A stretch of 59,370 nucleotides of DNA, filler included, from Dugesia japonica (lineage: Eukaryota): assembly GCA_001938525.1 (NCBI GenBank). It is 6 parts of 6 records of this genome, joined end to end, with 100 filler letters (N's around TTAATTAATTAA, not from the genome) between each part and the next. Parts side by side here need not be neighbours in the genome. Positions count along the whole stretch, not along the records: positions 21,124 to 31,506 come from MQRL01630173.1; 5 more parts are not named here. One strand, given 5' to 3'. Below the pieces are notes generated by a model that was not told where the DNA came from, searched no databases, and was given only the letters and a program-made list of their open reading frames with translations. Both the position numbers and the translations under genes were made by a program. This document shows, piece after piece, positions 1-59,370 of the stretch. Every line of letters begins with the position of its first letter. Position 1 is the stretch's first letter.

Positions 1-1035
1 TTTCTCTCTTTAAATGAATAGCATATTAAAGAAAAAGTATTATATCAAAAATAATTTGTCAATTTTTACATTTTTATTTTAGTTGTATACAAAGATTTGT
101 AATAAAAATTTTGTTTTCATTTTAATATTAATATTTTGTAAAATTTTATTTTTTTAAAATGATGTAATTTTATACGATAACAAATTTGAGATATTTGTTT
201 CTTGATATCAGTGATTATAGTATCCAGTAATTGCATTATCATGCAGTGTTTCGATGAAGAAATATTGGAATAAATTATTTTGGTTTCTTTTACAATAATT
301 ATTGAACTGATTAAATGACGCTGTAATCGTTTATTCCAAAAAATCTCTTTCTGAATAAAAATATTTAAAATTATTTAATTTTGTTAATTAACCTAATATC
401 CAATTCCATATATGTATTATCTAGGTTGGTACATGACGTTTTTCAATGTTTACCTTTTGAGTTATTTTACCAAATAGTATGACTAACTCAAATAATAAGA
501 CCAGAATCAATATTTTTCGGTTATACCATTTAAATAGAATGACTCATAATATTCGTTAAAATCCGTTATTTATTTTTATATTTGTATAAATAATGTTTTA
601 ATGATGAGGTCTTTTCTTAAAAATGTAGAAAAAAATAAGAATACGAACGATGTATAAATGTGTATTGGGCATATTTATTTTCAAGAGAGATCGTTGTTCA
701 TTTCAAAATATTTTATCACATTTATAAAGTAGCAAACATCAGTTAAAAATGAGGTTCAAATCATTATATCACTAGAAGTCATTGATTTGTTATCATATNN
801 NNNNNNNNNNNNNNNNNNNNNNNNNNNNNNNNNNNNNNNNNNNNNNNNNNNNNNNNNNNNNNNNNNNNNNTTTTTCATAAACATTCATTTTATTGAAAGA
901 ATTACATAGTTTCATATCATTTAACGATTTAACTTAATAATAATAATAATTTGGCATAATAGAATACAATGGGCATTGTTTGAGAATATCTGAGTATACT
1001 TGAATATAAGTTGGTCTAATAAACATATTTGAGTT

Positions 1036-1453
1036 TTACATATTGAAATCAGAACAACACTTTAAATCGTCTCCAGCATTATGTCCAAGAGTAAGGACTA
1101 AAGTAACAGAAATTTCCAGAAATAGTTTTTTATACCAATTTTGGCAAGTGTGTTCTATTACTGCCTCGAAACTGTGCACATATATTTTTCTATGCGTATT
1201 TGCAGCGGATTTGCCTTTTGGGAAATAACAAAGTAAAGTATATAAAAAATATAGTCTCTTAGTGTCCATTTGAAATTGACGCTAAGCAAATGTAAACAAG
1301 CCGAATCAACAAATATATTTAAACAAAATTATCNTTACTAATTTTTTATTAAAGATAAATATATGTGTTTTAAATTTATTACTTCTACAAATCTATTACA
1401 TTTATTAAAGCTCTGTACTGGTAAAAACCGAAAGAACTTCGCGTACGACTAAA
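1036..1453 (-). mobile_element. Degenerate mariner transposon, 5' end (N-terminal HTH of transposase plus TIR remnant)
   Basis: ORF 1036..1269 reads LLCYFPKGKSAANTHRKI...EHTCQNWYKK, matching the mariner HTH pattern (LLFYFRKGKNAAQAHRKI...TCQNWFKKF). A TIR-like sequence (minus strand TTTAGTCGTACGCGAAGTTCTTTCGGTTTTT) lies at ~1423-1453. Confidence 0.75.
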
Positions 1454-2769
1454 TAGTTTTATTCATTTAATAGTTCATTTTGTAATTCGATTTGTTTGTA
1501 AATCGTCCATTTTATTTGTTTTTTTAACATGATATAATATTTTTATTTACGGTTTCTATTTTATTTTTCAGAACTTATTAAAGATATTTGTTGATAAATG
1601 TTTTGTTAGTTTTGTCTCAACAATTTATTTATTCTTAAAAATTAGAAAATCTCTGGAAATTTAGAATTATTTGAAAGATTATTAGATTTTATGATGTTAC
1701 TGTTAATATCATATTACAGAAATAGCAGAGCAATATGGCTGTAACTGCATTATAGAATTTGATTGCGCCAATCTTTGTCTAACAAAGAAGAGAAATTGCT
1801 TTAGATAATTTCACAAGAAATAAAAATTACAATTGTTTATAATTATATATTATTTATTTTGTATCTGTAGAGAAAATATTTTTTTTAGCATATGAATATA
1901 TTTTCTAAATTAACTGAAAACAATAATCTAATTTACCTAATAATTTTATTTGCAAGGACCGTTGTAAATAATTTTTGTTTAATTCGAATGAAATCATTAT
2001 TAAATCTTTATTAAATAATTAAAAATAATTATATAATATCAATAATATTAATAGTATCAACAGTTATTATTTAAATTGAACATTAATATTCAAATTATTT
2101 CAAATAAATAAAGTCTTAATATTTACTTCCAAAGCAAAATGCAACTTTAATCGTCCGCAGAATATTCTTCGAATTTCCGAAACCGAGGTTATGCCCTACG
2201 CGAACCAGAACACTAACTCCCAGGCCGATGCTTATCTAAATGGAAACACTAATGATGTAAATGTGATTATAATTACATTGATAAAAACTAAGATGTCTTA
2301 AATTTCGTTTTATCTTTTTAATTAAGAAAAAATATATTTATGATTATTATAAATATAATTATTAACTATATCTTTTTTTTAAAAGAAAAGCACGAATTGA
2401 GAAATTGTAAAAAATCAAAGTTGATTAGTTTGAAGAAGATTTACACACAAAATTATTTTATTTCGAAAATATTTTCAAAAATTAAAACTATTTTTGAAAA
2501 AAACACAAATGATGGTAATTGATAAACAAAATATGTATTATTGTGTTTATTTTCTGTAAATATATAGAGTGCGCAAGTAGAATTTGCGCCATTTTCTAAA
2601 TGTAATATCTTATAAATGAAATGTATTTATATCATTATTTTTATTGATAAATTTAATGTGATCAATGCTTTATTCAAAAACGAAAATATTACCAAATTTC
2701 AGCAAATTTCAGTGGATATTAAATATCAATATCATATTAAAACGATACAAAAAATACACAAATATTTCA

Positions 2770-2847
2770 AACCCCATTTTGGCACTCCTCTGGTCTGGTG
2801 CCTGGGGACACTTGTTCCCTCTGCCACCCCATCTAGCTACGCCTCTG
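2770..2847. mobile_element. hAT-like DNA transposon terminus (single end)
   Basis: GC-rich island ending ...CCCCATCTAGCTACGCCTCTG. The reverse complement CAGAGGCGTAGCTAG resembles CAGGGGCGTAGC-type hAT TIRs. No partner end was found. Confidence 0.45.
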
Positions 2848-3119
2848 AAACTATTTATTAAATTAATAAATTGTAATTAAAGTTTTTATTCTTATTTAAA
2901 TATATGTATGATATTGAATTGTTGGAAAATAATTTTTGTGATGATTTATTTGTAAATAACGATGTTATGCTTAATCTAATTGTTGATAATAAAAATAACT
3001 TTATAAATAATAATAATTATAGTGATAATGGGAGTTATAACAATAATAAAAATGTATCTATTAATAATAATTTTGATAAAGAAATTTATGAAAACTATAA
3101 TACAGTATATAGTTGACTT

Positions 3120-4380
3120 TTGATAAATTTAAAAATTAATAATATTGTTACATCATGTTTACTGGATAGGGGAGCTAAAATTAGTGTTATTAAATATGAA
3201 TTATTAATAATAATAGAAAATCTTTCAATAACTGATTCTGATATAAAGGTCAAAAGCGCTAATAATGGTTCTTAAAAAATTGTAGGGAGAGTATATGTAA
3301 ACCTTAGGAAAAAATGGAGAACATTTATTTTTATGTTGCAAAAAAAATCTCACCGCCTGTTATTTGTGGAATAAATCTATTGAACTAATGAATGATATAA
3401 TGAAGAATCCATTAAAATTATTAATTATTAAATTAAAAAATTATTAAATTAAAATTATTAAATTATTAGAAATTGAAAATATTAAAGATTAAATGATATT
3501 GATATTGATGATATTGATATTAAAAACATATGAAGCAATATAATGAAACATAAATGGTATATTACAAAAACTAATATTGTAAAACATGAAATAATAACAA
3601 ATTGTAAACCAATTGCAATTAATCCTAAGCGTCAGCTTTATCATTTATTAGATAAGATTGAGAAAAATAATAAAGGAAGTGAAATAAATGGAATTATAAG
3701 TAAATGTGACTCCCCTTGGAATACTCTTTTAGTTTGCGTAAAAACCGAGAAAATGATGAAATACGAAGTTTTCCTATTCCAAACATTGAGAAAATGATTG
3801 ATATTTTATGTTAGGTAAATCTTTTAAAAATCTTTTAAATCTTTTAATCTTTTAAATCTTTTAATTTTGAAACAACCAAAATATTTTAAAAAAATGAGAC
3901 TTTTTTATAGAAATCATTATAGACAATTTATGAAGGATTACTCAAAGTATTCAAATATTTTTAGAAAAATATACTGGACATATGAGTGTGAAATTACTTT
4001 TAAAAATTTGAAATTTAAACTAATAAATTCTCCAATTTTAACATTTTCGAATTTTTCGAAATAATTTATGTTGAACAATAATGCCAGCTTTGTTGGAATG
4101 GGTGCAGATTTAAATTAAATTGATAACAATGGTAAAGAAAGAGTTATTGCTTATGAACCTAAAGCAATGGGTAAACAGGAGCTTGGCTATTGGATTACCA
4201 GAAAGAACTTTTGGCAATTGTTTATTTCACAGAACATTTTAAACATTATTTATATGAACAAAAATTTCGATTAAGAATTGATCATAAAGCAATAACGTTT
4301 ATTTTAAAGACTAAAATACCAATAGAACCACAATTTTAGACTTGTATCAACCATCTTAGCAAAGAAGGTGAAGAACATCT
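3120..4380 (+). pseudogene. Gypsy/Ty3 pol remnant (protease, RT start, RNase H), RT core deleted
   Basis: Fragments read CLLDRGAKISVI (aspartyl protease), TNIVKHEII..KPI..PKR and SPWNTLLVCVK (RT N-terminus), and LINSPILTF...GKERVIAY...ELLAIVYFTEHFKHYLYEQKFRLRIDHKAI (RNase H). Many stops and frameshifts. Confidence 0.88.
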
Positions 4381-4389
4381 GAATTCAGA

Positions 4390-4610
4390 TTTTGAACTTT
4401 TTTGGGGACTTCCATGCCTTATTTGAATTTTTTTCCATTAGTTTGCATAGGAATTTGAAAATCCTTTGGGACTTCTATAGCAATTTTTGAAAACGTTTGG
4501 GTACTTTATGTAATGTTTGAAATATTTTACAGACTTATATTTAGTTTATTAAAATTTGTAATGACTTCTATGTAATTTTGAAAATATATTTACGACATCT
4601 ATGTATTACA
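4390..4610. repeat. Degenerate tandem repeat, unit ~31-33 bp
   Basis: Recurring units of the form tttgggacttctatagcaatttttgaaaa, immediately upstream of the Polinton ATPase. Confidence 0.55.
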
Positions 4611-4706
4611 TTTGATATATCAATGTAAAATAACAAAAGTAATTGACAAAAGTAAATGACAAAAGTAATTGAAACGATGTACTAACTTATGAATAAATAT
4701 AAAATG

Positions 4707-5310
4707 CAGAAATTAAGAAATGATGTTGTTTATCAAAGTGTTGATCCAAGTAATAGTGGAAAAACATTATGTGTATGCAAATTATTGAAATCAAACTTTT
4801 TCAAATCCAAATTTAACAATATATATTGGCATAGAGATGCAGATGAAGAACATGGATTGACTCAATCAAATATTTGCAAAAAATGAAAATTATAAATAGA
4901 TTTGATAAAAACTGGAGCAAGAGATTGAAATCAGATGATATGGTTGTTGTTGATGATCTATATCAGGAAGCTAATAAGGAAAAGAATTTAATAATTTATT
5001 CCCAAAGATATCAAAACATTGTGGTGCGACTGTGATATTCATTAGACAAAATCTATTCCACTAAGGAAAAATTCATATGATACGTAATTTATATGTACAA
5101 TACCTAGTTATACTTCAACAGTTGTTGACTTTTTTAGCAAGGCAGGCATATCTTAATAACAGACAATTTATTTCTGAATCATTCAATGACGCTACAGTAA
5201 TTTCGCATGAATATATTTTACTCAACTTTACACAACAATGCCCAGATTAACTTAGAGTGAGAAATTCTATTTTCAAAACAAATTTATAACTATGTATAAA
5301 CCAAATAGTT
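4707..5310 (+). pseudogene. A32/FtsK-like packaging ATPase (Polinton), disrupted
   Basis: Degenerate Walker A VYQSVDPSNSGKT, Walker B VVVDDLY, and a downstream LFH.GK.H..RNL motif. Broken by frameshifts and stops. Confidence 0.85.
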
Positions 5311-5610
5311 TATTATTTATTATATACATTGGCAAAATTTAAAAAAGTTATAGTTAATTAACATAAAATCAGCCAAGAAGCTGAACAAACCATGAAACCN
5401 GAACAGAAAATCATACAAAGAACGAAAAACAGACAAAGGTTGAAACCTAGAAGATAAAAAATCAGTTCAAAAATATATTTTAAAATACAAATTGGATTGA
5501 ATCAATTTAAAAAGGTAGCAAAGCAATATGGAAAGAACCTTGGAAACTTAAATAGGACATGGGTATCATTATAAATAATCTGTTGGCATGTATGGATTAT
5601 TTGGATAAAA

Positions 5611-5910
5611 ATGAAATCACATTTCGTTTTTTACAGTATTAATGAAATCTTCACGCATGACGAGAATAAAAATTCTGCAATCATTGTCAGACTATGTTGG
5701 TGATGATTTAGTTAAAATTGTCCTAAATATTGTTAATTGTAATATAACCATTAGCAAAGCTGAAAAGGAAACAATGAATAGACACAAAAGGTTTTTATTA
5801 TTGCTGGTACATCAAAGAAATGGAGGATTATGAAGGGACAATATAAATNAACAATAGAAGAAGGTTTTATAGCAGCATCAGATCCAATTGTATAAGTATC
5901 ATTAGGTTTA
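5611..5910 (+). pseudogene. Polinton PW / pX-like small basic core protein, disrupted
   Basis: DDLVKIVLNIVNCNITISKAEKETMNRHKR followed by a GFIAA..PI hydrophobic tail. Homologous to 16251-16572. Confidence 0.65.
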
Positions 5911-6009
5911 ACTAATTTTAGATAAATAATTAGTGGTATACAATCTTTACCAAATTTTAATTTGAAAATTTTATTTAATTTTTGTAATAGTCAAACTACA
6001 GACGATATC

Positions 6010-7862
6010 AAACGGATCCAAAATACCCCACAGGTTTTCGTGGCGTAGAAAAGTTGAACAAAGCAGCACAGAAAACAAATAAAATACGAAAAAGAGGTTA
6101 TCGAATCCACTAGCGTCCAGTCTGAAGAAGCCAATATTGAAAGAATTTTTAATAGGAGCATAAAAGAGTATATGGTAATGATGATTTATGTCAAATGGAT
6201 TTGATGGAGATGATCCCATATTCAAAGATTAATAAAGAATTCGTGTACATTTTAACATGTATCGATGTATTTAGTAGATTGGCAAGAGCTATTCCAGCTA
6301 TTCAAAATCTGCTTATGCTATGAAGCCAGCAATCAAGTCAATGTTCAAAGATGAACATCCAGATAATTTACAAACATATATAGTTAAAGAAGTTTACAAC
6401 ACCAAAGTCAAAAATGTTATAATACATCTAAAAATTAATCATTATTCTGTATTCTTTTAATATAAGGTGGCACATTTAAAGAGATTTAATCATACATTGA
6501 GAGATTCTTTGAAGAAATATTAGGTTAGTAAGAAAATAATTGCAATTTTATATAATAATACTTTAAAAGTAATTATTTAAAAAAACCATTTGTTTTAATA
6601 TATTACTCTCTAAGTCATTTTCAAGCGGATATTCAATTTTACATTATACAAGTAATATTTTATTTTTTAACTATTTAATTGTGAAATATTATTTTTGGAA
6701 GACATGTTGGATAAATATCAAATACCGTTATATTCCAAAATGAATTTAAACTGGGATTTAAAGCACCAGAAATGACTCGGATAGTCAACAACGCATTTGG
6801 CACTGAAACAGCAAATGAAAGAACGGTTCAATTTTGGTTTAAAAAATTCAGCAGTAGAGATGAGAGCTTTGAAGATGGACAAGGTCGGGGACGTCTATTA
6901 GAAGTTAGCCAGGACGATTTGAAGGTAATTATCAAAGCAGGTTCACGCGCAACAACTCGGGAGCATGGGAAGAATTTAGGCGTAAGTCACGTAACAGCTT
7001 AATATTACCTTTATCAACTTGGCAAAGTAAATACGCTCGATAAATGGGTCCCGTTTAAATTGAACGATCTACCATACTCCCCGAACCTGTCGTCAATCAA
7101 CTATCATTTTCTTTATCATCTCTCTAATTTTCTTCACGAGAAAGTCTTACATAATGACAACGATGTTAAAAATGCCTTCCTTGAATTTGTCGAATCCAGC
7201 ACAGCGGATTTATATTCTATTGGTATAAATAAACTTATTTCTCGTTGAGAGAAATGTATTGATTGTAATTGTTTATATTTTGAATAAAATATCTTCATGT
7301 TTTCCGAGATTTTTACTTTTACTTTTATATGTTAAAAACTGCAATTATTTTTTTACAAAGCTAATACTTTGTGCATACTGGTAATAAAATATGGATAAAC
7401 ATTTTACTGAAACTTATTCATAGTTATAATCATTCATCTCATAAAGAATTAAATCGACCAAGACAAGTTGATGTAGGTTCAAACAATCAATTAAAGTTGG
7501 AGTTGACCCGGCAGCAATAAAAAAACAATAAAAAAACCGAAATACAAAGTTTGTGATCATTTCATAATATTAGAGATATCAGCTTCCCCATTCATTAAAA
7601 GTTTCGATACCAATTGGAGTGATTAGGTGTTTCAAATAACAAAAATCAATACAAAACCAAATTCAATCATGTATGTGATTAAAGATTTTGAAGATAATAT
7701 CATACGAGGAAAGTTCTATAAACAAGAATTACAAGTTATCCCACAAACAACAGAATTTCGAATAGAAAACATTATCCAATCAAAAGGATCAAACTGAAAT
7801 AAACCATATTATTTAAAGTTGTATGGATGCAAAAAACTGACTTGGATAGCATCACAAATAGT
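6010..7862 (+). pseudogene. Polinton retroviral-like integrase with C-terminal chromo-like region, interrupted by a mariner
   Basis: YILTCIDVFSRLARAIP; RFNHTLRDSLKKY|FVHTGNKIWINILLKLIHSYNHS across the insertion; IRGKFYKQELQ; FRIENIIQ. Confidence 0.88.
6520..7364 (+). mobile_element. Internally deleted mariner (Hsmar1/cecropia-like) with both TIRs and TA duplication
   Basis: Left TIR TTAGGTTAGTAAGAAAATAATTGCAATTTTT matches the right TIR reverse complement TTAGCTTTGTAAAAAAATAATTGCAGTTTTT. TA occurs at 6518-6519 and 7365-7366. Protein remnants are NNAFGTETANERTVQFWFKKF, then KWVP joined almost directly to PYSPNL (DD34D core deleted). Confidence 0.93.
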
Positions 7863-9364
7863 CAATAATAAGAAATAATTTCTATACATCTTTGCCAAAA
7901 AATAGTATTCATCTTGTTCATCTAGATAATAATGGCAATAATTGCATTGTTAAGCTAAAAAGATAGATAGTTCAGTACGCGAATAGTCCCACCCCTTGAC
8001 GTTGACTGTTTTTGACATTTTGACTGTTTTAGTGTTTTTGACATGAAGGATTTTGATTGGACTTTAGTAATACATAGTAAATGTTTTTAAATTTATGTTG
8101 CATCGGATGAAACTTTGCTCTAGGAGGTAGAATATTGAAAATTTGTTTTTAAATTTTTCTGTCAAATTTTATTTATATGAATTTGAATTTGATATTGATC
8201 GTTTTAGAATTGAAAGATGACAATTCTTTGTATTAGTTATGCTGTAAAAATATTTTTGGCTCTTTAGGACAACCTTAACGTATCGCTTCACAAATAATAT
8301 TATTCGATTCAGAATAAAATTATGAACATATTTGTATAAGATTTGCTGTAAAAATATGATTGGTTCGAAAGATAGAAAATTGTTGGTTGCCGTATCACAC
8401 CTTTAGTTCTCTGGGAAAATGTAGTGCAGCACGGAAATACCTTACTTTGTTTTTAAGTTTCTCGGTCAGAACTTATCGTATGATCATGAAAATGCTAGAA
8501 ATTGATTCAGAATATAATTCTGGACATATTTTGTATAGGGTTTTATGTATTAATATGCTTAGTTTAAAAGATTAAAAACTACTGGGTGCCATGTCCACCT
8601 TGGATATAAAATTATTTTTTTGGAAAAATACTTACAATTGTCAAACAAATTTGGTATTTGTAAACTTAGTATAGAAAACTGAACATATTTTACACAGGGT
8701 TTGTACAAATGCATGGTTCTCAAAATAATATATAATTAATTATAAATTATAATTAAAATAATGATAATTTTTTTAATATTTTTAAACCATTAAGCTTAGC
8801 ATAAAAATCTGAAAATTTTGTTTATATGGCTTGCTGCATAAAAACGCTTCCTTCTAATAATTTTATTTCATATGTTAATTTTAATTCATTCCCATTAAAT
8901 TCATGAATTTTCAAGTAAAAGTCAAATTTTAATGATTTTTATAATATAAATTTTGATTTACTTCTAAAAATAAGCGTTAAAAATTTTTTAAACTATTTCC
9001 AATGAAAAACAAAAATTATAATAAATTTTGCATGGATAAAAATTAAAACTATTAAAATATTGCTATTGGTAACACATGTAAAATTTAAATTTTCAAAGAT
9101 TTTTTAAAATTTACAAAATAAATTTATTGACCACAATAAAAACATACAAATTTACATGACAAGATTTAGTAATTACATATAATTTTTTTTAATAGTACAA
9201 ATTTTTCTAAACATAATTAAGTTAAATTACATTNNNNNNNNNNNNNNNNNNNNNNNNNNNNNNNNNNNNNNNNNNNNNNNNNNNNNNNNNNNNNNNNNNN
9301 NNNNNNNNNNNNNNNNNNNNNNNNNAAAATACTTCATGCAATGTAATGTGTGGTACTAATACGC

Positions 9365-9920
9365 TTATTCTGTTTATTGGTTTACAGAAACACATTGGCT
9401 TACTGTACTAATCAGCTTACTCTATCACATGGGTTTAACTGTGTCACTTTAGTTTAATTGAAACACACGGGTTTTACTGTGTACACTAATTTACTATGCC
9501 ACATTGGTTTTATAGAAACACACTGTATTTACTCTAATATATGGGCTTTATTGTATCACGTGGGCTTTACTGTAATACACTAGTTTACTCTATTCATTGG
9601 TTTACTGTGTCCATTTGCTTTATTAAAACACGTGAGCTTACTGTCGCATTGGTTTTATTGAAACACATAAGCTTCACTATAACACATAGGCTTTACTGTA
9701 GCACGCCGGCTTTACTGTGTCATACTGGTTTACTGAAATACAAGGGTTTACTATGTCATATAAGCTTTATTGAAATACATTAGTTTTACTGTTTACACTT
9801 ATTTACTCTAACAAATGGGCTTTACTGTATCGCATTGGTTTACTACAACTAAAGGGCTTTATTTAAACACACAGGCTTACTTTATCCAGTGATTTACTGA
9901 AAATCATGGGTTTTATTGTA
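9365..9920. repeat. Degenerate minisatellite, ~30 units of 16-19 bp
   Basis: Units with consensus ~GG(C/T)TTTACTG(A/T)ANCACAT, for example tggtttacagaaacacat, gggctttactgtaatacac and aggctttactgtagcacgc. Confidence 0.85.
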
Positions 9921-10149
9921 GTAGGTAGATAGTTCAACACGGTACCATATCCCCACTCCGGAGGTAAAAAACATTTGGTATGGAAATTTTAAGTGTAGTT
10001 AGTGGGACGATAAAAATAGATAAGAGGTGTGTATTTGATTACGTATTAGTTGTATGGGAATTTTACGTGTATTTAGCTGGAACAATTTGATTATGTAACT
10101 TTTGCTCGTTTTTTTTGTTTAATTTATTTTTTGTAAATTATTTACGATT

Positions 10150-10770
10150 TCTTTTGTTGATGAGTCATTTGTGTAAAATTAATTTTCTTGTTTTAATTGG
10201 CAGATATTTATGATTTCTTGTTTAAATCAGGGTAAATTTATTTATTTAATTTTTGTTTGAAATAAGTGAAATTAATTAATTTCGTTTAAGTTACATGAAA
10301 TTAATGATTTTTCGTTTAAATTCAGCAAAAGGAAAATTAATTATTTTTGTTTAAATTAAGTGAAATTAACTATTGTTTAAGTTAAATTTCCCCATGAGGA
10401 ATATTAAGGTTTGTTGCGCCTTAAATATTAATACCAATATAAGTCGCGCCGGGAAGTATTAATACCAATACTAGTCGTGCCGGGCAATATTAATATCAAT
10501 AGTAGAATTTCATAGGAATGTCGGAATATTATAAAGAATTTCAGAGAAGTGTTGAAAAATTCTTAAAACAAATGTAAAACAATCGGAAAATTATGCAAAT
10601 ATTTTCGAGATGTGTTCAAAGTTTACACAGAATCTCAGAGGATGGTGGAAAATTATTCAAAATTTCCAAGTAGTCGTGGAAACCTATCCAAAATTTCACA
10701 AACGTAATGAAAATCTATCCAAAATTTTCAAGTAGTGTTTGAAAATTAATAAAGATTTCTCAGAAGTCAT
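10150..10770. repeat. Composite repeat region: ~30-bp TTGTTTAAATTAAGTGAAATT units, AGTCG(C/T)GCCGGG..TATTAATA units, then ~31-bp AAAATTTC..GTAGT units
   Basis: Three successive degenerate tandem arrays. The first two recur inverted at 26410-26830. Confidence 0.65.
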
Positions 10771-12023
10771 TAATTGTTCTACGTTGATAAAATATTTCAT
10801 ACTCTATTTATCTATATCTAAGAATTTTTATTGTAATCATACAATTGTATTTTTTTAGATTAATAAAAGTTGTTTATACATATTTGTTTTATCGATACAG
10901 GTCATCAATTCTTGACAATAGAGTACATAAAACCTGAATGTTATTTAGTCATATTTCAAAATATATGCATATTATTGATTTAAAATAATTTAAATTAAAA
11001 TTATTAATTAATTATATTAACATTTTAAATATATTCATTTTTAATTAAATTCATTGTTTGCAATAAATGTAATCTATTCAAATTTCCAAAATGTTTTATT
11101 CATTTATATAAGTCAAATCTTTATTAATTTCTTAAACTTATAAAGAAAAATCTGACAACAGTTGTATGCATTCTCTCTAGACCAATACAAATCATTAAAC
11201 ATAATACATTCATTAACCTAATATAGTCAATAAACCTAGTACATTTANNNNNNNNNNNNNNNNNNNNNNNNNNNNNNNNNNNNNNNNNNNNNNNNNNNNN
11301 NNNNNNNNNNNNNNNNNNNNNNNNNNNNNNNNNNNNNNNNNNNNNNNNNNNNNNNNNNNNNNNNNNNNNNNNNNNNNNNNNNNNNNNNNNNNNNNNNNNN
11401 NNNNNNNNNNNNNNNNTTTATTAGTTACTCCCAATACATTCAACGTATATAATTTTCAATAAATGTTTAGATCAAACACTTAAAAGTAAATTACATAACA
11501 AGATTTTTTATCTAAGATTTATTAAAGCATATACATTGGCTTGCCTTTTATCTGGTACAGGTATATTCCTAATACCCATAATACTAAATCTTATCTTAAG
11601 TCTGGTATTCTCTTAAGATTTATATAAATAATAACAATAGATTAATTAATATAATATAAATAAACTATACCTTTTCTAATTACATGTTGTACTTCCACCA
11701 TTCTTCTTTTTCAATTTATTCTTATAATTGTGATATAGTAAACAAATAGTTAGAGTAAGCCAGTAGGTATAATAAAGTTGTGGACATTGAAAACCAATAA
11801 ACATTTATTAACACCACACATAAATAGACTTTTGTTAAAGTATATGCTCAAATCATTTAATTCAAGTAAGCTATTTAATTTGTTACAATAATTTAATTTA
11901 ATTTTAGTCAATTATGTTTAGACAAATATGTACTATTTTGAAAAATTATGTTTAATTAATAAGTCTTGTAATTTAAATTTGTATGTTTTTATTGTTGTCA
12001 ACAGATTTATTTTGTAAATTTTT

Positions 12024-12123
12024 NNNNNNNNNNNNNNNNNNNNNNNNNNNNNNNNNNNNNNNNNNNNTTAATTAATTAANNNNNNNNNNNNNNNNNNNNN
12101 NNNNNNNNNNNNNNNNNNNNNNN
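12024..12123. other. Artificial contig linker (44N-TTAATTAATTAA-44N)
   Basis: Exactly 100 bp with a six-frame stop cassette; identical structure occurs five times. Confidence 0.97.
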
Positions 12124-12196
12124 GAAAACTAAAAAAGTTTCTCGGCGAGAAATTTTCACTCTTGAAATCACGCTTTCTACTCGGGGCCATTTCAAT

Positions 12197-12964
12197 TTAA
12201 CTCGGGGCCATTTCGAAAAGATTTTCAATCAATACATCTGCTTCTCTATCTAAATAATAGTAATTATACTTTGTTTTCCAGTGTAAATTAACTTCATAAT
12301 CATATTCCATCTTACTAGAAAATATATTACTAAATAAATCATAATAAACCTTATCTTTATCAGTTTTATTTAATTTAAAAAATATAAAACAATTACAATT
12401 ATTTCTAATAGAGTTTTTGTCCAAATGAAAATAAGTTTGTAAAATATAAATAACATTACAATTTACATGTCTTCCTCTAGTAAAATAACTTTTCCGGATT
12501 TCTTGATCTTTTATATTTACCACATTATCAAAAATTATTAAATTATTTTTTTGTTTAGATAATTTATCACAAGGAATAATTTTATTTGGTTTATTACTTA
12601 AAACTACATTAACTAATCTTGGTTTATATGATAAATACTTTTTTTNNNNNNNNNNNNNNNNNNNNNNNNNNNNNNNNNNNNNNNNNNNNNNNNNNNNNNT
12701 TTGATGTTCAAAAATAAAAATAATATCTTGTTTTGTTAATCCATTTTCAAAACCATGATAAAGTAATTGCAGTTCAAATTGATTTATTGTTGTGGAATAA
12801 ATTATCAAAGGATCATAATCTAAAAACTCCGGAGTTAATAACATTTTCATTAACAAAACATTTTTACCTGAGCCAGAAGAACTAATTATCAATAATCTAA
12901 AATTAGATGGAAAGATTTTATTATTAAATATGTTTTTATTTTTATTCCAGATTAACTTAGACAT
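12197..12964 (-). CDS. A32-like DNA packaging ATPase, Polinton family B (possibly decayed)
   Basis: FRLLIISSSGSGKN (degenerate Walker A), LIIFDNV (Walker B), YFTRGRHVNCNVIYILQTYF and SIRNNCNCFIFFK, all typical of A32 ATPases. Confidence 0.9.
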   Translation of the reverse strand: MSKLIWNKNKNIFNNKIFPSNFRLLIISSSGSGKNVLLMKMLLTPEFLDYDPLIIYSTTINQFELQLLYHGFENGLTKQDIIFIFEHQXXXXXXXXXXXXXXXXXXXKKYLSYKPRLVNVVLSNKPNKIIPCDKLSKQKNNLIIFDNVVNIKDQEIRKSYFTRGRHVNCNVIYILQTYFHLDKNSIRNNCNCFIFFKLNKTDKDKVYYDLFSNIFSSKMEYDYEVNLHWKTKYNYYYLDREADVLIENLFEMAPS

Positions 12965-12980
12965 TTTTATTTAATNAAAT

Positions 12981-13832
12981 TTATAAAACAGTTTTCTGAA
13001 GTTCATTACTATAAAATCTGCCTAGAATCTTTTCGTTTTCTAAATCGGTATTTTCATAAGTAAAAGGTTTTGTTTTATATACTTTTCTTATTATAAATAT
13101 TTCATTTGTCCATTTAGCTGTAAAACCTTTTTCAAATTTAGTTTTAAAGATTCTAACTCGATCTCCAATTTTAAATTTCAGTTTTTCTTTTAAATCATCA
13201 TTTTCATGGTTATGATCTTTGATTATTTCTTTTATTTTCCCAGGATTTTCACTAGCTTCTTTTGGAGTTGTTTTTATACCAGAGTGAATTGTATTATCAT
13301 AATCATTTACAATTTTATCTAATAAAGTTTTATTCCATTTTTNATTTCCAACTAATGTAAAGTATTTCCACATTTTAGTTTTTATAGTTCTAATAAATCT
13401 TTCAGCGAAAACTGATCTACCCTCATTTTCAGTATGGTATAAATTAATTTCATTTTCTTTAAGAAATTTATCAAAATACTTTGATCTAATAGCTGATTCT
13501 TTGTCAAACCAGATGTAATCAGGAATTCGATTATTTTCTTCAAATACATTTTCACAAGCTTCTCGTAAAGATTCTTGATTTTTATTTTTTATTGGTACAC
13601 AAAAACCAAATCTAGAGTATAAATCAATACAAACTAAAATATATCTAAATCCTTCAGTTGATGTTTTGACCATATCAATAATATCACAACCCCAAGTATT
13701 ATCTATTTCTTTTATTATTACTTTTAGAAAATGTTTTGGTTTTCTATAATCTTTGTGAAGTTCATTTGCTAATATTTCTTTATTATTNGAATCATCAATA
13801 GAGCCAGCACCTAAAATAATTTTACCTTTCAT
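12981..13832 (-). CDS. Retroviral-like (rve) integrase, Polinton family B; C-terminal part of a longer PLA2-integrase frame
   Basis: LANELHK, TWGCDIIDM, YILVCIDLYSRF, IWFDKES, FAERFIRTIK, KFKIGDRVRI, FEKGFTAKWTNEIF and GRFYSNELQK. Confidence 0.93.
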   Translation of the reverse strand: MKGKIILGAGSIDDXNNKEILANELHKDYRKPKHFLKVIIKEIDNTWGCDIIDMVKTSTEGFRYILVCIDLYSRFGFCVPIKNKNQESLREACENVFEENNRIPDYIWFDKESAIRSKYFDKFLKENEINLYHTENEGRSVFAERFIRTIKTKMWKYFTLVGNXKWNKTLLDKIVNDYDNTIHSGIKTTPKEASENPGKIKEIIKDHNHENDDLKEKLKFKIGDRVRIFKTKFEKGFTAKWTNEIFIIRKVYKTKPFTYENTDLENEKILGRFYSNELQKTVL

Positions 13833-14260
13833 TGCTAATTTTACTAAACCTCTTTGTATCTTTGCAGAAATAGTAGAATTTGGAATATTATATAAATCAT
13901 GAATTAAATTTATGTCAGCTAAATGCCTATCTCTTAAATCTTCTGACTTGTAAGATAAATCATGTTTTAAAACTGCTTCATCAACTCTATTAATTGGTTC
14001 TTCTCATGGTTTTGGATGATTATTTTCATCTAATCTTAAATCTAATCTTGTCCCTGGTCTTGTATAATTATGTTTAAATAAATGTCTTTCACCTGGATAC
14101 TTTTTCCTAGTAAATGATTTTAAATTTGTAGAAGTTAATTCAGAAGATTGAAGATCGCCTTCGATTGGAGCTTTGTGATCTCCACCAATCTTTTTTTTAC
14201 ATATTTTTAAATGTCTTAGTTTATTTTTTTAAGTAATATTTTATTACAATTTTCTCAAAT
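13833..14260 (-). pseudogene. Parvovirus VP1u-type phospholipase A2-like domain, in frame with the downstream integrase (one TGA)
   Basis: Manual translation gives ERHLFKHNYTRPGTRLDLRLDENNHPKP*EEPINRVDEAVLKHDLSY...RHLADINLI...LVKLA, running into MKGKIILGAG. The single stop is at 14004-14006. Confidence 0.85.
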
Positions 14261-14920
14261 ACATGGAACCCTTTTGGATTTTTTATTTTGAAAGTCTATA
14301 TCCATTTTTTATATTTTAAACTTGAAATTTAAAAAGTCTGCTTGGAATTAATTTTTCAAATCTATTCCTCGTTTATTTTCAATCATAACAATTTTAGAAT
14401 TTGATAATTTTATTTCTATATGTTTTTCTTCTAAAATACACCGACATAAACTTCCTTTAAAATCAGGATCTTTAGTTATATGTAAAGTTATATCTACAGT
14501 ATTTATATTATATCCATATCTACTTCAACAAACTCTCTAATTATATAAACTTTAATTTGTATAAATGTAACATTCATGTTTTAAAATAATAAAAAAGTTA
14601 TTTGCATAAAATTTTATTAAATTAATTTTTTTAGAATTTTTATGCATGACTAAATAGATAAACATTTTTCATTTATAAATTTATAAAAACTTAATTAATA
14701 AATATTTTATCTTTTTATTAATTTANNNNNNNNNNNNNNNNNNNNNNNNNNNNNNNNNNNNNNNNNNNNNNNNNNNNNNNNNNNNNNNNNNNNNNAAAAA
14801 ATTCAACTTTTAGCTACTTATTATTATAAATAGAATATTTTCTAACTTTTTTAAATATCAAAAAAATTCTAAAAATTCAAAAACTAAGTACAAGTAACAA
14901 GTAAAAAATAACTAATTGTG

Positions 14921-15246
14921 AGTAAAGGGGAAAATACGCTTTTAACTCAGGAATTTTTATCTGAAATGTGCATTGGCGTTACAGTTTCAAATCTAACACT
15001 TCAAATCTAACATGCAAATTGAACTNNNNNNNNNNNNNNNNNNNNNNNNNNNNNNNNNNNNNNNNNNNNNNNNNNNNNNNNNNNNNNNNNNNNNNNNNNN
15101 NNNNNNNNNNNNNNNNNNNNNNNNNNNNNNNNNNNNNNNNNNNNNNNNNNNNNNNNNNNNNAACTTTGTTGTAGTATTAACGTTCATGCCGTTTGCACGA
15201 ATTCGAAGCTACCCCTCTGAGTTAAAAGCGTTTTTTCCCCTTTACT
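14921..15246. repeat. 30-bp inverted repeat pair (MITE-like)
   Basis: AGTAAAGGGGAAAATACGCTTTTAACTCAG (14921-14950) versus the reverse complement of 15217-15246, 29/30 identical. Confidence 0.8.
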
Positions 15247-16250
15247 TGTATATTAATTGTATACTTGACACTATTAACTTTGAATTTGCATGGTTTGCCT
15301 ATAGGAAAGCTGATTTTCTTTGTTACTACATGCACCACGTAACCTCCGTAATTAAAATTGATTATCATAATCAATGAATTTCAGTAGAACATTGGGATTT
15401 TGTTGAAAGAAATATTTAATTGATCCGTTAAAACCAATATAAATAATGTATTAAATGATGCATAAATTTTAAAAACAAGATGGCGAAATTAAGAAATGAT
15501 GCAGTCTATCAAATTGTTGGACCTAGTGGTAGTGGNNNNNNNNNNNNNNNNNNNNNNNNNNNNNNNNNNNNNNNNNNNNNNNNNNNNNNNNNNNNNNNNN
15601 NNNNNNNNNNNNNNNNNNNNNNNNNNNNAGGTAATGTTATTGTTGTTGATGATTTGTATCAGGAGGCAAAAAAAGAAAGAAATTTCAATTATTTATTCAC
15701 AAATATATCAAGACATAGTAATATGATTTTGATACTCATTACTCAACATCTATTTCATTAAAAGGTCAGTCATAGGACACGTAAACGTTCAATACTTGAT
15801 TCTATTTAAAAATCCTTGAGATCAAACTGTTGTTGATTATTCAATAAGACAAGCATACCCAAATAGCAGACAATTTCTTATTGAATCATGTCAAGATGCA
15901 ATCGAAAAACTACATGGATGATGTTAGAGTAAGAACAGGCATATTTAGTCCAAATGGTATAATTGTGTATAAAAAGTAGTTAATTTTATTAATATAACAT
16001 AAAATGACAAAATTTAAGAAATTTGTAGATGATTAAGTAACAACACGTTAAACATAAAACAATATCTGTTGTGAAAAAAAAGTANNNNNNNNNNNNNNNN
16101 NNNNNNNNNNNNNNNNNNNNNNNNNNNNNNNNNNNNNNNNNNNNNNNNNNNNNNNNNNNNNNNNNNNNNNNNNNNNNNNNNNNNNNNNNNNNNNNNNNNN
16201 NNGACATCAATATAAACAATTTACTGTTATTTATGTGCCATTGAAATAAA

Positions 16251-16572
16251 AATGAAATTAGAAAGAAGTATTCGTATTTTACATCATTGATTAAATCATC
16301 AAAATCTACGAGAATGAAAATTTTGCAATCATTTCCAACGTATATTATAGATGATTGGCTTGAGATTATCATAAATATTGTTTGTGGTAATGTAGTTTTG
16401 AGCGAGGTCAAAAAGAAAGTATTTAAAAAACATAAAAAAAACATTATTAACGCTTGCAAATACGAAATAATAGGAAATTGATGATATAAGTAATGAATAA
16501 TCAAGTAGGTAGCTTTATAGCAGCATTACTTCCAATTGCATTAGCTGCATTAGGCTCTACTCATTTCAAATA
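16251..16572 (+). pseudogene. PW / pX-like core protein
   Basis: DDWLEIIINIVCGNVVLSEVKKKVFKKHKK, then NNQVGSFIAALLPIALAALG, which resembles the adenovirus pX C-terminal GGFLPALIPIIAAAIG. Confidence 0.7.
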
Positions 16573-17595
16573 AACAATGAGTGAATTACAATCATTACCT
16601 AATTTTAATCTACAATTCTCATCAAATTGTTGTAATAGGGAAACTGAAGACAATATGGACGGATCCAAGAACTCAGCAGGTTTGAAAATTGATGAAAGAT
16701 GCTCAAAAAACCAAATGAAAGACGAAAACATGGTTATCGGGTCAACTAGCGTACAGTTTTTAAAAGACTTCCAACAAGAGCATATAAAACATATGACATT
16801 GATGATTTATGATAAATGGATTTGGCAGCCATGATACCATATTCAAAATTTAATAAAAGTTACAAGTATATTTTAACATTTATCGATGTATTCAGTAGAC
16901 GTGCAAGAGCTATACCAGTTAAATCAAAATATACTAATGACATAGAAACCGCAATTGTTTAAATTGTTTAAACTGTCATTGTTTAAAGTGGGCATCTAGA
17001 TAATTTACAAACGGATGTGGGTAAAGTAATTTATAATTCCAAAGTGAGACAACTTACTAATCATCTAAAAATAAATCAATATATTGTATTCTCACAGTAT
17101 AANNNNNNNNNNNNNNNNNNNNNNNNNNNNNNNNNNNNNNNNNNNNNNNNNNNNNNNNNNNNNNNNNNNNNNNNNNNNNNNNNNNNNNNNNNNNNNNNNN
17201 NNNNNNNNNNNNNNNNNNNNNNNNNNNNNNNNNNNNNNGTAAGTGGAGCAATACTTATTGATGTAAGTTCAAACAATCAATTAAAATTATGGTTATCGAG
17301 AAAATAACTAAAAGCAAAAAAATAAAATTTAAAGTTGGTGATCATGTGAGAATCTCAAAAATAACAGTTTCACCATTTATCAAGAATTTCAATAGTAATT
17401 GCACAGAGGAAGTGTTTCAAAAAACAAAAGGTAATACAAAATAAAATACTATTTGAATTTTCATTGTCAAGTAGAACTAAAAGTGTTAAATTCGATAAAA
17501 TGTTAACAAAATCATTAGTATGAATAGAATTACAATATACTCAAATACGCCTTGGTGATTTACAACTGAAATATAAAAGTATTAAGAAACCTAGA

Positions 17596-17883
17596 ATGTT
17601 AAAGTGCTATAATCAAATGTTCATCTGCTGTAGTATTGTTGAACCTATCATTGTAGGAGATGTTAATGTTCTTGCATGGAAATCAATATGGATAGAAGAA
17701 TATGAGAGTGGTAAAATAGTTCAAATAATTGTTGAACATCCAATGTATTTACCTAATTTTTCATCATATATAAACAAATCAGAAATCAATATACGAGATG
17801 ATAGTGGAAAACTAATCACATTTGCTGAAGACTCAAAAACGAATTTAACGTTACATTTTAGAAAGGTTAATGATGAATCCTGA
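17596..17883 (+). pseudogene. Polinton minor capsid (penton/PX) C-terminal part
   Basis: FICCSIVEPIIVGDV...HPMYLP...EINIRDDSGKLITF...LTLHFRK, the conserved PX C-terminal pattern. Confidence 0.85.
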
Positions 17884-18413
17884 TATTGTATCATTGTATA
17901 GTATCATGACAACTGTGTTGATTAATGATAAATGAACAAGCCAATGTGGTAAAGTTATTTAGATGAGCTTTGTGAAGTTCCATTAAAATTCATTGAGCTT
18001 GCATTTGTATATTAATTTGCTGATAATTGGTCAAAATTCAGTAGTTGATTGCTACGATTTCTCAATTTTATTATTAAGTTGTAATTAATTCATTTGTATT
18101 AGTTTTTAATTGAATTGTTATGGATTTTGTCATTTCAAATAATAATTGTTTTTACATTTTACTCTGTAAATCGTCACAATTAAATAATTCTATGATATTT
18201 ATAATTGATTTTTAATTTTTTTTAATTTATTTAATTTATAAAAATCTATTATATTTGTCTGTATTGGTTATTCCCATACTGATAATTTTATTCATTAAAG
18301 TTATAATCATTTTCAATGAAATTTAGAACAAAGATTGTCAACTTTGAAACTTGAATTTATCGAAACGCTAAGTGTTTTACTAAAAGAATGTTGCAATTTA
18401 ATGAATTTGTTAG

Positions 18414-18946
18414 GATTGACTAGCATATCAGNNNNNNNNNNNNNNNNNNNNNNNNNNNNNNNNNNNNNNNNNNNNNNNNNNNNNNNNNNNNNNNNNNNNN
18501 NNNNNNNNNNNNNNNNNNNNNNNNNNNNCAACTTCGGATTCCAATGGATGAAATAATCAATCATCGATGGGTGACAAACTGTGATCAACTACCATTCACA
18601 CCATATTTCCCAAAACCCAAACCACCGGAATTGAAATCTCAAGTAAAGATATCATAATTTATAATTTTCTAATTATTCATCAAGTATTTACTAAACGCTA
18701 AATTATATTATTTTTCCATAAATTCCTATGAAAATTCAGACACGTTTATGCAGTACTTCTCAGGACTTAGCGGGTTCATATTCTTTCAACTCTGCTGATA
18801 ATATAGAACATTCACGTGTAACATATCCTTATCAGTCTTCCAGTAACTATACTTTGGTTAATCAGGACTTTATGGATGTTTCTGCTACATCAAATGATTT
18901 TTGCCATGATTTAAAATCCAAAGAAGCAGCAGTAGGTTTCGATTAA
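18414..18946 (+). CDS. Last exons of a host Ser/Thr kinase (CAMK-group, RSK/MAPKAPK-like), 5' part absent
   Basis: LTSIS [gap] QLRIPMDEIINHRWVTNCDQLP resembles kinase subdomain XI (compare RSK QRLT..VL.HPWI..DQLP). A phase-0 GTAAAG...TTCAG intron at 18643-18739 joins in frame to the exon 18740-18946. Confidence 0.5.
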
Positions 18947-19187
18947 TAAATTTTAAAATTCGGATCAACTAGTTAGAGCACGCTTAGTTAAGCATGCGTA
19001 ATTCCAACGTTGCGTAAATAAATTTTATGTCATGAATGTTGTAAAATGTTGATTGATTAATTTACTTGATTAGTTTTGACCATAATTAAAATCAACATGT
19101 GTTTTACATACTACATAGTAATTGGTGAAATATTATCCATAATGCATTATTACTTTTAGGATACAATATGTAATATTTATAAACATT

Positions 19188-19646
19188 CAGTGGCGGATAC
19201 ATGTCTTCGAGTAAGGAACTGGACCATTTTGCTGAAAATGTAATTGAACGTTTTACAAAGTTGGGCAATAGTAAACTAGATTACTTTATAACCAATAAGT
19301 TTATAACCAATATCTTAACATTTACTCGGCAGTTGGTACGTATACTAACCACTGTACTGACAATCATTTATAACAAATAGTACTTATGTGTATCATGATG
19401 ACCTCAACAACATTTGTACCAAGTTTCAATTAATTATTATTAGCTGATGGCACAACACATGTATCCACTTATTTCGTATTAAAAGTGATATAAAATTGCG
19501 ACAAAACATTTTGGATGCAAAAATTTTAATAGTATACCAACTAAAATAAATTCTATGTGAATAATCAAACGTCAATAAAAATAGAAATATTAAGAAACAA
19601 TGGGGTATTTCACTCTCAGATCACTTTCCTCATGAATCCGTCACTG
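19188..19646. mobile_element. hAT-like MITE
   Basis: TIRs CAGTGGCGGATACATG and (reverse complement) CAGTGACGGATTCATG, 14/16 identical. No clean 8-bp TSD. Confidence 0.6.
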
Positions 19647-20599
19647 TCATATTTTAAAAAAATAATTTAAATATTTGAATTAAATTTTCAATTTTACTTT
19701 AATGAGTTATTGATTTATTATTTATAAATCAGGCATGTGAAACTTAGTCATAACCGTGGCCGGGAAATAAATATTACATCATTACAGCTTGACTTGTAAC
19801 TCTTATTTAAAACTAGTGTAAAGATAAAGTTTCGGAGTTATTTCAAAAAGTAATAATAGAAGTGTAACTACGTTGTGCTGAATAATAGAGTAATTAAACT
19901 TTTTTCGTATTTAACGTGACATTAAATATCTTTTTAAGTTTCCTATGCTCACGTTTGATAAAGTTTTGAAATTATTATGAGTGCCGAATAAAATCAAGTA
20001 ATGGGCTTTACACCGCACATGCTTGATATAGTTTATATTAATTAATTTTTTGAAAAAATTTAAATGTTTTTCTAAAATATTTGATTTGTATGTCTGAAAA
20101 CGACAAATGTAAATATTTGCTTTGTAGATGTGTTTATTACAAAATTTAGTTTATGTATTTAGAGCAAAAAACCTTGAAAATACTCCGTAATGAAAGGGTT
20201 AAATTCAAGTCATCTTTTGTAAAAGAGAAAGCGTATTGTTCATAAAATACATATGAAATTAATATCATTAATAAATTTTTAGAAAAAGATGGATAAATTA
20301 TTTTAAAATTGCAAATGTCAACATATTTGCTGATTAATGAAAGATAATTTAGAATTATTAATAAAAAATATTAGGTGACTTGAATTTGTTATAATATTTT
20401 AATATAAATTGTATTTTATTATTATATTTGCTATATTATCTCTATTTTACTTAAATTTAATGAATTAAAACCTTCGATAAATTGTAGTAAACCGATTAAA
20501 TTAATTATTAAAACAAAAACAGTTTTATTTTTAATTGTAAATATTAGTTATTTTAATAACCTTGGCCTAGCTGAATTAAATATGGATCCTAAAACCTAG

Positions 20600-20880
20600 A
20601 AATTATTATTATTTTTATTATTATCATAATTATTATTATTATTATAAAAAATTTTGGGGTTCTGGATGAGGTCCTTGTAAAACTTAAATCATTACATAGC
20701 CTCTTTTCATCTATCATGGCTCGTAGGGTTACTCATACCCCCCAGATACTCTCAAGAATTTGATCGAGCGTCCTGTTTCTTGATTTTTGTGAGGTAGCTA
20801 TTATACTTGCATACTTGCCTCTATTTGGTTTGGATCTCTACTATCCTTTCTTATGACTTGTATGCGGAGTGAATTACTGT
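20600..20880 (-). mobile_element. Probable 3' end of a non-LTR retrotransposon with (AAT)n tail
   Basis: GC-richer segment running on the minus strand into an imperfect (AAT)n tract at 20603-20645. Weak protein resemblance only. Confidence 0.35.
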
Positions 20881-21023
20881 CTTTACAATGGTTTATCTCA
20901 ATTAATTTCTTCTTATTACAAATTCTAGTTTAATTTTCAATTATAACCATTACTGGTGTTTCTCAGTTACGTACCTTGAATGTGAATGATGATATATTAT
21001 AACATTTTACTTGTGCGACAATT

Positions 21024-21123
21024 NNNNNNNNNNNNNNNNNNNNNNNNNNNNNNNNNNNNNNNNNNNNTTAATTAATTAANNNNNNNNNNNNNNNNNNNNN
21101 NNNNNNNNNNNNNNNNNNNNNNN
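21024..21123. other. Artificial contig linker
   Basis: 44N-TTAATTAATTAA-44N. Confidence 0.97.
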
Positions 21124-21480
21124 GGGTGAGCACCGCACATCGTATGTAAATTAAATTTATATGTATCGGGTGGGCACCGTGCATTTATGAAGAAAGTGAA
21201 TTTATATGTGACAGCATACACAGAAACTCTGAAAAATCTATGATGCCACCTGAGCACCGGTAGCCATATGAAAAAATAAAAATTATAACAGAAAATACGA
21301 GATGATAAATGAACAAAAAGTTATGTCCAAATTTGGACACAGTAACAGAATCTGCGAGTGAGCACGGCACGATTTGCTGCGTTTTCTAAAAATGTCAATT
21401 GGCAGCCTACAGTAGCTTTCAAAATGTGATAATAACATTCAGTATAAAAGCAAACGCTTTTAGACATAAAATATCATAAT
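21124..21480 (+). promoter_or_regulatory. Putative promoter of cassette A: four TGRGCAC(C/G)G motifs and a TATAAAAG box
   Basis: Motifs at ~21127, 21171, 21251 and 21359; TATAAAAG at 21443-21450. Confidence 0.4.
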
Positions 21481-22401
21481 CTCATATCTCTTAAAAAGTT
21501 GAGCTCTAGTTTTCTTATAGTTGAAAGAACCTAGTAGCCATTTTAATTTTACGATAAAGTTATTATCAATCAAGAACAAAGTAATTTTACTTGTATTTAT
21601 GATATATGTATGATCGGAAGACTGAGACGGTTTTCCTCGTTGACTAGTTACGCCTGCAACGATAGACATCAGTACTCAGAGATCCGATTCCTAATAATGA
21701 CTATGATAATGAGAGATGAGAGGTTAATGGTTACTAAAGAGAATAATGATAATGAAAGATGAGAGATGATATCATGAGATGTGAATGATGAATCGATAAT
21801 GAATGTGCAGGGGATGTGTAATAATTTGGTAAATCGATAATGAAGTATTAATGTAACCGTTATGATACTGAGAGACGAGTAGTAAGATTGATAGGGTGGT
21901 GGTTAAATTCGACCTAACTTACTATTACATAGTCTTGTCTAATGAATTTATATTGAACTATTTATGTGTCCATACTTATTGTAAATGTTTATAAAATATT
22001 ATTACTTTAAATTGATAATGGTTAGTTTCATTTTACAGATTTATGCAACAAAAATTTTATAATTATTCGAGCTGCCCGATGGTTCATTCATTATTCGGAA
22101 GAGGATGGGTATCTCCGGAAATAATATATGAATCCGAACGGGGTTATCCAGATGCAGCATATAAATCAATGAGATATATTAATAGACATATGAGATGAAT
22201 TAATTATGAATTTTGCTTGGAAATCGAGAACCCAATCTCATTAGCAATGACGAGTGATTGTTGATAGACCAAAGCTTTTGGTAACATTCACTTCATTCTT
22301 TAAAATTAAAGTAAAATGAATAGAGATATTTATGTTGCTGTATTAGGATATGAAATACTCTTATAGTATGAAGTAACATGGTAATGCTATATTATTCATA
22401 G

Positions 22402-22935
22402 ATGACCAATTTGATCACCAAGGCAGAAGCAATGAAATCATTCGCACCGGCCGGATATGTATTCAAGACGGCACCATGTAACCATATCCCACAGTTGTGG
22501 GATTCGGTGACTACTGAGGTAAGCGACGTCGAACTATGGTGGATCACTCAAGCACAGCTGCGAGTCAAGGCGGACAAGATAACGAAGATGCGAGATAGGA
22601 TATTGAGACAACGACATCACTTCGCCGAATAGATAAATCGAATTAATGCTCTGCAGATACACGTCAAACAGCAGGAAAGCCAACATCAATTGCAAGTGAC
22701 GGAGATTACTAGATGGCAGCAGGAGCGTGAAAAGGAACTAGTANCATTGTNAATACGAGCAACCAAACTCGCCAAGCAGTAGCAAACAGTTATTCAGTCA
22801 ATGAGAACAACACAACGCGAGGCGGAAGAATATACCAAGCTCTCGGAAAGATTAGCCTGTAAGGTTGAGACGGTGATCCAACAAGTGCTAGCACCCTTGG
22901 ATGAGACTGTAGACAATTTGGAAACAATAGTGTGA
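22402..22935 (+). pseudogene. Unknown coiled-coil protein exon (cassette A2), two internal TAG
   Basis: A 177-codon frame following the acceptor TTCATAG, with heptad-like Q/E/K/L-rich sequence and GC above the flanks. Confidence 0.55.
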
Positions 22936-23130
22936 GCCTTGTGACATCAGCAATATAGTTTTAGTTAATGATTTTCTGGTCTTAATGTCTGTCTAAAGCA
23001 TTAGAGATAAATTTCATCTTAAGCTATAATGAGTTAATTTATGAAGTTCTTGTTAACTAATATGATGAACAATTTTACCTTTTAATAAAATATTTATTTA
23101 AATATACTTTCTAATATCAATAATTTTTAG

Positions 23131-23450
23131 TGACAGATGCAAGTAATCTCACGGATACATCTATGACTGACATCAAAGCCAAATGGTTCGCCACCCAGAA
23201 GAGGTTAAAAAATGAGATATTGGAGTTACAGCAAAGGAATCTACAGCTCAGGAGTAAAATAGATAAGGTTAAAGAAAGAGAGCTAGCGCTTTTGCAAACA
23301 TGCCGGGCTATGGCCGATATTATCAAGACTTATGCTGATCGGGAAGGAGTGCTGATATCCACCGTTCGCACCCTTACCCAGGTATTGAGATCAGTCAAAG
23401 AAATCAACCAAGAAAAAGACGTTATCAATATCGACGAATGCTTGTTATGA
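23131..23450 (+). CDS. Unknown coiled-coil protein exon (cassette A3)
   Basis: Open frame in phase 1 after TTTTTAG. Contains ADIIKTYADREGVLI, similar to AEIIRSHHDLENKLV at ~37.5 kb. Confidence 0.55.
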
Positions 23451-23699
23451 AATAAGGTTTATTCATAAAGTGTTGTATTTGGAGAATATATTATTGAATA
23501 ATAACATCCACAATTTGAGAACCGGACTTCAACGAAATTTAAAACTAAGACGGGATTCGCGTAGTCCTACTGGAACCGGGAAAAGGGGGATCGTGTTACT
23601 AGAGAGAGTAACACAAATTTCTGTGGTTGCCAGGTTTCATTCCCCAGACAGAAAAGATATGTGAAAAAACATGGATGGTGAGAATGAGATTAAAATTAA

Positions 23700-24860
23700 A
23701 AATCGAACTAAATAAAGATAAAAATAATATCAAAAGTCAAGCAACCAACAGATCTAATGTCCATTCTTTTAAGAAGATCAGAATATTTGCCATTATCAAG
23801 AACAATTGATTCTACCATAGCCTTATAGTAGTGGTTTTTAAATGCTTTTATTAGCCTCATATTTAAAGGGTGAAGAATGAAAGTTGTATTTTTTGTCAAA
23901 AATAGTAATTCTAAATTGCTGTATGTAATGAGAGAATGACTGGCAATATTATCCAAAAGTGGTAAGTTTAGCATCTTAATATTTAGACCAGCACACCAAC
24001 CATCAAACATCCATTCATTTCTACTGCTCAAGCTTTCAACTTATATTGCTCACAAATCGAAATTTTTAAAGGGTCTAGAATATTTTGACTTTTCAATGAT
24101 AATTGACTTTAGATCTTCACTCACCATTCTCAAAAATAGTAAACAGTGACACGTTCCTTTATCTGCTTTACTCATCTGTAGTAATCTGATTAAGTGACAA
24201 TACTCTTGCTTGGAGAACTTTTGTAATTAAAGACCGTCAAGTCACAATTCCAAATATCGTTTGGTTTCAAAATCTGCTTTTTTTGTTCAAAATCTCAAAG
24301 AATTCGGGTATTTTAGATTAATCGGCCGATTTTCCTGAATTTGTCCAACTATACATTTGATGCCTTAAACTTATCCAAAACTATCTCACTTGTTTTTTTC
24401 AAACAAATTGTTGTAATCACATGACCATTTAAAGCGATGTTATTTCTTCAAAGGCTGCAAATGACATAGGCAGGATCATCTATCTGTATAAACAAATCGG
24501 TTTTAGAGTAGTATTAGGTTGAGATTTCGAATTGGTAACTGCATTTTGTAGTAGATCCGAATGAAATTCAATATTCTTTTTAATTCTAGGTATAGTTCTA
24601 TTCCTTGAATTATATTTATAGTTTTTTATAATTTATAGAACCAGATTCCTTATGAACACATCAATATGTTTGGCTCGTTTGCGTTATATACTTATAATCA
24701 TATATTGCTCCAAACTTCGAAGTCTTTGTTTTTAAAAATGGAAATGTTTTTTAATAAAATGGAAACCATAAAAGCATGTATGATTTATTGAATATCTTTA
24801 CGATGACCCACAAATTTAAATTCCCATAAAATAGAGGATCCCCAAAGAGAGGTTAAACTG
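23700..24860 (-). mobile_element. pogo/Tigger transposon pseudogene
   Basis: IWNCDLT, KERVTV, LLDNIASH and ILHPLNMRLIKAFKNHY motifs. TIR-like TA-CAGTTTAACCTCTCT at 24860. Confidence 0.85.
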
Positions 24861-25244
24861 TATTATTAAAAACAAAAAAAATGATAGTAGTTTTATCAAT
24901 TTATCAGTTGTTGAAAATAATCCATTCAGTGTTGATTGATCATTAAAGCTTATTTCAAATATAAGAAAACTGTATGCCCATTTCTTGAGTTTTAGAGGAT
25001 CCTAAATAAAAATATTAATAATATTTATTAAAAAATAATATTACCTGAAAAGCATAAATAGCTGCTTTCTTCACGAAAACCATTTCAATTTTTTAATAAT
25101 TTTGAGCTTTCCCACATTTGATATTAATGGAAGACATTATCTTTTGTAAAAAATGAATTTCAATTTTATAATAACGAAAATATTGGTAAACATCAATAAT
25201 CATNNNNNNNNNNNNNNNNNNNNNNNNNNNNNNNNNNNNNNNNN

Positions 25245-26060
25245 CTAATAAAATACAAGAAAGGTTAATTAAACTTTTATATAAATTTATTAAAATTCCA
25301 AGTAACGTAATCCTAATTTCACAAGTTAAATTATGTGAAAATGCATACATTTTTAATAAATTAAAAAAAAATTTATAAGTATGAAATTTAAATAACAATT
25401 AAATTTGTAATAAATTAATTGTATTTATTAAACTAATCATCAAAAATTTAAATCATCANTAATTAAAAGTCNACGAATTAATCGTAAGTGATCAAATGAA
25501 ATCATAATAAAAGTCATAATATCCTAATTTCACAAGTTAAATTATGTGAAACTGATTACATTTTTAATAAATTAAACAAATTTTGTCTAATTTCATTACA
25601 TTTGTCATATTCTTAAAATCTGAAACATAATTCATGTTTTTAATGGTCAAGTTGGATGGTTGGTAAAAATCTNNNNNNNNNNNNNNNNNNNNNNNNNNNN
25701 NNNNNNNNNNNNNNNNNNNNNNATTAAATTTGTAATAAATTAATTGTATTTATTAAACTAATCATCAAAAATTTAAATCATCATTAATTAAAAGTCGACG
25801 AATTAATCGTAAGTGATCAAATGAAATCATAATAAAAGTCATAATATCCTAATTTCACAAGTTAAATTATGTGAAANNNNNNNNNNNNNNNNNNNNNNNN
25901 NNNNNNNNNNNNNNNNNNNNNNNCATTTGTCATATTCTTAAAATCTGAAACATAATTCATGTTTTTAATGGTCAAGTTGGATGGTTGGTAAAAATCTAAG
26001 AAAATCCAAGGAAGGTTTATTAAACTTTTATATAAATTTATTAAAATTCTAAGTAACTTA
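25245..26060. repeat. Near-identical ~325-bp tandem duplication flanking small gaps (possible assembly artefact)
   Basis: 25398-25672 is repeated at 25723-25997. Confidence 0.8.
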
Positions 26061-26409
26061 ACACATATTTCAAACTTATAAGTATGATTATAAGTATGAT
26101 TATAAGTTATAAGTATGATTAAAAAAGTAAAGATAGCAAATTACCACATTAGTCATATCCTGATTATTATAATAGCAATAAACCAGCTTCGAATAAGTAC
26201 AAAAAGCCATCAATTGTAAAGTATTAAAGGACCAAAAATAGCGTTAACTAACAATGCAATAAAATAGTAAAGATAAATAAAACACTGGCTTTAAACTTTA
26301 AATTTTGACTCGTAATAAATAAGACTCAGATTGAATTGAAATTGATTTTTTTAATATTGTTTACATACATAGCGAACTTTCCAAACTTCTAAACTGAATA
26401 TTGCCCGTA

Positions 26410-26830
26410 GAGAAGATAATATTAATGTTAACATTGCCCGGCGAGCAGCTAGACCGCAATGTGAACATTGTTTGGGGTGCGACTAATGCTAAAAGACATT
26501 TAGTTAAATGTACTTGTTCATTTTAATACTTTTATCATTTTATTTGTTGTGTATAAAATTTATTGATATTTAACTATGATATTCTTGATCAATGTAAAAT
26601 TCAGAGTCAAATAATGTGAAACAAGATAAAATCATAAATTTCACTTAATTTAAACAAACTTGTCATGAAACGCTTTTCATTTCAATTAAAAATTAAATTT
26701 CGGTTATTTAAACAAAAGATTATAAAAATCTATCATTTTAAACAAACAATCTTAAAAATTAGTTAATTTTAGCAAGAAACATCAATTTCGCTTAATTCAA
26801 ACAATGAATTGCATTTCAAATGATTACGTA
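26410..26830 (-). repeat. Second member of the repeat family at 10150-10500, inverted
   Basis: AATTTCACTTAATTTAAACAA at ~26637 is the exact reverse complement of TTGTTTAAATTAAGTGAAATT at ~10347. ATTGCCCGGC at ~26433 mirrors GCCGGGCAAT at ~10478. Confidence 0.65.
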
Positions 26831-28319
26831 ATTATAACGTAATATTATACGAATTTCTTCACCGGTGCCCATATATAATGCATAAATTTCTGTTTCGCTT
26901 TATGTCTATTACGTATTTGGCTAAACCCAATTTGACTGACTTGTAAAGCAGTGTTGGTACAGAGAATTCCAATCTACTAGAGTTACTGTTTTGTATTTTA
27001 TTTGTTACTGAACAACAAAAATCATTTGCGATAAGTAAGTATATTTGATAATTTTATCAAACATTAAATTATATTATATTTTTTTTACTGATTTTGTCTT
27101 AATTGTCATACTTTATTCNACTAATTTTATTATTTAAAACACAATATTTGGTTTTAATGAAGACACATTTTTAAATATTTACAGGTTTTATACAAAAAGA
27201 TTGTAAAACAGTTTTCTAATTAAATAAAATAATAAAACGTTTTTAAGTTCAATAGAATGTAAGAAGATGAAATAAAATCTAAAAGAACCCACTAAATATT
27301 GAATATATTATAAAGATAAATAAAGATAATAATAAAATGTTAAAATAATTGTTTGACTAGGTTATACTTTAGGAATAGTTATAAGAAAAAATTGTTTTTC
27401 TATTCATTTCTTTGTAGTATAAATATTTTTGCCATGTTTTTATTGATTTTACTGAAAATGTAAAATAAATTTTTTAGAAAATTTAAAAATTAATTATTTA
27501 CTGAATATAAATTGAATTATTGTTCTAATAATTATATAATACGAGCAATTGAGTAGATACGAAGATTGTCAACAATATTATCACAATTATTTCATTAACA
27601 ATCAATGTGAAATGAGTAATCTGAAAAAATATAAAATAAAGTAAGAGTGATTAAAACAAAATTATTAATTAAACTAACTGTTTATTTTAAAATTTAAAAT
27701 ATGTAAAAATATTTAATAATTTTATATAAAATTTATGAAGTTTATATTTATAATATTACATCTATAAATAATTTAACGCGAAATGTTCAACTGGTGATAT
27801 AGTTTACGATCGTGTAGATAGTAAATTAAATTCGTCATTGAGGAGCTTAAGGGGATGTACGCTTTCGTGGAAGATAGATTGGGAAATCTGACGGTAACTA
27901 TCATTTTACGATTCAAATATAACAATATTTATATTTTCCATTTATTTAAAGGAACATTTTAATTTAAAGATAAAAAACGTGCAAGATCATTATAGTTTGT
28001 TTAGATCTTATGACAATTTATTAGCTATTTATTAATATTTTTCATATTTTAAAGAAAACTTAAAATATCATTTTGAAAATGTACTTGTACAAATTCATAT
28101 TTAAGTCTGAAAACTCTGTATTCTAATATTACCAACAATATTCACCGTCAAATCTGTTATGGATGAGATATGAAATTATTGTAATTTATAAAGTATCAAA
28201 AAGTTCAAAATCAGGGTTTCTAACTTACAGCTTGTGTCTCTTTCAATTAAGTAGATAGTAGCACACATAAACAAAAACCTCTTCTTTAAAGTAGAAAAAA
28301 CAGTTTTTTGTTTCAATAT

Positions 28320-28606
28320 ACTACCATGATAAAAAAATACCTGATCAACTCAATTTAAAATGAAACAAACTATTTATTCAACACAATTTTAGTTATCACC
28401 TTCGAAGAAGTCTCCATTAACCTCAATGCACATATGACAGTGTGTAATCCAATTTTCAAATGCCTTCTGGAACTCCTTCTTTGGTATACTTAACAACGCA
28501 TCCTTCGTTTTTTGTTTGATCTCTTCATTGGTATCAAAACGTTTTCCTCGAAGTGGTTTTATCAGCCTATTAAATAGGAAGAAGTTGCAAACAGCCATAT
28601 CTGGTT
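28320..28606 (-). mobile_element. mariner transposase C-terminal fragment
   Basis: PDMAVCNFFLFNRLIKPLRGKRFDTNEEIK...FQKAFENW...CIEVNGDFFEGD. Confidence 0.9.
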
Positions 28607-28929
28607 AATATATATAATATGCAATTATCCAAAATAAGTTTAAATGATCACGTAATAATCACTTATCTTTGCTCGAGAATTCATATATCTTTTATCAATT
28701 TCAAATAATTGGATAAAAGTAATTATATCAATAACAGTGGATATTCGATAATTATTCAAAGGTTTCAAAACATACGTTTACTATGATAAATAAAAATTAT
28801 CCAAATTTTGTATTAATTAATAAATGTTCTCTGCTTTATATTGACATTTTATTAGTTTTGTACTAATTATTATACATTTTATTTTAATTAATGATTAATT
28901 ATTTAGTCATTCAAAAACAATTAGTTCAA

Positions 28930-29830
28930 TAAATAATCATCTATTAAGTGTCCATCTCGTTTCATTACTTGTTTCTAACGGTATATCGAATGACTCAACG
29001 ATTCCTTCCGCAACACCACTGTGGTGTTGAAATTTTACCGGAACGGATGTTGTTGTATCGATCAGAATAATTAATAAGTGGGCGGTTCAATGTCTGGAAA
29101 ATAGGGTTTATGTAAAAGAACACTACAGTTCAGCTCCATAGTTTTCCAAAGAATCGCTTTTGTATTGTATGGTCCGATGTTATCTAAATACAGGATAACG
29201 CTTCTTATATCATCCAATACAGAATGTTTACGTTGGATAGCATCTTTTAATCGCGTCAATTGCCTACAAAAGAAATATTCAGTAACAGTTTATATTAGAT
29301 AATTAGGTGCGCATTCCATCAAACACTAAGCGAAATCTTTTCCATGGATATTTTTCTTCAAAGTTGATTTTAAAATTTGTTTTGGTGAGAGCCATTGGTT
29401 TTTTTTGTGTGATCAAACTTTACTAAACTCTCATCACCAGTATCATTTGACTAAGAAAAAGGTTTCTGTCTTATTAAATAAGCAACGAATTACAGATGGA
29501 TAATCGTTGTATTTTCATTAATTTCAGTCAATTGATGAGAGGCCCAATTTTTCTAAGGTTTCCTTTTCCAATTTCATGTGGATAACCAGATTTTGTTAAC
29601 CTAGATGACTTTCATCTATATACTATCTCATCCAGGGTCATTCAAGGATTTTCCTCTGCTAAAGTCTTGATCACCGATTGCAAATAGTTTTCCTGGTCTC
29701 ATCTTATCCACCAGAGCAATGTTACATAATCAAAACTTTGCAAATAATTTAATTGATTAAGTAAAAACCTTTGTGTATGTACAATTTAGGTATTTTATCT
29801 GATTTATTGCAAATTTGATGTAAATGTATA
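28930..29830 (-). mobile_element. Highly decayed mariner transposase
   Basis: TGDE, LTRLKDAIQRKH...VILYLDNIGPY and HKPYFPDIEPPTY (equivalent to HPPYSPDLAPSDY). Confidence 0.8.
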
Positions 29831-30789
29831 TGAAAACAAAAAATCCACTATTTCAAAAATTTATAAATGTTCTTTAATAAATCTTAAATAAATCCTTTTA
29901 TTCAATTCTATAGACTTTTAAATAGATTGATTTTTTTAGATGTAATCCTTACCACTGAAAGGATTTGGTTTATTATGCGTGAGATAAGATGGCTACATGA
30001 GAAGATCGCTACAAAGTGAATAGTTAATCAATTAAATTATACAAATCTTTATATATATTATCAACATAATTTATATTCTTGAATTCTAGTTTAATGAATT
30101 CTAGTTTTTAACCTGATGAAAATTCATTAATACATATATGATCATATTTTGTAAGTCGTTATGCAGGATTCGATTCATGTTCATATCAACACAGTTTCAT
30201 TTAATAATTTAAACAAATTAATTACAGATCTCAAAATGACTACAATTGCTAGCAACTATAAGACTGTTTTTAATATCATACTGAAGAATTTTCATTTCTA
30301 TTGAGTTCTTGTAGCTAATTATTGGACAACTTCCTGAATTTAAGAAAATAATTGTATACTTGCAGTGTTGCCTACAACTTGTGACAACCAGAAATTTCAT
30401 TTCACTTGTTATTACTTGTGAAATGTTTCCTTTATAGATAATATTTGAATTCATAATTTTATTCTTTGAGTATTTGTTGATTCATATAAAAATGACTTGC
30501 AATTATTATTATCTTATGTGATTAATTTAAACTATATTAATTAAATATAAAATATTGTAATAAATTAAAATATATTATGTCGGAGTATTTTAAATACAGT
30601 ATTCAGAAAAATCTATTCAAATGGTTAGCTTGTAACCACACACACATTAGACAAAATACAGCTTTGTCCTTTTAGTTTTTGTAATAATTTTATTGTTGAT
30701 CAATTTTGTTTGACACGATTAGTAATAAACACCTCAATTACAAACTTAAATTACTAGTATTACACAACAACGAAAGCATCAAATAATGC

Positions 30790-31506
30790 CTTTCTTCGCG
30801 GGATTTCCAGTTTTACGATTTCCTGGGAAATTTACCAAAAATGTCATTCTCGATTTCCAGGGAAACGAGAATACATTCCCGAAAAACGAAAGTTCACTCT
30901 CGGGAAATTTAATTAACATTTAATCTTAAAGATAAACAAGAAAAATATAAAAGAAATGTGTTAGAAAAAATGTAATGTCTTAAATTAACATTTTATGTAC
31001 TTAATAACTCACCTATGAATTTTGGAGATCAAAAATATATATTCTTTGCTATAAAGTTGTTTAAAAGTAAAAAAATCTACACAGAAATATAGTTCATTTA
31101 ATTTGAATTGCGAATCTAATTTAACAATTAAATTTTAATTTTTCTTGCAAGTTTACTTTTATTAAACCTAACAAAAATATTATTAAACGTAATGTGATAT
31201 AATAAACGTTATGTTTAATATAATATGTTTGAATATTTTAAATTAAAATAAATTCTAAATAAAAATTTTTAATTTTAAGGAGATAAAACATGTCAACAGA
31301 AAAAAATTGGAGATCATACTTACGTGAAAGGGTGGTTTTACATTTCAGATGAATCGTCATCTACAAATACAGCATGGAATAGATTTGATAACTTTGAACA
31401 ATAAAATCGAAGTGCTAGCTACACTTTCCCCAAAAACATTTGATAAATTTTAATAAATATCAGTAAGAAGTAAACAGAAAACAGCCTTAACAGTACAACC
31501 TAACCG
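30790..31506 (+). mobile_element. Possible hAT-like element 5' region with TTCC(C)GGGAA-type subterminal repeats
   Basis: Cluster of TTCCNGGGAA / TCGGGAA motifs at 30795-30910. Confidence 0.35.
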
Positions 31507-31606
31507 NNNNNNNNNNNNNNNNNNNNNNNNNNNNNNNNNNNNNNNNNNNNTTAATTAATTAANNNNNNNNNNNNNNNNNNNNNNNNNNNNNNNNNNNNNN
31601 NNNNNN
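31507..31606. other. Artificial contig linker
   Basis: 44N-TTAATTAATTAA-44N. Confidence 0.97.
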
Positions 31607-34600
31607 AAAATGAAGCATTAAAGCAGGAAATAAATAGTACCAAAGCCAAAACTCAATAGCAAATAAATACGATACAAGAAACTTAAAATCGAGAGCAGAA
31701 AACATTCGAAAAGTTGAAACGAGAGCATCAGTATCTTCGGCAACAAGTAGTTCAGAATAGGTTGAGAGCAAGAGGAATGACAAATTCTAATGCAGAACAG
31801 ATTAATATGATGTGTACAAAGAAAATATGAGACGATAAGTCATAGAAAAATCATCCCGTATTTCGAAGAAAGATAGAAAGAAAATTAGAACTCGCTGAAG
31901 ATTTTAGAGTTTTTATTGATCGGAAAGCATATTTTTAATAATAAATCACTTAATTGAATTCATGGAATTGAGGGATTTATATGCAGTTACTAAAATGAAT
32001 TTCGGAACTCAATCAGAAGATAATAAAACGGAGTTAATGACAGAAACTAATTTATAAAATCGTGATAACCCAAAAAATGGTCAACAACAATCCAAAAATG
32101 GTGGGACCGTCAATCGAGAAATACGTATATGTAACAAGTAATGATGAAACAACATCCATGCCATGCGGATATTATAATCAAGAGAAAAATCAAATTTAAA
32201 GCGCCTACAGTCGAAGGATTTATAGTAGCAATAAATGAACTAAAGTGGCCGAAACTATTATATAAATATGTACTGTGTTCAAGATAATAAAAACATTAAT
32301 TGGTCAAGATATTTTTAAAGAACATATTTCAGTATATGGAGTAGGACCGGGAAAATTCAGCTTTTACAATTGCTAGAAAATGATAGTCTATATCCAAAAA
32401 AACAGTCACTGTGGATGCATTTATAATATGGTACAATAATTGAAAATATCGAGTAATTGGAAAAGACATTTTTTAAACATACAATGTGGTCACGAACTTT
32501 ATCGGCAGTCAAAAGAATTCGGCCAGAAGGATGATTAAGTAAAAAAAGGAAAACCAAAAGTATCAAAGAACTCAGTAAAATGCGATTATAATGCAAAACA
32601 AGGAGTGGAAATAATGATCAACCTAGTTTTAGCAAANNNNNNNNNNNNNNNNNNNNNNNNNNNNAATCATAAACAAGAGAATACATCGAAATAAAACTGA
32701 GAAGAACTAGAGGAAAAAATATGAGATTGATCGAAAAGAATATTGAGCCCTAATGAATCATATAGTGGAATTAACAGAACCTGGACATGTAGATGCAACA
32801 ACTAAATTACCATGGAAGTATATGATCGATTAATATGAAAAGGATATTTTAGAAGGGTCAACTACTGCTGATTATAGAATTAGTGCGATGGGAGCGATAA
32901 AACCCGCCCATGATTTATATGAGTGTGAGATGTGATTAATTATAATAATGATAATTAAATATTTTATGTTATGTAATTGTATGTTTGCATGTATGCCAGA
33001 AAAATCTGATATGTTTGACTGTTTGATGACATAATTACCAACAGGGTCAATTGGGTAATTACTATACCTGATCCCAATATATATACACATAGCATTGTTG
33101 TGAAATACATATTTTGATTTCATTACTTATCTCTCTCTCTTATTATTACTTAACAATGAGTATGGCTTATTTGCCTGAAGAACAAATATGTATATAAATA
33201 AGTACAATCACCGGTTTGGATATCAAAATATTCCTCGAAAATTGGTACTAATGTGAACTATATTACATTGTATAATCTGTTCTTCAGTTGGAATTATTAA
33301 TAGGAAGCGGTGAATGAGCACATTTGCATCTATGGATTGAATCCCGGTAGTGCAACTGAAGTAACATTGTTTGAAAGCAAAAGATGTTTTTATTTAAAGT
33401 CTCAGTACGGTCACATTTACATCGTCGAAAAACAGAACAAATCATGAGATCATTAGATAGCGAAAATAAGAAAAACTTTATGGTATGTAATGATGTATAT
33501 TTGAAACTAAATGAAAAGACATCGTGATATATTGTCGGAAAGAAATCACTGAAGAGTACGAAAAAACCTTGGTAAAAGCATCAGGCATTTGGCTAGAATC
33601 GATTGTGGATATTTACTTGTTTTTTACATTTAAATCTATGGATTGAATGCTGGTGGTGCAACTGAAGTAAGAAAGCGAGAGATTGTTTTTATTTAAAGTC
33701 TCAGTTTCTCTNNNNNNNNNNNNNNNNNNNNNNNNNNNNNNNNNNNNNNNNNNNNNNNNNNNNNNNNNNNNNNNNNNNNNNNNNNNNNNNNNNNNNNNNN
33801 NNNNNNNNNNNNNNNNNNNNNNNNNNNNNNNNNNNNNNNNNNNNNNNNNNNNNNNNNNNNNNGAGAGCATTTTCGTGTAAGGTTGAGCTTAGTAAAGAAA
33901 GATAAAAGGAAAACTAGCATCGTAGTTACAGAAATTCAGAGCGAATCAACTGAACAAATAATAAAAAATGATGAAAAATTTGGATAAAATGTCGATATTT
34001 AGAAGCAGTGGATAATTTAGTAAAGGTAACTATAAGCTGAAAAGAAGTGATTCCAAAACAAAGTTATTGGAGAATGATGAATCTACTATGCTACACAATT
34101 TTCATTTCCAAATCAATTGGGAACTAAGGAGAAAATAGATGAAAATAACGAGAAGTTATTGAAACTTGATAAAAGAAACAACTGTTGGATCAGTCTGTGG
34201 AGTGACAATTTATTATCCTGTATTAAACAAAAGTAGAGAGTCTATACCAAGCTTGTCATCTTAAACTGTTAAAAATAATTTCAAATTACAATAATTGGAG
34301 AATTTAGAGATATATTAACTTCACTGCCTTTGCAAGAGGAATTAAATAGAAATAGAATCATATGTGATTATATATAGTTTGAAAAGAACGAAATAAATGA
34401 ACATCTAATTGGATTTAGATTACGACTTGGAGAAATAATAGGATTAACCTTATAAATCGTTGTCAAAAAACCCAAAAGATTTCGAATACTACGAATTTAT
34501 AAAATCCGAAATAACTTTCATGGATTCAACGACATAGATAGAGTATGTGCCACCCGGGGCATTCGTTAAAATTGCCACCACTAATACTTTTAAAAACAAA

Positions 34601-36020
34601 ATCTGACCGGTCTTACATGTAATTTAATGTACCATTTATTAAATACTTATATTGGTATAAAAACAAAAAAGCGCTGTAATTTAAGTAATAATAAGAATAT
34701 AAAATACACACAAAAATACAAATTATAAGATATTAAAAATAAATGAACTGAAAATATACTTTATAAACGAGACATGCAAAAGTTGTCTGTATACATTGGT
34801 ATAAAAATAAAAAAGCACAGTAATATAATGTAGCCATCATTAATTAAATCTGTTTTCAATCATCAACTGTTTATGTCAGAATGTCCCACCGATGAGTAGA
34901 AGACGAAATAATGCCTAAGGCGATCCAAAACCATGATAGATTGCTTTATTCATTTAGCAGATGAGGAAATTTAGCCGAAAGCTGAATTTGCAACAAAATT
35001 TGAACCATGTATGACCTTTAGATTGGCATTAACCAAAGTCGGGATGGTTATATAAAAAAAATTATAAACAAATGCAAAATTCAGAGATTAAAAATATAAT
35101 AAATCGATGTAATCATTTGAAGACAGTTTGATGAGAAATGTTCTGGGAATTAGTTAATAAATTGTTGGAAATGCACGCTAACAATGTACCAAAGCAATCA
35201 GTTAATGTTATAGTATATTTTCTGTATGAATCGGAGAAAGAATTTAAGATTAAAACCACTACAACTTTGGAAAAATTAATAAATGAAATACTAAATTATA
35301 TTAACAGGCAAATGCCAAGAGGAAAAGTAATTGGACTAGAAAGATAAGAGAAGACATCGAGATATATTGCGGAAAAGAAATCACTGAAGAGTATAAAGAA
35401 AACTAGAAAAAGCATCAGGCATTTGGTCAGGATTGATCATGGATATTTACGTGTTTTGGTAGACGATCAAGAAAGAAATTCGTATACTAAGAGAATACCA
35501 AGAATAACATTATGTAGAAAGACTATACAGTTATAATGTGCACGTGCCATGGAGGTTACAAATACATGTAGACAAACTAAATATTAATATAATACAAACG
35601 GTACGGGTAATACTGCCTCGACCTATATCCAGATCACAATATCAATCAACCCAAGAACTATGTTCAATAAAACATTTGTACGAATGAATGGCAGCAATAA
35701 TAACTAAAAAACAAAAACAATATTGTAGACACAGAGTAAAATACAACAATTTGCAACAGTTTTTAGACAAAAAAGTATGCCGATGCAAGAAGTGCAACAA
35801 TTATTGGATCAAATAACCAGCAGTGGTTTATCTATAAGATTTAAGTGAATTAACTTATCAAAAATCAAGATTAAAAGAGGAATGTGAATGTATGCCGAAG
35901 CATTTTAAAAATAATTACTAGGTGGCAAAGCAAGAAATGGAAGAAAAAAACCCTCTCAAATTCAAATTATTGAGCTGACGAATTAGAAAACAAGAGTAAT
36001 AATAATGGTTTATGAAACAG
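31607..36020 (+). mobile_element. Heavily decayed A-rich, probably LTR-retrotransposon-derived region with internal duplications
   Basis: Strong A skew and coding-like fragments. 33515-33620 is duplicated at 35351-35458, and 33328-33407 at 33633-33706. No intact diagnostic motif. Confidence 0.35.
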
Positions 36021-36875
36021 TGAATTAATTAATGTATAAGTTGTCTTTTTATTCACGATATTCAGAGATTCGGTAACACTGGAATTTTCATAGTTCTTAG
36101 ATATACTTATAAAATTTATGTAAACCTTTAAATAATTGTTTCAAATGACTAGCTGTCGAATGAGTATCCATAACTTCACTTATATTTGTAGTGCACAAAT
36201 GTCAATCTTGGATTCGGATTTGTTATACACTAGGCAGGCTTATAAATCTATTTGTTAATTGAATTATGCAACAAACAAGAAGTGAATACTCAAATATTTA
36301 TTTGAGATACACATGTTTACATTAAAATTAGTTTTTCTTCTAGTCTACATTTAAAGAATTTGTTGTCTCATTTATTGAGATAAGATAATATGAATTAAAT
36401 TGAATTTCAAGGAAGATTAATTTGAAATGTATTTTCATTTTGTGATTATTTATAAATTGAATACGATCTAACCAAACAAATATTAGTGATAATTATATTT
36501 AAAATTATTTAGAATTATATTAAAAATAAAAATTCAATATTATAAAACCAGCTTTGTTTAAATAAAATTTTGCCTAGATAGTGCTGCATCTACATATATT
36601 CTCATATGGAAAAACCAAACAATCAAATGTTGGGGTTCTACCTGAATTGGCGACGGAAGATGCGCGGCTGGGGAAAATCAGCCCTCGGGGGACCCTTTCA
36701 AGAATTTAATCTAATGTCCCAAGATTAGATATTCAGCGTAGAGTGGTTGACCTTCAACCTAATGCGAGGTTCACACTCGTACATCTTTGGTTCGGGTTCA
36801 CAATTATTTCCCTAGTATTTTAAAATACCCAAAAAAATAAACACCAGATTACTAATAAATTATATTGTTTCTAAG

Positions 36876-37237
36876 TTACATGCCATCTAGAGCACCCGGG
36901 TCTAACCACTGGGTCAGCTCATCTGGTATAAAGTCGAACAACACTGAATCGTCATTATCATCCCAGTTGAGGTATGCAGCATTACCCAGCTGGCGCGACA
37001 GGTCGGCAATGTAGCGCTTCAAGAATTCAACTTTGTGCAGCAGGAGCTATTTCGTGCTCTCAGTTAAATCATTTTGTTTCTTTACAATCACGTCCAACCG
37101 CTTTATCAGTTTATTGCGTTGCGTTAAGTGATAGAGCAAAGCATGCTCAAATTGGCGTTTAAGGTGTCTTTCGAGCAGAAGTTTCTGGATGAGTCGGTGA
37201 CACCGTCTTAGGCTACGGAGCAATTGAATACGTGGCA
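36876..37237 (-). pseudogene. Unknown coiled-coil protein exon (cassette B4), one internal TAG
   Basis: Phase-1 frame after CATTTTAG: PRIQLLRSLRRCHRLIQKLL...STK*LLHKVEFLKRYIADLSRQL...LDGM*. Confidence 0.55.
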
Positions 37238-37379
37238 CTAAAATGAGTGAAATATTAAAGATATCATAATAATGAACTATATTAGTTTTAATCTTGGACG
37301 ACAACAATTTTATTTTAAAGAAATAGAAGAGTGAACACGAAGTCATAACAACATGAAGAAAGGTTTATTCACAGAGTCA

Positions 37380-37753
37380 TATAAACACAGATAACTATGA
37401 CCATGGAGTTTGGGTACTTTTCTCTATCCTCAAGGGTTCGAGAGGCATTTTCTCCTTGACATGCAAGATGTCTCTAACCAGTTTATTCTCTAGGTCATGG
37501 TGGGACCGGATAATTTCCGCAAAGGACTCAACTTATTTTTTCCATACTCATTTTTGCATGTGGGAGGCTTCGGCTTCCTTTTTGCAGGCGATACATTTTT
37601 TCTTGTACCGAAGAACTTTACTATTTGCGGTGACCATCTCCGCCTCCCAGCGTCGTTTCGCAAGGCGATAGAGGTCCCAAGTCATTTCTTGGTCGTCACT
37701 GGCATCCGTCATCTTTTTGGTTGGAGCTGTAGTTCAGTTCAGTGATGAATGCA
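37380..37753 (-). pseudogene. Unknown coiled-coil protein exon (cassette B3), three internal stops
   Basis: Phase-1 frame after TTTTGTAG: ...MTDASDDQEMTWDLYRLAKRRWEAEMV...VESFAEIIRSHHDLENKLVRDIL. Confidence 0.55.
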
Positions 37754-37954
37754 CTACAAAATATATTTTATAAAAATTGGTACTTAATTTTAATATTTCA
37801 ACTTAGGCAAACCAGCTAAAATGACCGAGCACCCAAATTACAGGATCAACTTAAATGGACTTTACCGGTTAAAAGAAAAAGAAGTTAAAATTGCTTAACA
37901 CTTTTATTATATAATTTAGCCAATGAACAACAAAAAAAATTAAATTTATTGTCT

Positions 37955-38256
37955 TTACGCCACAGGCTTTGGTACATTGTTTTCCGATGCACCTCCACTA
38001 GCGTGGTTCCTTAAATCCCATAAGGTATTACCAATATCTATGGTAAACCTAGTATTCCGTGAAAGGTGGGTGACTGACACAGGTACAAATGCCGGACCGT
38101 CCTACCACGTACTAGTAATTTGATTAGTCACGGGATCTATGGTGGTAACACGATGCAGTACTTCTTGGGTGCGATCGGGGCCGTTCCACTGATAAAAAGC
38201 TTGGCGCTCTACCTCAGCCCTTTCTCGTTCATTTTCTGAGTCCGGGGCGGGAATAT
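37955..38256 (-). pseudogene. Unknown protein exon (cassette B2), one internal TAG
   Basis: 99-codon frame IPAPDSENERERAEVERQAFYQWNGPDR...PKPVA*. The acceptor would be a mutated TTCAA; AATAAA follows just after the stop. Confidence 0.45.
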
Positions 38257-38335
38257 TTGAATAATGAATGTTTATAATATATGAACAAAAGGAAATTCAT
38301 TTTATTTAAGTACAAAAATATGTAGGTCGCAAAGA

Positions 38336-38547
38336 CTACATTCCAGTTCCGGGATAGGTCGTTATCCCTCGTCGATGTCCACTCTTAAAGGAATGGGGGA
38401 CATCTCGGCGAAACAGCTCAAATCTGTTTCGTCGAACTGTTCTACTAGCTGTGGAAACAACAAATGCCCGATTAATTGCTTCAATCGGCAGGCCTCTTGC
38501 TGATTCAAGATAACGCGTAGCGTCTTTTCGAGTTCGGATAGCATAGT
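38336..38547 (-). CDS. Unknown Arg-rich protein exon (cassette B1)
   Basis: Phase-1 frame after TTTTTCTAG is open for 69 codons (YAIRTRKDATRYLESARGLP...GTGM*) and spans the GC-rich block. An overlapping 60-aa ATG frame is also open. Confidence 0.5.
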
Positions 38548-39210
38548 CTAGAAAAATTATTAAAACATTATGACAACTCTTATTCTGCCCAAAGACTAAA
38601 AGAGTATATAAATGTCAACAACTAGCAGAAGTGCCAACCGCCACGGCAGCCCAAAAAATAATAATCATGGCATTATCATAGTCGATTATCATGCAGAACA
38701 TTTTTAATATAATCGATTCCCAAAATTGAATCATTGGTCAATAACAAACTTAATTTACGACCGTGACCAGATCAGTCAAACAATTTATTCTTAATAAAAC
38801 TGTCCAGTAATATCAGACATTATTGTGGATTTTAATCTTAATCACTCCCGACCATTGTATCTGATAATGAATTTATCGTAGCACAATTGGAAAAAATAAT
38901 CATCCGGTTAAGAATTCCTGTAATGGAATAACTTCCGCCATAATAGTTATACGATCAACTTTAATAATAGCCATAATGATATTCGTAAAAATTCTGGCCT
39001 ATTAGGAACCAATTCATAAGAAATAATAATAGTAATAATATTTATGATTTTGGTAATAATAGTAAAATAATCATGTTAGTAATAACGACAATGGAAATAG
39101 CTGAGTTAATTTGGCAATTAGTTTTAAAGCTATTAATCCATAAAGATATTGATAAAAATGTGACGGTGTTATTTTGTATGGGAAAAGGAAAATACTGACG
39201 TCTTTATTTC

Positions 39211-39280
39211 TCTTACAAAAATCCATGATTGTCTGCCGAGTAAGCAATTGCTACTCCAGTTTGTCTTTGCTATCTATATA
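39211..39280 (-). promoter_or_regulatory. Putative TATA box, leader exon ATG GAT TTT T and phase-1 donor GTAAGA (cassette B)
   Basis: On the minus strand: TATATAGA at 39280, ATG at 39226-39224 and donor GT at 39216-39215. Confidence 0.5.
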
Positions 39281-40658
39281 ACATGTGTCACAAATATAGC
39301 AACCTAAAATTATTAGTCGAATTTCTCAACTATCTGGTGGCAGACAAAACAAAAGGCACGAACACACTCAGAGATCAACGTGTGTGTCCCCGGTGGTTTA
39401 CGCATTTCATGCCGATTGCTATGCCAAAATATCTATGAGGTGGAAGCAAATAACTATGACATCGATGGACTGTTTTACTATGGATTTACATCAGATATTG
39501 ATTGAATAAAAAACAAAAAAAAATTTATTCAATTTTATGTCAGCACTGTCTTTCTTACAACTATTAACTCGCTCTCAAGATAGTCATTTACATGTTGGAA
39601 TTTGAATACTGCGAAACTCTGACTATGGAGTCGGATTATGGAAATCATTGCAATATCTGCCTAGTTAGTATATTTTATTTGATAAATAAAGATTCTCTTA
39701 TGCTATTTCCATTTTATTTGTCAATTTAACTGTTATTTGGGTGAGAAATGGTTTATAATTAACTTATCAGTGAGTTAACCATTATATCTTTCCTACAAAT
39801 AATTGGAAATTTAGTTAAACAATCAAATGGTAAACTAAATCGACAGCCTATTTCCCCCATAAAGAAATTAATTAAATAAATTCAGCTAATAATATTTTAT
39901 TGTGTTTTTTATAATCACATGAATACGTATTAAATAATATAACCACAAAAATTTACTTTTTCTTTATTAAAAACTGGGGATCGAAGATTCTGCAACAAAA
40001 TTATGGTTAATTGTAAATTTCTTGGCTGCTCACTAATTTCTGGTTTCAACTGCGTACTGAGATGTTGACAAATTATGCTCCTTTTCCTGTTTTAACTAAT
40101 AAATGATTTTTTCGTTTAGAACTTTTACTTTGACGATAGGTTTCCCAACAAGTGATAAGTAATTGATTTTCGAAATTATCCGTATAACCGGTTTTAGTGA
40201 AATTATTAGCAAAATTGTTGTTTTTTGGCTAATTTTTCATGTCCTTTTATAGGGTTTCTCGATGCAACCCGGCTATGTTCTTGTTGGTCGGTTATTTTTA
40301 GTTTAGATTTCTTAATTTTCATTGGCGTTAGTGCCAATTTTCTGAATTTTTTTCCAGAGTTGTGGAACTCTTATTGGCATCTATTTATGAAGTGACATGT
40401 GATTGTCATTTTTTTGTTTTATTTTTATTTTCTTGGTCTTTATTAGTCCAATTTTCACGTTCCTGTGAGGGTCCTCTTGATAATATTAAGGTTTTCAAAT
40501 GGCAAAATTCCATTACTCTAATACGCTTTCCTTTCAGATTTTATTACAACGAGTTTCTCTGATTTTTCTGGGCCAAGATAATCATAAAAAACTAATTTTT
40601 GTCTAATTTCAATTTATTTCTGGTAGAATTAATTAATAATTCTTTCCTCATTAATTAT

Positions 40659-40758
40659 NNNNNNNNNNNNNNNNNNNNNNNNNNNNNNNNNNNNNNNNNN
40701 NNTTAATTAATTAANNNNNNNNNNNNNNNNNNNNNNNNNNNNNNNNNNNNNNNNNNNN
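40659..40758. other. Artificial contig linker
   Basis: 44N-TTAATTAATTAA-44N. Confidence 0.97.
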
Positions 40759-43700
40759 CTCTCAATTTGTTGATCAGGTTGTACTGGTAAGGCTGTTTTC
40801 TGTTTACTTCTTACTGATATTTGTGTGCTCCAGAACTTATAGGAAAGTTAATCTCTTGGTATTCTTTTGATTTGGTTGTAGTTTCTTTGAATTAAAGTGT
40901 TTATATTTTCATCAAGCAAAGTATAAGTCCATTCATTAACTTTCTTTATTACTTTAAATGGTCCAATATATCGCCTTTTTTATCCAAACTTTGTCATCAA
41001 TTTTAATTTCATCTATCCACCGATATTTTTCATATTTAGCTGCTGTAACTTCATTATGTTCTTCAATATTTTTTCTTACATGGTCATGAATATTCATAAT
41101 ATTTTCTTTTAATTGTTCTACATATTGATCAAAATTATTTGTGTTGCTCGTTTCCCTCTTTCCAGCATTCCACATTTCTATTCTAGGTTTCCTTTCAAAT
41201 ACTATTTGATACGGAGTGTACTTAGTCGTTTTTTGTGTTGTTGTTCGTAATTCATATTATATTATTGGTAGCTCCGTACTCCAATCTTGGATTCGCCTGT
41301 CTTATAGTAATGCACTAATCATAGGTTTCGCGGTTCTAAATAATCTTTCTACTAATCCGATTCCTTGAGGGTAATATGGAGATGAAAATATTTTCACAAT
41401 TCCCAATTGCTTGTAATATTTCTGAAATGGACCTGAACTAAAATTACTATCACAATCCGAGTGAATTCGACTAGGTATTCTAAACTTGGATATCAAATGT
41501 ATCCAAAGAGCTTCACATATATCTTCAGTTGTTATTGTTCGTAATGAAATTAAGCATAAACTTTGAAAAATAATCCACAACTCCAAGAATATATTTATAA
41601 CCATATTGCGTTGGTTTAAATGGACATGTAATATATATAGCAATACTTTGAAATGGTTCTTTTTCGGATATATTCTGTAATGGTGCTTTAATTCTTCCGT
41701 TAATATATTTATGTGCATTACACTGTTTACATTTTGATAGTTGTTCTCTTATGTTTTTATCCATACATGGCCAATAATACTCATTTTTGATAACTCCTGT
41801 TGCTTTCTCTACTCCTGGATGACCCAATAACTTATGATATTTCAAACACATATATTGCCAGAAGCTTTTTTCTTGTGATGCAGTACTGTTTCGGATTTTT
41901 GTTAGTGTTTTCGATGCATAGTTTAATACTCGTTCCTCGCCATTTTGTACTTGAGAAAGTACAGCACCAATCGCGTTGTGAGAATCATCTGTATCCAAGA
42001 TATTTCCAATCCTTTGTTGGCAAAGCTAGCACTGGTGATTCTGTCACCCTTTTACGTAGCTTGTAAAATTATTCTTTATTTTCATCTGTCCACTGAGATT
42101 TTTTTTTCTTTAGCATCGAACTGAGAGATTCTGATAAATTCGCATAATTCTTTATGAATTGCCTATAATAATTACAAAACCCTAAAAATGTTTGAAGTTC
42201 TTTTCGACATTGAGGAATCTCTCATTTTTGGATTGCCATGATCTTATCAGGATCTCTTGCGATTCCATTTTTAGTTATTATATGTCCGAGATATTGTATT
42301 TTTTCCTGTAAAAATTTNNNNNNNNNNNNNNNNNNNNNNAGCCCAGCTTCTCTTATTCTTCTTAATATTTGATCTAGTCTTTCATTATGCTTTTCTACAG
42401 TTTTACCGAATATTTAAACATCGTCTAAATATATTACGCACTTTTTCCAATTTACATTTCGCAATACAATATCCATGAGCCGCTGAAATGTCGCTGGTGC
42501 TGAACATAATCCAAATGGCATTCTGGTAAATTCGTATTATCCAAACTTTGTGCTGAATACTGTTTTTTCCTGATCTTTTTTAGCTATTGGCACTTGCTGA
42601 TATTCACTCGAAAGGTCTAGAGTTGAAACATAGTTAGCTCCAGCAATACTGTCAAATATTTCTTCTGATGATGGTATTTGAAATATTGGTCGGTTTGTTT
42701 TAGCATTCAGTGCCCTATAGTCAACACACATATGATTATCACGGTTTTTCTTTTTCACCACTACAATTGGAAAGTTTCATGGAGACGTACTCGGCATTAC
42801 AACACGAACATTTATCGAATCTTTTTGTTGAGGAAAGATAATTAAAAATTTTAGTTAAAAAATTTTAAAATATCGCATATACACAAACAAACACATCTAC
42901 AAAGTAATGGCAATGCAATAACTCCGGCTGCTCAAACCAGACAATTCAAACCGATTCAGAATAAATCAAATACCCAAATCAATCATCAATCTGACTTTTT
43001 ATTTGACTCTATTATTTTGAGCTGACCTAATATTTGATATTATGTACACATGTTAATTTACTTTTATTTTTTTTATTATGTATGTAAAAATTTTATTTTT
43101 TATTTTTATTTTTATGAATATGTACAAATCTGGTATTTATTTAATTCTATTTTTACAAATATTACGTAGATGTGAAATCATATTGTAATTATAACGGAAT
43201 AAACAATTCTGAAATTCTGAAAAATTTATATAAAGTTTTGAAAATTCTATTTATAATAATATAAATAATTCTATAAATCCTGCAATTTTTATAAATATCT
43301 AATGAATATAATGTATTATTTAAATAAATATTTATGGTTACTGTTAAATTGCATGTGTATTTCTCTAGTATAAATAGAGAGCCCAATTTCATTTTGACCA
43401 CCCTTTTGTAAAAGCGAAAAACGTTTAAATCTTTTGAGATTTACAACGAAAAGCTTAAAAATATTAACCCGTGTGTACAATATTGTGTTATATCAATTAA
43501 AATTTTTTAAAGTAAATTTTGTTGAATTTTAATAGGAAAGACTATATAGCATATTTATATTGATATCATTGTATCTATAATAATTATATTAAGGTGTATA
43601 AAATTGTTTATTGATGATAATACATTGGGATTGTCTTCTACTAAAATCTTATCAAACTCACGCAAAGTTGATTTATCTTGGGCAAATCCCCCAAGGTATC

Positions 43701-44640
43701 CCAAAATTTTACCATATGTTCTACTTCTTCTTTGAGTCCTTTTGGTATTCTTTGTGGCTTGAAAGCAATTGCTCTGCTACCTTTTGTTTCTATTTTATGT
43801 TCAATAATATCAGTTTTACCCACATCCATCTTATATCGACTAAATACATCTTTATTCCTTTCAAGGGTTGCTAATGTTTTGACTACATCGTAGTAATTCT
43901 TTGTAACTTCCATATGATTTTTAATTTTCTACAGTATATTGTCTGTTATTTCTTTCTCTGTTCTTTTTTTCAGAGGACAATAGTCTAAGTGATATTTTTT
44001 CAAACACTTCTTCATTTTGATTAAACTCTTATACATATCTGAGTGAAGTTCCGGTGTGTAAAGTTTTACATCTGCCTTCTACATATATATTATTACCCAC
44101 ATGTATCCATTATTATTGATTGTAATTCCATCTGTTACTAAAAGTTTACCTCACGGCCATTTTCTCTTTATTTTCAGTGAAAATCCATTTTTACTCGTGT
44201 CATAAGTAATTTTCTGATCTGAGTTGTCCATTATCATGCCTCTGATAAAATATTCACCAATTCNACTTACATCTACGTTTTCAGATACCGCAATTCTATA
44301 ACATTGATTATCATTATAAATCTCACGAGTCTCTGTTTTTCCGAATCTTGTAATACAACTCATTAACTCGATCGGTGTTAGTTTTTTATTGACTCAGGTA
44401 GAACTGTTTTTGAAATAAATGGAATCTTAACATTCTGAAACATTTTTAGATATTGCAATCTCTAGCTATATGACCTTTTTTATCACATGTAAACCATGTT
44501 CTTGTTTCTTGTCTACCTACAGTTATTCATTTTTGGTTTTTTTCAGAACTTTGAGTATTATTATTCCTATTTTTATTAAACACATTTGGTGCACGAGATT
44601 TGTAATTGTGTCTCTTTAGTTCGGCAATTTCATTCTTTAG
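40759..44640 (-). mobile_element. Gypsy/Ty3 retrotransposon, decayed gag-pol, with a ~0.9-kb insertion in RT
   Basis: Gag knuckle (W)FTCDKKGHIARDC at ~44455-44500; VGKTDIIEHKI; [29 protein letters not shown] and YLDDV (RT); DDSHNAIGAVLSQ (RNase H); GHPG..YYWP..CKQC, IHSD and YYPQGIGLVER (integrase). Confidence 0.95.
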
Positions 44641-44669
44641 CTTTTTTTCGATTTCAATTTTCAAATTAG

Positions 44670-45170
44670 GTGGGATAAGCTATCACCTGGAATTCAATTT
44701 TCAATTGATTCAACACAACAAAAGGCAACTGGAGTATCACCGTTTGAAATAATTTATGAAAAGAAATTATGATTAATGGACCATTACTAAATGACAATAC
44801 AAGTAGTGGAGAAGTTAGAGAATTAGTTGATAAAAATTTGAAAAATGCGGCACTGAAATTAAATGAATATGAATTAGATAAAAGAGTACACCGGAATTTT
44901 GTTGAAGGGGAAGAAGTTCCAGTGAAGATAGAACTTCACAATGTAAAGAAAAATGGATACAGATATGAAGGTCCTTTAGAAATATTAAAATTTCTAAGCC
45001 CACATCAAGTGCTTTTAAATTATTTTGGAATCCCTAAACCACAAAGGATCGAGTGGTTAAAAAAATAGATGTTCAAAACGATTAAGAAGGAGGGATGTTA
45101 GATATAATATTTAAACATTTGTTAAAATATTATTGATTTATTTAATTTTAATAAACTTTAAAAATGTCTA
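44670..45170 (+). mobile_element. Second Gypsy fragment: integrase C-terminus, polypurine tract and LTR start
   Basis: ATGVSPFEIIY and RYEGPLEI (GPY/F motif); AAGAAGGAGGGA followed by TGTTAG at 45096. Confidence 0.8.
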
Positions 45171-46423
45171 CTTTGGAATTACAAAATCTAACTGCTATAA
45201 TTAAAATAAAAATTTTAATTCATTTGAAATTTTCACTCAAACTTTTTATCGGTTGAACTAATCTCATTTACTTAATTTGACATTTTTATTTTCATTTTGG
45301 GGTTTGGCGGTTTGCCTTTTTTTGTTCTATTCATCTGAACCAATTAAGGGTTGTCAGAATTTGAATATCATTGTCCAATTTAATGACTTTTGCTTTCTTA
45401 TCATAATCCATGCCAATCGTCCTCTAAACAAAAATATATTAATACTTTCATTGTTTTCATTTTTCCTCTTGGCGAGTGTCATGGGTAATATTTTATTATT
45501 TTATATTTAAATTATTTTATACTGTGATTATGTTTTTATATTATTAATATGTTCCATTTTAAATTTCCAATAATATTTCCTATTATTAATTCTAATTTCT
45601 ACAATTTGTATATGCTACTTTGATTACTTTTAATGATTTAATTTTATCATTTTATTCTCATAATTTATTCCCAAGATTTTAACTAATTTCAAATTTTATA
45701 TTTTATTGCCAATTTATTACTACAATATTATTAATACAACAATTTCCAAAATCCACAATTATATTGAAGAAATTTGTCTCATCTTCCTTTTATCATATCT
45801 GAAAGGATTTCTTTTGGATAACAAATCTTGGGCTGAATTCTAATAGGATTAACACACCTTTTAAAATCAACAAGGATACAATGTATAATAATTTGTTGGG
45901 TGTGGGCCATAAGATCTTACAAATATTATAGGACTTATCCGAATTCAATTACTATTGATATGGTAATTGAATATTAATTAAATAATTTGTACCATATTTA
46001 TTAATTATCAACCAACCACCCCAACACAACTATAGCATGTTGAAGGTTTATTACAATCGATTTACCGAAATTTTATTTATTAATTGTCTCATAGATAAAA
46101 TTCATTAATTACATTAAGTCGATTAGTTAAATTCAAAACCTCACAACTCTCCATAAGTTTTTATATATTATCACAAGTGTTTAATTACAGTTTAAAAAAG
46201 ATTAAGAATATTCTATGGTATTTAAACAAATAATCTGAGAAATTTAAATTTAATTTTCAATTCATTAAAATAAAATACTTCAAATATATCGATTTCCTAT
46301 TTGAAAATATATATATATATTAATCATTTTTCAAAATAATTTCTTTAAATAATTTTATACTTTTACAATTTTACCTAATATAATATATAGCAATTATTTT
46401 ATTTAATTTGTATTTTTAAAATG

Positions 46424-46752
46424 TCCGATAACGAACGAGACTCTAACTTGCTAAATAGTGTATTTATTTTAACTCGTAAATAATCACTTCTTAGAAGNNN
46501 NNNNNNNNNNNNNNNNNNNNNNNNNNNNNNNNNNNNNNNNNNNNNNNNNNNNNNNNNNNNNNNNNNNNNNNNNNNNNNNNNNNNNNNNNNNNNNNNNNNN
46601 NNNNNNNNNNNAATCTTGTGAAACACTGTCGTAACAGGGATTGTGAATTGTAATTATTTCACATGAACGAGGAATTCCTAGTAAGGGCAAGTCACTAGCT
46701 TGCGCTGAATACGTCCCTGCCCTTTGTACACATCGCCCGTCGCTACTACCGA
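46424..46752 (+). pseudogene. 18S rRNA gene fragment (3' region), dispersed copy
   Basis: Universal 18S motifs TCCGATAACGAACGAGACTCT, AACGAGGAATTCCTAGTAAG and ACGTCCCTGCCCTTTGTACACA(T)CGCCCGTCGCTACTACCGA. Flanks are non-rDNA. Confidence 0.93.
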
Positions 46753-46906
46753 ACAGATAAAATGTTTGATTAATTTTGGAGTTTTAGTTGTTGACTTATT
46801 AGTTAGGTATATTCTTGGTTAGGTATATATATACCTAACTAAGAATATACCTAACTAATAAGTCAACAACTAAAACTCCAAAATTAATCAAACATTTTAT
46901 CTGTTC
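46751..46906. repeat. 156-bp palindrome without spacer
   Basis: 78-bp arms centred on 46828/46829, with one mismatch (46817 G / 46840 T). Confidence 0.95.
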
Positions 46907-47619
46907 AATTAAATCATATTAATAATTATTTTTTTAGCCAAACTTAGTTGTTTCATAAAACAAAAGTATACCTCAAAATCAATAATCCATACCTTTTTCC
47001 AAATTTAAATAATTGTTTTCTATATGTCTAAGAAGTTACATTTACTCATAACTAAAATTTTCATTCAATGCAAGCTTTCTTGACCCATTTTATAGTGGCG
47101 TGCGATAAACACTGATACAATTTTGAGCGATTACTACCAAATTTGTTTAGTTGAGACGATTATCTTAAAATGTACTTCAAGCCAAAGATCTTGTACGGAA
47201 GGAACAAGGAAAGTTAGTTTCCTATAAGGTTGAAAAGTATCTCCTGAACACTTATTCTAAAAAACCCGATATATTCCAGTCTCGTCTAAAAATGTCTTTC
47301 GATATAAATTGAGATGTACTTATATAATTTCAAAACCTCTCAAATATATCGAATTGGACTTCAAGAATGTAGAATACCTACTGGAAAGACTATTTTTGAA
47401 TGAAGAACTCATAAAAGATAAGAGAACAGTAAATTGGAAAGCATAGTGGATACAAATAACACTAAGAGACCAAATTAACGTTGTTAGGAGTTATGAATAA
47501 TTTTCTAAAAACTGAATGAAAATATTTTTTTAGAAAGGTAAAATTTCACAATGTAATAAATATTTATTATTAAATACATCACTACATCATTGGGCCCAAA
47601 TCAATAATATGCCTGTTTT

Positions 47620-50218
47620 TTATACAGGTACATATCGTCTAATATAAAAAGGATTAATATTTTGTAAAATATGATAATACTGGTTATCACAGTGAGTTAA
47701 AATTGGCATATGAGGAATACACAAAGCTATGATTAAGAGAGCCAAAAGCAAAGCTAAAAGCAACAATTTCCAAAATCCACAATGACATAGAGATTTTATT
47801 TCCTCAGTTGATTTAGCTTCTTNGTTTTGAAATTGTGAAACAGGAGTTGAAACCTTTAAATTATTCAATTCTTCATCTTTACCAATAGGTTTATTGTCTA
47901 AATATTCTGTATTTGATTGACCAAATAAATCCGATTTATGATTGCCAATATCGAAAGATCTCGAAATTCGAGTTTTCAAATATGANNNNNNNNNNNNNNN
48001 NNNNNNNNNNNNNNNNNNNNNNNNNNNNNNNNNNNNNNNNNNNNNNNNNNNNNNNNNNNNNNNNNNNNNNNNNNNNNNNNNNNNNNNNNNNNNNNNNNTA
48101 TTCGTAATGGGTATTTGAGAAATGGATTTAGTTTCTAAGACATTCCCGGTATTCATCAATTGCGAATTATTTTCGCATTTTGTATTTAATTTCTCATTGC
48201 TTTTTACTATTAAATTATCGGAACAAGAATCTTCAGAATAATTACTTTTCTGATTAATTTTGCACTCTTCATAGTTTTCATTTTTATTATTTTCCTTCTC
48301 GAAATTATTTTCATCAAAATTGGTAGTATTTAATAATGAATCAAATACCCCCAATATATAACTTTCATTATCCAACTCAGTTAAACGATTAGATTTTTCT
48401 TCATTTTCTTGGAATTTATTTAGACCTTTACTTACTTCATCTTCATTTTGACTCTCCTCAAAATTAGACAACAAATTTGAGGAGCATTCATCATAGTTTG
48501 ATAATTCAGTTTTGCTCCTAGTTTCATCTTTGATACTTTTACTACAACTTGAATTTTGTGATTTTATTGAGTCAACTTTGAATGTATTACACGGTAGGCT
48601 TTCTAATTTTTCATTTGAATCTGATATTTCTGTTTGAATATTTATTGATTGATTTTCATCTTGTAAACCAAACTTAATTGAATGCTCATTTTCATGTTTA
48701 ATTTCGGAAACATTTCTATGAAATCCGTTTTCAATTTGTTCATTATCGAAATTAGAACATTGATTTTCTGACGAATTTTCAATTAGGGAATTATTTCTTT
48801 CAACAGATTCCGGTTTATTTTCAACTTCATTATCTACATAATTATCGGATTTTAGGTTTTTATTTAAAATTATTTTATTCTCTTTCTGATTGAACTGATT
48901 TTCGAATGGATTATTGGAATATTCAGCATCGATTTGACAAACTGGGCTGGGTAGATTAGAAAATGAAGTATCATTCTGATCTTCTCTAGATAAATCTAAT
49001 TGACTTGAACTTTCAAAATCGAAATCACTGTTATGAANNNNNNNNNNNNNNNNNNNNNNNNNNNNNNNNNNNNNNNNNNNNNNNNNNNNNNNNNNNNNNN
49101 NNNNNNNNNNNNNNNNNNNNNNNNNNNNNNNNNNNNNNNNNNNNNNNNNNNNNNNNNNGTTTCTCTCTGGATTTTCTAAATGAATCTCAATATTAGGTTT
49201 TTCTTTATTTATCAGACTGTTTCCATGATTCATTGATTGTTTATTTTCGTTTTGATTAATCAAAAGCTCAGTACAATCTTCATTAATTTCAAGATTTAAA
49301 TTCGTATTTGGTTTGGAGTTTATATCTTCAACACACAAATTTATTGATTCATTATCATTCAAATTAGAATTTTCAACTTTTAAACTATTTCCGTCATTAT
49401 CACCGGATATGGCTCTATGAATATCGTTATCTTTTTCAGTTAAATCTTTCATTGTTTGAGATTTATTATCAGATAAATCTTTGTCCATTATTAAAATATC
49501 ACCAATCGATTCATTTTCATTATTCAAATCTATTTTCATCGAATTATTATTTGAAAGAGTTTCAGATATGGAATTATTAATTAAATTGTTCTGCTGTTCA
49601 ATNNNNNNNNNNNNNNNNNNNNNNNNNNNNNNNNNNNNNNNNNNNNNNNNNNNNNNNNNNNNNNNNNNNNNNNNNNNNNNNNNNNNNNNAGAAATATTGA
49701 TTAGATCTTTGGAACTATTTATTGAGATTTTATTTTTTTCTAACGATAAGATTTCGTTATCAATTTTTGAATTTTCTTTTAAAACGTTATCTAAATTGAT
49801 CTTATCTGCCTCACTATGTTTTGAATTGATGTCATCATTTACAATTAATTTGTTTTCTGTTTCTGAACTCAATAAACAAGTTGAACGAGATGTATTTACT
49901 GGCAAAGATGTTTTTGTTTTTTCATTATTTAAGTTTGAATTTAACTGTTCAGAAATGTCTGAATGAATACCTGAAAATACGGTTTCATTTTCCTCGATCG
50001 AATTCTGAAAATTATTTAATGAATCACAATTCTGTTTTATTGATTTCCAATCTTCAACAGATTGTTTCAGATTATTATTATCTTGATTTTCTTGTGAGAA
50101 AGGTACTGTTTTATTTTCTTCGATCTCTTTGTTTAATTTATCATTGAAAATTTCCTGATTATTTTCCACTAATACATTCTGATTTATTAGTGCAGTACTT
50201 TCTGGAAGAATATTTAGA
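47620..50218 (-). CDS. Large N/S/E-rich low-complexity protein with C-terminal TM helix and KASH-like tail (5' truncated by contig end)
   Basis: Frame is open to the contig edge (>849 aa, across N gaps) and ends LLLLALLLALLIIALCIP...HCDNQYYHILQNINPFYIRRYVPV*. Confidence 0.75.
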
Positions 50219-50318
50219 NNNNNNNNNNNNNNNNNNNNNNNNNNNNNNNNNNNNNNNNNNNNTTAATTAATTAANNNNNNNNNNNNNNNNNNNNNNNNNN
50301 NNNNNNNNNNNNNNNNNN
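50219..50318. other. Artificial contig linker
   Basis: 44N-TTAATTAATTAA-44N. Confidence 0.97.
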
Positions 50319-50427
50319 TTCATTGAATTATGAATCTTTTGTTAAAATCTGCATTATTTATGTTTAATTTGTTGTCTTATACAGTTAGTTCCTACGAAAA
50401 GTAAACCATAGGTTTATAGTAGATGTA

Positions 50428-52450
50428 CAGTAAAACCTCTTAATGTGGAAAAGTTTGTTCCCGAAATAATTTTCAAAATTGGCGGGTTTTCCACATTATG
50501 AAGGACTTACATATTATTTGAAGATCAAAAATGAACCCTCCATTTCAAAGAAATTTTAAATAAAAACAAACTAGTATACGATTCTTATATTTGTTTAAAA
50601 ATCATATTTTTGTGTTGTTTTAAATGACCAAATAAGTTTTCTACTAAAAATTGCCGAAATAAAATTTATATCGAAACCATAAAAATTAGATGATTTGGTT
50701 NATCAAAAATGTACTTCAATTTGATACGTATTATACGTATTATACAGTTTTCAACAGATAAATTTAATGTATTATTTCAATCCCCAATGACGATTAGAAT
50801 ATTTTAAATACATATAAATATCAGCGGTATATAAATCGTTATTACAATATTATGTGTTTTATGTCCCACTACCAGTTTTTTAAAAAATAATTGTAAACAC
50901 TTTTATTAAAAAAGGATAATGAATTTCAAACACCATATTTAATAATATTATAATTTCAATCAAACTAAAGAAGATTTTTTGTTAAGAAACGGTCCAAAGT
51001 TGTTTGAGCAACATTCCTGGATTTTTCCTTCGCCCGTTGCTCATAAATAAAATTTTCAATATCAAAAAGCTTCCCCAAAATTGGAAAATTAACTTGGAGG
51101 GCAAAATTTTCAAGTATTTTCAATGACTTTAAAACATTACAAAAGTAACAACTTTATCATTAATACTATCTTCAAACATTAAAGACGAATAATGTGCATG
51201 ATTAACCTTTGTAGCGTTATCAAGATGTTCAGAAACTATTCTAGAAATCGATAAATCAATTTCATTCGTAGTTTCATTTTCGGTTTCTCATTCAATATCA
51301 AAACAGTTATTCTCCTCAAATTTTTCTAAGACATCAAGTCCAGTAAGTCGATTGTCATTATAATTATCATGATCTATTTTATCTATTTCAATATTATTAA
51401 CATCGGAATTTTTAAATTCATCCTCTGCAAAACCGGTCTTTCTAAAGCATTTACTAATGGTTTCAACCGTAACAGCATCACAGGAACTTCTGATAAATCT
51501 AATAGCATTCAAGACTGTTATTGATTTGGTGAATTCCGAGGCATTATTAAACTCATCCAACCTTGAAATCATGGTTGATAACAATAATCTCATAAAATTA
51601 GATTTCACAGTAGCAATAATTCTTTGATCAAGGGGTTGAACAGGCGTGGTAAGATTCAGAGGGAAGAACACCAGCTTTACATTACTTATTTCTAAAAACG
51701 TGTGACATGTGGCATTGTCCAAAAACATTAGAATCTTCCTATTGATGGCTCGCATTTCATTATTAATTCCGAAAATCCATTCCGAGAATATTGTTGATGT
51801 CATCCAAATCTTTTTAGTACTTCTCCAAATCATGGGGAAATCGTTCAGTTTGACATTATTAGTTTTAAATACCCTTGGGAAAGCTGCATTCCCTATAACT
51901 AAAGGTTTCATTTTCCCACCGGTTAAAATGCAACAAAACAAGACACTTACTCTTTCCTTAGCAATTTTACCGGCTTTACAAGCATCTCGTTTTTCAACCA
52001 ATGATAATTTTGGTAAGGAACGATAAAAAAACCCGCTTTCATCTAAATTAAAGATTTCTTTACTACTATATCGTTTAATATAACCAGGTAATTGAAATTT
52101 CCAGTTAGAAACTGCATTTAAATATAAGTTTGATGACTCGCCACATAACATTTTATTTGATATTCCCTTTCTACGCTTGAATCTATCAAACCAACCATTA
52201 CTTGCAACAGAATCATCCAATCCAATACAAACTCCAATTTTTCTTGCTCTTTGCATTATCAAAGGCCCACTCAATGGAATGATTTTAGTTCTGCATTGAC
52301 GAAAAAATAGCAATACCAAATAGTCAACTTTAGAATATATGGAAGAAATGTCTCTAATAAAACGTACTATAAGAGACACTATAATCCCTGCATAATATTT
52401 TGTAGCTTACTCCAATGTGAATCTTGTGTAAAGATGTCAAATCCTTTCGT
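50428..52450 (-). mobile_element. pogo/Tigger (CENP-B-like) transposon; transposase ORF 51288..52379
   Basis: PLSGPLI..ASNGWFDRFKRR (CENP-B HTH), FNLDESG, FLDNATCH and QPLDQRII (DDD triad). TIR-like TA-CAGTAAAACCTCTTAATGTGG at 50428. Confidence 0.93.
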
Positions 52451-54426
52451 GTAGTAATTTCTTTGATCATTTGGGTATTTTTTTAATAAATATTTATGAA
52501 TAATATTGAAAGATTTTAAACAGGGTTGCAATTTGATTAAATTGTAATTGATTTACGTCAAGCTTTTGCTACTTTTTAAATTTAATACTTTTAAAAATAT
52601 GTTGAATGCAAAAATTGACTTTCAATTTCAAAAATTGTAAATTGTAATATATAAACAATGAAAGATGTAAATAAATATTATTTATTGATATATATATATA
52701 TATATATATTAATTAAAGAGAATAAATCCAAGATGAATGTGGTGTTCAACAATTATTCTCACAATAATTGTATTTATAAAATTAGAATTTGGTAAAATTA
52801 AATTAATTCAAATAGAATTACTATTGTATAAATAAATATTGAATAATTCAAAAAGTCTATTCCTGACGAAGACAAAGTTGAAATATGGAATTGTTATCAA
52901 AAACCAAAAAAATAAATTTTGATTTAAGCTTTAATTTTAAATGAATTCTGAAAAACGATCAATCGTTATGTCCAACTATTATTCTCGCAATAATTGCAAT
53001 TGTAAAAAATTTTAAAAATTAAATTAAAAATAAAATCTAAATTTAAATTTAATTTAAGTTTAATGAAAATGATCAAATAAAATTTTAATAAAATACAAAC
53101 AATTTTGTAAACATTTTATAGTATTAAATAAAAATAAATAAAACCACATTTTGATCGAAGCTTATTTTTTAATGAAATCTCAAATGCGATCAATGGTTAA
53201 CCATTAAATGCATAGCAATGTAAATCTTTATTTTATGTTAAGAATTTCATATCACTTTACATACCACAGTTTGCATAGTGTTTTTTTTAAATTTTAATTT
53301 TACCGAAGTAATTTTATCGTTTCCGAACGCTAATAGAACATTTGACAGTTTATTTCTTTATCTGTGACAATTTTCATAGTTGGCGCGCAATATGAGTACA
53401 ATTTCATTTCGGCGGGTGTTACAAATTACGATTATTTATATGAAAAGTAATAAAAACTTACAGGGAAAATTGTTTGCTGATAGAAACAAGGTAAAAGTAA
53501 TGAATGATATCTGGATTTTGTTCATATATTGATAAATTAATGCAAGAAAAATGTATCTTTTTTGTGATTTATATTTTTAGTGTTTTTAAGTAATGGTATT
53601 GTTGTTTAAATGATTATATAATTATAATGTGACTGAATAATATTCACACTTATTTCTTACGAGTTGACGTTTATATTTTCACAAAAATTTTCAAAATAAT
53701 TATAACGAACAACAATAATAAAATTAGAAAATTTTTCAAATTGTTTTGCATTTTATTGAAATTTCATTGGATAATTATAAATTAAGTATTTATTTAATTA
53801 TTTTCGTTAACAACTTCAGTATAACTATAAAAATATTTAACAGTATCAAAACATACTTACTTTGTCAATCAATTTTAAATTACAAATATTCCTAACTTTA
53901 ACATTCAAAAAAATATGGCTTATCAAGAATATTCTTTCTTTAACTGCTTCCTTTCAAAATACTACATGGACATGCATAATTGATTATTAATATTAATTTA
54001 CTAATATATTTATTAATAGTGATTATTTTTTCAATGATGTCCTAATTATATCTTAAAACAATTAGTAAAAAATTATAATTCAAACAAAATGTTTTTAAAA
54101 TATTTTTATTTGTTATTTTTTTTTATGTTATTCGAATTTTTTTTAAAGGCAAAGTAAAAAAAATTCAAATTCCATTATTAATTTAAATAAAATTTTCAAA
54201 TTACAATTTTTAAAAACGCCTAGACTTAAGAAAAAAAAAGAAAGTTGTTTGGCTGCCAGTATTTTAATTATTAACTACAATTTAAATTATTTGTTTTAAT
54301 ATTCAATTTTATTTTAAATGAAAAAATAATATAAAATTATAATAAAATAGTTATTTTGGGTAATTTAAAAAAATAAGTTATTTTTAAACCATAATCAGTT
54401 TAAATTCAACAAAAACAAAATTCAAC

Positions 54427-55444
54427 CTGAATGCATTCCAATTCTAACATGAAGTCTCCTATCTGGTCTNTGAGGTATTTGAAACTTGAACAAAGCATTC
54501 AGAAATGCTAAACTCATTCGAGATATTTCCCGTGCATGTAAATTTCCATTTCTTTGTGGTAAACCTGAGACAACTACGTACGCATCACCAATAGTTTCAA
54601 CTTTATAAACATCATAATTCTCAGAAATTGAATCAAACGTTGTGTATAGGTGATTAAGTAGTTCAATAACCTAATTTTAAAAGATTTCAAAATAATTATT
54701 TTACTATTAATATTTCGCTAAGACCTGTATTGGTGTTGATTCTGCAGATAAACTGGTAAATCCAACAATATCACTAAAATAAATAGTTACATTTTCATAA
54801 CTTTCAGCGGTTACCGGCTCATTACGTATCAGTTGTCTTGCTACAGATCTACAGGCATTAATGTTAAACGTCAGAAATTAAAAGAAAAGAAAGTTTCATA
54901 TTTACTTTGGTAGCATAGAATAAAGTAAGTCTTCTGCTTTTCGTTTTTCTTCTAGATATTGGTCAGTTCTTTGTGTGACAAGACCTTCAAGGTTATTGGC
55001 ATATTGTTCCATTCGAGATAATAAATTGTCAAGAATATTTCCGGAATCACCAGATCTTGAATAAAAAAGAATATTTAATTAAGTGTTTAAATAAAAGTTA
55101 CTTAAAATGAATTTATTGGCCAACAATAATATTACAAAAAAAATGCCTCTTCGTATTTTTGACAAATTATTCAAAGTGAAAAAAAATTTTCTGCATTTGC
55201 ACTTTTGTAGCTTCTCATTTTGAGGAAATATCAAGTATAGAGTGTAAATATTTTAGTGCTCGATAACAATTGTGAAATTTAAAAATATGTAAAAAAATAA
55301 TTGGAAAATATTTAAGAAAAAATAAATAACGCCGTTTATAAATTGGCATTTCAAATTTAAAAATTATTTGTAGAGAGTGTTGTATGAGACGTGAATGATT
55401 AGATTTCAGAATCCTAGCTTTAATATGCAGATAAGTCTTCGGAC

Positions 55445-55491
<47 letters not shown>

Positions 55492-55551
55492 TAATAATAA
55501 TNNNNNNNNNNNNNNNNNNNNNNNNNNNNNNNNNNNNNNNNNNNNNNNNNN

Positions 55552-55619
<68 letters not shown>

Positions 55620-57110
55620 GTAACGTCATTAAAAAAACTTTATTGTTCTATATTTCGACGGATTAACCGTCATCATTAGACCAAAATGAAAAAAATGAGT
55701 TTATTCAGTCTGTTTATTCAGCCGTCTTATATTCAGTATAATCGCATTAATCTTTGTTTGAATAATACAGACTGAATAAACTCACTTATTTCATTTTTGT
55801 CTGATGATGACGGTTAATCCATCGAAATATATAACAATAAAATTTTATTTTAAATAGCGTTACTTATATTTTTTTAAACATTTGGCATCGNNNNNNNNNN
55901 NNNNNNNNNNNNNNNNNNNNNNNNNNNNNNNNNNNNNNNNNNNNNNNNNNNNNNNNNNNNNNNNNNNNNNNNNNNNNNNNNNNNNNNNNNNNNNNNNNNN
56001 NNNNNNNNNNNNNNNNNNNNNNNNNNNNNNNNNNNNNNNNNNNNNNNNNNNNNNNNNNNNNNNNNNNNNTTTTAGAATAATTCTCATTCTTTACTTGTTA
56101 AACTTTCGGAACATAACTTTTATGTTTCTCATTTCCGGTCGATGAAGTACCGATTCATCCCACATTTGTGTGATTATTGAATCGATTTCATTGCCATGGT
56201 ATTCATTATCTTTTCCTAAATGAGGTCTAAAAGGAATTTTCTGGATTTTCTTAACGTTTTCAATAATATCGCGGGGTTCCATTGCTGTTTCAAATTCTCC
56301 CAAATAAAAAACACCATTTCTATAAATGATTTCCTGTAGAATAATTGCAAAACTATATACGTCGCCTTTAATTGTGCCTTCTGATAGTGAAATTGGATTT
56401 CTTAATATTTCCGGTGCAGTCCATAATAAATCTTTAAAATCAAATAATCGAATATTTATCAATAAATATTTTCTTTACTTCGATAATAACCATACGGATT
56501 TTCATCCATCAAGTAATCTTTAGAACCTCTTAATTTTTGAAGACCAAAATCTGTTAATTTGACTACAAATCTCGAATCAATAAGACAATTGGAACTTTTC
56601 AGATTACCATGAGGACCGATATTAGAATGCAAATAAATCAAGCCCTGTCATGGTGTTCAAATGATATCAATTTCAATTTTAACCAATCATCATACCCTGC
56701 AAATATCTTGAATCAAAGAAAACTTAAATATCCAATCAAGTTTTATTTGATCGTTTTCTAATACATCTTGTAAACTACCTTTAGGACAATATTCACTTAG
56801 AATACACATGTGTTGAGGTTCCAGACATGCACCAATAAATCTGCAAATATGATCGTTATTTAGATCTTTTACCTGAATTAATGATAATAAATAAAGATTA
56901 ATGGAAAAATACTGATTAAATTTCACTTTTTTCACTTGAATTAATAGTGATTTATTGATTTCAATTTTCTTTGTATGCATGATTGGTTTTATTGCAACAA
57001 TACCGTTTTTATATAAACCGGTTTTTGAAAACATTTGGTGATTTCGGAGATTTTCAAATTGTATCCCAGCTAAAGTTTCTAAACTGTTGTCACTCCAATT
57101 GGAAAGTCGT
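54427..57110 (-). CDS. Receptor guanylate cyclase (natriuretic-peptide-receptor-like), partial: kinase-homology, coiled-coil and first half of cyclase domain
   Basis: Exons 57110-56927, 56872-56696, 56644-56479, 56431-56095, 55055-54906, 54848-54725 and 54670-54427 with GT-AG introns. Motifs [52 protein letters not shown] and RIGMHSG. Confidence 0.95.
55445..55618. repeat. (AAT)n microsatellite with internal gap
   Basis: Directly visible in the sequence. Confidence 0.97.
55639..55842. repeat. Inverted repeat with ~80-bp arms (Penelope-like pLTR relic)
   Basis: 55639-55720 is the approximate reverse complement of 55758-55842. Confidence 0.85.
55795..55838 (+). ncRNA. Minimal type I hammerhead ribozyme motif
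   Basis: UUGU-CUGAUGA-U-GACGG-UUAAU-CCAUC-GAAA-UAUA-UA-ACAA. Stem I is UUGU/ACAA; stem II is GACGG/CCGUC, perfect in the opposite-arm copy. Confidence 0.65.
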
Positions 57111-58758
57111 CTGTTATTCTAATAAATTATTCGAATTAATTTAAACTCAGTCTTTAAAAACAGTCTTTAATTAAATCTATTTTTTATTTTGATTATGGAG
57201 AATTAATTTATAAAATGAACACCTTATTAGATAGATCATACCTTATAGTAACCCACATTTTGAATATTGTTTACTTTAACAAACACATTTTTTATGGTTT
57301 TATAAAGTTNNNNNNNNNNNNNNNNNNNNNNNNNNNNNNNNNNNNNNNNNNNNNNNNNNNNNNNNNNNNNNNNNNNNNNNNNNNNNNNNNNNNNNNNNNN
57401 NNNNNNNNNNNNNNNNNNNNNNNNNNNNNNNNNNNNNNNNNNNNNNNNNNNNNNNNNNNTTAAATAATTTAAGAAGTATTTAAGAAAATAGGATAATTCA
57501 TGGATATTATACTTTTACAAAATATTAAAACATTTTATATTGATGTTTTAAAACCCGAGTGAATAGCGAAATACTTTAGAAAACCATTTGCTGTATATTA
57601 TAGTTAGAGGATGATTTCAAAAAAAACAGTATAGATAAGGTAACTGAAATCCACATAAATGGTATCAGGATTCTGATAATTTTATACGAGAAGATTATCT
57701 CGGTGAGAACTTTCAATTTATTCATTTTTCTAAAGATTTTAAGTTGTATAAGAATATTTGAGTACGATGGAATAAACTAGTCAGCTTGAAAATCACTCTT
57801 TTATCACTTATAGCTTGAAATTAAAAATAAATGAATGTTATTAAGTAAAATGTTCTATCTTTACACTAATTATTCTGAAATATTATAATTAATTATTTAT
57901 TAATTAATTTTTTTTATTAAGGAATTTACGCTCACTTGTTTTATTTTTCTTTTTTATAAAAACCTAATTACATACAAAAATGAATTACTTTAATAATCAT
58001 ATTATTTTAATAATATTCTTTTTGCTGGAGAGTTTAAAAAATAATAATAATTAAAAATAATATTATTAGTATTTAATATTATTTTACCAAAAAAAAACGA
58101 AATTAAAATCAAAAATCTATAAAAGTTTACGAAATCTTTTTAAATTAAAATATTGAAAATATAAAGAATATGTTAAATTTGTTTAAATAATATTAAAAAA
58201 CAGATTTAAACATACATAATTTAATATATAATATATAATTTAAATATTTTATTTTTCAATTTTTACCATCTTTTTTTTAAAAGTCTTTGAAGAATATATT
58301 TAAACTTCAATGAAACCTTTTTGTCAAATGATACTGAATCAATACAAGCTCAATAAAAACAATAAACATAAATGTACGAACACCTACAAATTTAAACAAA
58401 AATATCTAATATTGAAAGCTTTTATTTAATTTTCATTAACTACCTAATTTCCTGTTATATAAATTTTCATAATTAAGCCTTTATTGTTCCACAAACAATG
58501 GATATCCTGTAAGAAAATAAAATTAATTTAAGTTTTCATGATGAATGAAATGAAATTTTTTTAAAAACGAAAATTATTAAACTCAACACATTTTAATATG
58601 ATCCAATCATCTCGTTTCAATTAGAAATTATTAAATACTATATGAAATTAAATTTGAAATATTAATTATTATTATTGATTCATTATATGCGTTCATTAAA
58701 TATATTCATAAAATATTGACTTTTTGAGAAATGTTACTTTAGATAAACGCGATATCAG

Positions 58759-59370
58759 ATGACTGACGTGAAGATAAATAAATATTTTAAAACTAAAAAT
58801 AAATTCGAATTATTTGGGAATATTGTAATTAAAGATGATCACGATAAGAAACTAATCGTTTTACCAGAAAATTACTCACCAAAATTAGTTAAATACTTGC
58901 ACGAAGAACTGTCATATGAAAGCAAACAGTTAGTGGAATACATTCGAGAGATATACGTCTGGTCTGATACGAGTAGAAAACTAGAACACGAAATTCAAAA
59001 ATGTGAAATAGGTGCTAAAAGAAAGGTCTACACTGGTCGAACAACAGAACTTTTGTTACCTAGTGATGAATTTGGACTACTAGAACATATTGTAATAGAT
59101 GTGGCTTATTGTTTTGAATAAAAGTCTAATCAAAAGTACTTGCTTGCTATTATCGATAGATTTAGCAAACTAGTTTGACTGATACCTCTTAGTAAACAAG
59201 ATGACATAGCAATATCACATGATATAACCATTTTATTTACAGATTTGAAAAGCCAAAATCGAGGAAGAGTTTTGAAGGTAGCAAAATGAACAAGTTGTGT
59301 GAGCGATTTAAAATTGCACAAGGATTTACATCGCCTTACCAACATCAAACCAACGGTTTAGCAGAACGAG
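58759..59370 (+). pseudogene. Gypsy integrase fragment (Zn-binding region and core)
   Basis: LHEEL...YVW...IQKCEI, IVIDVAY, YLLAIIDRFSK and SPYQHQTNGLAER. Confidence 0.88.

Follow-up and report, generated by a model that had tools for sequence, protein, structure and literature searches.

A decayed, high-copy repeat of Dugesia japonica encoding an unnamed coiled-coil protein family in a candidate leader-spliced cassette

Gene units in which one promoter and a common leader serve alternative acceptors, and thereby several small proteins, are typified by the accessory regions of complex retroviruses and by adenovirus units. In insect gypsy elements the env start is reportedly itself made by splicing, which would be a precedent for a start codon split between exons, although the literature listings searched did not confirm it. 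Among mobile elements, several described classes invite comparison with the locus reported here. First, the Burro elements are giant Gypsy-like LTR elements of planarians, long and high in copy number, with accessory ORFs; the domains named in the available part of their description are gag, PR-RT-RH-IN, BIR, BCL2, MATH, ankyrin and env, and decaying fragments have been described in Dugesia japonica (PMC6431247). Second, Polintons/Mavericks are large, with 5-10 ORFs in either orientation (PMC6431247), and have, according to the portion of the report available, expanded in Dugesia (bioRxiv 10.64898/2025.12.11.693146). Third, Terminons/Penelope-like elements carry accessory coiled-coil ORFs in one orientation (PMC6431247, section 8). 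When Burro, Maverick, Terminon and Helitron were compared with our locus by the accessible portions of their published descriptions, none was confirmed or excluded (PMC6431247, PMC8532177, PMC11410931, bioRxiv 10.64898/2025.12.11.693146).

The window, that is, the whole stretch of D. japonica DNA analysed (59,370 nucleotides including filler), consists of contigs joined by N44-TTAATTAATTAA-N44 spacers, five of which were found by pattern search; its GC content is ~17-38% per kb. We concentrate on a compact cassette (A) and on a second one of similar layout (B), which lie on different contigs (Table 1). Our preferred reading, to which we assign a probability of about 0.6, is that the small-gene module of a dispersed, high-copy mobile element is represented in cassette A by a dead copy, and that its leader was spliced to alternative acceptors. 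The carrier would be an unclassified transposon or an endogenous virus-like element, presumably mobile. In copies still active, a single TATA promoter, preceded by repeated TGRGCACSG sites, would drive a short non-coding leader, and its splicing to one of several downstream acceptors would yield several small proteins per promoter. Blocks A1 and A2 would bring their own ATG at the acceptor, whereas A3 would start with TG and have its ATG completed by the last base, A, of the leader, so that A3 would be translated only from correctly spliced RNA. Its product is modelled as a long, parallel coiled-coil dimer in which residues 49-82 form a conserved patch and the acidic, hydrophobic tail resembles a SUMO-interacting motif; it would most likely be an adaptor for a host or element partner.

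Table 1. Coordinates of cassettes A and B and of the features discussed in the text.
Feature	Position	Strand	Remarks
Cassette A contig	21124-31506		separated from the B contig by spacer
Four TGRGCACSG repeats	21124..21367	+	motifs at 21127, 21171, 21251, 21359; upstream of the TATA box
TATAAAAG, putative TATA box	21443..21450	+	presumed promoter; 9 such words in the window
Putative non-coding leader exon	21470..21580	+	last base A; start approximate
Putative splice donor AACAAA/GTAATT	21581..21588	+	sequence word
Conserved hairpin block in first intron	21610..21690	+	from X1 depth and fold
13-mer also in cassette B	21699..21711	+	opens a GATAATGA-rich tract; B copy at 38683 (-)
Block A1	22039..22264	+	acceptor-like end, ATG at 22043
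Block A2	22402..22935	+	ATG right behind acceptor; 177-178 codons
Block A3	23131..23450	+	AG/TG acceptor, 105 open codons, phase 1
GC-richer 3' block	23510..23664	+	purine tract (~23577-23589), 8-bp hairpin; fold z -0.30
Decayed DDE_1 (pogo/Tigger-like) fragment	23762..24121	-	Pfam DDE_1, E 1e-6
Cassette B contig	31607-40658		
Block B4	36876..37237	-	AG/TG acceptor, one internal stop
Block B3	37392..37753	-	AG/TG acceptor, three internal stops

If spliced as proposed, cassette A would function in the manner of viral accessory-gene units, which is a likeness of working and no established membership in a named family: the one-promoter, alternative-acceptor arrangement, itself presupposing the splicing, parallels the retrovirus and adenovirus units, whereas cassette A has no linked gag, pol, env, capsid or LTR in the DNA scanned and no sequence match to them. 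A scan of 18 frames with stops read through, covering the 1.5 kb downstream flank of A and parts of the B contig (the remainder of the A contig, 25204-31506, being inspected without stop read-through), detected no transposase, RT, integrase, polymerase or Rep by A or on the scanned parts of the B contig, except the DDE_1 scrap, which is probably a separate insertion. Neither terminal repeats nor a target-site duplication were seen at cassette A, the contig of which begins in the promoter repeats, and no long direct repeat surrounds it among the 20 largest repeat families shown. As with Burro, the A repeat is present in high copy in an AT-rich flatworm genome; however, none of the Burro domains listed in the available part of that description was found in or beside A or B, and Burro is described there as a polyprotein as opposed to the alternatively spliced cassette proposed here (PMC6431247). 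Likewise, Gypsy/Burro gag-pol (RT, RNase H, integrase) was not found in the 18 flank frames, the upstream DNA being missing from the A contig; the purine tract of the 3' block is the only polypurine-like feature at A, and no paired LTRs occur among the repeats shown. As for Polintons/Mavericks, ATPase and integrase fragments do occur in the window, on contigs other than those of A and B, whereas the scanned flank of A and the scanned parts of the B contig hold no PolB, integrase, ATPase, protease or capsid, and neither the long TIRs nor the 6-bp target-site duplication of this class was seen. Cassette A resembles the Terminons/Penelope-like elements, as far as their description is available, in having a coiled-coil ORF in one orientation, but lacks RT in the scanned frames and telomeric repeats; Rfam gave 0 matches at E<=1 over the window, hence no hammerhead ribozyme, although a decayed copy could hide one. 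Helitrons, according to the accessible text, combine multi-exon cargo with a short 3' hairpin, as in the 23510-23664 block, and mostly capture fragments, unlike A3, which is a whole conserved ORF (PMC6431247); cassette A shows no RepHel in the scanned frames and no CTRR directly behind its 8-bp hairpin.

Transposon debris fills every contig of the window except the host-gene ones. Maverick/Polinton-like remains lie on two contigs (12197-17883 and 4694-6465), with an A32-type ATPase (Pfam E 3.5e-9) and an integrase ORF whose N-terminus is weakly phospholipase A2-like; several segments of 4694-6465 match 15470-17102 at 75-79%. A near-intact Tc5/DDE_1 transposase frame (Pfam E 4e-36) occupies 51288-52406 (-), fragments of Gypsy-like RNase H/integrase (Pfam) occur at 41302-42025 (-), and a 78-bp palindrome with perfect arms and no spacer spans 46751-46906. 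This Maverick-like, Gypsy-like and pogo-like debris (Pfam) accompanies a host gene at 54400-57120 (-), which from its sequence we take to encode a receptor guanylate cyclase-like protein; its ~50-nt introns served as a guide to host splice sites, and one of them contains a MITE-like 83-bp inverted repeat (55631-55849). An 880-codon open frame at 47620-50262 (-), rich in Asn, Ser and Glu and with a hydrophobic stretch at its end, is probably an exon of a host membrane protein.

The repetitive nature of cassette A is seen directly in four read or contig runs aligned to 21124-22743 (1620 bases) at 80% likeness: X1, a DNA-like contig run with no kind on record; X9, RNA merely by guess; and X10 and X11, both RNA. 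X1 contributed 595 contigs, of which 60 are at least 99% alike, 122 fall at 95-99%, 171 at 90-95% and 242 below 90%; up to 43 overlie one position in the promoter (21366) and 25 in A2. The summed X1 depth peaks at 12,319 over the fourth promoter motif, the deepest part of the interval, and is mostly 1163-2407 in the exon-like A1/A2 bins as opposed to 103-597 in the intron bins; in the leader (21502-21555) it is 1495 against 486 and 448 in the adjoining bins. The summed depth of A2 is ~1200-1900 versus 15.8 for the single exact-match contig listed, but summed depth does not equal copy number, so the resulting estimate of some hundred copies gives no more than the order of magnitude. At numerous sites the present copy departs from almost every other: 40 of the 234 differences were listed, and the 16 of these that lie in A2 number 3/6/7 at codon positions 1/2/3. 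Thus, cassette A is a decayed copy of an old repeat, and the X1 contigs establish its high copy number, the spread of ages among its copies and the better conservation of its exon-like blocks.

The four TGRGCAC(C/G)G motifs of the original prediction are present on the plus strand, and the motif is strongly over-represented, with 5 matches in the window where 0.09 would be expected and none of 100 shuffles reaching 5. Since the contig starts inside this repeat region, it does not include the element's left end. The fifth motif lies on the same contig in the opposite orientation (26863-26871, -), and its surroundings do not align with the A promoter above shuffles. We confirmed the position of TATAAAAG at 21443, the sole such word within 21124-23664, and also that the leader candidate, 21470-21580, has no ATG, as had been noted. 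With regard to the donor, the indels listed among the copies in the X1 alignment start at 21589, and a diverged relative represented by four X11 reads carries the word A-GTAAAT roughly as far from 21610 as the putative donor lies. GTAAGA at 21882 was considered as a leader donor and rejected, as all eight X1 contigs covering 21884 differ there and the depth is low. The first intron contains a block, 21610-21690, in which X1 depth (3338, with 31 contigs at 21632) exceeds that of the exon-like blocks and on which four X11 RNA reads lie. It folds as a long (80-nt) hairpin (z -1.87; 9 of 200 shuffles as good) with no Rfam match; other copies differ in its loop-side half and are apparently still able to pair.

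The acceptor-like ends predicted before 22039, 22402 and 23131 are all present. That the blocks behind them are GC-richer is borne out for A2 (41-51% per 100 nt) and A3 (35-50%) relative to the flanking introns (18-27%), but hardly for A1, at just 34-35%; the suggested fourth block at ~23510-23664 fails the acceptor and GC-step filter and is unsupported as an exon. The frame opened by the ATG of A1 is a candidate frame, with 2 stops in 75 codons as against 8 and 5 in the other two; X1 depth here is 811-2407, and the commonest variant has a shorter piece in place of 22129-22187. The long frame of A2 is in phase 0, as originally described, and its 178 codons include two internal in-frame stops and two N-codons in this copy. 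At the first of these stops (22630) all nine X1 contigs covering the site read otherwise, and depth over 22420-22743 is mostly 1163-1866. We found no relatives of A2 in a word-indexed protein search (near lengths only), Pfam or PHROGs, and its N-terminus had no match in viral_contigs.

A3, by contrast to these blank searches, defines a family. An unindexed search of 1.84 billion representatives returned 5 hits (E 1e-10 to 4e-5), and a profile of these (near lengths only) brought the total to 18 relatives, the 5 included, of 63-115 aa and 24-36% identical to A3 in the alignment. Within the family pairwise identity ranges from 24 to 85% (median 44%). Its motif is L-x-Q-x-N-R...K-S/T-Y-A-D-R-E followed by an acidic V-V/I-D-L-D-like tail; eight columns are invariant over all 19 sequences (L53, R58, Y67, A68, D69, R70, E71 and T80), and column conservation is 0.76 at residues 49-82 versus 0.46 at 1-20, a pattern which suggests constraint at the protein level. 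A profile of the 18 relatives without A3 recovers A3 at E 2e-22, and we regard A3 as a complete member of an unnamed coiled-coil family. In the family tree A3 (branch 2.97) and the relative P0010 are long branches and most forks are unsupported. For 15 of the 18 relatives the source was checked: they are unnamed clusters, each a singleton or a pair, on ENA/JGI/Logan contigs of 0.5-2.2 kb, none from UniRef or NCBI. Neither A3 nor six family members reached the curated cut-off in Pfam; PHROGs gave nothing for A3, P0013 and P0024 and one match at E 0.006 for P0010; the PDB returned generic coiled coils (best E 0.04) and BFVD 0 matches for A3, and the Atlas generic hits only for the family. The A3 profiles had no match in viral_contigs and no confirmed relative in the prokaryotic genome_contigs, a word-indexed search with A3 alone (near lengths only) found nothing, and two DNA patterns found nothing in viral_contigs. 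Two GC-rich loci (L001, L002) from a scan of metagenome_contigs with a 19-base word were judged chance, and a geminin-like reading of A3 had no support in Pfam or the PDB. Among the papers searched, few of them subscription ones, none deals with such a cassette or with the A3 family, while repeat libraries or supplements may name the repeat. The original view that the cassette belongs to an old, diversified family and is no one-off is thus upheld, albeit on evidence other than its own, namely the hundreds of variant X1 contigs and the 18 distant relatives of A3.

The AlphaFold2 model of A3 is one long helix of ~90 residues (pLDDT 90.4). Modelled in two copies, it forms a parallel in-register coiled coil over residues 11-95, with a score of 0.55 against 0.00 for the best of 3 controls; the runs agree in 100% of contacts (pLDDT 84). 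In benchmarks, 21 of 30 microbial pairs passed this dimer mark but 0 of 23 single chains did; for eukaryotes the figures were 17 of 29 pairs (7 of 16 from animals) and 0 of 30 single chains, with only 1 of 7 among the pairs that have no older solved relative. The model thus supports a parallel homodimer, with the proviso that a generic coiled coil may pass by likeness.

That these proteins come from hosts rather than mobile elements is one alternative: cassette A could be a pseudogene cluster from a host multigene family of small coiled-coil proteins that spread by segmental duplication. The TATA promoter and introns would suit such a family, as would the want of a linked mobility gene and of matches in viral_contigs, BFVD or PHROGs. 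We nevertheless hold it to be improbable, as there are hundreds of variant contigs in which a promoter, introns and several unrelated ORFs were amplified together, the relatives of A3 are unnamed singletons or pairs on short contigs outside UniRef and NCBI, and the repeat is nearly silent in two RNA runs. Over 21124-22743, X10 (6% read) has 0 reads and so provides no test of splicing, while X11 (25% read) has 21 partial reads of diverged relatives, none 99% alike and none with a splice joint; the pieces from X9 are unspliced. The splice-joint check in X10 and X11 covered the acceptors 22039 and 22402, that at 23131 lying outside the interval. LTR elements and Polintons are piRNA-silenced in planarians, according to the available part of one account, and such silencing would fit the near silence of cassette A (PMC8532177). 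With no spliced read and no linked transposase or polymerase, we infer rather than observe the element class and the splicing of cassette A from one leader.

A further point is the start codon of A3. The window has 373 acceptor-like sites, of which 25 are followed by TG and four of these by an open phase-1 frame; three of the four are A3, B3 and B4. A leader ending in A, joined to this TG, gives an ATG in frame with A3. The alignment places the first residue of the relatives in register with the A3 acceptor: among the 18 relatives, 14 have the first residue of YADRE at 64-69, and A3, when counted from its AG/TG codon, has it at 68. Two relatives, P0018 and P0010, were called with an upstream extension and, like A3, have V at the position of the A3 start; counted likewise, they give 68 and 70, respectively, and the residues before this V, A and I, allow a YAG acceptor. 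In 16 of the 18 the called protein has an M where the start is expected or further on, and gene callers write M for GTG. We give even odds to the proposal that the ATG of A3 is made at the splice junction. Two weak points raised in the original prediction, the ATG-less leader and the phase 0 of A2, vanish if the leader is non-coding and A2 uses its own ATG.

Alternatively, the same repeat may have had ordinary starts, each block using its own ATG (that of A3 being broken, which is possible in a decayed copy) or receiving a small coding exon; the blocks might then be separate one-intron genes or trans-spliced cistrons rather than alternatives behind one leader. This accords with the ATGs of A1 and A2, the decay of this copy, the M calls among the relatives, the AATAAA/ATTAAA words between the blocks of cassette A and the fact that flatworms trans-splice. 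Cassette B, moreover, offers a candidate for a coding phase-1 leader, whose ATG lies 10 nt upstream of the donor GTAAGA at 39216; B1 opens with AC, and B3 is interrupted early by a stop and has an ATG of its own farther on. TG at the acceptors of B need not, therefore, mean a split start. Against ordinary starts speak the V shared by A3, P0010 and P0018, the enrichment of TG at open acceptors and the single TATAAAAG upstream of all blocks of A. Further, a flatworm spliced leader ending in AUG would, if joined to the A3 acceptor, lead straight into TGA. On balance we consider ordinary starts rather unlikely, and continue with alternative splicing from one leader as the preferred reading.

Cassette A had been described as a divergent copy of cassette B, a relationship we find unproven, since only a borderline match between A3 and B3 and a similar layout link them. 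Upon alignment with bias-controlling shuffles, A3 and B3 do score above expectation (local score 56; shuffle p 0.0005; p 0.0025 with shuffling in 10-residue windows; best of 11 pairs) and in the same register, but BLASTP gives E 0.68 and the signal weakens as the profile grows: hhalign of B3 against the A3 family yields E 0.012 (probability 3.6%) with 6 sequences and E 0.19 (0.3%) with 19, and HMM scores of 7.6 and 6.0 bits are matched by 2-14 of 1000 shuffles (p 0.002-0.014). Five of the 18 relatives beat window shuffles against B3 at p<0.05, and when the window was searched with the profile of 5 relatives, B3 was the best non-self match (E 0.62). Conversely, B3 has HHDLE where the family has its invariant YADRE, and TDAS, proposed as a further link near the start of both, is not conserved in the A3 family. 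The suggested comparison of A2 with B3 or B4 gave no signal (p 0.3-0.6), no other pair of blocks matches, and by these tests B4 appears unrelated to A2 or A3; two 20-residue matches of its C-terminus in viral_contigs (L003, L004) were judged chance.

At the DNA level, the 13-mer reported from both first introns exists at 21699 (+) and 38683 (-), but as a link it is near chance, as a word of that length or longer is shared with the first intron of A by 9 out of 165 unrelated, mutually overlapping slices, representing 6 places, and 14-16 of 500 Markov sequences (~3%) share one of at least 13. Only 2 of 34 windows reach z ~3 between A and B, both of them AT-rich and neither above the best shuffle; the leader regions give p 0.04-0.69 over 4 anchors, and cassette B has no TGRGCACSG motif. 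Its TATAAAAG at 40251, followed by an ATG-less stretch ending in A before a GT at 40128, parallels the layout of A, with no sequence likeness to the A leader (p 0.63; 185 of 753 slices as good). Homology of the two cassettes within one ancient family, which is compatible with the preferred reading and forms a separate claim, draws on the shuffle results, the common layout and the AG/TG acceptors of both; given the evidence against it, we entertain it tentatively, as something that could well be wrong, and any kinship of B3 to A3 would be very remote at most. A purine-rich, strongly decayed coding-like stretch (31607-36400, +) runs towards the 3' end of cassette B, with an internal duplication (33513-33623 and 35348-35457) and no Pfam match in three frames, which could be the body of the element carrying cassette B.

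Finally, the A3 family shows conservation at the protein level across deep lineages, yet is nameless in all the libraries consulted; the high-copy repeat that it marks could not be placed in a known class of transposons. Should a known Maverick or Gypsy family prove to have this element as its accessory region, the gain would be a modest one of annotation. It is a bolder and rather doubtful proposition that A and B represent an undescribed group of invertebrate mobile elements with leader-spliced small genes, the conserved coiled-coil family among them, whose start codons exist only after splicing (A/TG), so that no protein could be made from RNA left unspliced or spliced wrongly. The YADRE motif is a ready probe for pulling whole elements from long-read genomes; and if the bolder proposition is true, a start codon assembled by alternative splicing across an entire element family would be an unusual control device.
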